In this document: positions 1 through 32,000 of the stretch, in pieces
Numbering within the stretch: position 1 is the stretch's first letter
Layout of the letters: every line of letters starts with the position of its first letter
Assembly (NCBI RefSeq): GCF_003945235.1
Contig: NZ_RSDW01000001.1
Span: forward strand, 4,980,001-5,012,000
Direction of reading: 5' to 3'
Length of the DNA: 32,000 nt
Source: Edaphobacter aggregans
Lineage (GTDB): Bacteria; Acidobacteriota; Terriglobia; Terriglobales; Acidobacteriaceae
Made by a program: the position numbers and the translations under genes
The notes under the pieces: generated by a model
What the model was told of the DNA's origin: nothing
Database searches by the model: none
The model's input: the letters and a program-made list of their open reading frames with translations, nothing else

Positions 1-10
1 CGTCGTTATC

Positions 11-30
11 GAAGGAGGCTCCTTCTTTTT
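11..30 (+). terminator. Rho-independent terminator-like hairpin ending a gene upstream of the window
   Basis: GAAGG-AGGCT-CCTTC stem-loop (11-25) followed directly by TTTTT (26-30). Confidence 0.45.
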
Positions 31-221
31 CGTTCGCGGTACGCAAAAGAGCCTTATTTTCCGGTTGGATTGGGAGAAAGGATCGCTTGTGTACCGACAA
101 TGACGTCGACTATCCGCTTGACCACGGATATAACCACAACCCTCCAGATGGAGGAGATCAACCACCGTCGTGGTGGCCTCCTTCAAAAGGAGGCTATCAA
201 GCGCAGGAAAGGGAGACAACA

Positions 222-461
222 ATGCAGATTCTTTTCTGGCGTGTGGAACGGTCCACCAAGTCAAGCCTAACCGCGGTACGCATCAACGTGCAGCGCAATT
301 CTGAAGGCTACGTTTACCAATGGAAAGTGGCCGACAGAAAGCGGCGACTCAGTAAGCGAGAGCTGCACGAACTAGATATGAGGGTAGCCAAGTATGTGGC
401 CACTCGAAACGACAACCCTCCGGCGCGACCGGAGCACAAAACATACTTTGCACATCTTTAG
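222..461 (+). CDS. Hypothetical small protein (79 aa)
   Basis: ATG at 222 is preceded by GGGAGA 5 nt upstream. The longer TTG-87 version adds only a low-complexity P/G/D-rich extension. No recognisable motif. Confidence 0.35.
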   Translation: MQILFWRVERSTKSSLTAVRINVQRNSEGYVYQWKVADRKRRLSKRELHELDMRVAKYVATRNDNPPARPEHKTYFAHL

Positions 462-527
462 AACCTGCAAAGTTTCACCAGGGAGAGGTCCTCATGACTC
501 TCCTTCGGTGATGGAAAGGGACGATTT

Positions 528-1379
528 ATGAGGTCTAGGGTAGCAGCTCTAATCCTGGCCGTCGGGAGCGTTGCCTCGGCTCAGACCATCACACACCAAC
601 AGGTTAACTCCAATATTGTTACTCCGGTTGCGACAGCGTTGAACCACCTCAGCCTGATCGAGCTTCCGGAACCGATCACCCGGGCAGCGGTGGGCAGCGA
701 CGACATCCGCATCGAATGGCACGGCAATACTGTTGCTCTCAAGCCCATCCGGCAGGGCCAGTCCACAAATCTCTTTGTATGGACCGAACATACCCAGTCT
801 ACTTACGAGATTCTTCCTCCAGGCGATGTGAAGGGCGCGTCTTTTGTCATCGACGAATCGAACGGGTTTGGGTCTGCGCCGACCGAATCCCAGGTGAAGG
901 TCAGCGAGACGGACATCCAGAAGGCCGCCGATACGCTCATCGCCCAGGCGATGTTGCAAAGCTCGCTTGTCGACAGCCGCGAGATCAAGGACGCAAAAAA
1001 ACATATCAATGTGCGCATCACGGAGGTTGTGCGCGACAAGGATACCCTTTATGTCCGCTATACCCTCTCCAATCCGAGCCGGCACGCGTACCGGGTGAGC
1101 GATCCAGCGGTATTCACCTTCAGTCCAAACGATGTCAGGGACGTGGTGGGCTCGCTCAAGGGGATACAGATTCCGCAACAAAAGATGGATGCGCTGGGTT
1201 CGGGTACAACGTCCACTGTCATCGTTCGGGAGGCGCATATCGCGAGCCGTGATCTGAATCCGGGCCAGACGGTCGATGGCGTGGTGTGCTTCAAAGAGGC
1301 AGACGCGAAACCGATCGTCTATCGCTTCGTGTTTGGAAACGACGAGTCGCATCCGGTCAGCGCGGCGGCGGTGCTGTGA
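528..1379 (+). CDS. VirB9/TrbG/CagX-like conjugative T4SS periplasmic/outer-membrane component
   Basis: Signal peptide MRSRVAALILAVGSVASA/Q. The N-terminal block LSLIELPEPITRAAVGSDDIRIEWHGNTVALKPIRQGQSTNLFVWTEHTQSTYEIL follows the VirB9/TrbG pattern as I remember it (hIxFxExI..GD..W....N.hhhKP....TNLhVxT...Y.F.L). AAGGGA RBS; lies directly upstream of a coupling protein. Confidence 0.55.
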   Translation: MRSRVAALILAVGSVASAQTITHQQVNSNIVTPVATALNHLSLIELPEPITRAAVGSDDIRIEWHGNTVALKPIRQGQSTNLFVWTEHTQSTYEILPPGDVKGASFVIDESNGFGSAPTESQVKVSETDIQKAADTLIAQAMLQSSLVDSREIKDAKKHINVRITEVVRDKDTLYVRYTLSNPSRHAYRVSDPAVFTFSPNDVRDVVGSLKGIQIPQQKMDALGSGTTSTVIVREAHIASRDLNPGQTVDGVVCFKEADAKPIVYRFVFGNDESHPVSAAAVL

Positions 1380-1603
1380 TGGCTTTGACGGAGTGCCTCA
1401 CATCGAAGGAGGCGCAGGAGCTCCTCCTTCTCGCATATAGAGATGGAGGAGCTGATCCCCTTCGAGCATACGCGGTGCGGCCGTTCCTCAATCCCATCGA
1501 ACAACGCAACGAAAAGAACAAGCGGAAGGCCCATCCCATGTTTGTGGTTGCGCTCCTGCTTCTGGCAGCGGCGATCCTGGCAGCATGGTTCTTTTCTCGT
1601 TGA
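1379..1603 (+). CDS. Small membrane protein (74 aa), translationally coupled to the upstream gene
   Basis: The ATG overlaps the upstream stop (TGATG at 1377-1381). C-terminal TM segment MFVVALLLLAAAILAAWFF. Confidence 0.45.
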   Translation: MALTECLTSKEAQELLLLAYRDGGADPLRAYAVRPFLNPIEQRNEKNKRKAHPMFVVALLLLAAAILAAWFFSR

Positions 1604-1610
1604 GGTCATC

Positions 1611-3362
1611 ATGCCACCTGTCCAGCAGAACCGCGCCCGCCGGCGAAATGATGCAGAAGATCTCATGCTCATCGTGTGGTTGGCTTTATTTCTAGTGGTC
1701 GGCGCCCTCTACTATCTTGCTTATAGTCGCTTCCATATCCGCGTGAACCAGCTGGTTGAGTTGTCGTTTTACCTGCTGCTCGCCGCCGTATTTCTCTACG
1801 AGTGGCTCCGTTACGCCATGACACGAGAGGAAAAGATGGAGGAAGTGTGGCCGCGGCCGGTGCCGTATATCTCCCCAGGTGAGGACCGGCGACAGGTCGA
1901 GCTGGCGCGGGCGAAGCAATCCGTTCTGTTGGGCTACGACATCTTTGGCAAGCCGGTCACCTGGTTAAATGAGACCCGCACCTATCAGGCGAATTGCTTC
2001 GGCATGACCGGCGGTGGGAAAACTACTTTGCTCCACAGTATTACGGAGCAGGACATCTTCAGCGGAGTGCCCATCATCTTCATCGACGGCAAGGGCGACT
2101 GGGAACTCTTCGAGAAGCTCATTCCTGCGATGGAAGCGGCGGGCCGGATCCATCAGCTGCGCGTAATCAACCCGATGCGCCCCGACATCTCCGCAAGCTA
2201 CAACCCTTTCTGGTCAGAAGACGGCAACTACGAGGACCACATCAGCTTCATCTTCGATAGTTTCAAGATGGAGAAAGACTTCTTTGAGGGCCACCAGCGG
2301 GTTTACCTGGAGAACATCGCCCGCATCCTGCATTACACAGGGAAGCGGTTCAACTTCCACGATGTGCTCGTGGCCGCATACGACCAGGACCTACTCGGTC
2401 GGCAGATCAAGCGAGCGATAGAGCTGACGCGAGACGTCGATTCGATCACGGACCAGCAGCGCCTTACCCTGCAGATGAGCGTTCGCAATCTGCTCGAATC
2501 GTTCGGTGACCGGGAACGGGTGGCCAAGATCCAGGGCCTGATTAACAACCTGATGACCTTCATGGCGGACGACCTGGCGCTAATCACCGGCCCCTACGAC
2601 AACCTCCTGTCGCTCAACGATGTGATCGAGCAGAAGCTGATCCTGTACGTGAGCCTGAACGTCAACGTGAACGAACGTGCCGTCACTGCTCTCGGTCGAA
2701 TGCTTCTCCAAAACCTGCAGCTGATGATCGGAAAACGGTACGCCGAGGCCCAGAGGGGACTGGAGCAGCCGTTTGTCAGCGTCATCATGGACGAGTTTTC
2801 TCCATTCGCTTATGAGAACTTTGCTCACATCCTGGTGACTGCGCGCGGCGCAAACGTAGCATTCCTGTTCGCGCTTCAGAGCGCACCCCAGTTGCTCCAG
2901 GTGGGCCGCGGCTTCCGAAACGATGTAGCCAGCGCACCCAATACGACGTTCATGCTTCGTATCAAGGATGAAGAGACCGCGCAGGATTTCCTGATGGCAT
3001 CGTCGCGGATCCGCCAGATGCGTCGCAGCATGCGTATCCGAAAGACGGGCCTGTTCCAAAACAGCTACAAGGAAGACGGGGATGGCAGCCAGACCGAGAT
3101 CAAGGACACACTCGCCCAGGAGGAACACATCAAGCGCATGCCGACCGGCCAGATGGAGATGCTGACACCGGACAAGATACGGGGAGTGGTGCACCAGCAT
3201 GTGCATATTCGCCAACCATTCCGGCACTGGCTGGCCGATGTTCCGGAGAACCTCTACCCCAAATTGGTCAGCTACGCGGATGAGTCGAATGGTCTCAATC
3301 TTCGCTTTTCGAATCCGGAGCTGGAGGAAAGGCGAACACGGCGAGGGAAGAAGAGGAGCTAA
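1611..3362 (+). CDS. Type IV coupling protein (TraD/TraG/VirD4-type conjugative ATPase)
   Basis: Two N-terminal TM helices (LMLIVWLALFLVVGALYYLAY, LVELSFYLLLAAVFLYEWL). Walker A GMTGGGKT (nt 2001-2024), IIFIDGKGD, Walker B SVIMDEFSPF, and the ALQS..QL block. Start is taken at ATG 1611 (GAGGT RBS), not ORF-track 1443, which would overlap the upstream gene. Confidence 0.85.
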   Translation: MPPVQQNRARRRNDAEDLMLIVWLALFLVVGALYYLAYSRFHIRVNQLVELSFYLLLAAVFLYEWLRYAMTREEKMEEVWPRPVPYISPGEDRRQVELARAKQSVLLGYDIFGKPVTWLNETRTYQANCFGMTGGGKTTLLHSITEQDIFSGVPIIFIDGKGDWELFEKLIPAMEAAGRIHQLRVINPMRPDISASYNPFWSEDGNYEDHISFIFDSFKMEKDFFEGHQRVYLENIARILHYTGKRFNFHDVLVAAYDQDLLGRQIKRAIELTRDVDSITDQQRLTLQMSVRNLLESFGDRERVAKIQGLINNLMTFMADDLALITGPYDNLLSLNDVIEQKLILYVSLNVNVNERAVTALGRMLLQNLQLMIGKRYAEAQRGLEQPFVSVIMDEFSPFAYENFAHILVTARGANVAFLFALQSAPQLLQVGRGFRNDVASAPNTTFMLRIKDEETAQDFLMASSRIRQMRRSMRIRKTGLFQNSYKEDGDGSQTEIKDTLAQEEHIKRMPTGQMEMLTPDKIRGVVHQHVHIRQPFRHWLADVPENLYPKLVSYADESNGLNLRFSNPELEERRTRRGKKRS

Positions 3363-3367
3363 TCGTT

Positions 3368-4174
3368 ATGAAGATGAGAGCCATCATTTGCATAGCCATG
3401 CTTAACCCGGTTCTGGTCTTTGGTCAGGTTGGCGGCAACCGACCGCGAAGTTCCTATGATCCGGCCGCTCAGGCAGGCACAATGGGCCATCAGCAAAGCG
3501 GGGTCGCGACGGCCCTGCAGAAGGTAAATCCCAAGGACAAGGACTACGGGGCGGCGATCGAACAAGGCAGAATCGCGGCGCTGGAGCAAACGGTTGAGGA
3601 TTTCTACTGGTGGTACTGCGTGGTGTCGACCGGGGTGCTCTTACTGCTGGTGATGTATGTTATGTGGCTCTCGCGGGAAAGGGAGTTGCGTCTCAAGGTC
3701 TCCGCGGACATCGTATCCCAGCTTTACAACAGCTATGTTACCGCCAGAGCCAAAGCTCTCGATGCCATCGAAGCCCACAACAATCTGGCCAAACGGTACA
3801 ACGCAAAACTGTTGGAAATGGCGGCCATGAGCCAAGCGAGCACGAATAAGGAAGGAAAGACAGCGGCCAAGGAGAGTATCGAAGAGGCTGAGAAGCTCCG
3901 CACCAAGAGATCGAATCTAACGCGGGAGACGACACCAGTGGAGACGAACATTGTCGGTCAAGACACGAGTGGTACAGATAACGTGCCGGAGAAGAAGCTC
4001 GAGGAGGATTTTGAGGGCGAAGATGTCGAGGAGCTCAAGGAACGGATAAGGCAACTGGCTGCCCAGAAAAAGGCGAGCGAGCAGAAGGTTGCGAATCTCA
4101 GGACACAGCTATCGCGAGCACATCACAGTCTCCAGACCTACCGCGGTGATGTCCCAGATGGTAGGTCGGCATGA
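3368..4174 (+). CDS. Membrane-anchored coiled-coil protein, unknown function
   Basis: N-terminal signal-like segment, central TM (YWWYCVVSTGVLLLLVMYVMWL), then a long K/E/A-rich heptad-like C-terminal region. Starts 6 nt after the T4CP stop. Confidence 0.6.
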   Translation: MKMRAIICIAMLNPVLVFGQVGGNRPRSSYDPAAQAGTMGHQQSGVATALQKVNPKDKDYGAAIEQGRIAALEQTVEDFYWWYCVVSTGVLLLLVMYVMWLSRERELRLKVSADIVSQLYNSYVTARAKALDAIEAHNNLAKRYNAKLLEMAAMSQASTNKEGKTAAKESIEEAEKLRTKRSNLTRETTPVETNIVGQDTSGTDNVPEKKLEEDFEGEDVEELKERIRQLAAQKKASEQKVANLRTQLSRAHHSLQTYRGDVPDGRSA

Positions 4175-4353
4175 TTGTTCATTGCCTCAGCTTCGGTACA
4201 TTGTGGTGGTTGCGGCCTGGCAACGACAACGAATCCAGCCTGAAGTTCTCCTCCCAAGCAGCGGTATTCAACACAACTGGATTCATTTCCGGTTCCCGCG
4301 AGCGCCGGAACTGGATCGTTCCCGGTCTGATTCGCTTCAACCTCGGCACATGC

Positions 4354-4704
4354 ATGGAGCAGCGAGTAAACCCCGAGCTGCAGCAGCAAACACGGTTCTT
4401 TTCGAGCGGCCTCGAGCGGAAGGGTACGCAAAACCGGCTTCTTCTCAGCAGGAAGGTGAAGGCAAATGCACCGGTCGATCTGCTTCTCGTGAGCATGTCG
4501 GAGAAGGATCACGGACGCATCTGGTTCGATTCGGAGTGGAGATCCCAGGGTGTGAGGTTGGTCGCAGCGAGCGAGTTCGGCACGAGGCAGGAATCTTTAG
4601 TGCTCCTACCTATGAATGGATTTGTCAGGACACACCAAGGTGAGTGGAGGATTGTATGGGCAGGATTGACGGCTTCATTGACCAAGACGTCACAGATCAA
4701 CTAG
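4354..4704 (+). CDS. Hypothetical protein (116 aa), weakly supported
   Basis: G/C-rich third codon positions and a protein-like composition (VDLLLVSMSEKDHGRIWFDSEWRSQGVRLVAASEF). The competing frame 4089-4643 is R/P/A-rich junk. No clear RBS, and it overlaps the next gene if that starts at 4656. Confidence 0.3.
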   Translation: MEQRVNPELQQQTRFFSSGLERKGTQNRLLLSRKVKANAPVDLLLVSMSEKDHGRIWFDSEWRSQGVRLVAASEFGTRQESLVLLPMNGFVRTHQGEWRIVWAGLTASLTKTSQIN

Positions 4705-5510
4705 CGACCTGTGACGAAGTGGATCTCCAAAGAATCGGCGTTCAACTCAGCATGGAGCGCGATCTGCCCCTGCTTCTGGCAGTGAGAAACAGCACATTCG
4801 TGTCGCATGATCAGTTGCTGCAGTTCATGACAGAGGCTGGTCTCGAGCACGATCGCAGATGCTTCAATTGGAGAGTGCGCCGCTTTATCAAAGGAGCACA
4901 CGTGCGCAAAACAGACCCGATCGCTCCATACAAGGGAGCGGTCTACGCGATTACGAGGTTTGGATTGGGTGTACTGGAGAGCTATGGGGAAGGCCTGGTG
5001 AGCGTAAGCTCGGGTTCGCGCAATCTGCCGAGTATCCTTCAGGCGCCCCATTTCCTCGAATTGAACGAGATTTATCTGGCATTGAAAAGAACCGAAAGGC
5101 TGAAGCGTTGGAAATCAGAGCGCGAATTGATATCCCTTAATTATGTAATCGGAACGCCTTTAGCCAAGGATTATGACGCCATCGCCGAGGTTGAAATTAG
5201 CGGTGACTCGCTACGGGTCGCGATTGAATATGAGAGAACGCTCAAATCGGCGGAGCGATATAAGGAGATTCAGCGCACAATTCGCGACGAAGGCGATGTG
5301 GATATGGTGTTGTATGTGACGCCGTCCTTCGATCTCGTCTTCAGTCTTGCACGCGAATTCGACCATCCAGAACTGCCAATGTGTTTCGTTTCTTCTGCAC
5401 AATTGAAGGTTAACTTACTGGAAACAACTCTTCTGTTTGCGTACGGTTCTATGCGTGAGACGTTCTCCCTATGGGACGCGATGACCACTGTGCTGCCGAT
5501 AAAAGGGTAG
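4656..5510 (+). CDS. Replication-relaxation family protein (wHTH N-terminus; Replic_Relax-like)
   Basis: GGAGG lies 5 nt upstream of ATG 4656; an alternative ATG is at 4752. The pattern ERDLPLLLAVRNSTFVSHDQLLQF ... WRVRRFIKGAHVRK ... GAVYAITRFGLGVL ... HFLELNEIYLAL ... DYDAIAEVEISGDSLRVAIEYERTLKSAERY matches the family architecture as I remember it. Confidence 0.55.
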   Translation: MGRIDGFIDQDVTDQLATCDEVDLQRIGVQLSMERDLPLLLAVRNSTFVSHDQLLQFMTEAGLEHDRRCFNWRVRRFIKGAHVRKTDPIAPYKGAVYAITRFGLGVLESYGEGLVSVSSGSRNLPSILQAPHFLELNEIYLALKRTERLKRWKSERELISLNYVIGTPLAKDYDAIAEVEISGDSLRVAIEYERTLKSAERYKEIQRTIRDEGDVDMVLYVTPSFDLVFSLAREFDHPELPMCFVSSAQLKVNLLETTLLFAYGSMRETFSLWDAMTTVLPIKG

Positions 5511-5531
5511 CAAAGCCGCAGTCCTCGTGTG

Positions 5532-5548
5532 CAGATGGAGTCCATCTG
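5532..5548 (+). terminator. Weak hairpin downstream of the replication-relaxation gene
   Basis: CAGATGG-AGT-CCATCTG (7-bp stem, 3-nt loop) sits 22 nt after the stop. The T-run (TTTTCT) appears only 12 nt later. Confidence 0.25.
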
Positions 5549-5665
5549 AAATGGTGGACTTTTCTACCCGTTGATTCCGCCCTCTCCGCTGTCTTTCCAC
5601 TGCGTTTCCGAACCGATGTTCTGTCCTTCCTTCCTGCATTGTCGAAGTCTTACCGCTCCTTTCCA

Positions 5666-5687
5666 GACCATTTCCGGACCATTTCCG
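5666..5687. repeat. Perfect tandem duplication, 2 x 11 nt (GACCATTTCCG GACCATTTCCG)
   Basis: Read directly at 5666-5676 and 5677-5687, inside a pyrimidine-rich intergenic stretch. Confidence 0.9.
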
Positions 5688-5796
5688 CGATGGCTGCAAC
5701 TTACGGGAAGTACGACAGTTATTTCTGACTACCTGCTGGTGCACATGCAAAACGATATATGGAGGTTTTCCAGTGAATGGTAGCTGAAAGGGTAAA

Positions 5797-7908
5797 TCAA
5801 GGTTGTAAGACCTTGAAGCCGATGTCCGTTGCTGGGTTCGGATTGAATGGTTTGTCGCCCCTCCGAGGACAAGAGACTGTGTCGCCGGGGTCACGCGTGC
5901 TTAGGATGTATTCGCCCGGTGGGAGTTCGTAGTCCTTTGTTAAATCAATTCGGCTGCTGACGCATGTGTGCGCTGGAAGTGAAAATGAAACAGAGATCGT
6001 GCACATGATCGGGTTGTAGTATCCCGAGGGGTCAGCCTTGCACTGTTTGTCTGAAGCTATCTGCCTCTTGTTTAGTACGCGATGGCCGTATGCGTCATAG
6101 AGAACGAAGCCACCAGCTTTGAGGTAAGCCGGTTCGGTACACGAGCCTAGCTCTATCGGGAGATTGCTAGAGTTGTTCGTCCAGAGATAGAGAGGTATCG
6201 GCTCGTCCCTGACAAACTCGTGTTGCTCCATCGACAGCTCATACTCGGGGTCGTGTGTGCCTTCGATTCGGTACGGCCTGCCATGAGCGAGCAACTCGGG
6301 CTTGTTGCATTCGGACGGTATAGACGCAATTGGCGCTGGCGCACTTACCTGTGCGAGCTTCGCCTGATGCAAATTGAGCGGGTCGCCATCGTAGGGACCT
6401 TGACGCCACGCACTGATGTCGATCGAGACGCAGTCGGACGCTTCAAGGGGCACGGTCGCGGACAGAGCGATTTCTGTGGGTAGTGGCCGGGTGTTGCCTG
6501 GCTCAGTCAAGCTGGCGTCTCGGTCCAAGCGCAATTGGAGCTTGGGCGTGGAGATGCAGTAGCCTGTTTCCTTGCCGTTGGCTCCCACCAGAAGGTGCGC
6601 CGTCTCGCCTTGGTTCAGGTCGATACGCCCATTGGGACGCGGTATAAAGAGCTCGTTTTCACAGTTGGGACACGCCGGCGGTAGGAAGGGTTGGTAGTCA
6701 CCCTTATTGTCGAGCCCACGCATGGCTGGCACCCCAGCTAGCGAGCAGGCCTGCGGAGAGATGTTAGTTGCGTCGTAGGCGCGAAGGGTCTTGAGTGGTG
6801 TAGAGATAATTGGCGAGAGCGAGGCGACCCGCAACTGGCTCGCGGTGCAGGCTGGAAGAGGGTCGAGGATGATGACTTGCCGCGGGAGTGCGGGATCGCG
6901 CACAACGAGGTCGACGCGTGTGCGTGCATACTGCACCGTAGCTTTCTGGCCCGCACCTCGACCGACGGGTGCCGTGATGTCATACTCGAGCGGACCAACA
7001 TGTTTCGGGGTAAAGTCTAGATTCCCCATCGCAAGGCCCATGACTCCAGGTTCGTGGTACCACGGCACTGCCGATGGCCCAACGTTCTCATCCAATGCGA
7101 CGTCGTCGCACTGCTGGAGAGAGATGATGGTGGTTCCGTCCGACTCCCGTTTCCTCAGCTGACTGAAGGCGCACCCCTCGGCGGCCGTTCTCGGAAAGTT
7201 CAATCTGAGCGAGAACAGCCTGTCCCCCAGCATGGTGCGCTTAGCCTGTGCACTGAGCGACAGTAGGGGCGAAGCTGTGGCAATCTCTTTTGATGTCGTG
7301 GGTGATGGAACTGTGAACTCGTGCAAGCCGTCAGGACCGTACCAACCTAACCAGCTCTGTGGAACTGGCGAGGCACTACTGTATCGGCCCGGGCGATAGC
7401 CAGTAACGGCGAATGGGCCACAGGCACGAATCCAGAGATGTCGGATTTCGATCGACGGTTCGCTTCGTCCTTGCCATTGATAAGAGAAGCCGAGGCGGAC
7501 CCCAGAGTATAGGTCGCAGCTTAGTTCTGGACCAGCACGCGAGGTCCACACAAAGAGCAGGTGCGCCCAGGCGCCAGGCTCAAGTACCTGAGGACGAAAT
7601 TCGGTCGCATACCCGGGATCGCCGGTTCTCGGTGCGGCGTAGAAGGGCTGGTTGTTGGTGTCCGAAGTCGGCACCAAGTCGACCTGCGGAGACTGAAGCG
7701 AGCAGCCCGCCGGGCTGATGTTCTGGAGTTCGAGAACAAACAAATGGCCGCCGTAAGTGAAGCTCGGCGGAGTTGGCAGGGCTGAAACATCCAACATCGC
7801 TGGCGAGCATATTTGTCCTGACGTTGCCAGCGTCTGTGCAGAAATGGTTCTTCGTACCATTCCGAACCAGCAGCAGAATACACAGATCAGAGTCAAGCTG
7901 TTACGCAT
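5797..7908 (-). CDS. Large secreted Cys-containing protein with at least two DUF4232-like modules
   Basis: AAAGGG RBS. Signal peptide MRNSLTLICVFCCWFGMVRRTISA/Q. Two modules fit the DUF4232-type pattern as I remember it (C-x3-L ... N-h-S/G-x2-x-C-x-L-x-G/S-x-P): CSPAMLDVSA...LELQNISPAGCSLQSPQVDLVP and CTASQLRVAS...YDATNISPQACSLAGVPAMRGLD. Confidence 0.65.
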   Translation of the reverse strand: MRNSLTLICVFCCWFGMVRRTISAQTLATSGQICSPAMLDVSALPTPPSFTYGGHLFVLELQNISPAGCSLQSPQVDLVPTSDTNNQPFYAAPRTGDPGYATEFRPQVLEPGAWAHLLFVWTSRAGPELSCDLYSGVRLGFSYQWQGRSEPSIEIRHLWIRACGPFAVTGYRPGRYSSASPVPQSWLGWYGPDGLHEFTVPSPTTSKEIATASPLLSLSAQAKRTMLGDRLFSLRLNFPRTAAEGCAFSQLRKRESDGTTIISLQQCDDVALDENVGPSAVPWYHEPGVMGLAMGNLDFTPKHVGPLEYDITAPVGRGAGQKATVQYARTRVDLVVRDPALPRQVIILDPLPACTASQLRVASLSPIISTPLKTLRAYDATNISPQACSLAGVPAMRGLDNKGDYQPFLPPACPNCENELFIPRPNGRIDLNQGETAHLLVGANGKETGYCISTPKLQLRLDRDASLTEPGNTRPLPTEIALSATVPLEASDCVSIDISAWRQGPYDGDPLNLHQAKLAQVSAPAPIASIPSECNKPELLAHGRPYRIEGTHDPEYELSMEQHEFVRDEPIPLYLWTNNSSNLPIELGSCTEPAYLKAGGFVLYDAYGHRVLNKRQIASDKQCKADPSGYYNPIMCTISVSFSLPAHTCVSSRIDLTKDYELPPGEYILSTRDPGDTVSCPRRGDKPFNPNPATDIGFKVLQP

Positions 7909-7990
7909 TTAGCCCTTTCATGCAACTCATCCTGCGCTCGCAGGGTGGCGCGGTTGAAGGCGCTGCCCGAGGTGTCCTCGACGAGAACGC

Positions 7991-8689
7991 TCAGAATTTG
8001 TAGTAGGCTCCGATCACGGGCTCTGCCGTGTGCATAAATCCGATGTTGGGGTTCGTGTTGTTGGGAGGAACAATGCCGGGAGCCTTGTACAGATTGCCGC
8101 GATATTGCAGGCGCAGGCCGGCGTGCCGAGCGAATCCCCAGTCGAATCCAGCACCGTAGACAAACGCCGGCTGGGTGGTATTTGTGGTTCCGCTCTGGCC
8201 GCTCACAGGCTGATTCAGCAAAAGGCCCACGCCGAGAAGACCAAACGGTCTCAGACTGCCAAAGTTTCCCGAGGGGACCCACCCGACAGTGAATTGTTGC
8301 GCATTGGCGGAGACAGCATACGTAGGGTTGGGACAGACGGTGTTGCCACATCCGAATGCGGGTTGGGCGATGAACTCGTCGTACACTTCGTTGGCGCGAC
8401 GGAAGGAGTAGGAGGCTTGCCACCCAAGGAAGGGACTGGAGATACGGCGGAACTCCAGCAGTCCGCCCGCCGAGGCGGCTGGGTTTATCCGATAGAAGTT
8501 AGAGTTGCCCGGGGTAGTGCTGTTGGTGAACGCTCCGTAGATGCTGAGCGCCATATCCGTCTGCCCAATTTCCGGGTGCATTCGCCATGCGTGTTGTGTT
8601 TGCTGCGCCTGGCAGGTCTGGTTCAGAACGAGTGCCACCGGGAAGAGTACGAGCACAAGGAGAATGAATCTCTGCTTTAGGATCCTCAC
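7991..8689 (-). CDS. Outer-membrane beta-barrel protein (OmpW/OMP_b-brl-like)
   Basis: GTG start. Signal peptide MRILKQRFILLVLVLFPVALVLNQTCQA/Q. Alternating aromatic/glycine beta-strand pattern with a C-terminal ...GAYYKF (terminal Phe typical of OMPs). Confidence 0.7.
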   Translation of the reverse strand: MRILKQRFILLVLVLFPVALVLNQTCQAQQTQHAWRMHPEIGQTDMALSIYGAFTNSTTPGNSNFYRINPAASAGGLLEFRRISSPFLGWQASYSFRRANEVYDEFIAQPAFGCGNTVCPNPTYAVSANAQQFTVGWVPSGNFGSLRPFGLLGVGLLLNQPVSGQSGTTNTTQPAFVYGAGFDWGFARHAGLRLQYRGNLYKAPGIVPPNNTNPNIGFMHTAEPVIGAYYKF

Positions 8690-8869
8690 TTTTGATTTTA
8701 GGAACTCTGACAGCTTCTTTCAGGAGTATTCAAAGCGTTCCCATCCTATCACCGCTCAATGTCTAGTCAACGTTGTAGCAAAGTTTCGCCTGACACTATT
8801 GTGTTATTTCAAGTCTGGAATCCTGTTTTCTCGAACTAGGCCCAATTTCCGAATCGGAAGATGATGCCC

Positions 8870-8896
8870 AGAAGGACCTCGATGCGGGGTCCTTCT
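8870..8896 (+). other. Orphan 9-bp-stem hairpin in an AT-richer intergenic region
   Basis: AGAAGGACC-TCGATGCGG-GGTCCTTCT followed by TCCGTTTG. No convincing upstream plus-strand CDS, so it could terminate a small transcript. Confidence 0.3.
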
Positions 8897-9028
8897 TCCG
8901 TTTGTAGCTCCCCCAAAATCTGCTTTATCCCAACGGAACGTGCGGGCTGACTGGCAACAGGAAACGCACGATCTCTGATGTTCACCGCGGCAATCTCTGC
9001 CCACTCGATCCGAAACGAGGTTACTTCC

Positions 9029-9415
9029 ATGCATACACAACGTCGCTACTCCAAACGGGAGCTGCTCGGCCGACTCCGTATCGACTACCTCTTCTCCAAC
9101 GACCAGCTCCCCGGAATCACCCCGGAGTCCTCGCGCTGGGAAGTGCTTGCTGCTTTCCTTAAAGCCGGGGACGCCCGAGCGGAACGCCTAATTGAGACCG
9201 AAGGTGGAATGATCTTCCTGCAAAGTATTCCCAAGCGGCCGAATACGGGAGCGATCTATGTTTACAACGAATCGCTTCGCGTCTTCCTCTGGCTCCGGTT
9301 CGACAGGGACGACGACCTGAACGGCCCCGACTTCGACCGTGCTGTGTGGGCGTACCGCCTGCTGAAGTGGGTCGACCTGGGGAGCGATCGTCTGGTCCGG
9401 GTCGGACACGCCTGA
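9029..9415 (+). CDS. Hypothetical protein (128 aa)
   Basis: ATG 9029 is preceded by ACGAGG. Normal protein-like composition; no motif recognised. Confidence 0.5.
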   Translation: MHTQRRYSKRELLGRLRIDYLFSNDQLPGITPESSRWEVLAAFLKAGDARAERLIETEGGMIFLQSIPKRPNTGAIYVYNESLRVFLWLRFDRDDDLNGPDFDRAVWAYRLLKWVDLGSDRLVRVGHA

Positions 9416-9536
9416 GAGACCGCGCTTCCATTTCGGAGCCTCGTGATGGGAGAAAGACCGCACTATACGAAGAGTTTTTCTCCCATTTGACTGAATTTCA
9501 GATCCACCCTAAAACACTCAGCGAAAGGAGCAAACC

Positions 9537-10544
9537 ATGTCAGCCGCCACATCGACACCCTGGATTCCACCCAGACCGACTCCCGAGATTCTGCGTGTTG
9601 ATCCGGCGTTGATTCCCGAATACATGGCGTGGTTTGTGAACCGCAGTGCCTACACCCGCCAATCCATCAATCCCAATCCGGATAACGGGCGCTACTACTA
9701 TTACCAGCCAATGGAACGGCTGACGCGGACGCGCCTGGCGCTGAATGACGCCACTGTGCGAAAGCACCTCAGTGGGATCCAGACCATCGGCCTGTACGCC
9801 ATCAATCCGGAGACGCAACGCTCGAAGTGGGTGGCGATCGACGCGGATTATTCGCGGGCGCATCGTGACTTAGCCGCGCTGAAGCTGGAGCTCAAGGAAG
9901 ACGGAGTAACGGCCTCCCTCGAGATGTCCCGGCGTGGAGCTCATCTCTGGATCCTGTGCGAAGAACCCCTGCCGGCGAAAGATTGCCGTATCTATATATA
10001 CAATCTCGCGCTCCGGCTGGGGGTTCCGATCAAAGGGACTCTGAATCAGTTAGACGGAATCGAGATCTTCCCCCGGCAGGACGAATTGCGCGAAGGGGAG
10101 TTCGGTAACGCCATCCGAGCCCCGCTCGGTGTGCATCGGGCAAACATGCATCGCTACTGGTTTGAGGAGGCTGCGCCGGACCTGGTTTCCCAGTTCGCTT
10201 ACCTGCGTAGTCTCAAACGACTCACGGCGGCAGAGTTGACGACGTTCACCGAAGGACTCACCATCCCCGAGGGGTTTCAGTCGCGGTTCAAGGGCGAGCA
10301 ACCAACCGTCTCATTCGATTCCGCAAATGGGTTTCAGATTCTTGAACACGTCCAGGTCAAGAGGAAGGCAAGCAACAACTGGTGGACACGATGTCCTTCC
10401 TGCGCCCAGCAAGGTCACGACCGGAGCGGAGATAACCTCGCCATCTCGGTCGGAGATCCACGTTTCTACAAGTGCTGGGCAGGATGCACGAAAGAAATGA
10501 TTCGGGAGGCTCTCGGTGTCCCGATTCGTCAACGCTCGCTGTAA
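9537..10544 (+). CDS. AEP-superfamily primase-polymerase with C-terminal Cys-rich zinc-binding module
   Basis: AAAGGAG RBS. Catalytic-type motifs WVAIDADY (DxD, nt 9840-9848) and SRRGAHLWIL (nt 9927-9950), plus IEIFPRQ ... IRAPLGVHR. C-terminal CPSC-x4-H ... C-x3-C (nt 10392-10487). Confidence 0.7.
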   Translation: MSAATSTPWIPPRPTPEILRVDPALIPEYMAWFVNRSAYTRQSINPNPDNGRYYYYQPMERLTRTRLALNDATVRKHLSGIQTIGLYAINPETQRSKWVAIDADYSRAHRDLAALKLELKEDGVTASLEMSRRGAHLWILCEEPLPAKDCRIYIYNLALRLGVPIKGTLNQLDGIEIFPRQDELREGEFGNAIRAPLGVHRANMHRYWFEEAAPDLVSQFAYLRSLKRLTAAELTTFTEGLTIPEGFQSRFKGEQPTVSFDSANGFQILEHVQVKRKASNNWWTRCPSCAQQGHDRSGDNLAISVGDPRFYKCWAGCTKEMIREALGVPIRQRSL

Positions 10545-10560
10545 ACACAAGGAGATCACA

Positions 10561-11202
10561 ATGGACACGAAGCTCGCGACCATGGCCCTGCGCGGCCTGA
10601 CCTTGCCAGAACCGACCCGGAAGGAGATACGGAAGACAGGTGTCTACTGCCGCGCCACCATTCAGCTGGTTTATCAGCAACAGTCCCGTCGATGGGCGCT
10701 GCGCGGCGAGGAGGCGGGCGGGGCAGTCGCGAGCATCGGACACTACGTCGGGTTCACTGGCGCAGACGGTCAACCTCTTCCATGGACGCAGCGTATCCAG
10801 AACTTCATGCCCAATGGAGTCCACGCGGTCGTCATCGCCCCGGAGCTGTGGCGGGTGGAGATGTTCCGCTACGAGAACACCTATGATGTGCTGATTACCC
10901 GGCACACTCTTTCCCCTCACTCGAACACACGTCCACATATCGAAAGCAAGATTCTCTTCTTTCGCCGGGCCGGAACTCTTACGACCGAGCTGTGGGGGAA
11001 AGACTCTGCTTTCCGTGGCGGTGCTGTGCCCAGCTTCTTCAAGAAGAATGGGGAAGAAGAACCTCCGCCGGCCACGTTGCTCGATGCGCTTCTGAAAGTA
11101 ACGGAAGCAGTATGCTGCGTCGGGTGCAAGCACTCCCACCTGCTCGAGATGGGTGCGCAGCCCTGTCACTTGAAACTCAGCTTCGCAGAAGTGGGAGTCT
11201 AG
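10561..11202 (+). CDS. Hypothetical protein (213 aa)
   Basis: AAGGAG lies 7 nt upstream of ATG 10561, placed between the primase and ssb. No motif recognised. Confidence 0.55.
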   Translation: MDTKLATMALRGLTLPEPTRKEIRKTGVYCRATIQLVYQQQSRRWALRGEEAGGAVASIGHYVGFTGADGQPLPWTQRIQNFMPNGVHAVVIAPELWRVEMFRYENTYDVLITRHTLSPHSNTRPHIESKILFFRRAGTLTTELWGKDSAFRGGAVPSFFKKNGEEEPPPATLLDALLKVTEAVCCVGCKHSHLLEMGAQPCHLKLSFAEVGV

Positions 11203-11282
11203 CTTCAACGAAATGTGGAATCACGGCGACAACATCGCCGTGCAGTAAGAATGCAGGCAAATCGCACAAGAAAGGAAACAAC

Positions 11283-11774
11283 ATGCCCAAAGGAGTAAAC
11301 AAAGTAACGTTGCTCGGCCACGTAGGCAAGGACCCCGAGATCCGCGCCACACAAGGCGGCACCACCGCCGCAAACTTTTCCCTCGCAACCTCCGAACGCC
11401 ACAGGGAAGGCGAAGAGTGGGTGGATCATACCGAATGGCACAACCTCATAGCCTTCCAACGGACAGCTGAACTCGTCCGCGACTACGTCAAGAAGGGATC
11501 GCAGATCCTCATTGAGGGCAAGCTGCAAACGCAGTCCTGGGACGATAAAGAGTCTGGTCAAAAGAGGTACAAGACCGTGATTCTGATTAGCGATCTGGTA
11601 CTGCTTGGCGGCGGCCAGGAACGAGAGAACGGCAACGGTGGGTCCCAAACAATTTCGAATAGCGCCAACGCAGGGAAGGGTAGCGGTTCTTCTAACAGCC
11701 GAAAGCAAGGCTACAGTCAGCGCCACGAAGATTACGGCGATCTCGGCATCACTGATGCAGACGTGCCCTTTTAA
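11283..11774 (+). CDS. ssb: Single-stranded DNA-binding protein
   Basis: OB-fold N-terminus MPKGVNKVTLLGHVGKDPEIR...TEWHNLIAFQRTAELVRDYVKKGSQILIEGKLQTQSWDDK, a Gly/Ser/Asn-rich linker and an acidic tail ending DADVPF. The ORF-track start at 10992 is an upstream extension. Confidence 0.9.
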   Translation: MPKGVNKVTLLGHVGKDPEIRATQGGTTAANFSLATSERHREGEEWVDHTEWHNLIAFQRTAELVRDYVKKGSQILIEGKLQTQSWDDKESGQKRYKTVILISDLVLLGGGQERENGNGGSQTISNSANAGKGSGSSNSRKQGYSQRHEDYGDLGITDADVPF

Positions 11775-11811
11775 TCCACTCTCGCTCGAGAAGGTGCGTT
11801 ACAGCAATTCA

Positions 11812-11836
11812 GGCGCTCTCAGGAGCGCCATTTTCG
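11812..11836 (+). terminator. Rho-independent terminator after ssb
   Basis: GGCGCTC-TCAG-GAGCGCC followed by ATTTTCGTT. Confidence 0.5.
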
Positions 11837-11903
11837 TTGCCCGAAAAGTATCGGGCGCTCATTAGGAGTCTCCCCTTAATCACTTCAATGAAAGGAATTT
11901 TCA

Positions 11904-12842
11904 ATGCAGAATGAATTCTCGGCCGAGCAACAGAAGCAGTTGCTCGAAAAACTCATCATTCCATTTCATCCCGACGCAATCAGCTGGCGTGTTACTAACA
12001 AGAGCAAAGACGGCAAGCGAGGCTGTGTCATTCCATACGGCGACCAGCGCGCCTACACTGACCGGCTCAACGAAGTCTTCACTCCCGCCGGGTGGACGCG
12101 TGCATATGACGTGACGCCGCTCTCGCCAGTCACCCGCACCAGGAAAAATGTAGCCATTCAGACCGGCAAGGTGATCGTGACCTGCGTCGTAACGATTCAC
12201 GGTCTTGGTTCACACAGCGGAAGCGGTGAGATGTGGGCCGATGACGATAATGCCATGACCCGTGCGGAAGCCCAGGCCTTCAAACGTGCCTGCTGCTGCT
12301 TTGGGCTCGGTCGGTACTTCTACGAATTCGCCGAGATGTGGGTTGATCTGGATGATTATGGCAATCCGCTTCGTATTCCTACTCTTCCCAAGTGGGCGCT
12401 TCCAGCCGGTGTGGTTCCGACAAAGGCCGAGCCGGTGCCTGTCGTCTCCGCGGCGCGGTCGCAGCCGAGCACAGCGAAGACAACGGAGAACGCCAAACTA
12501 GCCGCCTCTGGGTTGGATGCGGGGCTGACGCAACGAATCGAGAGCTTTCGTCAAGTTGTTGGCGACGCTCTCTACTTCGAGGTATTTCGTCGTGGTGGAC
12601 CTGCTCGGAATGCGCGTGAACTGCCCAGCGTGGGTGCCCAAAACTGGGTGGTGAAACAGTTGGAGACCCTCGATCGGGGCATCCAGCGGGTGCGCGTTCT
12701 TGCTGAAGACGTGCACGAGAACGTGTTCTATGGAGTACTCGATGCGCATAGGGTCCAGTCGATCGACAAGATCCCATCCTTCGAAGTCTTGAAGGCAGTT
12801 GTGACTGACCTGCAGAACGCGACACAAGGAGTCGCAGCCTGA
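11904..12842 (+). CDS. Rad52/Rad22-family single-strand annealing protein
   Basis: AAAGGA RBS. N-terminal domain with ISWRVTNKSKDGKRGCVIPYGDQRAYTDRLNEVF...GWT and the diagnostic-looking AEAQAFKRACCCFGLGRYFY block. The C-terminal half is unrelated and variable. Confidence 0.7.
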   Translation: MQNEFSAEQQKQLLEKLIIPFHPDAISWRVTNKSKDGKRGCVIPYGDQRAYTDRLNEVFTPAGWTRAYDVTPLSPVTRTRKNVAIQTGKVIVTCVVTIHGLGSHSGSGEMWADDDNAMTRAEAQAFKRACCCFGLGRYFYEFAEMWVDLDDYGNPLRIPTLPKWALPAGVVPTKAEPVPVVSAARSQPSTAKTTENAKLAASGLDAGLTQRIESFRQVVGDALYFEVFRRGGPARNARELPSVGAQNWVVKQLETLDRGIQRVRVLAEDVHENVFYGVLDAHRVQSIDKIPSFEVLKAVVTDLQNATQGVAA

Positions 12843-12887
12843 ACCCCAACCTACGTCGTTCTGCCCTTTGAGGCAGATACGAAACCG

Positions 12888-12920
12888 GAGCCTGCACTCT
12901 ACCGGAGCGCAGGCTCTTTT
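12888..12920 (+). terminator. Rho-independent terminator after the annealing-protein gene
   Basis: GAGCCTGC (12888-12895) pairs with GCAGGCTC (12909-12916), followed by TTTT. A smaller hairpin CTGCC-CTTTGA-GGCAG lies at 12861-12876. Confidence 0.6.
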
Positions 12921-12946
12921 CTCTTAGCCCCAACCAAGGAAGCCTT

Positions 12947-13186
12947 ATGAGTGTGCACAAGTGCTCGCTCTGCAACCGCCCCGCCGCCTGGCAGATCTGT
13001 GAAGAACTCTTCTGCGAAGTAGATAAAGAAAAGATCGTCGAACGCTTTGGGATCGATATTTTCTCCATGAAGCGTCTGTCCAGCTCGGAGAAGGATTTTA
13101 CCGTCCGCGGCAGATACAAACAGCCTGTCCAAGCAGTTTCTTCGTTTTCGCCGGAGAACTCCAAAAGGAAACAGAGGGCTCGCTAA
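12947..13186 (+). CDS. Small Cys-rich (zinc-ribbon-like) protein, 79 aa
   Basis: AAGGAAG RBS 4-5 nt upstream. N-terminal C-x2-C ... C-x4-C (CSLCNRPAAWQICEELFC); basic tail. Confidence 0.4.
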   Translation: MSVHKCSLCNRPAAWQICEELFCEVDKEKIVERFGIDIFSMKRLSSSEKDFTVRGRYKQPVQAVSSFSPENSKRKQRAR

Positions 13187-13280
13187 TGTACCGACCCTTT
13201 CTGCCCTCCGAGAGAAGGGGCGCATCGCACGCCTGAGTCCGTGCTCAGGTCCTCCCACACCAACAACCAAGGAGAAAGTC

Positions 13281-13484
13281 ATGGCAATCTCTGCTCGTTC
13301 ACGTCGCGGTACGTCTGTATCCTTCTGGCGCAACCACAATGCCATTCAAACCATGATGGCCCAGGCATGCATGCCTGCGCTACGCCCTGTACCCAGAGTG
13401 AAACACGAATTCATCCTTCCGCCCACGTCCCCGATTCGATCGACCAGTGGATCAGCACCGAAGGTCTTCATCGCAAGGGCATAA
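13281..13484 (+). CDS. Possible small protein (67 aa)
   Basis: Strong AAGGAG lies 6 nt upstream of the ATG, and a stable hairpin follows 7 nt after the stop. Composition is not very protein-like. Confidence 0.3.
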   Translation: MAISARSRRGTSVSFWRNHNAIQTMMAQACMPALRPVPRVKHEFILPPTSPIRSTSGSAPKVFIARA

Positions 13485-13490
13485 CGAATT

Positions 13491-13523
13491 GGAGGACAAG
13501 AACTACACAATTCTTTGTCCTCC
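13491..13523 (+). terminator. Strong hairpin (9 + 3 bp with one bulge) after the small ORF; no U-tract
   Basis: GGAGGACAA(GAA)-CTACACAA-(TTC)T-TTGTCCTCC read directly. Confidence 0.3.
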
Positions 13524-14009
13524 GACAAATGTCTCGAAGAAGGCAAAATCGCTCTGCACCGAGCAGGAGGCTCGGTGCTCCGTCAATGCTCTACAGAACG
13601 CAGCATCTTTCCCACGGAGCGCTGTCGATACGGCACTAGAGATTTCTCACCCTTCGACACTCAGATTTGGTCGGTAACTCCCCGAAGACCGACCCAATCC
13701 TCATGAGCTCTTTGTCGACGGAAATATTCATTTCTTCTGTTCACGTGGGTTCAGCCTCGTAGGTGTGATCGAAGAACGATTTTGTCCGCCGGGGACCCCG
13801 GAGCTGCACAAAGCGGTCTTCGCTCTTGAGCGACAAGTATGGCTTCAATATATAAATGAGGCACGTAGTCGAATCGAGCAACAGGTCGTCGACGCCCATC
13901 CCCATCGCGATGAGACGCTTAAGCAATCTCTCTAGGCCCTTTAAAGCTGCTGTTAGAAATCGGATGAAGCCGGTGGTAAAGTCTGTTCATCACCGGAGCG
14001 TAGAGCCTG

Positions 14010-17000
14010 ATGCCATCTGAGCTACTTGCACTGCGGTTTGCGCCGCGCAAACACTATTGTTTGGTCGCAGCATACTCAATCCTTGGCTTGATTTCCGGAT
14101 GCCACCTATTGGTCGCGAGTTCAGTACCTCGGCCGACTTCCTTAGAGGCGCTCCGAATTGGGCTTTCCGAGGATAAACAAGTCCAGCTCGTCAACGGCTG
14201 GGACTCGGCATACGCTTCAGGCGACCTCGAGCTAGTCACCTCAGCGATAGATATGCTCGAGTCGGCACCGCCAACTTTGCGGCGCAGGATCATTGCCCAA
14301 GCGCACAACTCTACAGCTCTTCCGACACTCTTCAAATCATTGCGTCAACAACAGCAGAAGGACCGTCTGGTCAGCGCGCTTTTTCATTACCCGGATCTGG
14401 TCTCTCCACTTAGCAACGTGCTATCGACTGAACTGTTGTCATTGTCTATGACAAGAGAACAACTGCAATATATTACCGACATTGTCGTCTTGCTGAAGCT
14501 GCAACCGTCGCTGCCAGACGACCTCTATCGGCAGCTGGTTACTAAACAGGATTCGATTCAAGACCCGCAGGTTCGAGAAACAATCGGATCGTTGCTCCTA
14601 GCACACTCTGCGTCGCTCAAGAATCAGGATGCTCAAATCCGAGCGTGGCTGAAGTCAAAGAACTCAGATCAACGTGATCTTGCGACTAAATTGCTGATGC
14701 AAGCGGGCGCAAATCTACCGGATGGGATAGTTGACCAGGCGCTAAACGATCCAAATGGTCCACAAGTGGAAGCGATCAGGTACCTCGGAACTCAACCCAA
14801 GCCTCTATCTCAGAACGATTTGAAGATCCTGATTCCGATACTCGCCAAACCGCAGTCGTCAGAGGCTTGGGAGGCAACGTACAGCACCCTTCAGAAAAAG
14901 AATCCCGATTTCATCAGCACCTTTTCCACACAGTACAAGCAGCAGTTCGATGACTGGGCAAAGCTTAAGCCTTCGGTGTTGATTGGAATTCTTCGAACTC
15001 TTCCTGACGACAAGTCAGGTGAAATCGCCACATGGCCCCTCATCGCAAGCAAGGACGACGATTGCAACATCATGATTGCGAATCTGCTTCTATTGCGCCG
15101 TCGTGCTCTGGCCCACATTGATTTCGGTGAAGGATTGTGGATCGTTCTTCAGGGGCCTCAGACCTGCTCCGGATCGCGCGATGGTGAGGCCTCCATCCTC
15201 TTAGACCAAGTGCTCCATGCGAATCCCGTTGCTTTAGCTGAATTATCGACATTTCTTTCTCTGCGGACTCAGGATAGCAACTGGACAAACTTCACTTCTG
15301 GAATAACCAGCCAAACCGGATGGGAAGCTCTCTACAATGACGGTGGCTCTGGAACTTCCGTCCTGCAACTCGCTCTTTCGCCAGCTCTTACGAAACTACT
15401 GTCGAATGGAGACGAGGCTAAAGCACTGGATCTGCTGCGGCTCGGCGTTCCTTTTTCACCACCGATTTTGGGCAACGAGCCGTTCCTAGCTCGGTACCGA
15501 GGCCACACTGCGTCCTTAAAGGACCCCAGCCTCGAAATTCTAGGCCGGTTAGGCCACCTTCCAAAGGAAATCGCGGATGAGATCCGCGACGTCGCTATGG
15601 ATAGGACTAAGCCAACGACGACCCGTCAGATTGCTATCAGAGCGCTAGCGATGTTGGACGATTCTCAAAGCTATGTCGGAGAGTTCGTAAAGATCGCTCA
15701 GGAACCAATCGACCTACCCTCCGCCGCCGCGCTCAACGCGCTAACGGTTGTCTCTCAGTCTGGGTCACCTACCCCATCAGCTGTCTCGCCTTCTGCATCT
15801 TGGCTCGAGTCAGCCGCTGCTGATCCTCTCACACGAGAGGACGCTTCGCGGCTTCTCGAAGTATTGGCACTCAAGAACAGCGCATTTGGTCCGCTGTTGC
15901 TTCGCTCAATGAGCGACATCACAAGCTATCGCTGTTTGGACCTGGCGGTATTGGATCAACTTACACCCAAGCTTTGGCTCACAATTCTGGACGTCGGGCT
16001 CTCGAACGCCGACAAAATCGACAGGGCTCGCACTTGCGTCATGGTGTTGACCGCGAATCAGCCAAAAGCCACTCTAATAAGCTCCGCATTGACAGGGCCA
16101 AGATCACAGAAGGCACCGGAGAGATCATCCGATCGTCTCGCCTTGCTTTCAGGGTTGGACGGGGTGTGGGGTGAGACTCAAGGCCTCAATCGAGTAAGGG
16201 CGGCCGTTGCAAATCAAGTCGATTTGCTGTCTTCATCCCTCCCTTATGGAGTTGAAAGTCAGAAGCAACTTCGGAGCTGGTCAGATCGGTTGAAGAACGA
16301 GTTTCCCGAAGCATCACAGCGTATTAAGGGAGAGGCAACCAAACAAACCGCTGTTCTGGTAATCCTTGGCATCCCGCTCGCTGTAGCTGTCCATTTTCTC
16401 CTGTGGCTCTTACTTCTCTTCGTGTATCCGCGTTCACCAGCAATCCAGTCGGTGATCTTTTGGAATCCTATTGTCCGGAAGCTCTTGGCGCTTGGCTATA
16501 TGGACTTGATCCTGCTTTCAATGCCCTTTGTACGCAGGATCCTTTTTGGCCCGCTCAGCGAGCAAATGTTGGGGGAAGTGCTCCAACCCAACGAGGGCGA
16601 AATGGATCGCGTTGCCTATTTCCCTAAGGGACGAGTGCGCCGGCTCGTTACTGCCCAAGGCCTAGCCGAGAGCACGCCCACTGAAGAGGCCATTCTGACC
16701 GCGCTCGATCCGCTTCGACGACGGACATTGCTACTGGGAATGTCCGGGCTAGGAAAGTCGAGTTACTTGAGGTTTTCCCTTTATCAAAAGGCGCTACGCA
16801 AGGAGTTCTCCGTCTATCTGCCAGCCGCCCGTTGCCTTGGTGGTGTAGAAAGTGCAATCGCCAACCGCGTTGCGCTATTCTCTCAAGACCGTGATCTTTT
16901 ACACTCTCTCATTCATGCGGGTCGCCTTGAGATCTACATTGACGGTTACAACGAAGTAGATACAGCAACACAGGATGAAATCACGAGCTTCGCGGCGATG

Positions 17001-18401
17001 TTCAGCAGTGGACGTATTCTCGTGACCAGTCAAATACCCATTCGAGGCCTCACGCGGATAGAGACCCTTGAACTGCAGCCCCTACACGAGGATGAGATCG
17101 AGGAGTTTTTGATCGGTCGAGAGCCGGCTCTACCCGAAAACTCGCCTATTCGAGGTGACACCTTTCGGTTCGTGGCCAAAATGTATCTCGAAAATCTTTG
17201 GCGCAACTCTGCTACACATAGTGAGACAAAAGCTATTGCTCAAGTTCTGTCGAATCCGATGGATCTCACCACCGCTGCGATGATTTTGGGGAACGCCAAA
17301 GAACCCAGCCTGTTTGCTCTTCAGGAGCAGCAATTCGAAATGCTGCAGGAGCGATTCGTCCGGCACTACCAGCAATCTTATCGTACAGACCAGTTCTCCG
17401 AGGACGTCTTTACAAGAAGAGTGAGCGACGATGACGATCTTAGCAAATCAACCTACGACAAAGAGGTTGCCTCACTTATCGAATTCAAAATGGCTTTGGT
17501 CAGATCGGTAGAAGTCCCGGGTAAGCCGCCAAGGCAGGAAATACTGTTCCGCCACGATCGAATTCGAGACTATTTCACGCATTTCGCGTTCCTCAGTGAA
17601 AAGCAGGATCAACGTCGGTTCGATTATGCCAACGATAGTCGTTTCGCAGGTGTGTACGAATATCTTGCCAAGGTTCTTGACCTCGGATCCGCTGAGCGTT
17701 TGCGAGAACGGCTGCTGATGAGCGCCGTCGAGAGTCAAGATCACAGACTGAGCGATAGTTTCATCCGTCAACTCGCCTGGCGCCAGCAGTTCGCGTCCGG
17801 TGATCCATCTTGGCTGATTGACTATGACCTGCCGAGCGCACGAGATGCCGATCTTAAGTTCGACGCGTTGCAGTCTGAGAGAGCGAGCCTCGAAAGTCAA
17901 ATGCTACGCCTCAAAGAGACGATGGCCGGGTCTAGAACACTGACTCGCATGATCTCAACAGACGACGGCTCGGCGCTTCTGAGAGTTAGCGTGCAGTGTT
18001 TCGTAGCACTCGGAGGTTCAGTTACGACGTCTTCCACCGGGACTTCTTCTGAGAACCAACTAATCAATTCCCCGAGTGGTGTTCCATTCACATTGGCAAC
18101 GGTCTGTAATCGTGGGTCGATCAATTCCTTTCAACTGGAGCTGCTCATCCAAAGGCTGAAGGATGCATCTCGGCCGGTGTTACTTATTACCAATTCGAAC
18201 ACCTCGATGAAGCCAGATGAGAGACCAAAAGATATCACAGATGATGTGCTCCATAAATTGCTCGGACAAGGCATACTCTGCACCTCGGCGAGAGAGATCT
18301 ACGAAGCTTATGTGGCGCACGTTGCTGGCTCAACAGATGTGATATGGAATGATCTGGAGGCGCTATGGAAAGATATGCAGGACAGCCTCGTAAAGCGTTA
18401 G
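14010..18401 (+). CDS. Giant 1463-aa STAND NTPase: lipobox-like signal, HEAT-like solenoid, TM segment(s), NACHT P-loop domain, coiled coil, unknown C-terminal domain
   Basis: Uninterrupted 4.4-kb ORF. I-S-G-C at residues 28-31 after a basic/hydrophobic leader. HEAT-like strings (DPQVRETIGSLL, GPQVEAIRYLG, TTRQIAIRALAMLDD). 26-aa hydrophobic segment at 781-806 (nt 16350-16427). Walker A GMSGLGKS (nt 16737-16760), Walker B IYIDGYNEV (Asp at 16941-16943), RILVTSQ, LQPLHEDEIEEFL. Confidence 0.85.
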   Translation: MPSELLALRFAPRKHYCLVAAYSILGLISGCHLLVASSVPRPTSLEALRIGLSEDKQVQLVNGWDSAYASGDLELVTSAIDMLESAPPTLRRRIIAQAHNSTALPTLFKSLRQQQQKDRLVSALFHYPDLVSPLSNVLSTELLSLSMTREQLQYITDIVVLLKLQPSLPDDLYRQLVTKQDSIQDPQVRETIGSLLLAHSASLKNQDAQIRAWLKSKNSDQRDLATKLLMQAGANLPDGIVDQALNDPNGPQVEAIRYLGTQPKPLSQNDLKILIPILAKPQSSEAWEATYSTLQKKNPDFISTFSTQYKQQFDDWAKLKPSVLIGILRTLPDDKSGEIATWPLIASKDDDCNIMIANLLLLRRRALAHIDFGEGLWIVLQGPQTCSGSRDGEASILLDQVLHANPVALAELSTFLSLRTQDSNWTNFTSGITSQTGWEALYNDGGSGTSVLQLALSPALTKLLSNGDEAKALDLLRLGVPFSPPILGNEPFLARYRGHTASLKDPSLEILGRLGHLPKEIADEIRDVAMDRTKPTTTRQIAIRALAMLDDSQSYVGEFVKIAQEPIDLPSAAALNALTVVSQSGSPTPSAVSPSASWLESAAADPLTREDASRLLEVLALKNSAFGPLLLRSMSDITSYRCLDLAVLDQLTPKLWLTILDVGLSNADKIDRARTCVMVLTANQPKATLISSALTGPRSQKAPERSSDRLALLSGLDGVWGETQGLNRVRAAVANQVDLLSSSLPYGVESQKQLRSWSDRLKNEFPEASQRIKGEATKQTAVLVILGIPLAVAVHFLLWLLLLFVYPRSPAIQSVIFWNPIVRKLLALGYMDLILLSMPFVRRILFGPLSEQMLGEVLQPNEGEMDRVAYFPKGRVRRLVTAQGLAESTPTEEAILTALDPLRRRTLLLGMSGLGKSSYLRFSLYQKALRKEFSVYLPAARCLGGVESAIANRVALFSQDRDLLHSLIHAGRLEIYIDGYNEVDTATQDEITSFAAMFSSGRILVTSQIPIRGLTRIETLELQPLHEDEIEEFLIGREPALPENSPIRGDTFRFVAKMYLENLWRNSATHSETKAIAQVLSNPMDLTTAAMILGNAKEPSLFALQEQQFEMLQERFVRHYQQSYRTDQFSEDVFTRRVSDDDDLSKSTYDKEVASLIEFKMALVRSVEVPGKPPRQEILFRHDRIRDYFTHFAFLSEKQDQRRFDYANDSRFAGVYEYLAKVLDLGSAERLRERLLMSAVESQDHRLSDSFIRQLAWRQQFASGDPSWLIDYDLPSARDADLKFDALQSERASLESQMLRLKETMAGSRTLTRMISTDDGSALLRVSVQCFVALGGSVTTSSTGTSSENQLINSPSGVPFTLATVCNRGSINSFQLELLIQRLKDASRPVLLITNSNTSMKPDERPKDITDDVLHKLLGQGILCTSAREIYEAYVAHVAGSTDVIWNDLEALWKDMQDSLVKR

Positions 18402-18952
18402 CACGCTTACTGCGAAGGGCATCGTTCGCATTGGGCCTGGCGGTCATACTACTCGCCGGCGCGCACGGTTCAAGGGCTGAGGTGTTTGAGTCTCGCTATT
18501 TGCGTTTTAGCTTGCCTGAAGGGTGGAAGTGCGATCTTGAAGACCATGTGTTTGTATGTGAGCCACCGCACACCAAGGGGCAGAAGGTTAACAAAATCAT
18601 CATGTTTGCGGTCAAGTATCCGGGAGCCGATGACAACTTGTCCTCGTACATGGAGTATCTCAAAACGAATAGATCGATAACGAACGGTTCATCTCTGATA
18701 GATGGACCAAAAATCGACACAGATCTCGGGGCTGTATCGTGGGTGGAGGCTACTCATTATGAATCCGAATTGAAAGGGTTCAATACAACCTATCTGGCTA
18801 CAGTCTCCAACGGACTCGCACTACTTGTTACTTTTAGTGGCGGTAAGGCAGGGTTTTCAGAGTTTCAGCAAATGATGAAGCCCTGTATCAGAAGCCTCGA
18901 AATCAAGAAGAACTGGCGTGATGCCGAGCGCCAGCCTGGCAAGAAAAAATAG
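18365..18952 (+). CDS. Secreted/periplasmic 195-aa protein, translationally coupled to the NACHT gene
   Basis: GGAGG (18356-18360) lies 4 nt before the ATG. 37-nt overlap with the upstream CDS. Signal peptide RRASFALGLAVILLAGAHGSRA/E. Mixed beta-rich mature part beginning FESRYLRFSLPEGW. Confidence 0.65.
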   Translation: MERYAGQPRKALARLLRRASFALGLAVILLAGAHGSRAEVFESRYLRFSLPEGWKCDLEDHVFVCEPPHTKGQKVNKIIMFAVKYPGADDNLSSYMEYLKTNRSITNGSSLIDGPKIDTDLGAVSWVEATHYESELKGFNTTYLATVSNGLALLVTFSGGKAGFSEFQQMMKPCIRSLEIKKNWRDAERQPGKKK

Positions 18953-19043
18953 CCTCGGAAAGGCCGTTGCACCGCGGTTTTCAATGAACCATGGATGGCG
19001 AGTTCATTTCCACAGAGCCTGTCCTAAGTTCCATTAGCCAAGA

Positions 19044-19067
19044 CGTTCGCTAATTCATCAGCGAACG
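19044..19067. terminator. Hairpin between convergent genes (possible bidirectional terminator)
   Basis: CGTTCGCT-AATTCATC-AGCGAACG (8-bp stem). A second hairpin AATGAAC-N12-GTTCATT lies at 18983-19008. No clean U-tracts. Confidence 0.35.
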
Positions 19068-19091
19068 GTCATTGTGGGTGAACCGAATGCA

Positions 19092-20843
19092 TCAGCTGCC
19101 GGGATAACTTACCTTGCCGGCCAGCTGTTTAAATTCAATTGAGTCACTCCAACTGATGGAGCCTGTCGGCGATATCTCGCCAACACCATTGAAGTCCGTG
19201 ACTCTTCCCACAAGATCGGCCAGGCTTGGCCGGTCTGCGTCGTAACGGGACGCGCGGTAGAGGAAAGTGATCCGCGCAGCCAGTGGGCCAACCTCACTCC
19301 AGGTGTTATCCGGATCCTGCCGGCTATTGGCATACGTCCCAGGTTTGGCCGCAAGCAGGACCACATTGCTCGAATGCAGATAAGGCTGGGTGTCAGCCAC
19401 ATGCTCCTGCAGGGTGCCCAGCCGGGACAGAGTGTCGCCAGCAGCGCCTTCGGGACCGACATATACGAAGATATTCTGGCCCTTGTCGGAAACGATTCCA
19501 AGTTCTGACCTCATCCGCTCAAACTCATCCATACGAACACAACCGTCGACGATGAGCGCAAATGGAGTATGGGTCTGCGCGAGTTGCGCATAGAGCTCGC
19601 GAAGAGGCAGAAACCCCGGTGGGAGGGTCTCGAGATTCGCATCGATGGCGTTGGCGAGACGCGCGAGATCACCGATTTTGCTGTCGACCGCGTGCTCGAT
19701 CAATTCCGGCGATCGTGTCGGCAGATTCGCTGGTATTTGTGAGGCCGACCCGAGAATGAGTGCGATGTCGCCACTTGGCCAGGTCATCGTATGCCCGACG
19801 TAGTACGCAATCAGAAACCGACTGTTGTTCCGCTGGACAGTCGTGGCCACCGTCGCGAGAAAGTCTCGGATCCGTTGCTCGGTGAGCGGTCGATCTTCGG
19901 TGCTAATCATGTCTAACCGGGCCGCGGGAGAGTACCGGGCGAGTGTGTTGCCGAATAGCTTTGCGCTGTCAGCATTCCAATCTTGCCGCAGCATGGCTAG
20001 ATTGGGGTAATGACCCGAAGCGATTGTCACCAGAGTCCAAGCAGCGGGTTGTGTCGAGGTTGCCGGAATGACGCTCGACGTGTTTTTTGGCTGGGGACGT
20101 ATCGGGGAGAGGACGACATCGCTTGGCTCCACTCCCAAATGGGTCAGGATAAAGTGGGCGCTACTGGCTTCGAAAGCGAAGATTACCGGGTCAAGTATTT
20201 CAACCCTCACTTCGCCTTGCTGTGCGCGGCTTGCGTCAATGCGGAAGTGCTCCGAATTGATGTTGGACTTAGCAGCCTTGCTCCAGAGCGAACCCTGATC
20301 GGCCCCCTTTCGTTTCAGTAGATAGGTGAGGCGGCCTTGGTAGGCTCTGGTGATAACAACAGGATCGGTACCTTTGTTGGCCGCGCTTTGGGCCTCCTGA
20401 GAGGCCAACAGCTTGCGCTTGAGTGCCGCTACATCCATCTCCAGTATCTTGCCGTCCGTCACCTGAAGGTCCAGCCCAATCTCTTGTTTGCTTGAGGCGG
20501 CCTCGCTGAGCCACGGCACTCCCAGCGAACCCAGAGCGCTGCCAGCTATCTGGTCGTCTGTGGTGAGTTGGAAGCTGCTGCCTGTGTGTAGATCGGTATC
20601 GTTCGCATCGGCAGGATTGAGGATGAACAGTTTTTCCGTAACCAGAATTGTTCCGGGATAGCGGGATGCCGCAGGCGGCAGATTAATGAAAAAGTCGGCA
20701 GCGCGACCCTTGGGGAGGTTCAGTGCGGCAGCAAGGCTCGATCTGAGATCAGCATTTCGCGTAAAAAGGCCAGGAAGAAAGAACACGAGAGCTGTAAGTA
20801 CGACCATGGCAATCAACGTCAGACCGACTTGCTTGCGCGTCAT
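19092..20843 (-). CDS. Membrane-anchored protein: N-terminal TM, unknown beta-rich ~210-aa module, Pro/Ser/Thr linker, caspase-like (clan CD) cysteine peptidase domain
   Basis: ATG at 20843 with AAAGGTGA upstream; the ORF track extends to GTG 20915. TM segment VGLTLIAMVVLTALVFFLPGLF. His block FLIAYYVGH (His codon at 19791-19793), Cys block FALIVDGC (Cys codon at 19539-19541), then a p10-like VVLLAAKPGTYANS...GPLAARITFLY. Confidence 0.6.
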   Translation of the reverse strand: MTRKQVGLTLIAMVVLTALVFFLPGLFTRNADLRSSLAAALNLPKGRAADFFINLPPAASRYPGTILVTEKLFILNPADANDTDLHTGSSFQLTTDDQIAGSALGSLGVPWLSEAASSKQEIGLDLQVTDGKILEMDVAALKRKLLASQEAQSAANKGTDPVVITRAYQGRLTYLLKRKGADQGSLWSKAAKSNINSEHFRIDASRAQQGEVRVEILDPVIFAFEASSAHFILTHLGVEPSDVVLSPIRPQPKNTSSVIPATSTQPAAWTLVTIASGHYPNLAMLRQDWNADSAKLFGNTLARYSPAARLDMISTEDRPLTEQRIRDFLATVATTVQRNNSRFLIAYYVGHTMTWPSGDIALILGSASQIPANLPTRSPELIEHAVDSKIGDLARLANAIDANLETLPPGFLPLRELYAQLAQTHTPFALIVDGCVRMDEFERMRSELGIVSDKGQNIFVYVGPEGAAGDTLSRLGTLQEHVADTQPYLHSSNVVLLAAKPGTYANSRQDPDNTWSEVGPLAARITFLYRASRYDADRPSLADLVGRVTDFNGVGEISPTGSISWSDSIEFKQLAGKVSYPGS

Positions 20844-20923
20844 CCGTTTCACCTTTCTATTTCCATGCCACGATGCCCGCAATTCTAAGTGCTGCCGCCG
20901 TAGCGGGCAACTCACTCCCGTCG

Positions 20924-22699
20924 TTATCGCCGGCTCCTTCTTATCCCGTCAGCCACGACAAGATCCGGGTTTTCCTTGGGGAAGAGGATCTTCACCATGT
21001 TCTTGTAGATCGAGATCCATTCGGCGTGGAGCCAGTCGTTCTCTCGCCAACACAATCCGCTGAGATCGATTGCTTGTAGTGGGGCCGTAAGCGAAGGATT
21101 TGAGTCGAGCCACTTCTCGAGAATCTCCGGCAAAGTCGATTTTGCAAAGAACCCCGTGACCATCTCGAGGCTTTCGATCCCTGAACAGAAGATCGGTCGG
21201 ATCTGGCGTGGTGGGAATGCGTTCCGATCCAGATGCTCATCAAGAAAAGTGTTTAAGAAAGCGGGCATACCGATCGTGCCGCCAATGGAGTCAAGCGTGA
21301 CGATATAAAGATAGACGTGTTTAATTTCCGTGAGATCTATTTCCGGCGTCACCTTCGAGGCATTGACCCCAAACAGCGTCTGCGTGGCCTCAACGAGTTG
21401 CAGTACGCCCTTCCTGCCAGATGACTCCTTGTCCTCAACAAGCTTCTTTTCAATTTCCGCCGTAAGAGCCAAATGGTCGCCGCTGTACTTGGTATCTGCC
21501 CGAAACATGCTGGACTTGTACTCCATCAGCACGATTGAATCGCCGGATACGACGATGCCGTCGCATATCTGCATATCCGGCCGACCCGATGGCTTGGGGT
21601 CAGGGATGAAGCGAGCCTGAGTCCCAGCACATGCGCACCGCATGAGTTCATTTACGTACTTCTCAAATACTGCGCCCCAGAACTTCCGCAGCTTCAGCCC
21701 GTGGTGAGCACTGGCATGCCAGTAAGGGCCGGTCAGAACCTTCTCAAGAAAAAAGAGGTTGTCTATCATCAGATACCCACACCATGCCGTCGTTTGGTGC
21801 AGGTTATAAAACTGTTGCACGAGCGGAAATCTGCGGAAGATAGTGAAATCGTTCGGGCCGTTATCCTTCACCCGGAGTTCGCGCGCCATCCTGGTTGGAT
21901 TGGCGGCAAGCAAATCCAAAAACTTCGACACCTTCGTCGGCTCGATCGCAGTCGGCGAAAAGTTAGCTTCTTTGAGTGGCAATGTTCCAGGTTCCCTATA
22001 GAGGGCTTTCGATAGTTCTTCTCCAAATCGAGCGTGAGTACCGAAGATCATCGATTGATACTCTTCGAGAGTCAGTCCGGTTTCCTTCTGGTACTCCCCA
22101 GCCACATCAACAAAATCTGGGTCCTGGCGAAGTTCATCGGTGAAGCGAGTCAGCATGAGGTGACTGCGCGTGATGAGTTGGGTGATTTCCGGAGATGCGT
22201 CTTCGCCAACGGCGATCATCTCCGCAATGATCTTTGAGAATTCCTCGCGCTCTGCGACCGGCCGACCTGCATTCGCAAGATCGGTGAGCAGGCCGTAGTC
22301 GAACTGGTCGTTTGCCTTTAGCAGGATGGAGCCGAAGCGCTCAGCATGGAGACGTGCATCTGTTCCGCCTGAACAGTGAAGAATCGCGATCTTGGCAATC
22401 AGGAGTACTTGTCTGCGGTGGAATAGCACTCTTCTCGGATTCGAGCTCCAGTATCCGGCGATGAATCGAATATGAAGGTCGGCCTCGAAGTAAAGAGAGA
22501 GAAGGCTTTTATAGACGTCCGCAGGCTGAAAATCCACCTTATTCCAAAGCTGCAAACCGGTCACGATTACTGCGCAAACCCAGAGCACCGATTGCTGGGT
22601 GAATGGGCGAATCTCCGCGATGAGCTCGTCCATCGTGCTCTTCCTGCCATAGACATTCTCGAATGTCTCGTACACCGCGAGTTGGGAAGCGGTCCTCAT
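20924..22699 (-). CDS. 591-aa protein with helical N-terminal half and a PD-(D/E)xK nuclease-like core
   Basis: GGGGGAT RBS. GAVFEKYVNELM ... ICDGIVVSGDSIVLMEYKS (D380 or D387, E393, K395; nt 21515-21562) resembles restriction-endonuclease-fold signatures. 80-nt gap to the downstream caspase-like gene on the same strand. Confidence 0.5.
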   Translation of the reverse strand: MRTASQLAVYETFENVYGRKSTMDELIAEIRPFTQQSVLWVCAVIVTGLQLWNKVDFQPADVYKSLLSLYFEADLHIRFIAGYWSSNPRRVLFHRRQVLLIAKIAILHCSGGTDARLHAERFGSILLKANDQFDYGLLTDLANAGRPVAEREEFSKIIAEMIAVGEDASPEITQLITRSHLMLTRFTDELRQDPDFVDVAGEYQKETGLTLEEYQSMIFGTHARFGEELSKALYREPGTLPLKEANFSPTAIEPTKVSKFLDLLAANPTRMARELRVKDNGPNDFTIFRRFPLVQQFYNLHQTTAWCGYLMIDNLFFLEKVLTGPYWHASAHHGLKLRKFWGAVFEKYVNELMRCACAGTQARFIPDPKPSGRPDMQICDGIVVSGDSIVLMEYKSSMFRADTKYSGDHLALTAEIEKKLVEDKESSGRKGVLQLVEATQTLFGVNASKVTPEIDLTEIKHVYLYIVTLDSIGGTIGMPAFLNTFLDEHLDRNAFPPRQIRPIFCSGIESLEMVTGFFAKSTLPEILEKWLDSNPSLTAPLQAIDLSGLCWRENDWLHAEWISIYKNMVKILFPKENPDLVVADGIRRSRR

Positions 22700-22749
22700 G
22701 TTGATCCCCCGAAGTCATCATTGCACGCCGATGGCAATCTCACGGTGTC

Positions 22750-22778
22750 TTGCTTACCCGCACAATGACAATTTAGAT
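22750..22778 (+). promoter_or_regulatory. Candidate sigma70-type promoter for the methyltransferase operon
   Basis: TTGCTT - 17 nt - TTAGAT in the 203-nt divergent intergenic region. Pattern match only. Confidence 0.2.
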
Positions 22779-22902
22779 CGACCACATTTCTGGCAAATGG
22801 CCGGGGTTGATTTCGCGGAAGGGAGGCATAAAGTGGGCAGCTAATGCAATTTTATGGCTCAAGTCGCACCCCTTTATAAACAACGTGAAAGGAACCCTCA
22901 GC

Positions 22903-23961
22903 ATGCGCAATGCGGGCAGGCTTAAGCTCGGTTATTATCCGCTGCCTACAGAAGAAGGCCACTGGCTGCGGCGGCTTCTCCAAAGCACGGAACCCTTCAG
23001 TGCAATCGACCCTTGTGTCGGAATGGGGGCAGCTCTGCATCTCATTACCGCTGATCTTCCATGTCGACGTTATGGCGTCGAACTCGATGCGGAGCGGGCG
23101 CTCGCCGCTTCCCGGTCGGGGATCGAGACGGTACAGGGAGACCTCTTCGACGCACATGCCAAGGTAGAGTCGTTCTCTCTCTTGTACCTTAATCCCCCAT
23201 ATGACTCAGAAATAGGGACGCTCAACAACCAGCGCATGGAGCTGCTCTTTCTCGAGCACACCTACCGTTGGCTTGTGCACAGCGGGGTCCTCTTGTTTGT
23301 AGTGCCGGAGAAGCGGCTTTCGGTGTGCATTCCGCTGTTGGCAGCGAACTTCACCGGTTTTCGTTTGTTCCGGCTCAACGATCCCGAATCCATCCGCTTC
23401 GAACAGGTCGTGCTTGCGGCGGTACGAAAGCCGATGCGGGGGGATGCGATGGAAGCGAATCGCTCTGTGCTGCAACGACTGATCTTCAATACGGAGCCTC
23501 TCAATCTGGAAGACGAGCATGAACCGTACTACTTACCCGCAACGCCACCTGCGGCCATTGCTTACCGTGGACTTCCCTTCGACGCGATCGAAGACCTGAT
23601 TCCCAACTCGCCCGCATGGAAGCAGGTTGCGCCTTTTCTGTTGCCGAAAGAAGAGATGGCTTCCGGCCGGCCGATCACACCCCTGCACGCGGGCCACGTC
23701 GGCCTGCTCTGCACGGCAGGTTTGCTCAACGGAGTCTTCGGTGAGGGAGCGGATCGTCACATCGCACGGTGGCGGTCGGTGAAGCACACCACCATCAGCA
23801 AGGAGAAGGAAGACAACGTAGAGATCATCCGCAAGCGCGAGCGTTTCTCGAACGAACTTTCCCTCGTTTACCAGGACGGACGAACCCTCGTCCTCACCGA
23901 GTCTGCAAAGACAGTGGAGGCAGAAGATGCAGAATGCACACCTACGGCTGGGGCAGCTTGA
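22903..23961 (+). CDS. SAM-dependent DNA methyltransferase, NPPY type (probably N6-adenine)
   Basis: GAAAGGA RBS. Motif I IDPCVGMG (nt 23005-23028) precedes motif IV LNPPY (NPPY at nt 23191-23202). No adjacent restriction endonuclease recognised. Confidence 0.8.
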   Translation: MRNAGRLKLGYYPLPTEEGHWLRRLLQSTEPFSAIDPCVGMGAALHLITADLPCRRYGVELDAERALAASRSGIETVQGDLFDAHAKVESFSLLYLNPPYDSEIGTLNNQRMELLFLEHTYRWLVHSGVLLFVVPEKRLSVCIPLLAANFTGFRLFRLNDPESIRFEQVVLAAVRKPMRGDAMEANRSVLQRLIFNTEPLNLEDEHEPYYLPATPPAAIAYRGLPFDAIEDLIPNSPAWKQVAPFLLPKEEMASGRPITPLHAGHVGLLCTAGLLNGVFGEGADRHIARWRSVKHTTISKEKEDNVEIIRKRERFSNELSLVYQDGRTLVLTESAKTVEAEDAECTPTAGAA

Positions 23962-24571
23962 GTATCTGCGCTCCACTGCCAACATCCAGACACGGATACG
24001 GCTGCAGGTAGATCGCTACATGGGCGAAGAGGCTGACGGGTATTTACTCAGCCTTTATGGCGGTGATGCCGAGGTCGGCGCCATCGCCGCGGCGATCCAT
24101 GAGAAACATCCGTTCACACTGACGTTCCCCGACGGCAAAAGCAAGACGGTCAGCATGGGAGCGGATGCGTCCTGCTACCGCGGCAGCGTGGCGGTTCCCG
24201 GCCGCAAACAACCACTGCGTCATCTGGTCGCTGTCTCCCAAGCGCTTCATGCGAACGGAGCAGCAGGGAAGACCTACCTGCTCAATTACGAGCGATCACT
24301 GGCCTGGTCGGCACTAGTGAGCTTCCTCGGACTTCCGGCAGACCCGCGATGGGGTGCGGCGATGATGGATGTTCTGGAGCGAGAAGAAAAGGTGCAGGAG
24401 CTTGAGGGCATCGGCTGTCAGCCGGTAGTGATTCATGCCACGCGAAGCAGCCTGCTCGAGGCTGTATCGAGGGGTCTTGGACGGCGGGAGCTTTGCTTCC
24501 CGGAGGTCAACGGGCCTGTGTTCTGGCCTTCATTTCGCATCGGGGAGGCCTTGAATATTGGGAAGTTCTGA
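23927..24571 (+). CDS. Hypothetical 214-aa protein, overlapping and coupled to the methyltransferase gene
   Basis: GGAGG lies 6 nt upstream of ATG 23927. 35-nt overlap with the MTase CDS. No motif recognised. Confidence 0.6.
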   Translation: MQNAHLRLGQLEYLRSTANIQTRIRLQVDRYMGEEADGYLLSLYGGDAEVGAIAAAIHEKHPFTLTFPDGKSKTVSMGADASCYRGSVAVPGRKQPLRHLVAVSQALHANGAAGKTYLLNYERSLAWSALVSFLGLPADPRWGAAMMDVLEREEKVQELEGIGCQPVVIHATRSSLLEAVSRGLGRRELCFPEVNGPVFWPSFRIGEALNIGKF

Positions 24572-24691
24572 GTCTCGCATGAGGCGGTAGGTTTTCCAAG
24601 AGAATGCGGAGCGTTCCAATGCAGAGAAGAGCCATTTATCGGTGAGAGTTGGCTTGGTTCCACAAATCCGATTTCACATTCCCCAAATGAA

Positions 24692-24721
24692 TTGGCACTT
24701 TTAGTGTCAAGCGCGTATATC
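24692..24721 (+). promoter_or_regulatory. Candidate sigma70-type promoter for mcrBC
   Basis: TTGGCA - 18 nt - TATATC, about 80 nt upstream of the mcrB ATG. Pattern match only. Confidence 0.25.
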
Positions 24722-24800
24722 TTGACCGGCCTTTGTTGGTTGCTGCGCAGGGCGGTTATATTTGTAGCCCTACTCGAACTCCGAGCTGAGGTGAACCGTC

Positions 24801-26444
24801 ATGGCGGACGAAATCGGAGCATTTACGTGGACATCCTTTTATCAGGAGCTTGCGGACAAACTGGTACTGTACCGCGATCGCCAGGAAGAACTCATTTCTA
24901 TTCTGGAAACGCTGCGAGGCAAGAAATTAACGATTACTCCCTTCGAGGACAAAGATGAGACCGGTCGCCGTTTCGCGCTGACCATTATCGACCCCTTTAC
25001 ATTCTTCGGGACATTCAACCGTCGGATTGAAACCAACACACGGGTTGCGATTCTGCGAGAACTAAAGTCTATTTTCGACCTGTCCGCTGACGCGCCCTCC
25101 GACTTCACCGGAATCCCGGTATTGGACCCGCGCAATTCCTGGTTCTTGGTATGGAGTCACCTCCGAAAAGCTACAGATGTGCCGCAATTATGGGATGTGT
25201 TCGATAAGGCGCTTCTTCCAAACGCAATGCAAAATATTGAATTTGCCCGCGGATTCGATGCAGCAGTTCAAATCCGAAACGTCGATATAAACCTAACAAT
25301 GGGTTTGTTTTGGATTCGGCCATTTACCTTTCTCAGTTTCGACAGCAATAACCGCAAATTCTTAAACATCAAGCTTCCGAGGGAAGGTTTGTCCTTCGAG
25401 TTCTACCGTACGACGTTGGAAAGAATCAAAGCAGAACGGGACGAGGACTTTCCTCACATCTCCCGCTCAGCATGGCTCGCCGGCAATGAGCCGGTAGTTG
25501 GCACCACCCACGGGACACCCAGCGTTGCGAAGCCGAAAACAGCTGTACCCATTCAAGGCGCCTCCCAATACTCGGTGGCGGCCATGTTGGCGGAGGGCGT
25601 CTTCTTGGATGCACGTAGGATCGAAGAAGCGCTCCACCGTTGGAAGACTAAAAAAAACCTGATCCTGCAGGGGCCACCCGGTGTGGGGAAGACATTTGTG
25701 GCCGCGAAATTGGCCTACGCGCTTCTTGAAGAGCGGAAATCGTCCCGAGTGGAGGTGGTCCAATTCCATCCCTCATTCGCCTATGAAGATTTTGTTCGTG
25801 GATATCGTCCAACAGTTGAGGCGGGCAAATTCGAACTGATGGACGGTCCTCTACGTAAGATTTGCAAGCGAGCTGATAACGATCCTGAACAAAAGTATGT
25901 GCTGCTAATCGATGAGATCAACCGTGCCAATCTCTCGCAGGTCTTCGGTGAGCTATTGATGCTGCTGGAGAGTGACAAGCGTGGTGCGAACTACTCTGTT
26001 ACTCCCCTCTATCCTGCCCAAGAGGAAGAAAAGTTTCATGTCCCCGAGAATCTCTTTTTCATCGGAACAATGAACATCGCGGACCGTTCCCTCGCGCTGG
26101 TCGACTTTGCTCTGCGACGCCGGTTTGCCTTTCTCACCCTTGAGCCGAACTACGGATTGCCCTTTCGTACGTGGCTTGAGGAGCGCGGCATGAACAGTTT
26201 GCTCACAGAGAAGATCGTGCAGCGGATGACCGCACTCAACAGCCAGATCAGCAATGACTCTTTTCTTGGATCCGCGTACCAGGTCGGCCATAGTTTCTTT
26301 TGTCCTCCAGGTGATGATTTCTCAGAACTTGGCGACCAGTGGTACAGAGAAGTAATCGAGACGGAGATCGAGCCACTCTTACAGGAGTACTGGTTTGACA
26401 AGCGCGAGAACGCCAAATCGGCAACAGATGCTCTATTAGCGTGA
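24801..26444 (+). CDS. mcrB: McrB-family AAA+ GTPase subunit of a modification-dependent restriction system
   Basis: Walker A GPPGVGKT (nt 25671-25694), Walker B LLIDEINRANLSQVFGELLMLLE (from nt 25902), McrB signature FIGTMNIADRS (MNIADRS at nt 26070-26090) and ALRRRFAF. About 280-aa N-terminal domain of a different type. Confidence 0.9.
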   Translation: MADEIGAFTWTSFYQELADKLVLYRDRQEELISILETLRGKKLTITPFEDKDETGRRFALTIIDPFTFFGTFNRRIETNTRVAILRELKSIFDLSADAPSDFTGIPVLDPRNSWFLVWSHLRKATDVPQLWDVFDKALLPNAMQNIEFARGFDAAVQIRNVDINLTMGLFWIRPFTFLSFDSNNRKFLNIKLPREGLSFEFYRTTLERIKAERDEDFPHISRSAWLAGNEPVVGTTHGTPSVAKPKTAVPIQGASQYSVAAMLAEGVFLDARRIEEALHRWKTKKNLILQGPPGVGKTFVAAKLAYALLEERKSSRVEVVQFHPSFAYEDFVRGYRPTVEAGKFELMDGPLRKICKRADNDPEQKYVLLIDEINRANLSQVFGELLMLLESDKRGANYSVTPLYPAQEEEKFHVPENLFFIGTMNIADRSLALVDFALRRRFAFLTLEPNYGLPFRTWLEERGMNSLLTEKIVQRMTALNSQISNDSFLGSAYQVGHSFFCPPGDDFSELGDQWYREVIETEIEPLLQEYWFDKRENAKSATDALLA

Positions 26445-27532
26445 TGGACAGTACAAATACCGTTATGGACATCGCCACCGGCATTCCTGTTCGAAATGCC
26501 TGGTATCTTCTCCTCTACGCGTGGGACTTGGCAATGTGGCGTGATAACTGGAATGCCGAGTCGGAGGAGGCGCCACATCTACTTGGGCTACTTGCTAAGG
26601 TTTTAGCCAGGAACGCTCATGCTCTGCTGCGTCACCAGCTTCGCAGGTCATTCGTTCGGACATCTGCTCCCCTCCGTGGAATCCGCGGACGAATCGATTT
26701 CGCTGCCAGCCTGAAGCATCAGTCTTTCGAACGCGGGCGGGTAGATTGCATCTTTCCCGAGTTAAGCATCGATACAGTGCCTAACAGGATTCTCCGGTCG
26801 ACAATGTCTCGTCTCGCTTCGGAGCCGGCGCTCAGATCCCACAATCCCAAACTTGATGAGCAACTTCGCCACGAGCTCCGCAGCCTTGTACGAATGATGG
26901 ATGGGGTACGGATAATTTCTGTAACTGTTCGCGATTTTGCAAGCATACAGCTCGGCCGAAACGATAGAGACTATGCCGTTCCGATCGCGGTTTGCCGTCT
27001 AATCCACGCTTTGCGATTGCCTACGGAGAAATCAGGAGATGCAGCACTCGCTGCGCTCTTGCGCGACGAGATCAAGTTTCACGATCTTTTCGAGCGCTTC
27101 GTTCGCAATTTTTATGCACTCCATCTCAACGAATACTATCGCGTAAAAAGGGAAACACTGAAGTGGTTCGATGAGCTTGGTAGTGAGCTTGTCCCGGAAA
27201 TGCGCACCGACATGACGATCGTGGAGAGGGCTCCGCCCTGGAGGCGCACGATCATCGACACAAAGTATTCAATTGCCGCGCTGTCAAAACATCCACACGG
27301 CGATCAAAAATTCAAGTCCCAGAATCTATACCAGATCTACACCTACTTACGGACCCAGGAGAACTTGAGTGATGCCCACCGGTGCGCTGGTGGATTGCTT
27401 TTATACCCCACTAATGGCTACGACGTTCGTGGTGCAATGCTGGTCCAAGGTCACCGTGTCGCTGTCGCAACAGTAAATCTCGGTCAGCCCTGGCAGAATA
27501 TCGAACATCAATTGCTCAGTCTGATCGGTTGA
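26444..27532 (+). CDS. mcrC: McrC-family nuclease subunit
   Basis: The ATG overlaps the mcrB stop (TGATG at 26442-26446). PD-(D/E)xK-type RTDMTIV ... IIDTKYS (nt 27209-27265) followed by QNLYQIYTY, as in McrC. Confidence 0.85.
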   Translation: MDSTNTVMDIATGIPVRNAWYLLLYAWDLAMWRDNWNAESEEAPHLLGLLAKVLARNAHALLRHQLRRSFVRTSAPLRGIRGRIDFAASLKHQSFERGRVDCIFPELSIDTVPNRILRSTMSRLASEPALRSHNPKLDEQLRHELRSLVRMMDGVRIISVTVRDFASIQLGRNDRDYAVPIAVCRLIHALRLPTEKSGDAALAALLRDEIKFHDLFERFVRNFYALHLNEYYRVKRETLKWFDELGSELVPEMRTDMTIVERAPPWRRTIIDTKYSIAALSKHPHGDQKFKSQNLYQIYTYLRTQENLSDAHRCAGGLLLYPTNGYDVRGAMLVQGHRVAVATVNLGQPWQNIEHQLLSLIG

Positions 27533-27700
27533 TTCAATGTTTCAACTGTCAAGATGATCATCTCTAGAGGTCTTGGATCATTTACGAAGTCCTGGCATCA
27601 TCAGATGAGTATCCTCTCCAACGCTTAGAAAGCTCCCCTATCGAGGCCATCCCAACGCTGGCCTTTTCTTTTGCTGATTCGCGCTTTCAGGAGCCCCATC

Positions 27701-29989
27701 GTGGAAACATATTTTGACTATCTACGCGCTATGGCGCATGCGCTCGGGGATCGTATCGTTCAAACTTACCCGGCATTACAGACGCCTAAAGACGCACCCG
27801 CAGTGGCGCTGAAAACATTGTTGCGCAGGCCTCTGCCGGCGCAGGCGCTGGCGATCACTGGCCTTGCAAAGTATCTCAAAACCTCACGATCCGCGCGGAT
27901 CGTGGCTGAGTGCGGTGCAGGGAAGACCTTCATGTCGTTGGGCACGATGCATGTGCACGCCGGTGCGAGGCCATACACCGCTCTAGTGATGTGCCCGCCT
28001 CACATCGTACATAAGTGGGCGCGCGAAGCCCTGTTGACCGTGCCTCATGCCCGGGCGTTTATCGTCGAGGATCTGCGCAATGGTGGCGATCCGAAGAACA
28101 GCCACGGCATCGTTGAAGTGAAGCTCGATAAGGGACAGACTGTCGTTCGGGGTATCACGACCACGCTGTCAAAGCTCCGCTGCATGGGACGGAAGGGATG
28201 GAGGGAAAAGTGCCCGCAGCCCGCATTCTTCATTATGGGCAAGGAGAAGGGCAAACTCGGCTACTTCTGGAAGCACGCCTTTGCCGTAGCAAAGTCTGGA
28301 CCGGAGTTGGGCGGGTTAATTAACCCCGATACAGGGCACGCCGTCGCGTCGAAGGATGGAGGTTACCTGAGCACCCTAGACCTGCGCGATGAGAAGTTCA
28401 ACGAGAGTTACACGGCAGGAAAGGAAGGAACGACTCGTTTTTCACCCCTGTGGCAGGCAGATCGCGAGAAGATCCAGCGCATGGCTCCGCTCGAGTTCGT
28501 GGGCAGGTACATGAAGGGCTGGTGGGACTATGCGGTCGCCGATGAACTGCATCAGCTCGCGGGTGACACCGCCCAGGGTAATGGTCTCGGTGTCCTGGCT
28601 CGCTGCTCGGAAAAGCTGATTGCTCTTACCGGGACTCTTATGGGCGGCTACGCCGATGATCTCTACAACATCTTCTACCGCATGGAACCGTGGCAGATGG
28701 TGAAGGCGGGATACGAGGCTGGCAGTCAGGGGCGCCGGGACTTTCAGGAGCAGTATGGCGTACTGGAGACAGTCGAAAAAGTGCGGCAGTACGATAACGC
28801 CTGCTCGAAGGCACAGAAGCGGACTGTGCAGGTTCTCCGCAAGCCGGGGGCCTCGCCGCTTCTATTCGGCAAGTACCTGATGGAGTCGACGGCGTTCATT
28901 ACGCTTGAGGACATCTCCGATCAGCTGCCGGCGTACGAGGAGACGGTTCTCTCGGTCGAGATGGGTGAGACCCTCGCGAAGGCGTACGGGTCGATCGAGG
29001 CCGACATCACCGAGGCGATGAAGGCGCATCGCGGCAACAAGAGCCTGATGAGCGTAATGCTCAACACGTTGTTGTTGTACCCCGACCATCCCTACGGTAT
29101 CGGGCCGATCTTCGGGAAGACGTACGACCCGAAGGAAGGCCGCATGGTGCCATTCTTCGTCACCGAGCCAGCGGATCTTCCGGAGGCCGACACCTACGCC
29201 AAGGAACAGTGCCTCATCGAAGATATCCGGGAGGAGCTGCGGCAGGGCAGGCGGTGCCAGGTCTACGCGACATTCACCGGCAAGCACGATGTGACCGGTC
29301 GGCTGGCGCAAGTGCTTCAGCAGGCAGGTTTTTGGGTGGCTGTTCTTCGTTCTGCGGTTCCCACCGACAAGCGGGAGGCGTGGTATGAGCGACAGCTGCG
29401 GGCGGGCGTTGAGGTGGTCATCTGTCACCCTAGGTTGGTGGAAACCGGGCTCGATCTGCTTGCCTTTCCGACCCTCTACTTCTACGAAACGGGATACTCG
29501 CTCCACACGCTGCGGCAGGCAAGCCGCAGGTCGTGGCGGATCGGGCAGAAATACCCGGTTCGGGTAAAGTTCCTGGCTTACCGGTCTACGATGCAGGAGA
29601 CCTGCGTCCGCCACATGGGCAAGAAGATGCTGGTCGCGCTCATGATGGAAGGGAAGTTCTCCGGCGAAGGGCTGCAATCGCTTGATGCCAACGAAGACCT
29701 GCTGACCGCCATGGCCCGCGAGCTCGTGGAAGAGGGAGGCGTCGGAGAATCGGCCGACGCGGTGTGGAAGGATTTGGAACGGGAACGGGCCAAGCACGCT
29801 CCGCCCGCAGTCGAAAGGCCTCCGGTAGCGCTGGATCCGACCGAAGCTGCGATACGGCAGATTTCGGCGGAGACCGCTGCGCCTCTGGGACCGCAGCTCG
29901 TCCACTCCGCACCATGGCCGAAACAGAAGGAGAATCCGATCTGGCCTACCGGACACATGGTAGGCGAACAGATGAGGCTCTTCGGCTGA
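27701..29989 (+). CDS. SNF2-like superfamily-2 helicase/ATPase
   Basis: GTG 27701 with AGGAG 8 nt upstream; the ORF track starts at TTG 27671. Motif I AECGAGKT (nt 27905-27928), Ia VMCPPHIVHKW, II DELH (nt 28541-28552), III ALTGTLMGG, VI QASRRSWRIGQ (nt 29516-29548). Confidence 0.85.
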   Translation: METYFDYLRAMAHALGDRIVQTYPALQTPKDAPAVALKTLLRRPLPAQALAITGLAKYLKTSRSARIVAECGAGKTFMSLGTMHVHAGARPYTALVMCPPHIVHKWAREALLTVPHARAFIVEDLRNGGDPKNSHGIVEVKLDKGQTVVRGITTTLSKLRCMGRKGWREKCPQPAFFIMGKEKGKLGYFWKHAFAVAKSGPELGGLINPDTGHAVASKDGGYLSTLDLRDEKFNESYTAGKEGTTRFSPLWQADREKIQRMAPLEFVGRYMKGWWDYAVADELHQLAGDTAQGNGLGVLARCSEKLIALTGTLMGGYADDLYNIFYRMEPWQMVKAGYEAGSQGRRDFQEQYGVLETVEKVRQYDNACSKAQKRTVQVLRKPGASPLLFGKYLMESTAFITLEDISDQLPAYEETVLSVEMGETLAKAYGSIEADITEAMKAHRGNKSLMSVMLNTLLLYPDHPYGIGPIFGKTYDPKEGRMVPFFVTEPADLPEADTYAKEQCLIEDIREELRQGRRCQVYATFTGKHDVTGRLAQVLQQAGFWVAVLRSAVPTDKREAWYERQLRAGVEVVICHPRLVETGLDLLAFPTLYFYETGYSLHTLRQASRRSWRIGQKYPVRVKFLAYRSTMQETCVRHMGKKMLVALMMEGKFSGEGLQSLDANEDLLTAMARELVEEGGVGESADAVWKDLERERAKHAPPAVERPPVALDPTEAAIRQISAETAAPLGPQLVHSAPWPKQKENPIWPTGHMVGEQMRLFG

Positions 29990-30095
29990 TTGGGTGCTAA
30001 CTGGAGAGGGTAAGACCTAAAAGGGTACCGCTTTCAATTTCAACAGCAGCGATAGCTGAGCTAACAAGAGAATCAGCCAAAAGAATCAACAGACT

Positions 30096-30116
30096 CGCCC
30101 GTACTGGGCGTTTTTT
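30096..30116 (+). terminator. Rho-independent terminator after the helicase gene
   Basis: CGCCC-GTACT-GGGCG followed by TTTTTT. A second hairpin AAGAGCC...GGCTCTT lies at 30125-30151. Confidence 0.6.
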
Positions 30117-30179
30117 GTCGTTTTAAGAGCCTGGCCGCGTGCCGGGCTCTTTCCATTTCCGCTCCAAAGGAGATTCGCT

Positions 30180-30854
30180 ATGGCTACATCTGCATCCCCG
30201 CAAGGGCCCGTGCTGCCGTTCGCGCTATCACACGAAAAGAAAGCTGCCTCAGGATCAATCGCCAGCGATCACTCACTCCTCGAAATTGATCGTGAGTTGG
30301 ACATGCTCTTCGACAAGATGCAGGACGAACTGGAAGAGACAGGCGAAGCCAGTCCTGAGAGCATCGAACGGTTTCACTCGTTTTGTGATGCATACGGCGA
30401 GAAGGTCGATCGCATCGGCCGGTTCATTCGCGTCATGGAGGCTCGTACAGCCTATTGCAAGGCCGAGGCGGCTCGACTCGTTGCGAGAGGCAAGATTGCC
30501 GAGAACAAGGTTGAACAGACCAAGTTGCTCATTCTCTACTACCTGCAAAGCCGCGAGATTACTAGGATGGAAGGGAAGCAGTTCACCCTCCGCTGCCAGA
30601 AGAACTCGCAGGACTCGGTGCGCATCAGCGATCCCGAACTGATTCCGTTGCGACTAAAGCGAATTGAGGCCCACTTCGACGGTGGCACCTGGGAACGCAT
30701 CGTTGCGGCGCTCCCGGATGAACTGAAATCCATCCTGAACGCGAGTGTTCAGGACATCATTCCGATGAATGACGCAATCAAGCAGGCCTTCGCTCAGGGA
30801 GATGCAGTCGATGGAGCGACAGTTACACGGGGGCATCACGTCCGGGTTGCATGA
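30180..30854 (+). CDS. Siphovirus Gp157-like protein
   Basis: AAAGGAG RBS. A long helical N-terminus (LLEIDRELDMLFDKMQDELEETGE...KVDRIGRFIRVMEARTAYCKAEAARLVARGKIAENKVEQTKLLILYYL) is followed by GKQFTLRCQKNSQDSVRISDPELIP. This is the Gp157-family layout as I remember it. Confidence 0.55.
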   Translation: MATSASPQGPVLPFALSHEKKAASGSIASDHSLLEIDRELDMLFDKMQDELEETGEASPESIERFHSFCDAYGEKVDRIGRFIRVMEARTAYCKAEAARLVARGKIAENKVEQTKLLILYYLQSREITRMEGKQFTLRCQKNSQDSVRISDPELIPLRLKRIEAHFDGGTWERIVAALPDELKSILNASVQDIIPMNDAIKQAFAQGDAVDGATVTRGHHVRVA

Positions 30855-31666
30855 GGTGATTCTCGATGGGACGAGGTGGGTAGCATGGATCCTTTGCGCA
30901 GATCATTGAAGACGCGAAAGACCGTGTTCTGGCCCGCCGCGTCGAAAGCGGGGGTACATCAAGGAGATATACGAAACTTGCATGCGCTGTGCGACTTTGT
31001 ACTTATAGCCTCCGTGAGTGGCTACACCTCCCTGAGGCGGGAGAATCGTATCATTGAATGGCGAAGTTAAGGCGAAGATGGTAATGAGTATGGTTGCACT
31101 TTTGCGGTCCCGAATTGAAGCGTCTTTGGCTGGCCGTATTCCTTCCACCTCGACTCCGCGCCCTAAGCGCTAACTGGAATCGTTATCCTGCGGCCTAAAT
31201 GAGATAGATTGCCTCAGCGCATTTCCACGGGGAACATTAGCGGAAACATGCGGGTCGAAAAGCACGGGTGGACCAGTCTGGTGCACGGTCTGTTGGCTGC
31301 CTGCGTTTGCCGCAAGAGATGGCAGCGCCTTACGCCGATCTTCTTCCGTAAGCGATCGACAACTCGGCGGAACTTTCTCAAGGGCTCAAGTTCCAACTCA
31401 AAGACCTGGGTTATGAGTTCCCGCTCATATTCTCGCCTCAACGGATTACGACACGTGCATTGAGGAATACGAGCCTAGCGATTTCGCCATCACGTACCTA
31501 TACAAGCGATATCTGCGACTTCCGGAAGGAATTCGCTAGTCCTTGGCGAGGGACGGCACCATGTGGGAAGAACAATGGTAGTCAACTACGATTAGGATAA
31601 TGACGAACGCCTCTGATGTGATGAAACTTGCTGCCGTTACAATTGAGTCCGGACTCGGAAAGATTG

Positions 31667-32000
31667 ATGCCACGTATATTCGACAACATCGAGTCTAATC
31701 TGCTTCCCGCGCTGCGGACGACGCTGAACGTTGCTGACCGCTCTGATTTTTGTGTCGGCTATTTCAATTTGCGCGGGTGGAAGGCCATTGATGATCTCAT
31801 CGAAAAATGGCCAGGGGGGCCCGGAAAACAGTGCCGGCTTCTCGTCGGCATGCAACGGCCGCCGCATGAAGAACTGCGTGCGGCTTTTAGCCTTATTCCT
31901 GGCGATGACAAATTAGACAACCAAACCGTCGCACGCTTGAAGAAACGCTTGGCTGAAGACTTCCGAAGCCAGCTTACTTTTGGAGTGCCAACGAATGCGG
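31667..32000 (+). CDS. 5' end of a gene running off the window; N-terminus resembles PLD-like-domain helicase-related proteins
   Basis: My own translation from ATG 31667 is [66 protein letters not shown]...LTFGVPTNA. There is no stop to position 32000, which is why it is absent from the ORF track. The FDN...[12 protein letters not shown]...RLLVGM pattern is what I recall from N-terminal PLD-type domains fused to SF2 helicases. Confidence 0.55.

What the first reader, a model, noticed from the sequence alone, without database searches (positions are those of the whole stretch)
14010..22699. Convergent 8.7-kb accessory block: membrane-spanning NACHT operon facing a nuclease-like + caspase-like operon (candidate undescribed NLR/caspase-type defence or cell-death system)
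Seen directly:
- Four large non-housekeeping ORFs form two convergent two-gene units, 14010-18952 on + and 22699-19092 on -. They meet at a 139-nt gap that holds two hairpins.
- Motifs read from the translations are a NACHT-type P-loop (GMSGLGKS / IYIDGYNEV / RILVTSQ), a clan-CD-like His...Cys pair (YYVGH codon at 19791-19793, VDGC codon at 19539-19541) and a PD-(D/E)xK-like D...EYK (21515-21562).
- The block lies between the element's replication/recombination module and a methyltransferase/McrBC/helicase cluster, which is a defence-island-like context.
- Spot G+C counts of single 60-nt lines are lower in parts of the block than in flanking backbone. Inside: 26/60 at 14401, 25/60 at 15241, 26/60 at 21301. 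Flanks: 35/60 at 9601, 35/60 at 23281. The caspase-like gene looks backbone-like (34/60 at 19801). These are spot checks, not statistics.

Established: STAND/NACHT NTPases, caspase-like proteases (partnered with gasdermins) and PD-(D/E)xK nucleases are each known building blocks of bacterial anti-phage and programmed-death systems.

Inference: I cannot assign this combination to any named system. It joins a sensor NTPase with a probably extracytoplasmic repeat domain, a membrane-anchored caspase-like protease carrying an unknown beta-rich module, and a stand-alone nuclease-like protein. It may be one functional unit or two neighbouring systems.
Basis: partly seen in the sequence, partly recalled or inferred. 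Interest (0 to 1): 0.9.

Follow-up and report, generated by a model that had tools for sequence, protein, structure and literature searches.

The report
Three separate defence-like modules, not one
The 8.7-kb block is real, but it is three independently mobile cargo modules of an acidobacterial conjugative element: a membrane-spanning NLR-like ATPase with a secreted partner, a caspase-fold protein whose front half looks like a bacterial gasdermin, and a distant relative of the known GAPS1 anti-phage nuclease.

Summary
The window is Edaphobacter aggregans chromosome, inside a conjugative element. All ORFs, motifs and codon coordinates in the finding check out.

- A is a NACHT-like STAND NTPase.
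- C has a caspase fold with an invariant His/Cys pair.
- D is a PD-(D/E)xK protein with invariant D380/E393/K395.

The four genes are not one system. A+B is a conserved, translationally coupled pair (5 of 5 loci) that never has C or D nearby elsewhere. C and D each occur alone in most other contexts. They are adjacent in only one other locus, a related element, in the opposite gene order and with a 29%-identical D.

- **D:** a distant relative of the experimentally validated single-gene defence GAPS1.
- **C:** its N-terminal domain matches the PADLOC bacterial-gasdermin model in 12 of 26 family members, colinearly. C is therefore probably a single-chain gasdermin-like plus caspase-like fusion with an N-terminal membrane helix. 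I found no such fusion described in the gasdermin papers I checked.
- **A:** belongs to a large uncharacterised family (687 clusters) built as signal peptide, helical repeats, TM, NACHT-like NTPase. B is a secreted, Cys-containing partner.

Verdict: a defence-island-like cargo hotspot. It holds one distant member of a known family and two new variants of known kinds. Moderately interesting.

The parts
14010..18401 (+). Gene A (1463 aa), a membrane-spanning NACHT-like STAND NTPase. Layout: N-terminal signal/anchor segment (aa 17-35), about 740-aa extracytoplasmic domain with 4 invariant Cys, TM segment (aa 780-806), cytoplasmic NTPase plus helical domains (aa ~890-1258), then a coiled coil and an alpha/beta C-terminal domain (aa ~1275-1463).
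   Evidence: ORF. Hydrophobic segments. Alignment of 5 homologues. 687 relatives of the cytoplasmic half. Pfam NACHT, AAA_22 and HEAT hits in relatives. NLRC4 is the best fold match, from a model with pLDDT 56.
16737..16760 (+). Walker A motif of A, GMSGLGKS (aa 910-917; K916).
   Evidence: Position. G910, S912, G913, G915, K916 and S917 are invariant in the A family. The corresponding residues are invariant in 37 distant relatives.
16932..16958 (+). Walker B region of A, IYIDGYNEV (D978-G-x-N-E982), NACHT-like DGxDE type.
   Evidence: The D, G, N and E are invariant across distant relatives.
17013..17033 (+). RILVTSQ, a sensor-1-like strand of A. It resembles the NACHT TSRP motif; that comparison is from memory, not tested.
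   Evidence: The family consensus is ..TQP.
17997..18398 (+). C-terminal alpha/beta domain of A (aa ~1330-1463), function unknown. It is present only in the closest relatives, roughly 25 of the 150 listed clusters.
   Evidence: AF2 pLDDT is about 80 for this part. The profile matches of most relatives end at about query position 400.
18365..18952 (+). Gene B (195 aa), a secreted partner of A. It has a signal peptide with cleavage predicted at ..SRA|EVFES, and the mature protein of about 155 aa has 3 invariant Cys. It overlaps the end of A by 37 nt, implying translational coupling.
   Evidence: The A-B pair, with about the same 37-nt overlap by the called gene coordinates, is present in L010, L011, L012 and L013.
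18953..19091 (.). Convergent intergenic gap of 139 nt with two hairpins (18952-18965 and about 19045-19070). These are likely terminators for the two converging transcripts.
   Evidence: z = -1.8 and -2.1.
19092..20843 (-). Gene C (583 aa from ATG 20843), a single-chain fusion. Layout: N-terminal hydrophobic helix (aa 6-26; 20766-20828), gasdermin-like beta-rich domain (aa ~30-235; 20139-20756), disordered linker with a conserved PxDVxL motif (aa 236-268; 20040-20138), and a caspase-fold domain (aa 269-550; 19194-20039).
   Evidence: 43 homologues, and a source name 'Caspase domain-containing protein'. Alignment. AF2 model. Foldseek hits to caspase-7/-3/-6/-9 and metacaspase at E about 1e-5. 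Giant-virus caspases and metacaspases at E about 2e-6. PADLOC bGSDM model hits 12 of 26 family members, colinearly. Ribosome-binding site.
19791..19793 (-). Predicted catalytic His of C. It is H351 in the 583-aa numbering and H375 in the 607-aa ORF numbering.
   Evidence: Invariant in 26 homologues. It lies just after beta strand 343-349 of the model.
19539..19541 (-). Predicted catalytic Cys of C. It is C435 in the 583-aa numbering and C459 in the ORF numbering; the motif is DGC.
   Evidence: D433, G434 and C435 are invariant. They lie at the C-terminal end of beta strand 428-433.
20844..20923 (-). D-C spacer of 80 nt, with a sigma-70-like promoter match (TTGCCC-17-TAGAAT, 20910-20882) and the ribosome-binding site of C. 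It suggests that C can be transcribed on its own.
   Evidence: The translated spacer still matches upstream of C in L014, where D is absent.
20924..22699 (-). Gene D (591 aa), a GAPS1-related PD-(D/E)xK protein. The region matching the GapS1 model is aa 199-472 (21284-22105). The catalytic candidates are D380 (21560-21562), E393 (21521-21523) and K395 (21515-21517).
   Evidence: NCBIfam antiphage_GapS1: E = 9e-8 for D and hits in 33 of 35 family members. Homologues stand alone in 4 of 4 other contexts.

Best explanation
The block is a cargo (defence-island-like) hotspot of an Edaphobacter conjugative element. It holds three functionally independent modules that happen to be neighbours.

1. A-B.
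- A is a NACHT-like STAND NTPase threaded through the inner membrane.
- Its large Cys-containing N-terminal domain lies outside the cytoplasm. Its NTPase, helical domains and a C-terminal alpha/beta domain lie inside.
- B is a small secreted protein, translationally coupled to A.
- Inferred mechanism: B and/or the outer domain of A bind an extracytoplasmic cue. Nucleotide-dependent oligomerisation of the cytoplasmic STAND module follows, and the C-terminal domain then acts as effector or signal.

2. C.
- C is one polypeptide that joins a membrane-tethering N-terminal helix, a gasdermin-like domain, a flexible linker and a caspase-fold His/Cys protease.
- Inferred mechanism: on activation the protease cuts the linker, in cis or in trans. 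The candidate site is near the invariant PxDVxL motif.
- The cut frees the gasdermin-like domain to oligomerise and permeabilise the membrane, giving abortive-infection-type death.

3. D.
- D is a stand-alone GAPS1-like PD-(D/E)xK phosphodiesterase.
- By analogy with GAPS1 it senses a phage protein and arrests growth.

Shown here: the gene structures, the residue conservation, the caspase fold, the remote homologies and the non-co-occurrence of the modules. Inferred: the triggers, the membrane topology of C, the cleavage, pore formation and any anti-phage role.
For: Independence of the modules.
- A+B occur together in 5 of 5 loci with close A homologues, with about the same 37-nt overlap by the called gene coordinates. 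No C or D lies within 10 kb of them outside the window.
- D homologues (45-65% identity) stand alone in 4 of 4 contexts, next to integrases, a toxin gene or conjugation genes.
- C homologues lack D, A and B in the Silvibacterium genome, in two long metagenome contigs and in all 19 metagenome loci.
- No neighbour family is shared among C contexts beyond local synteny.

Identity of A.
- A profile of its cytoplasmic half finds 687 cluster representatives.
- 37 sampled relatives hit AAA_22 (25), NACHT (16) and HEAT repeats (18).
- Many relatives have a signal peptide and a TM segment about 110 aa before the Walker A motif.
- NLRC4 is the best PDB fold match.

Identity of B.
- It has a signal peptide and 3 invariant Cys.

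Identity of C.
- It has a caspase fold.
- H351 and C435 are invariant and sit at or just after the C-terminal ends of beta strands.
- The PADLOC bGSDM model hits 12 of 26 family members. The best E-value is 2e-6, and the matches map protein aa ~162-243 onto profile positions 136-217 of 257.

Identity of D.
- The GapS1 model hits 33 of 35 family members, with a best E-value of 6e-13.
- D380, E393 and K395 are invariant.
- GAPS1 is a validated single-protein defence whose D313 and K328 are essential (bioRxiv 10.1101/2023.03.28.534373).
Against: Evidence for a link between modules.
- C and a D-like gene are adjacent a second time, in L007. This is a related element, the order is C then D', the gap is 17 nt, and D' is 29% identical to D and also GapS1-like. 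That is more than random expectation for two rare families.
- L007 also carries an A-like gene about 9.5 kb from C.
- In L009 a different STAND NTPase lies directly upstream of C.

Weaknesses in the gasdermin call.
- It rests on weak HMM hits of 14-25 bits, all in one related clade.
- The window's own C does not reach E <= 1 against the model.
- PDB sequence-profile searches found no gasdermin.
- The N-terminal domain of the AF2 model has only low to medium confidence.

Other difficulties.
- The positive-inside rule weakly favours an N-in topology for C. That would put both of its domains in the periplasm.
- Copies of C truncated exactly at the linker persist in several soil samples (L025-L029). 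This is awkward if a freed N-terminal domain is constitutively toxic.
- D scores 31 bits against a GapS1 cutoff of 320.
- Distant relatives of A sit in ordinary-looking chromosomal contexts in cyanobacteria. An immune role for A-B is therefore not established.
Confidence: 0.68

Rival explanations
1. D and C form a two-gene system. A GapS1-like sensor/nuclease works with, or licenses, the gasdermin-like/caspase-like executioner C.
For: - They lie on the same strand 80 nt apart in the window.
- In L007 a C homologue is followed 17 nt later by another GapS1-like gene.
- That makes two adjacencies among roughly ten independent C contexts, for two rare families (43 and 104 clusters in 5.8 billion proteins).
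Against: - The gene order is opposite in the two cases, and the two D proteins are only 29% identical.
- The closest C relatives (76-85% identity: L005, L014, L015) and the closest D relatives with context (45-65%: L001-L004) lack the partner.
- C has its own promoter-like element and ribosome-binding site, in a spacer whose translation still matches where D is absent.
- GAPS1 is self-sufficient.
- Both adjacencies are in the same element family, where cargo hotspots are shared.
Confidence: 0.17
2. All four genes are one NLR/caspase/nuclease system. A-B senses, C executes by proteolysis, and D degrades nucleic acid.
For: - The four genes are tightly packed in a convergent arrangement.
- L007 carries A-like, C and D-like genes within 14 kb.
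- Gasdermin-associated proteases are often fused to NACHT or repeat sensors in bacteria.
Against: - Three long A-B loci contain no C or D.
- C and D loci contain no A or B.
- In L007 the element's methyltransferase and SNF2 backbone genes separate the A-like gene from C.
Confidence: 0.05
3. C is not a death effector. It is a membrane-anchored, extracytoplasmic clan-CD protease that processes envelope, surface or conjugation-related proteins. On this reading its N-terminal domain is a non-gasdermin beta-rich module.
For: - The charge distribution around the N-terminal helix weakly favours N-in, C-out (sequence).
- C recurs as cargo of one element family: W, L005, L007 and L016 share backbone genes.
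- In another clade it sits at a syntenic chromosomal site next to what looks like a housekeeping gene (L020, L021, L025).
- Copies truncated after the N-terminal domain persist.
- The gasdermin signal is weak.
Against: - The colinear bGSDM model hits in 12 family members have per-protein E-values down to 2e-6.
- The size of the N-terminal domain (about 240 aa) and its position directly before a disordered linker and a caspase-fold domain mirror the gasdermin-plus-protease logic.
- Several contexts are classical defence islands: L008 has RM and E1/E2/JAB genes, and L009 has SIR2 and a STAND NTPase.
Confidence: 0.2
4. A-B is an envelope signalling receptor unrelated to defence. It would be an outside-in STAND switch responding to an environmental or cell-wall cue, carried on the element by chance.
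For: - The wider family (687 clusters) is common in cyanobacteria and Bacteroidia. In the five genome loci examined the contexts show no evident defence genes.
- No recognisable toxic effector domain was found in A.
Against: - NACHT-type STANDs in bacteria are predominantly immune sensors.
Confidence: 0.4

Closest known systems
GAPS1 (GMT-island anti-phage system 1; NCBIfam NF047931 antiphage_GapS1), Mahata et al., bioRxiv 10.1101/2023.03.28.534373
   Same: - D and 33 of 35 of its relatives match the GapS1 model over aa 199-472, corresponding to profile positions 127-375.
- The D...ExK motif has the same 15-residue D-to-K spacing: D380/K395 here against D313/K328 in GAPS1.
- D is a single gene carried on mobile elements.
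   Different: - The score is 31 bits against a family cutoff of 320, so D lies outside the curated family.
- D is 591 aa against a 455-position GapS1 model. About 200 N-terminal and about 120 C-terminal residues are unmatched.
- D's relatives with organism names are Acidobacteria.
- The trigger and the phenotype are untested.
Bacterial gasdermin plus caspase-like protease operons (Johnson et al. 2022; bioRxiv 10.1101/2021.06.07.447441)
   Same: - C has a gasdermin-sized (about 240 aa) beta-rich domain that matches the PADLOC bGSDM model in family members.
- That domain is followed by a disordered loop and partnered with a caspase-fold His/Cys protease.
   Different: - Here the two parts are one polypeptide rather than two genes.
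- There is no N-terminal Cys for palmitoylation. A hydrophobic helix takes that position.
- The protease carries no repeat or NACHT sensor domain.
- Pfam Peptidase_C14, CHAT and Gasdermin models do not hit.
- I found no such fusion mentioned in the two gasdermin papers whose text I searched for fusions.
Bacterial NACHT / NLR-related STAND NTPases (bNACHT, Kibby et al., bioRxiv 10.1101/2022.07.19.500537; Avs families, PMC13581612)
   Same: - A has a Walker A motif, a DGxxE-type Walker B and an NPMDL motif (NPxxL-like).
- Pfam NACHT, AAA_16 and nSTAND1 models hit relatives.
- NLRC4 is the best fold match.
- bNACHT proteins with TM regions are already thought to sense periplasmic or membrane signals.
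- 'Transmembrane STAND ATPases' are mentioned as sensors.
   Different: - The putative sensor is N-terminal and extracytoplasmic, behind a signal peptide. It is not a C-terminal cytoplasmic repeat array.
- A itself hits no Pfam, PADLOC or NCBIfam model.
- A has an obligate secreted partner, B.
- Its C-terminal alpha/beta domain has no assigned function.
EACC1-caspase membrane-associated two-gene systems (Kaur et al. 2020, PMC7159879; PMC12642450)
   Same: A membrane-associated module is combined with a caspase-superfamily protease, and proteolysis is thought to release a pore former.
   Different: - EACC1 is a small separate protein of roughly 13 kDa, judging from its two cleavage fragments.
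- Its caspase lies at the N-terminus of a multidomain partner.
- In C, a roughly 240-aa domain precedes a C-terminal caspase domain in a single chain.

Membership tests
GAPS1 / antiphage_GapS1 (NF047931) | Score above the curated NCBIfam cutoff (320 bits) | tested here: not met
   D scores 31.4 bits, E = 9e-8. The best family member has E = 6e-13. D is a distant relative, not a member as curated.
GAPS1 / antiphage_GapS1 (NF047931) | Conserved PD-(D/E)xK active site (GAPS1 D313 and K328 are essential) | tested here: met
   D380, E393 and K395 are invariant in 35 homologues. They lie inside the region aligned to the model. The D-to-K spacing matches that reported for GAPS1.
GAPS1 / antiphage_GapS1 (NF047931) | Self-contained single-gene system on mobile elements | tested here: met
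   Homologues stand alone in L001-L004 with unrelated neighbours, namely integrases, PemK and TrbI.
GAPS1 / antiphage_GapS1 (NF047931) | Anti-phage protection, capsid-protein trigger, dormancy | not testable with these tools
   Requires experiments.
Clan CD caspase-like peptidase (C14 / CHAT) | Caspase-hemoglobinase fold | tested here: met
   The AF2 model has pLDDT mostly above 80 (about 90 over aa 270-350) within aa 269-550. Foldseek hits caspase-7, -3, -6, -9 and metacaspase 9 at E about 1e-5 with target TM-score about 0.6. It also hits viral caspases and metacaspases.
Clan CD caspase-like peptidase (C14 / CHAT) | His then Cys catalytic dyad at or just after the C-terminal ends of beta strands, conserved | tested here: met
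   H351 and C435 are invariant in 26 homologues. They follow strands 343-349 and 428-433. Residue-level superposition on a caspase active site could not be inspected.
Clan CD caspase-like peptidase (C14 / CHAT) | Match to Pfam Peptidase_C14 or CHAT | tested here: not met
   No Pfam hit for C or for its 26 relatives. The only trace is Raptor_N caspase-like at E = 0.22 in 3 members.
Bacterial gasdermin (bGSDM) system | Gasdermin-domain homology | tested here: inconclusive
   PADLOC PDLC02986 bGSDM hits 12 of 26 C-family members, E = 2e-6 to 5e-3, colinearly with profile positions 136-217. The window protein itself does not hit. PDB sequence-profile searches were negative. No domain-level structural comparison was possible.
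Bacterial gasdermin (bGSDM) system | Dedicated caspase-like protease encoded alongside | tested here: met
   The protease is present as a covalent fusion in the same polypeptide.
Bacterial gasdermin (bGSDM) system | N-terminal Cys (palmitoylation) found in most bGSDMs | tested here: not met
   The N-terminus is MTRKQVGL.. with no Cys at that position. The mature protein has a single Cys, C435. A hydrophobic helix (aa 6-26) occupies the N-terminus.
Bacterial gasdermin (bGSDM) system | Exposed cleavage loop before a short inhibitory C-terminal peptide; pore formation after cleavage | tested here: inconclusive
   A disordered linker spans aa 235-268 and has an invariant PxDVxL motif. Cleavage and pore formation cannot be tested here.
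NACHT-clade STAND NTPase | Walker A GxxGxGK[ST] and Walker B hhhhDGxxE | tested here: met
   GMSGLGKS and IYIDGYNEV are invariant in the family and in distant relatives.
NACHT-clade STAND NTPase | Match to Pfam NACHT (PF05729) at the gathering score | tested here: not met
   A itself has no hit. 16 of 37 distant relatives hit with a best E-value of 1.9e-5; whether any reaches the gathering score was not shown.
NACHT-clade STAND NTPase | STAND fold: NBD, helical domain, winged helix | tested here: inconclusive
   The AF2 model of aa 858-1463 has pLDDT 56. The best PDB match is NLRC4 (4kxf) at E = 1.4e-4, followed by RFC and other AAA+ proteins and by NB-ARC.
   The tblastn tally over 37 loci gives A+B alone in 4 loci, C alone in more than 10 contexts, D alone in 4, and only L007 with C, a D-like gene and a distant A-like gene.

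The most novel reading that the evidence does not exclude
C is an autonomous one-polypeptide 'pyroptosis cassette'. A gasdermin-like pore former is tethered to the membrane by an N-terminal helix, in place of palmitoylation, and is fused through a cleavable linker to its own caspase-like protease. Self-cleavage alone would then convert it into a membrane pore. Next to it, A-B would be an outside-in bacterial NLR that senses an extracytoplasmic signal through a periplasmic domain and a secreted co-receptor.
Probability: 0.35. Interest if true: 0.8.

Novelty: new variant of a known kind. Interest (0 to 1): 0.55.

Why it matters
**C.** If C is a gasdermin-caspase fusion, executioner and activator sit in one chain. 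That would be the most compact form of the caspase-to-gasdermin death pathway. It would also be a simple system for studying how cleavage licenses pore formation, and how a sensor-less protease is triggered.

**A-B.** If A-B is an immune receptor, NLR-type sensing in bacteria would extend to signals outside the cytoplasm, such as phage adsorption, DNA injection or envelope damage. It would also define a function for a family of about 700 protein clusters that reaches no curated domain-model threshold for its NTPase.

**D.** D extends the GAPS1 family into Acidobacteria.

**General.** The negative result also matters. Tight packing in a cargo hotspot should not be read as one system.

Tried and rejected
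- **Domain libraries.** Pfam, NCBIfam and PADLOC on the four proteins gave nothing, apart from the weak GapS1 hit for D.
- **PDB sequence searches.** Searches with single proteins and with profiles of A, C and the N-terminal domain of C found no meaningful hits.
- **Exact-sequence look-up of C.** The 607-aa GTG-start form is not on record. This supports the shorter ATG start.
- **Conserved partner of C.** All-against-all clustering of flanking ORFs over 33 loci, plus targeted tblastn of candidate neighbours (DUF4238, a STAND NTPase, upstream ORFs), found none beyond local synteny.
- **Plasmid collection.** tblastn with C and D found no match.
- **Genome-collection scan with the A profile.** It returned only 5 distant loci and no B-like partner.
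- **AF2 of A's cytoplasmic half.** With a 5-sequence alignment the model was poor (pLDDT 56), so the C-terminal domain of A could not be classified.
- **Viral structure library.** It only reconfirmed the caspase fold and gave nothing for the N-terminal domain of C.
- **bGSDM sequences for a profile-profile test.** None were held in the paper supplements.
- **tRNA genes.** None are present to mark an element boundary.
- **Lipoprotein idea for A.** I rejected it. The LISGC lipobox-like motif is not conserved in homologues.

Full report
**Source and setting**

The 591-aa ORF at 20924-22699(-) is 100% identical to EDE15_4194 of Edaphobacter aggregans, on a 6.15-Mb contig. The neighbouring ORFs are EDE15_4193 and EDE15_4191.

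The flanking genes are those of a conjugative element:
- Left of the block: a CagX-like protein, a type IV coupling protein, an AEP primase, SSB and Rad52.
- Right of the block: a DUF6094 methyltransferase, McrB, McrC, an SNF2-type helicase and Gp157.

No tRNA gene is present in the window.

**Checking the observation**

- One correction concerns the start of C. It most likely starts at ATG 20843, giving 583 aa. There is an AAGGTG ribosome-binding site 6 nt upstream, it is the start of the NCBI-sourced record, and most full-length homologues are about 580-600 aa and begin at the aligned position. D and C are therefore separated by 80 nt. That spacer contains a promoter-like match.
- The convergent gap is 139 nt and has two hairpins. 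Its folding energy is only about 2 sd better than shuffles.
- G+C is modestly lower in A, B and D (0.49-0.53) than in the flanks (0.55-0.56). C is backbone-like at 0.57.

**Are the four genes one unit?**

I collected contexts for homologues of each gene and searched all 37 fetched loci with the four proteins.

| Gene(s) | Homologues found | Context result |
|---|---|---|
| A+B | 4 close A homologues, 56-59% identity | Each is followed by a B homologue with about the same 37-nt overlap, in unrelated surroundings. No C or D within 10 kb. |
| D | 104 homologue clusters | Four long contexts show it alone, next to integrases, a PemK toxin or conjugation genes. |
| C | 43 homologue clusters | No A, B or D in the Silvibacterium bohemicum genome, two long contigs or 19 metagenome loci. 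|

- No flanking gene family is shared among C contexts beyond local synteny.
- The single exception is L007. It is a related element that shares the methyltransferase, a small backbone gene and the SNF2 helicase with the window.
- In L007, C (45% identity) is followed 17 nt later by a GapS1-like protein only 29% identical to D. An A-like 1468-aa gene lies 9.5 kb away, beyond the backbone genes.

The block is therefore best read as three modules in a cargo hotspot. There is a residual possibility of a loose C-D affinity.

**Module D**

- NCBIfam's antiphage_GapS1 model matches D over aa 199-472 (E = 9e-8). It matches 33 of 35 family members, with a best E-value of 6e-13. All scores are far below the 320-bit family cutoff.
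- D380, E393 and K395 are invariant.
- GAPS1 is a single-protein PD-(D/E)xK defence from Vibrio GMT islands. It is triggered by the T7 capsid protein, causes dormancy, and is abolished by D313A and K328A. Validated homologues are only 24-29% identical to one another.
- D is thus a distant GAPS1-like protein. By analogy it is a self-contained defence gene.

**Module C**

Caspase-fold half:
- The AF2 model has mean pLDDT 69, and is mostly well predicted (pLDDT above 80, about 90 over aa 270-350) between aa 269 and 550.
- It matches caspase-7, -3, -6, -9 and metacaspase 9 in the PDB (E about 1e-5, target TM-score about 0.6). It also matches giant-virus caspases and metacaspases.
- H351 and C435 are invariant in 26 homologues. 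Each sits at or just after the C-terminal end of a beta strand.
- No Pfam C14 or CHAT model hits C or its relatives.

N-terminal half:
- It consists of a hydrophobic helix (aa 6-26) followed by a beta-rich domain of about 200 aa.
- Scanning the family against PADLOC gave an unexpected result. The bacterial gasdermin model PDLC02986 hits 12 of 26 members.
- The E-values range from 2e-6 to 5e-3. The hits always map protein residues ~162-243 onto profile positions 136-217 of 257. The whole N-terminal domain is therefore colinear with a full-length bGSDM.
- The domain is followed by a disordered, Pro/Ser/Thr-rich linker (aa 235-268). The linker begins with an invariant PxDVxL motif.
- Bacterial gasdermins are about 260 aa. 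They are held inactive by a short C-terminal peptide and are released by cleavage in a loop by an adjacent caspase-like protease. Most carry an N-terminal palmitoyl-Cys.

C therefore looks like gasdermin and protease fused in one chain, with a hydrophobic helix where the lipid anchor would be.

Caveats:
- The HMM hits are weak and come from one clade. The window's own protein does not reach E <= 1.
- PDB sequence-profile searches were negative.
- The model confidence of the N-terminal domain is mediocre.
- The membrane topology is unresolved.
- Copies truncated exactly at the linker persist in several soil samples.

I found no gasdermin-protease single-chain fusion in the two gasdermin papers whose text I searched for fusions.

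**Module A-B**

- A itself hits nothing in Pfam, NCBIfam, PADLOC or PDB sequences.
- A profile of its cytoplasmic half (aa 858-1463) finds 687 cluster representatives, 359 of them at E <= 1e-30.
- The conserved core runs from the TM segment through the NTPase and the following helical domains, about aa 790-1258 of A. The N-termini of relatives vary.
- Of 37 sampled relatives, 25 hit AAA_22, 16 hit NACHT, 9 hit AAA_16 and 4 hit nSTAND1. Eighteen carry HEAT repeats N-terminally.
- Many relatives begin with a signal peptide and have the TM segment about 110 residues before the Walker A motif.
- The low-confidence model of A's cytoplasmic half matches NLRC4 best, then clamp loaders and NB-ARC.
- B has a clear signal peptide (..ASA|EVFES in homologues) and three invariant Cys. 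The N-terminal domain of A has four invariant Cys. Both point to an extracytoplasmic location for that domain.
- The C-terminal coiled coil and alpha/beta domain of A, and the partner B, are confined to the closest relatives. Distant relatives in cyanobacteria and Bacteroidia lack both.
- TM-containing bacterial NACHT proteins and 'transmembrane STAND ATPases' are mentioned in the literature as probable sensors of periplasmic or membrane signals. I found no characterised example of this architecture.

**Verdict**

- The headline interpretation of one undescribed NLR/caspase system is not supported.
- What is there is a defence-island-like cargo region with three parts. The first is a distant relative of a named defence gene. 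The second is a probable gasdermin-caspase fusion, a new variant of a known kind at moderate confidence. The third is an uncharacterised transmembrane NACHT-like receptor with a secreted partner, a new variant whose function is unknown.
- Interest is moderate (0.55). The two variants are worth experiments, but their mechanisms rest on remote homology.

Noticed in passing
window 16347-17783 (A aa ~780-1258) and proteins P0153-P0301: A's TM, NTPase and helical core defines a large family: 687 clusters at 50% identity. It has a conserved juxtamembrane motif (YPxSxxVQAxxFWNP..GLGY) and mostly signal-peptide plus HEAT-repeat N-termini. A itself matches no Pfam model, and relatives give only weak NACHT and AAA_22 hits.
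   Followed up: partly
L025-L029 (for example L025 7905-8876): In five soil metagenome contigs the C homologue is truncated exactly at the linker after the gasdermin-like domain (..FAFEASSARYITNHLGPNP, then unrelated sequence). It lies next to an integrase. Other copies (L021, L022, L024, L031) are frameshifted, so C genes decay often.
   Followed up: partly
L009 6117-11671: A C homologue lies about 500 nt downstream, on the same strand, of an 1128-aa nSTAND1/TPR STAND NTPase. SIR2 and integrase genes are nearby. This may be a classical sensor-plus-protease arrangement in that genome.
   Followed up: no
L008 1-21755 and L018: A C homologue is embedded in a dense defence island: HEPN_AbiV, an Mrr-type endonuclease with a methylase, a HATPase-domain gene, DUF4238, patatin, an E2/E1/JAB (ubiquitin-like conjugation) gene and a type I RM system. 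The patatin gene directly downstream of C is conserved in L018.
   Followed up: no
L003 5997-11848: A D (GapS1-like) homologue sits divergently next to a TPR-CHAT caspase-like protease and an S41 peptidase. This is a second, unrelated instance of a GapS1-like gene beside a clan-CD protease.
   Followed up: no
window 22807-29989; L007 1475-6472; L005 1-5400: The DUF6094 methyltransferase, a gene of about 215-230 aa and the SNF2 helicase are shared between the window and L007. Gp157 is shared between the window and Silvibacterium (L005). A further 235-aa gene links L005, L007 and L016. Together these point to a family of acidobacterial conjugative elements with variable cargo slots. In the window a McrBC pair is inserted between the methyltransferase module and the helicase.
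   Followed up: partly
window 9537-10544: The element's primase matches the AEP domain of the 'TOTE conflict system' Pfam family (PF22548, E = 1e-25). Here it sits with SSB and Rad52 in what looks like a replication/recombination module.
   Followed up: no
L033 25-7426: In a Bacteroidia MAG, two A-like genes (1097 and 1366 aa) lie in tandem. The family can therefore occur as paralogous arrays.
   Followed up: no
L010 19768-21552 and L012 5118-7391: Two of the three long A-B loci share another uncharacterised gene (594 and 757 aa) about 5 kb from A-B, on different sides. In L010 it is next to an Eco57I-type methylase. This may be coincidental co-travelling cargo.
   Followed up: no

Follow-up and report, generated by a model that had tools for sequence, protein, structure and literature searches.

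A predicted membrane-spanning NACHT-like STAND protein and its coupled partner gene in Edaphobacter aggregans

NODs of the NLR type, where they have been studied, are overwhelmingly switches of conflict or immunity. In a survey of bacterial NACHT proteins (bNACHT), the sensors mostly lie towards the C terminus, and one class, marked by "TM regions", was noted as possibly responding to signals from within the membrane or from the periplasm (Kibby et al., bioRxiv 10.1101/2022.07.19.500537). A bacterial architecture with HEAT repeats before NACHT is absent from Table S1 of that study. The locus described here lies in a window of 32,000 nucleotides from E. aggregans, the whole stretch of DNA that was analysed. 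It encodes a protein in which a NACHT-like NOD is preceded by a predicted exported domain, and this gene is followed by a new, coupled partner gene that the sequence-only reading had overlooked.

The large gene, its NOD and its C-terminal domain

The 1463-aa product of the large gene is identical to WP_125486944.1, annotated in the database as hypothetical (Table 1). A GGAG motif is located 11 nt 5' of the ATG. Full-length homologues were found at 56-59% identity and, in Proteobacteria, at about 40% identity, indicating that the ORF is a real and conserved gene without frameshifts, intact as originally read. The clade referred to below consists of 15 members (loci) with the large gene, drawn from four phyla.

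Table 1. Features of the large gene and the partner gene (coordinates in the window).
Feature	Residues	Coordinates	Strand	Basis or remark
Transmembrane NACHT-like STAND protein gene	1463 aa	14010..18401	+	Complete ORF; WP_125486944.1
Predicted export signal or signal anchor	1-38	14010..14123	+	Hydrophobic segment conserved in all homologues
Predicted extracytoplasmic N-domain	39-780	14124..16349	+	Mainly alpha-helical, clade-specific, HEAT undetected
First invariant Cys pair, candidate disulfide	C352-x33-C386	15063..15167	+	Cys in 15/15 clade members
Second invariant Cys pair, candidate disulfide	C642-x33-C676	15933..16037	+	Cys in 15/15 clade members
TM helix 1 (TM1), predicted N-out/C-in	781-806	16350..16427	+	KD, dG, conservation, flank charges
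Predicted cytoplasmic juxtamembrane loop and weakly hydrophobic helix H2	807-845	16428..16544	+	Most conserved stretch of the family
NACHT-like NOD (NBD, helical domain, winged helix, HD2)	846-1262	16545..17795	+	AF2, Foldseek, motifs
Walker A	G910-S918	16737-16763	+	Conserved in homologues
Walker B-like	I977-DGYNEV	16929-16958	+	Conserved in homologues
Winged-helix motif	F1180-RHDRIRDYF	17547-17576	+	Invariant motif
Single long helix, candidate coiled coil or stalk	1275-1315	17832..17954	+	DSSP, both AF2 models
C-terminal alpha/beta domain, predicted restriction-endonuclease-like fold	1316-1463	17955..18398	+	AF2, Foldseek
Partner gene, orphan family	195 aa	18365..18952	+	Directly 3' of large gene, 37-nt overlap
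Predicted partner Sec signal peptide, SRA/EVF	1-38	18365-18478	+	Sequence
Partner invariant CX8C	C56-x8-C65	18530-18559	+	Conserved

A NACHT core had been proposed at residues ~900-1100. The fold and the motifs support a NACHT-like core, whereas the Pfam NACHT model did not match the isolated NOD segment even at E<=10; the only Pfam matches to this segment were AAA_16 (E=0.019) and nSTAND1 (E=0.04), and weak NACHT matches were found in 16 of 43 relatives. In the Foldseek search with the AF2 model (pLDDT 88.4), the top 12 matches were NLRC4, NOD2, NLRP3 and NLRP5, with E values of 1e-9 to 1e-5 over 281-504 aligned columns. Residues K916, D978 and H1182 are invariant, and an ILVTSQIP motif is also conserved. 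The NOD is NACHT-like by its modelled fold, with NLRC4, NOD2 and NLRP3 as the best matches, and by its motifs; it is not called NACHT outright because the Pfam model is silent and Walker B reads DGxNE instead of the NACHT signature D[GAS]hDE. The conserved His of the winged helix (FRHD) fits with a resting state in which ADP locks the NOD.

The heptad-like segment read at ~1280-1310 lies within one 41-residue helix in the AF2 model, and a coiled coil there is a candidate assignment. The domain that follows had been taken for a candidate effector. A folded alpha/beta domain does exist (pLDDT 89.3), and its Foldseek matches included EcoT38I (E=2.9e-4), HindIII, EcoO109I, SfsA, VRR-NUC, EndoMS and RPB5; a PDB sequence search with the domain gave no matches. 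In a 34-sequence alignment, none of the conserved catalytic residues of PD-(D/E)xK was found in the domain, which speaks against the effector role; the residues that are conserved are N1395, P1402 and R1405. The C-domain is predicted to be a catalytically dead domain of restriction-endonuclease fold. Its lack of catalytic residues and its absence from most family members count against the output proposed below.

Export signal, N-domain and membrane topology

At the N terminus, every homologue compared has basic residues and then a hydrophobic stretch; in WP_125486944.1 these are R9, R13 and K14 and residues 16-36 (KD ~2.0). The leader had been read as a lipobox, and I28-S29-G30-C31 (nt 14091-14102) fits that pattern, with A36-S37-S38/V as an alternative SPI-type site. 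Conserved lipoprotein status was nevertheless rejected, as Cys31 was missing from all four closest homologues in the alignment and just 3 of the 15 clade members carry a lipobox-like Cys, the remainder having AxA-type sites. The export signal was detected in every clade member (15/15) and, by a crude criterion, in at least 64 of 126 full-length family representatives, many of them with canonical sites of the VNA/KE type. Database forms without it are start-codon mis-calls, because longer RefSeq versions exist. The predicted N-terminal export signal is confirmed as a feature of the family.

The N-domain showed alpha-type periodicity in 73% of windows and was matched only in relatives of ~1400-1500 aa. 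The recurring HEAT/PBS-lyase-like strings reported for residues ~40-780 did not exceed chance. A HEAT array in this protein was rejected, since the Pfam search gave no matches, hhalign against a HEAT relative gave a probability of 0.4%, and a HEAT-unit HMM found 0 units, compared with 5-12 in positive controls. No internal duplication within the N-domain was found by hhalign. Among the 15 clade members, about 18 N-domain positions are invariant and four of these are Cys, and 11 members have exactly four N-domain Cys; C942 is the sole invariant Cys of the cytoplasmic half. The conservation pattern suggests that two disulfides probably stabilise the N-domain.

The proposed TM segment at 781-806 was upheld by its strong hydrophobicity (KD 2.4-2.95, approximate dG < 0) and conservation, with H795, W799, L803 and Y806-P807 conserved family-wide. 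The weaker stretch at 823-841 (H2) was seen as well. It holds D832, which is invariant within the clade, and has an approximate dG of ~+8; its muH is 0.21 versus 0.07 for TM1, and its mean hydrophobicity 0.50 versus 0.75. Mean column identity across the juxtamembrane loop and H2 is 0.71 in the clade, and the conserved residues are Q813, FWNP 816-819, R823, G829-Y830 and R842. In some relatives H2 is hydrophobic enough for a second TM helix, which counts against a single-pass reading. In 120 of 126 representatives, the N-domain was free of further TM-like segments. Across 151 members, K+R averages 3.21 and D+E 0.04 in the loop that follows TM1, and the flank before TM1 is nearly neutral; a loop so basic and almost without acid indicates a cytoplasmic location and argues against a hairpin. 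Four independent computed lines, namely the export signals, the positive-inside rule, the N-domain cysteine pattern and the exported partner, make an envelope-spanning topology most likely, with an exported N-domain, TM1, and a cytoplasmic NLR-type NTPase and small C-domain, in line with the sequence-only reading.

The partner gene, the family and possible functions of the pair

The partner gene lies directly downstream of the large gene in 15/15 clade loci, with ATGA-type overlaps, and in 0/4 relatives without the C-domain. It is translationally coupled to the large gene, always within the clade, and its signal peptide predicts export to the periplasm. The partner is also found on an R. leguminosarum plasmid. 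Its homologues (~190 aa) are all small standalone proteins, and no match to Pfam, PADLOC or NCBIfam was obtained. The strict co-occurrence of a cytoplasmic C-domain with a periplasmic partner counts against the explanation favoured below.

The survey of domain order in homologues showed that the architecture is not a one-off. About 760 clusters share the layout of signal peptide, exported repeat domain, conserved TM module and NACHT-like NOD, and define a large, unannotated bacterial family. The common core corresponds to residues 788-1259. The exported domains differ widely in length (about 150 to 1280 aa), as would be expected if they were sensors, and Pfam HEAT occurs at this position in 33 of 43 family relatives (77%). 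The family may sense the cell envelope and not the cytoplasm.

The explanation favoured, at somewhat better than even confidence, is a two-gene module borne on mobile elements, consisting of a membrane-spanning NLR-like envelope sensor and a periplasmic partner. The large protein would be a single-pass inner-membrane protein whose export signal puts a ~740-residue helical domain in the periplasm; TM1, the basic juxtamembrane loop and an amphipathic helix would link this domain to the cytoplasmic STAND NTPase. The small partner, secreted into the periplasm, may bind the N-domain as a co-receptor or regulator, and together they would detect an envelope-level cue; the sequence-only reading had named phage adsorption or injection, conjugation and contact-dependent attack as possible cues. 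The signal would pass the membrane via the conserved TM/juxtamembrane module and release the ADP-locked NOD, which would bind NTP and oligomerise. Oligomerisation may then cluster the membrane modules and C-terminal domains to give an output, for which a conflict response or one of the abortive type is most likely.

An unlikely alternative reverses the direction of signalling. The cytoplasmic C-terminal helix and the dead restriction-endonuclease-fold domain would sense a cytoplasmic cue, for example a phage protein or foreign DNA, the NOD would oligomerise, and the membrane module, exported domain and partner would form an effector arm disrupting the membrane or envelope. This would keep the canonical effector-NOD-sensor order that is usual among the bacterial NACHT proteins described in the literature, where the effector is N-terminal and the sensor C-terminal (Kibby et al., bioRxiv 10.1101/2022.07.19.500537). 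The majority of the ~760 clusters stop just after HD2, however, and would be left sensorless, and the variable, repeat-rich exported domain is typical of a sensor and not of an effector. A nucleic-acid-enzyme fold without catalytic residues would suit a binding role, and the conservation of the TM/juxtamembrane module and the linkage of C-domain and partner fit this alternative too.

The genomic context raises a more doubtful possibility, that the pair is not an immune sensor. An ICE is present in the window around the pair, which lies among its DNA-processing and transfer genes (VirD4-like, AEP primase, SSB, Rad52), and on the R. leguminosarum conjugative plasmid the pair adjoins repABC and parB. 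PADLOC defence-system models matched neither protein, and no recurrent neighbour besides the partner was found across loci. An envelope-linked NTPase switch for mobile-element or envelope physiology (entry or surface exclusion, control of conjugative transfer, envelope scaffolding or signalling) would fit such a setting, but many loci lie in chromosomal islands devoid of transfer genes, the flanks differ wholly, the cyanobacterial relatives are standalone chromosomal genes, and the record of studied NLR-type NODs points to conflict. The pair is carried by ICEs, conjugative plasmids and islands with defence and mobility genes, and the flanks include AbiE, Avs3, PARIS, R-M systems, transposases and relaxases; an association with defence is suggested by gene neighbourhood only. 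A hairpin of TM1 and H2, with no export signal and with N-domain and NOD both cytoplasmic and membrane-tethered, is very improbable: HEAT repeats are mostly cytoplasmic and H2 has a 17-residue hydrophobic stretch with Arg on either side that is more hydrophobic in cyanobacterial relatives, but distant relatives keep canonical Sec signal peptides with AxA sites, the TM1-H2 loop has a net charge of +3.2, H2 is more amphipathic than TM1 and unfavourable by dG with its invariant Asp, and the four invariant Cys and the exported partner point the same way.

Comparison with known systems

The proposed envelope-sensor module resembles several described systems in part. NLRC4, NOD2 and NLRP3 (PDB 4kxf, 5irm, 7alv) come closest in structure to residues 845-1262, with 380-500 aligned columns covering NBD-HD1-WHD-HD2, and share the conserved winged-helix His, although sequence identity to the NOD is 10-14%. 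These animal NLRs are soluble proteins of the cytosol that carry LRR sensors at the C terminus and CARD/PYD adaptors at the N terminus, and they lack a TM segment, an exported domain and a partner. Avs/AVAST proteins share the STAND NTPase, the sensor-NOD-effector logic and the occurrence in defence islands, and some have restriction-endonuclease-fold nuclease effectors. Avs4 (PDB 8dgf) matched the NOD structure weakly (E=3e-4), and no PADLOC Avs match was obtained. Avs proteins, in contrast, are cytoplasmic, sense phage terminase or portal, and have N-terminal, catalytically intact restriction-endonuclease domains.

By analogy only, LuxP-LuxQ, TorT-TorS and CpxP-CpxA also pair a sensor domain in the periplasm with a soluble partner there and an output module in the cytoplasm; there is no homology, and in place of a histidine kinase the output here would be a NOD of the STAND/NLR type. 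TssM/IcmF is reportedly an envelope-spanning NTPase in which a cytoplasmic P-loop domain couples to a large periplasmic domain, but TssM has three TM helices, another NTPase class and other neighbours, and is not homologous.

The likeness to bNACHT (Kibby et al., bioRxiv 10.1101/2022.07.19.500537) lies in the central STAND-class NOD with NACHT-like motifs and fold, the multidomain build with superstructure-forming repeats (here HEAT in relatives), and the patchy occurrence, enriched in cyanobacteria and myxobacteria. The protein described here differs in its Walker B motif and in escaping the Pfam NACHT and PADLOC models. Its repeat- or sensor-like domain is N-terminal with a predicted export signal, whereas bNACHT sensors are mostly C-terminal, and its exported partner gene is obligatory.

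The large gene and its predicted membrane topology

The large gene has a GGAG motif 11 nt 5' of its ATG, and its product is identical to the E. aggregans hypothetical protein EDE15_4191 (WP_125486944.1). Four metagenomic homologues of 1458 to 1463 aa share 56 to 59% identity with the window protein across the full length, and 10 reference genomes encode homologues of 1432 to 1479 aa with about 40% identity. These full-length homologues indicate that the gene is real, intact and under selection, and they refute the earlier concern that the ORF might be split by a frameshift. The full-length protein had no match in Pfam, PADLOC or NCBIfam at E ≤ 0.1.

A lipobox had been proposed for the leader; the pattern was taken as [LVI][ASTVI][GAS]C, preceded by a basic n-region and a hydrophobic h-region and shared by orthologues. 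The window protein does carry such a pattern (I28-S29-G30-C31), but Cys31 is missing from its four closest homologues. Within the clade of 15 full-length relatives, a lipobox-like Cys occurs in only three members, namely the window protein, Mesorhizobium (LVGC) and Methylobacterium (LTGC), and the remaining members have AxA-type sites in its place. At the N-terminus of every homologue lies a basic n-region and, after it, a hydrophobic stretch of ~19 residues (KD ~2.0). The leaders are predicted to share an export signal; conservation does not seem to extend to lipoprotein status.

TM1 (residues 781-806) is the single strong transmembrane helix (KD 2.4-2.95), and the N-domain that precedes it (residues 39-780) had no other TM-like segment in 120 of 126 representatives. 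Charges flanking TM1 were counted in 151 members anchored at the invariant WNP motif. The 15 residues before TM1 contained on average 2.09 K+R and 1.81 D+E, the 18-residue loop after TM1 3.21 K+R versus 0.04 D+E, and the 15 residues after the next hydrophobic stretch (H2, residues 823-841) 2.32 K+R and 1.85 D+E. The bias in the loop after TM1 indicates that the loop is cytoplasmic and TM1 is oriented N-out/C-in.

H2 had been noted as a weaker hydrophobic stretch, and it is present. Its approximate dG is ~+8, and it contains D832, which is invariant in the clade. With a muH of 0.21 and a mean hydrophobicity of 0.50, versus 0.07 and 0.75 for TM1, it is more amphipathic and less hydrophobic than TM1. 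H2 is read as an interfacial or cytoplasmic helix and not as a second membrane span; a second span would also place the P-loop NTPase outside the cell. A hairpin topology is one of the main rival explanations, but the charge of the loop after TM1 and the weakly hydrophobic, D832-bearing H2 speak against it.

About 18 N-domain positions are invariant among the 15 sequences, which come from four phyla, and four of these positions are Cys (C352, C386, C642 and C676). Exactly four N-domain Cys were found in 11 of the 15 clade proteins. C942 is the sole invariant Cys of the cytoplasmic half, where the proteins have between 1 and 6 Cys. The four invariant N-domain Cys would fit putative structural disulfides in an oxidising compartment. 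On heuristic sequence evidence, the N-terminal signal, the positive-inside bias and the cysteine pattern point to Sec export and an extracytoplasmic N-domain. Since export signals, one TM helix, the positive-inside loop and the cysteine pattern agree, the predicted topology, with the N-domain exported, a single TM helix and the NOD (residues 846-1262) inside, is well supported, if not proven; this is the arrangement that the sequence-only reading had proposed.

The TM and juxtamembrane module (residues 781-848, window positions 16350-16553) is the most conserved part of the family, above much of the NTPase. Among the 151 members, conservation was 90% for H795, 98% for W799, 100% for N819, 99% for R823, 98% for Y830 and 96% for R842; Y806-P807, Q813 and P848-F849 are also conserved. 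This suggests that the module does more than anchor the protein.

The reading of the N-domain as HEAT/PBS-lyase-like was not borne out. No Pfam match was found in residues 39-780, and hhalign against the HEAT region of a Nostoc relative was not significant (probability 0.4%, E = 0.15), the best local overlay covering two HEAT_PBS-like units at residues ~208-262. An HMM of the HEAT unit, built from 110 repeats of family relatives, detected 5 to 12 units (180-335 bits) in positive controls. In the window protein no unit exceeded 2 bits, and in 7 of the 15 clade members there was at most one weak unit. With all three approaches negative, a HEAT array was rejected for the window protein. Alpha-type hydrophobic periodicity was present in 73% of N-domain windows of the 15-sequence alignment (calibration: 53% for known helix, 22% for known strand), indicating that the N-domain is probably mainly helical. 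Both N-domain Cys pairs are equally spaced (C-x33-C). The idea of an internal duplication, which came from these two pairs, was rejected, as hhalign of the halves gave E = 0.017 and the Cys pairs were not co-aligned.

The NOD and the C-terminal domain

Residues 845-1463 were modelled with AlphaFold2 from a 50-sequence alignment (pLDDT 88.4). In a Foldseek search against the PDB, ranks 1 to 12 were occupied by NLRC4, NOD2, NLRP3 and NLRP5 (E 1e-9 to 1e-5, 281-504 aligned columns), with NLRC4 and NOD2 aligning over 445-504 columns. ORC, RFC, other AAA+ proteins and Avs4 scored lower, so that NACHT NLRs stand ahead of other STAND and AAA+ proteins. The STAND class of NTPases reportedly goes back to Leipe et al. 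in 2004, and the NACHT subclade is said to go back to Koonin & Aravind in 2000. The STAND features are present: an intact Walker A (GxxxxGK[ST]) and Walker B Asp, with G910xSGLGK916SS and D978 invariant in the 15 clade members and 43 family representatives, and, in the model, a C-terminal helical and winged-helix extension (NBD-HD1-WHD). The winged helix has a beta-hairpin at residues 1162-1180 followed by the invariant F1180-R-H1182-D. Walker B reads I977-D-G-Y-N-E-V, and further invariant motifs are S1007-Q-I-P..R1012, P1024-L, LSNPMDLT (1080-1087) and Q1107-Q.

The NACHT signature at Walker B is D[GAS]hDE (Kibby et al., 10.1101/2022.07.19.500537). The window protein has D978-G-Y-N981-E982, in which the first acidic residue is replaced by an Asn that is invariant family-wide. 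Pfam NACHT (PF05729, gathering score 26.7 bits) matched neither the full-length protein at E ≤ 0.1 nor residues 850-1135 at E ≤ 10, and the isolated NTPase segment matched only AAA_16 (E = 0.019) and nSTAND1 (E = 0.04) in Pfam. Because both the D[GAS]hDE signature and the Pfam threshold are missed, the NOD is labelled NACHT-like; it is a divergent NACHT-like STAND module and not a NACHT member. The NACHT core of the earlier reading stands with respect to its NLR-type fold, but not as a match to the Pfam family or the Walker B signature. Judged by the modelled fold, the module should work like an NLR NOD.

The heptad-like segment noted at residues ~1280-1310 appeared in the AF2 models as a single long helix at residues 1275-1315. 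The C-domain that follows (residues 1316-1463) gave a pLDDT of 89.3 when modelled alone with AF2 and has the DSSP topology alpha-beta-beta-beta-alpha-beta-alpha-beta-alpha. Its Foldseek matches were EcoT38I (E = 2.9e-4), HindIII, EcoO109I, SfsA, VRR-NUC, Bax1, EndoMS, LlaBIII and the non-catalytic RPB5 N-domain; more than 10 PD-(D/E)xK-fold proteins were among the top matches, with TM-scores of 0.26-0.45. PDB sequence-profile searches with the whole-family and C-domain profiles gave no match. With its alpha-beta-beta-beta-alpha-beta core, the model lends modest support to a PD-(D/E)xK fold.

In an alignment of 34 diverse C-domain sequences, only P1402 and R1405 were invariant, and N1395, P1355, G1335 and W1446 were nearly so; no conserved acidic residue or Lys of a catalytic D...(D/E)xK motif was found in beta2/beta3. 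An active nuclease effector was therefore rejected as the role of the C-domain, which is best regarded as an REase-fold domain that is catalytically inactive and has a putative role in binding or assembly. The motif-less candidate effector proposed for this region thus survives as a separate domain with an REase-like fold, but its catalytic residues are not conserved. A main rival explanation of the whole protein works inside-out: the C-domain would be the cytoplasmic sensor, and the membrane and periplasmic part the effector.

The partner gene and the mobile setting

A partner homologue directly follows the large gene in 15 of 15 clade loci (E 1e-29 to 1e-119), and the two often overlap by 4 nt (ATGA); it is absent in all four examined relatives without the C-domain. 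Each partner starts with a hydrophobic leader that has an AxA-type site, C-x8-C is invariant among the partners, and the homologues are small standalone proteins without a Pfam domain. Neither the large protein nor the partner matched a PADLOC-DB v2 family at E ≤ 0.1; the partner also had no match in Pfam or NCBIfam, and its family is classed from these searches as an orphan. Downstream of the HEAT-type Nostoc relative (contig JAIVFS010000058.1, noted at 5641-5919), no partner is present. The genes 5' of it are small ORFs with lengths of 92 aa and 128 aa (DUF559 in the second), and those 3' of it, on the opposite strand, are an M48 peptidase and LemA.

Features of the window, with positions in nucleotides
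Feature	Position	Strand	Remarks
VirD4/TraG-like coupling protein	1443-3362		
DUF4232 protein	5797-7908	-	703 aa
Outer-membrane beta-barrel protein (OMP_b-brl)	7991-8689	-	
DNA-processing cluster	9537-12842	+	AEP primase, SSB, Rad52/22-family annealing protein
Large gene	14010-18401	+	1463-aa ORF
Partner	18365-18952	+	195-aa ORF, overlaps 3' end of large gene by 37 nt
Two adjacent ORFs	19092-20915, 20924-22699	-	607 aa, 591 aa; convergent with the pair
DUF6094 methyltransferase	22807-23961	+	PADLOC mad2-like, E = 2.3e-12
McrBC-type restriction pair	24801-27532	+	Downstream of the large gene/partner pair
SNF2/DpdE-like helicase	27671-29989	+	
Siphovirus Gp157-like protein	30180-30854	+	

The gene content assigns the window to a conjugative element. 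The DNA-processing cluster matched an AEP primase (Pfam 'AEP-TOTE', E = 1.4e-25), SSB (E = 4.9e-31) and the Rad52/22 family (E = 6.3e-13), predicted functions that are typical of such an element. The McrBC pair consists of a 547-aa AAA_5 (McrB-like) protein whose gene overlaps by 4 nt that of a 363-aa McrBC protein (PF10117, E = 1.9e-30). Either the DUF6094 methyltransferase or the SNF2/DpdE-like helicase may be cargo of the element, for orphan modification or anti-restriction. The 607- and 591-aa ORFs, which matched nothing in Pfam, PADLOC or PDB sequences, possibly form a further uncharacterised system of two genes. The DUF4232, OMP_b-brl and Gp157-like genes make up mixed envelope and phage-like cargo.

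The pair was also found on rhizobial plasmids, two of them predicted to be conjugative, and an R. leguminosarum conjugative plasmid is among the carriers. Other islands that bear the pair have wholly different flanks, with AbiEii, Avs3, PARIS, type II R-M, PDC-S01, Tle1-like, RHS/SpvB, transposase, relaxase and TraN genes. No conserved third gene was found, the commonest flanking Pfam family occurring in 3 of 113 ORFs, and no pair homologue was found in the phage collection. A promoter/terminator scan gave counts equal to those of shuffled sequence and was thus uninformative. Judged from these loci, the pair appears to be a self-contained module of two genes that moves horizontally and sits in conflict-rich regions. 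A second main rival explanation holds that the pair has a non-immune function tied to the mobile element or the envelope. Should the module serve an ICE or a plasmid, for instance in exclusion, it would represent a new class of such systems.

Beside one pair homologue, on metagenome contig Ga0599179_0000172 (15009-24377), lie an ECF sigma factor with a 405-aa neighbour, HTH proteins, a Z1 domain protein, an HATPase_c_3 protein and a DNA methylase, with a patatin upstream. This locus looks like a defence-island setting.

Family-wide layout and proposed function

A profile of the cytoplasmic half retrieved 45 relatives, and an exhaustive HMMER search extended the family to 760 clusters (50% identity), of which 407 had E ≤ 1e-30. 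The common core corresponds to residues ~788-1259 of the window protein, from the TM helix through the helical domains after the winged helix. The part N-terminal to this core varies from ~150 to 1280 aa. Most members stop ~350 aa past Walker A and therefore have neither the long helix nor the C-domain. Of 43 representatives sampled at random, 33 had Pfam-significant HEAT repeats in the N-terminal region and 29 matched AAA_22; weak, sub-threshold Pfam NACHT matches occurred in 16 of 43 relatives (best E = 3.3e-4). A Nostoc relative (P0025) has a signal peptide (LPWVNA/EKK, cleavage at the slash), HEAT repeats at ~50-430, the conserved TM module and then a P-loop domain.

A signal-peptide-like N-terminus was present, on a crude criterion, in at least 64 of the 126 full-length family representatives. 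Many of those without one start at the motif conserved after the cleavage site, a hint that their start codons were mis-called. The Bradyrhizobium sp. STM 3843 entry (P0013/P0196) has 810 aa versus 1454 aa in a longer RefSeq version, and the Nostoc sp. MS1 entry (P0028/P0197) 984 versus 1027 aa. "Short" members without an N-domain were rejected as such: they are either fragments cut off by a contig end or entries with a mis-called start codon, for which RefSeq has a longer version. The order of signal, repeat domain, TM helix and NACHT-like module is common to this large family, in line with the layout first read from the window protein. The database names 'sister chromatid cohesion protein PDS5', 'PBS lyase' and 'HEAT repeat protein' reflect neither the NTPase nor the membrane topology; some members are annotated merely as "hypothetical", and many have truncated start calls.

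A receptor-like transmembrane NLR is the best-supported model for the pair. The exported sensor domain and the periplasmic partner would detect a cue. The single TM helix and the conserved juxtamembrane module would pass the signal to the NACHT-like switch, which would oligomerise to give an output. Candidates for this output are clustering of the highly conserved membrane module or of the C-terminal domain. Rather doubtfully, the reading may be extended to all ~760 clusters, an essentially unannotated family, as single-pass transmembrane NLR-like receptors, in which the exported repeat domain would survey the periplasm or envelope for cues (phage adsorption or genome injection, T4SS/T6SS attack or envelope damage, for example) and switch on cytoplasmic NACHT-like oligomerisation, the TM/juxtamembrane module would be the effector, and the secreted co-receptor of the clade would add specificity.

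No description of the exported N-terminal repeat-TM-NACHT-like layout or of the partner, and no experiments on the family, were found in the searchable literature. TM-containing bacterial NACHT proteins and periplasmic sensing have been foreseen in general terms in published surveys, including that of Kibby et al. (10.1101/2022.07.19.500537), which has 25 NACHT clades and a Table S1 that does not encode TM segments. The concept was thus foreseen in part. The analysis defines testable constructs, residues and an obligatory partner, and, if the receptor model is true, the family would offer a tractable system in bacteria for studying how a NOD is activated across a membrane.

The characterised NLR-like sensors of bacteria (Avs, bNACHT) recognise phage proteins that are in the cytoplasm once the genome has entered. 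If true, the receptor model, with a variable repeat-type domain outside the inner membrane coupled to an NLR switch, would extend NLR logic to extracytoplasmic sensing; an invasion could then be detected beforehand or as it happens, as could an attack by a neighbour cell. The receptor family would then correspond, in prokaryotes, to surface-receptor immunity, with the receptor joined directly to an NLR.

Follow-up and report, generated by a model that had tools for sequence, protein, structure and literature searches.

We propose that a gene of Edaphobacter aggregans encodes a self-contained gasdermin system within a single polypeptide chain, in which a membrane anchor is followed by an inactive gasdermin-like pore-former, an inhibitory segment with a linker, and a caspase-like protease; we put the probability of this reading at roughly 65%. 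Pyroptosis is built around gasdermin-caspase pairs, and bacterial gasdermin systems are known as sets of at least two separate cytoplasmic proteins, the protease usually being linked to a sensor. That a gasdermin might be joined in cis to a caspase-like protease had been suggested in an earlier note on the same DNA, and both predicted folds, together with the conservation of the catalytic dyad, now support that suggestion. The order of the domains and the architecture as a whole are likewise conserved in the family, and our search of the literature found no description of this single-chain anchored gasdermin-caspase architecture.

A conserved gene beyond the reach of profile libraries

The gene lies on the reverse strand of the window, by which we mean the whole 32,000-nucleotide stretch of DNA that was analysed, and its product is 100% identical to E. 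aggregans EDE15_4193 (Table 1). The earlier note had started the protein at a GTG at position 20915. An open reading frame spanning 19092..20915 on that strand does exist, but the homologues, 35 of 35, begin at the ATG at 20843 (MTRKQ...). Because this start is common to the homologues, we take the gene to be 19092-20843, encoding 583 amino acids, and the earlier residue numbers are reduced by 24. A promoter match is present in the gap upstream of the gene; promoter-type matches in the region are no more numerous than in shuffled sequences, and the idea that the gene has its own promoter is only suggestive.

Table 1. Features of the gene and its product, with positions in the window.
Feature	Residues	Position	Strand	Basis
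Whole gene (583 aa and stop codon), encoding membrane anchor, gasdermin-like domain, linker and caspase-like protease	1-583	19092..20843	(-)	Open reading frame list and homologue starts; coordinates checked by translation
Sigma-70-like promoter match TTGCCC-17-TAGAAT		20882..20910	(-)	In the 80-bp gap upstream of the ATG
Ribosome-binding-like AAGGTGA		20849..20855	(-)	Read from sequence; 5 nt before the ATG, 6 nt from the GGTG core
N-terminal hydrophobic helix VGLTLIAMVVLTALVFFLPGLFT, predicted uncleaved signal-anchor (N-in, C-out)	6-28	20760..20828	(-)	23 uncharged residues after MTRKQ
Bacterial-gasdermin-like pore-forming domain (predicted)	29-250	20094..20759	(-)	AlphaFold2, Foldseek, PADLOC/Pfam matches of relatives
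Conserved segment LTHLGVEPSDVVLSPIRP, candidate autoinhibitory C-terminal peptide/cleavage region	233-250	20094..20147	(-)	Conservation and modelled strand; role proposed
Candidate scissile bond Leu236-Gly237	236-237	20133..20138	(-)	Conserved Leu-Gly in loop after last core strand; by analogy
Variable Pro/Ser/Thr linker QPKNTSSVIPATSTQP	251-266	20046..20093	(-)	Unconserved in homologue alignment
Divergent caspase-like (clan CD) cysteine protease domain (predicted)	267-581	19101..20045	(-)	Foldseek, secondary-structure order, weak Peptidase_C14 matches of relatives
Predicted catalytic His351 (YYVGH), codon	351	19791..19793	(-)	Codon verified
Predicted catalytic Cys435 (IVDGC), codon	435	19539..19541	(-)	Codon verified
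Terminator-like hairpin, then T run		18951..18965	(-)	127 nt after stop codon; pattern match

The whole protein has zero matches in Pfam, NCBIfam and PADLOC, and a sequence search of the PDB with the family profile matched nothing meaningful. This is nevertheless a real gene with conserved features and not a chance finding: clustering at 50% leaves 242 family representatives, and for 178 of these E <= 1e-10. No member scanned from these 242 clusters at 50% identity attains a curated Pfam cut-off. The order of anchor, gasdermin and caspase is shared by 62 full-length representatives. In longer variants of 750-950 amino acids Pfam found nothing, and their C-terminal extension gave only a weak YWTD-propeller-like match. 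A word-indexed search with the N-terminal module profile added few proteins, and a genome scan returned five loci, all of them in Acidobacteriota, a low yield because two exact peptide patterns were required.

The surroundings of the gene are those of a conjugative element and of defence functions, with a VirD4-like coupling protein, AEP-TOTE, SSB, Rad52, McrBC, a DUF6094 methyltransferase and a GapS1-like gene in the window. Across the neighbourhoods of six homologues (Silvibacterium, L003, L004, L010, L011 and L012), which represent five distinct loci besides that of the window, no partner or sensor gene is conserved, and no sensor domain was found in the protein itself. Since the neighbours are unconserved among these loci, the view of the gene as an autonomous one-gene unit is supported. 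Two neighbours were considered as components. A gene for a 1463-residue lipoprotein/P-loop protein was dropped as a partner, having no homologue in any related locus, and the GapS1-like upstream gene, which recurs in three loci and is absent from the others, was treated as a co-resident of the island.

The N-terminal module is predicted to have a gasdermin fold

The ~210-residue beta-rich module described in the earlier note corresponds to a conserved domain, residues ~29-250, which also occurs independently. AlphaFold2, run on residues 1-262 with a 39-sequence alignment that included distant stand-alone relatives, gave a model with a pLDDT of 90.1 and a pTM of 0.83. When this model was compared with the PDB using Foldseek, bacterial gasdermin (bGSDM) structures ranked first: the six best matches were all to the crystal structures 7N50, 7N51 and 7N52 (E 1.5e-6 to 2e-3), with moderate TM-scores of 0.41-0.48, and they were followed by GSDMB, GSDMD and GSDMA3 and then by CDC/MACPF toxins. 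As modelled, residues ~29-250 adopt the bacterial gasdermin fold in its inactive conformation, in agreement with the gasdermin-like identity first guessed for the module. Its identification as a periplasmic binding protein, an adhesin or an SPFH-type module is excluded by the gasdermin fold match.

At the level of sequence, membership of the gasdermins is transitive only. Of 23 stand-alone relatives from the family profile search (E 1e-15 to 1e-37), 11 match the PADLOC bGSDM model PDLC02986, with a best E of 1.2e-8 and collinearly over profile positions 95-239 of 257. One relative matches the Pfam Gasdermin family PF04598 weakly (E 0.0036, in a scan that did not display the cut-off), and a profile search gave weak matches to 8SL0, 7N51 and 6CB8. 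The window protein matches neither PDLC02986 nor PF04598 and is tied to bGSDMs through these relatives. The palmitoylated N-terminal cysteine, which matters in the bGSDMs that have been studied, is absent, there being no cysteine besides Cys435 in the whole protein; this residue is a common rather than a universal feature of bGSDMs, because the Gillisia bGSDM also lacks it (10.1101/2021.06.07.447441). As with bGSDMs, the module is linked to a protease, here a caspase-fold domain within the same open reading frame.

We think it quite improbable that the module is instead a membrane-proximal regulatory or scaffolding domain, with the output of the protein being proteolysis of further proteins of the envelope or a conduit that, for example, releases vesicles or contents without killing. 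Such a role would suit the fusion of the same module to non-protease partners, namely HEAT repeats and, in one relative, a metallo-beta-lactamase (MBL) fold, as well as its occurrence alone, with no recognisable protease beside the stand-alone gasdermin-like relatives on contigs of 3-7 kb; cleavage and pore formation, moreover, are still predictions. Yet the full topology of an inactive gasdermin has been kept, including the Gly/Ser/Ala-rich helix/loop regions between strands 85-96/122-136 and 161-178/211-216 that are the counterparts of the future membrane hairpins, and the module is fused to two types of protease, caspase-like and HExxH zincin, as expected of a protease-activated effector.

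A conserved segment follows the gasdermin core

Residues 233-250 come after the last core strand (FAFEASSAHFI). Here the earlier note had drawn one flexible Pro/Ser/Thr-rich linker. That description holds for residues 251-266, which are variable and modelled with low confidence, but not for residues 233-250, which are conserved and modelled as structured: L236, P240, V243, P247 and P250 are invariant among 26 homologues, and a strand at 242-248 is modelled at pLDDT >90 in the model of residues 1-262. In the full-length model, residues 236-263 have a pLDDT below 50. Among wider relatives L236 is kept in 81/104 and G237 in 78/104. Together with the linker up to residue 266, the segment occupies a position equivalent to that of the short C-terminal peptide (~20-40 aa) of bGSDMs, and it probably corresponds to their autoinhibitory peptide, of which it is the positional counterpart (10.1101/2021.06.07.447441). 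The conserved Leu-Gly of the window protein lies in the loop behind the last core strand, and the Runella bGSDM is cut at a Leu-Gly, as the P1-P1' pair (10.1101/2021.06.07.447441). By analogy, the bond Leu236|Gly237 is perhaps the site at which the protease cuts.

The C-terminal domain is a predicted clan-CD protease

The full-length AlphaFold2 model, built on an alignment of 26 close homologues, is poor overall (pLDDT 62) and uninformative for the N-terminal module and for contacts between the domains. Within it the caspase core is confident, with a pLDDT of 84-93 over residues 270-350, and the insertions are poor. The 50 best Foldseek matches in the PDB were, without exception, caspases, metacaspase-9 or MALT1 (best E 8.1e-5), with moderate TM-scores of 0.37-0.62 relative to the target, so that the clan-CD fold anticipated from the sequence is also the one that is modelled. 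The modelled elements run strand, helix, strand, helix, a strand ending in His351, a hairpin, a helix, a strand ending in Cys435, and a further strand with an AAKPG motif (AAKPGT) after it; the earlier note had seen a caspase/metacaspase order of elements in the sequence.

We place the catalytic dyad at His351 and Cys435 because of the fold match and this order of secondary structure; profile searches gave no sequence-level alignment to a solved caspase. In the full-length model YYVGH351 closes strand 343-354 and IVDGC435 closes strand 428-436, which puts each residue at the C-terminal end of its strand, the two strands following one another in the core. They are the same two residues that had been proposed as His375 and Cys459 in the earlier numbering. 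Both are invariant in the 26 close homologues and are kept in 99/101 (His351) and 98/101 (Cys435) of the wider relatives; D433 is also kept in 98/101. The D-G-C motif at 433-435 resembles the D-x-C of metacaspases and, we presume, might favour a basic residue at P1 and not Leu.

The Pfam Peptidase_C14 family (PF00656) weakly matches five of 32 distant relatives (best E 4.4e-4), with relative P0099 scoring 16.8 bits, below the 21.4-bit cut-off, and does not match the window protein. Judged from its model, the C-terminal domain is a divergent member of clan CD that lies outside Pfam C14.

The anchor most likely places both domains in the periplasm

The single N-terminal transmembrane segment noticed earlier is, in the ATG numbering, the hydrophobic stretch of residues 6-28. 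An equivalent hydrophobic segment is present in 81/83 relatives with the N-terminal module, and residues 3-26 form a helix in the AlphaFold2 model. Going by sequence rules, we believe that it is most likely a signal-anchor and that the gasdermin and the protease both face the periplasm. This location is probable because of the signal-anchor itself, because relatives carry signal peptides or a lipobox, and because Cys435 is the lone cysteine of the protein. AxA-type, cleavable signal peptides are found in 11 stand-alone relatives, a Sec-type signal peptide precedes gasdermin and caspase in one fusion (P0081), and in another (P0138) a lipobox (LSAGC) is followed by an HExxH zincin and then by the gasdermin module. 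Exactly one cysteine is present in 43/62 fused relatives, non-catalytic cysteines being strongly depleted. The extracytoplasmic placement of both domains was not foreseen in the earlier note.

The opposite topology, in which the helix would replace the palmitoyl anchor and tether a cytoplasm-facing gasdermin-caspase to the inner leaflet, there to answer intracellular infection cues with the same proteolytic activation, seems to us unlikely. It has in its favour that all characterised bGSDM systems work from the cytoplasm (10.1101/2021.06.07.447441; PMC10153256), that relatives P0112 and P0099 have a cytoplasmic-looking extension before the helix or lack an obvious signal sequence, and that the flank after the helix of the window protein is also basic (RNADLR, net +1, against +2 before it). 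Across 81 relatives, however, the mean net charge is +2.5 on the N-terminal side and +1.2 on the C-terminal side, and the helix is preceded by a short tail that is basic throughout the set (mean 2.7 K/R), as is typical of N-in anchors and signal peptides; the cleavable-type signal peptides, the lipobox and the depletion of cysteines beyond the catalytic one also speak against it.

An extracytoplasmic location would equally be expected of an offensive, self-processed pore-forming toxin that is exported for interbacterial antagonism and targets foreign membranes, and those stand-alone relatives whose signal peptides are of the cleavable type would be exported in soluble form. Gasdermins have been proposed to descend from secreted cytolysin-like toxins, and bGSDM-like proteins without proteases have been reported (PMC10153256). 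We nonetheless regard such a function as extremely improbable for the window protein, whose 23-residue anchor is of the uncleaved type, lacks an AxA site and would keep the gasdermin on the inner membrane of the producer; furthermore, no immunity or secretion-system gene is conserved beside the homologues at the loci examined.

A model for single-chain gasdermin activation

We infer cleavage, its site, pore formation, topology, trigger and biological role from the features described above, and propose the following model for the single-chain system. In the resting state, segment 233-250 and the attached protease would lock the gasdermin sheet. Activation would probably come about through proximity or oligomerisation of the anchored molecules, or through an envelope or infection cue. 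The active protease would then cut behind the last gasdermin core strand, at Leu236|Gly237 or in the following linker, either in cis or between neighbouring molecules, and so remove the C-terminal inhibitory segment. The freed gasdermin domain, still tethered by its N-terminal helix, would refold and oligomerise, and the oligomers would perforate the cytoplasmic membrane, with death or arrest of the cell as the outcome. Facing the periplasm, gasdermin and protease would attack the inner membrane from its periplasmic side. Carried by a mobile or defence island, such a protein may act as an abortive-infection or addiction-type module.

We can extend this model tentatively. In a reading that we consider possible but less likely than not, the protein is a signal-anchored gasdermin-caspase fusion on the periplasmic face of the inner membrane that works without a cytoplasmic sensor, is triggered at the level of the envelope, for instance by attacking phage, a damaged cell wall or the mobile element being lost, and makes pores in the membrane from its outer side. 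Its wider clade, with Sec-secreted and lipoprotein gasdermin-like proteins and with zincin, HEAT and beta-lactamase-fold fusions, would then be a surviving link between pore-forming toxins that are secreted and gasdermins that act inside the cell.

Relation to known systems

The logic proposed for the window protein is that of mammalian caspase-1/-4/-11 and gasdermin D, where a caspase-fold protease removes the inhibitory C-terminal part and the N-domain forms pores. The mammalian partners differ in being separate cytosolic proteins, with a large C-terminal repressor, cleavage after Asp and activation by inflammasome sensors.

Closer counterparts are the two-gene systems of Runella zeae, Bradyrhizobium and Vitiosangium, in which a bGSDM is encoded next to a caspase-like (Peptidase C14/CHAT) protease (10.1101/2021.06.07.447441; PDB 7N50/7N51/7N52). 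These share with the window protein the inactive-state gasdermin N-domain fold, the order of gasdermin first and caspase-fold cysteine protease second, a short C-terminal segment where eukaryotic gasdermins have a large repressor domain, and a mobile or defence island setting. In contrast to them, the window protein combines both parts in one polypeptide, has a transmembrane or signal-anchor helix in place of the palmitoylated N-terminal cysteine, is predicted to be periplasmic rather than cytoplasmic, carries no repeat or NACHT sensor on its protease, and has domains so divergent that the Pfam and PADLOC models miss them.

Fusions of gasdermins to other domains have been reported. A clustering of the AlphaFold database noted gasdermin-protease fusions, with UniProt A0A2C5ZLK3 as the example (PMC10584675, Barrio-Hernandez et al. 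2023). That protein similarly has an N-terminal gasdermin fused to a protease, which the authors read as a hint of activation by cleavage; the report is confined to one sentence and one example, without a membrane anchor, a family description or the Acidobacteriota clade. Gammaproteobacteria have bGSDM-like proteins fused to Ig-like cytolysin-type domains (PMC10153256), and in Gloeobacter a bGSDM is fused to a LysM-like domain (PMC13475620). In common with the present family, these are divergent gasdermin-fold modules with extra domains, some without a separate protease gene, and they have been considered to connect gasdermins with pore-forming toxins that are secreted (PMC10153256; PMC13475620). 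Their partners, however, are binding domains and not proteases, and no N-terminal anchor has been described for them.

Protease-gated death effectors of prokaryotic defence also include EACC1, Pepco, MBL-fold and alpha/beta-hydrolase modules (PMC12642450). In these, as we propose here, site-specific cleavage by a linked caspase-like or serine protease sets a latent membrane or enzymatic effector free, and the MBL-fold effectors among them recall the one relative of our N-terminal module with an MBL-fold partner. Unlike the window protein, these effectors have unrelated folds and are usually encoded by separate genes beside sensor-fused proteases.

Significance

Since Pfam, NCBIfam and PADLOC do not recognise the family, current censuses of defence systems count too few gasdermins, at least for Acidobacteriota and for soil metagenomes. 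A natural single-chain version represents a minimal form of the system and raises the question of how self-cleavage is kept in check. It also offers a simple experimental handle, with one gene, two point mutants and one predicted cut site. The use of a membrane anchor in place of lipidation bears on the role of the N-terminal palmitoyl in classical bGSDMs. Taken as a whole, the protein is probably a compact, exported version of a known cell-suicide system. If the periplasmic topology is true, gasdermin killing would not be confined to the cytosolic side of the membrane, and the family would give concrete support to the published origin of gasdermins from exported pore-forming toxins.

A single gene with two separable modules

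The gene is assigned to 19092-20843 on the minus strand, encoding 583 aa, because all homologues start at the internal ATG at 20843 (MTRKQ...); in the window ORF list it appears as a minus-strand frame of 19092-20915, 607 aa counted from a GTG. The earlier note had placed the gene at exactly these coordinates, and its residue numbers, counted from the GTG, are 24 too high. The ATG is preceded by an AAGGTGA ribosome-binding-like site, and the 80-bp gap separating it from the upstream gene contains a weak sigma-70-like match. The product, which is identical to Edaphobacter aggregans EDE15_4193, has the N-terminal transmembrane segment and the beta-rich module of about 210 aa that had been described from the sequence: a hydrophobic helix (residues 6-28) is followed by a conserved module of about 220 aa (29-250), a variable Pro/Ser/Thr stretch (251-266) and the C module.

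Searches of Pfam, NCBIfam and PADLOC gave no match for the window protein, and PDB sequences searched with the family profile returned nothing meaningful. An exhaustive HMMER search with that profile found 242 cluster representatives (178 at E <= 1e-10), among which the N and C modules are separable. Sixty-two full-length representatives retain the order anchor, N module, C module, and the C module is found also without the N module. The N module forms a family of its own, of about 250 aa (relatives P0106-P0193), and occurs alone, joined to HEAT repeats (P0136, P0142, P0144, P0161, P0165, P0168 and P0176) or to a metallo-beta-lactamase fold (P0157), and, in the lipoprotein P0138, downstream of an HExxH zincin. 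No protease gene was recognisable beside three stand-alone members, which lie on short contigs; one of these three adjoins a DsbA gene.

Several relatives are longer. P0042-P0068 (750-950 aa) add to the gasdermin-caspase unit a conserved C-terminal extension of about 270 aa, ending L.W, which has no Pfam match and matches LRP4 YWTD beta-propellers weakly over multiple repeats (whole-chain E 6.7e-6). The window protein lacks this extension, which could serve in sensing or binding. Extensions of 100-220 aa N-terminal to the gasdermin module occur in some relatives (P0112, P0099, P0081, P0058 and P0060), with no Pfam match except weak C14 in P0099. In P0112 there is a helical domain of cytoplasmic appearance together with poly-Pro and a TM helix; P0081 has a beta-rich domain and a coiled coil besides its signal peptide.

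The N module as a gasdermin N-domain

Window residues 1-262 were aligned with stand-alone relatives (alignments A2 and A3), and the resulting pattern, which we recognised as gasdermin-like, was tested against PADLOC, Pfam, PDB sequences and structures. The PADLOC model for bacterial gasdermins (bGSDMs), PDLC02986, was matched by 11 of the 23 members of A2, always collinearly: P0173 at E 1.2e-8 (residues 99-241 on profile positions 95-239 of 257), P0185 at E 1.7e-5 and the others at about 1e-3. One member matched Pfam Gasdermin (E 0.0036). Among the four or five weak PDB-sequence matches of the A2 and A3 profiles (E 0.2-1, aligned on the ...VFAFE... strand) were the bGSDMs 8SL0 and 7N51 and GSDMA3 (6CB8). 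AlphaFold2 with A3 gave a model of mean pLDDT 90.1 and pTM 0.83, for which Foldseek ranked the bGSDM structure 7N50 first (E 1.5e-6, TM 0.45-0.48), then 7N51 and four chains of 7N52, then GSDMB, GSDMD and GSDMA3, and only after these the CDC/MACPF toxins. The modelled N module is therefore a gasdermin N-domain, held in the inactive conformation; the earlier note had offered a gasdermin-like module as a hypothesis. The window protein is linked to bGSDMs directly by fold, and by sequence solely via its relatives.

Long strands span 85-96, 122-136, 161-178 and 211-232 in the model, and model and sequence place helical Gly/Ser/Ala-rich inserts between them at 97-121 and 179-210. Equivalent parts of gasdermins refold into membrane hairpins (PMC10153256, PMC10584675). 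With such inserts present, we regard as improbable a reading in which the gasdermin-like module is non-lytic and the protease has other targets.

The last core strand, VIFAFEASSAHFI (220-232), is followed by LTHLGVEPSDVVLSPIRP (233-250), in which the close family shows no variation at L236, P240, V243, P247 and P250; among wider relatives L236 is kept in 81/104 and G237 in 78/104. Stand-alone relatives terminate soon after this segment. The Pro/Ser/Thr linker proposed earlier holds for the next 16 residues (251-266), which are variable and disordered, and not for 242-248, where a conserved strand is modelled with high confidence. By position, residues 233-266 may be the counterpart of the inhibitory C-terminal peptide, 20-40 residues long, that bGSDMs carry. 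In Runella the protease cuts the bGSDM between Leu and Gly (10.1101/2021.06.07.447441), which the conserved Leu236-Gly237 recalls, making it a candidate site here.

The C module as a divergent caspase-like protease

A first AlphaFold2 model from 26 sequences had a mean pLDDT of 62, with a confident core at 270-360 and 410-440. It bears out the caspase order of elements read from the sequence: strand, helix, strand, helix and a strand ending YYVGH351, then a hairpin, a helix, a strand ending IVDGC435, and a strand followed by AAKPGT. The top 50 Foldseek matches in the PDB were all caspases, Arabidopsis metacaspase-9 or MALT1 (best E 8.1e-5; TM relative to targets 0.37-0.62). The proposed catalytic pair, His351 and Cys435 (375 and 459 in the GTG numbering), is invariant in 26 homologues of 42-90% identity; in wider relatives His351 is kept in 99/101, Cys435 and D433 each in 98/101, and P501-G502 in 94-95/101. 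Given the caspase fold and the weak Peptidase_C14 scores of 5/32 distant relatives (best E 4.4e-4), the modelled C module is a divergent clan-CD protease beyond the Pfam family boundary. The D-G-C motif at the catalytic Cys435 resembles the metacaspase D-x-C, and thus a basic P1 residue may be possible.

Topology

The N-terminal helix consists of 23 uncharged residues following MTRKQ. Among 81 relatives, the flank before the helix is short and averages a net charge of +2.5, compared with +1.2 behind it, the signature of N-in signal-anchors. Eleven stand-alone relatives carry what look like cleavable Sec signal peptides, each a short hydrophobic core whose AxA-type site immediately precedes the first gasdermin helix (D-L/F-R/K...); P0138 has a lipoprotein signal (LSAGC), then a HEFAHH zincin and the gasdermin module, and in P0081 a Sec-type signal peptide precedes gasdermin and caspase. 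Cys435 is the single cysteine of the window protein, a lone cysteine is also found in 43/62 fused relatives, and cysteine frequency overall is 0.29%, a scarcity that would fit a free-thiol enzyme whose compartment is oxidising. From these sequence features, we put at about 0.65 the probability that both domains face the periplasm. With export signals in relatives and an N-in signature in the anchored forms, an identical system facing the cytoplasm seems unlikely to us. We regard an exported offensive toxin as very improbable.

Genomic surroundings

The window looks like a conjugative element with a defence island, its restriction-type genes clustered at 22807-29989 (+); no tRNA genes were found within it.

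Features of the window around the gasdermin-caspase gene
Feature	Coordinates	Strand	Remark
VirD4/TraG-like coupling protein	1443-3362		mobile-element backbone
AEP-TOTE primase	9537-10544		mobile-element backbone
SSB	10992-11774		mobile-element backbone
Rad52-like protein	11904-12842		mobile-element backbone
Distant GapS1-like protein, 591 aa	20924-22699	-	directly upstream; NCBIfam NF047931 E 9e-8, far below cut-off
DUF6094/mad2-like methyltransferase	22807-23961	+	restriction-type defence cluster
McrBC (McrB and McrC, next two rows)	24801-27532	+	restriction-type defence cluster
McrB	24801-26444	+	E 3e-88 to PRK11331
McrC	26441-27532	+	
SNF2/DpdE-like helicase	27671-29989	+	restriction-type defence cluster
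Sipho_Gp157	30180-30854		mobile-element backbone

All genomes found in a scan for homologues belong to Acidobacteriota/Terriglobia. Homologues in Silvibacterium and five metagenomic contigs are surrounded by integrases, recombinases, a Lit-like U49 peptidase, CHAT-TPR, nSTAND1-TPR and helicases, and no neighbour is common to these loci. A GapS1-like gene lies near the gasdermin-caspase gene in three loci, namely the window, a Terracidiphilus MAG (L005 2-439; 79% identical, same position) and, distantly, a Terriglobia MAG (L010 10529-12214; 24% identical, about 800 bp downstream of a gasdermin-caspase gene 55% identical to the window's), and is absent from the remaining loci compared. With surroundings of mobile and defence type and no shared neighbour, the gene thus behaves like autonomous cargo, a module of one gene.

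A Sipho_Gp157 gene also lies about 6 kb from the Silvibacterium homologue (L001 3447-4058, after a very long ORF), so the two copies may be carried by related elements. An nSTAND1-TPR NTPase gene (L003 4117-7503) lies about 500 bp upstream of the homologue and on the same strand at one metagenomic locus, and at another, Peptidase_U49 (Lit-like) and TPR-CHAT protease genes lie just downstream (L011 9004-13383). Such genes may simply share a defence island with the homologue or may occasionally partner it as sensors.

Within the window, a 1463-aa ORF at 14010-18401 (+) carries a lipoprotein-type signal (LISGC, Cys31), and its long N-terminal half looks like helical repeats; a hydrophobic segment lies at about 776-794, and there is a Walker A motif (GMSGLGKS) at residue 910. 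The combination suggests a repeat sensor in the periplasm that is coupled to a STAND-like NTPase in the cytoplasm. Pfam, PADLOC and NCBIfam gave no match for the 1463-aa ORF, and it has no homologue at the loci of gasdermin-caspase relatives. A 195-aa ORF with a signal-peptide-like N-terminus (18365-18952, +) overlaps its end.

Proposed mechanism and relation to known systems

The interpretation in the earlier note is supported for folds and architecture. The evidence best supports a pore former that is self-contained and gated by its protease, for which we propose a plausible mechanism. The caspase-like domain would cut the inhibitory segment, together with itself, off the anchored gasdermin domain. 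The freed domain, still anchored, would oligomerise and perforate the inner membrane, with the periplasm as the likeliest side of attack, and the carrier cell would die or arrest. For the trigger, the simplest guess is that anchored molecules are activated by their proximity to one another.

Systems in which a bGSDM and a caspase-like protease are encoded by two genes are established (10.1101/2021.06.07.447441; PMC10153256), whereas the window protein holds both in one chain. A gasdermin domain-protease fusion has a single mention, as one example in AlphaFold-database clustering (PMC10584675), and bGSDM-like proteins joined to Ig-like or LysM-like domains have been reported (PMC10153256; PMC13475620). 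Our full-text literature search did not turn up any bacterial gasdermin-caspase fusion described as membrane-anchored or exported. Classical bGSDMs carry a palmitoylated N-terminal cysteine, whereas the window protein has an N-terminal anchor instead. Both folds and the activation logic are therefore already known; what is new is the single-chain form, with an anchor replacing palmitoylation, a likely extracytoplasmic location and no sensor.
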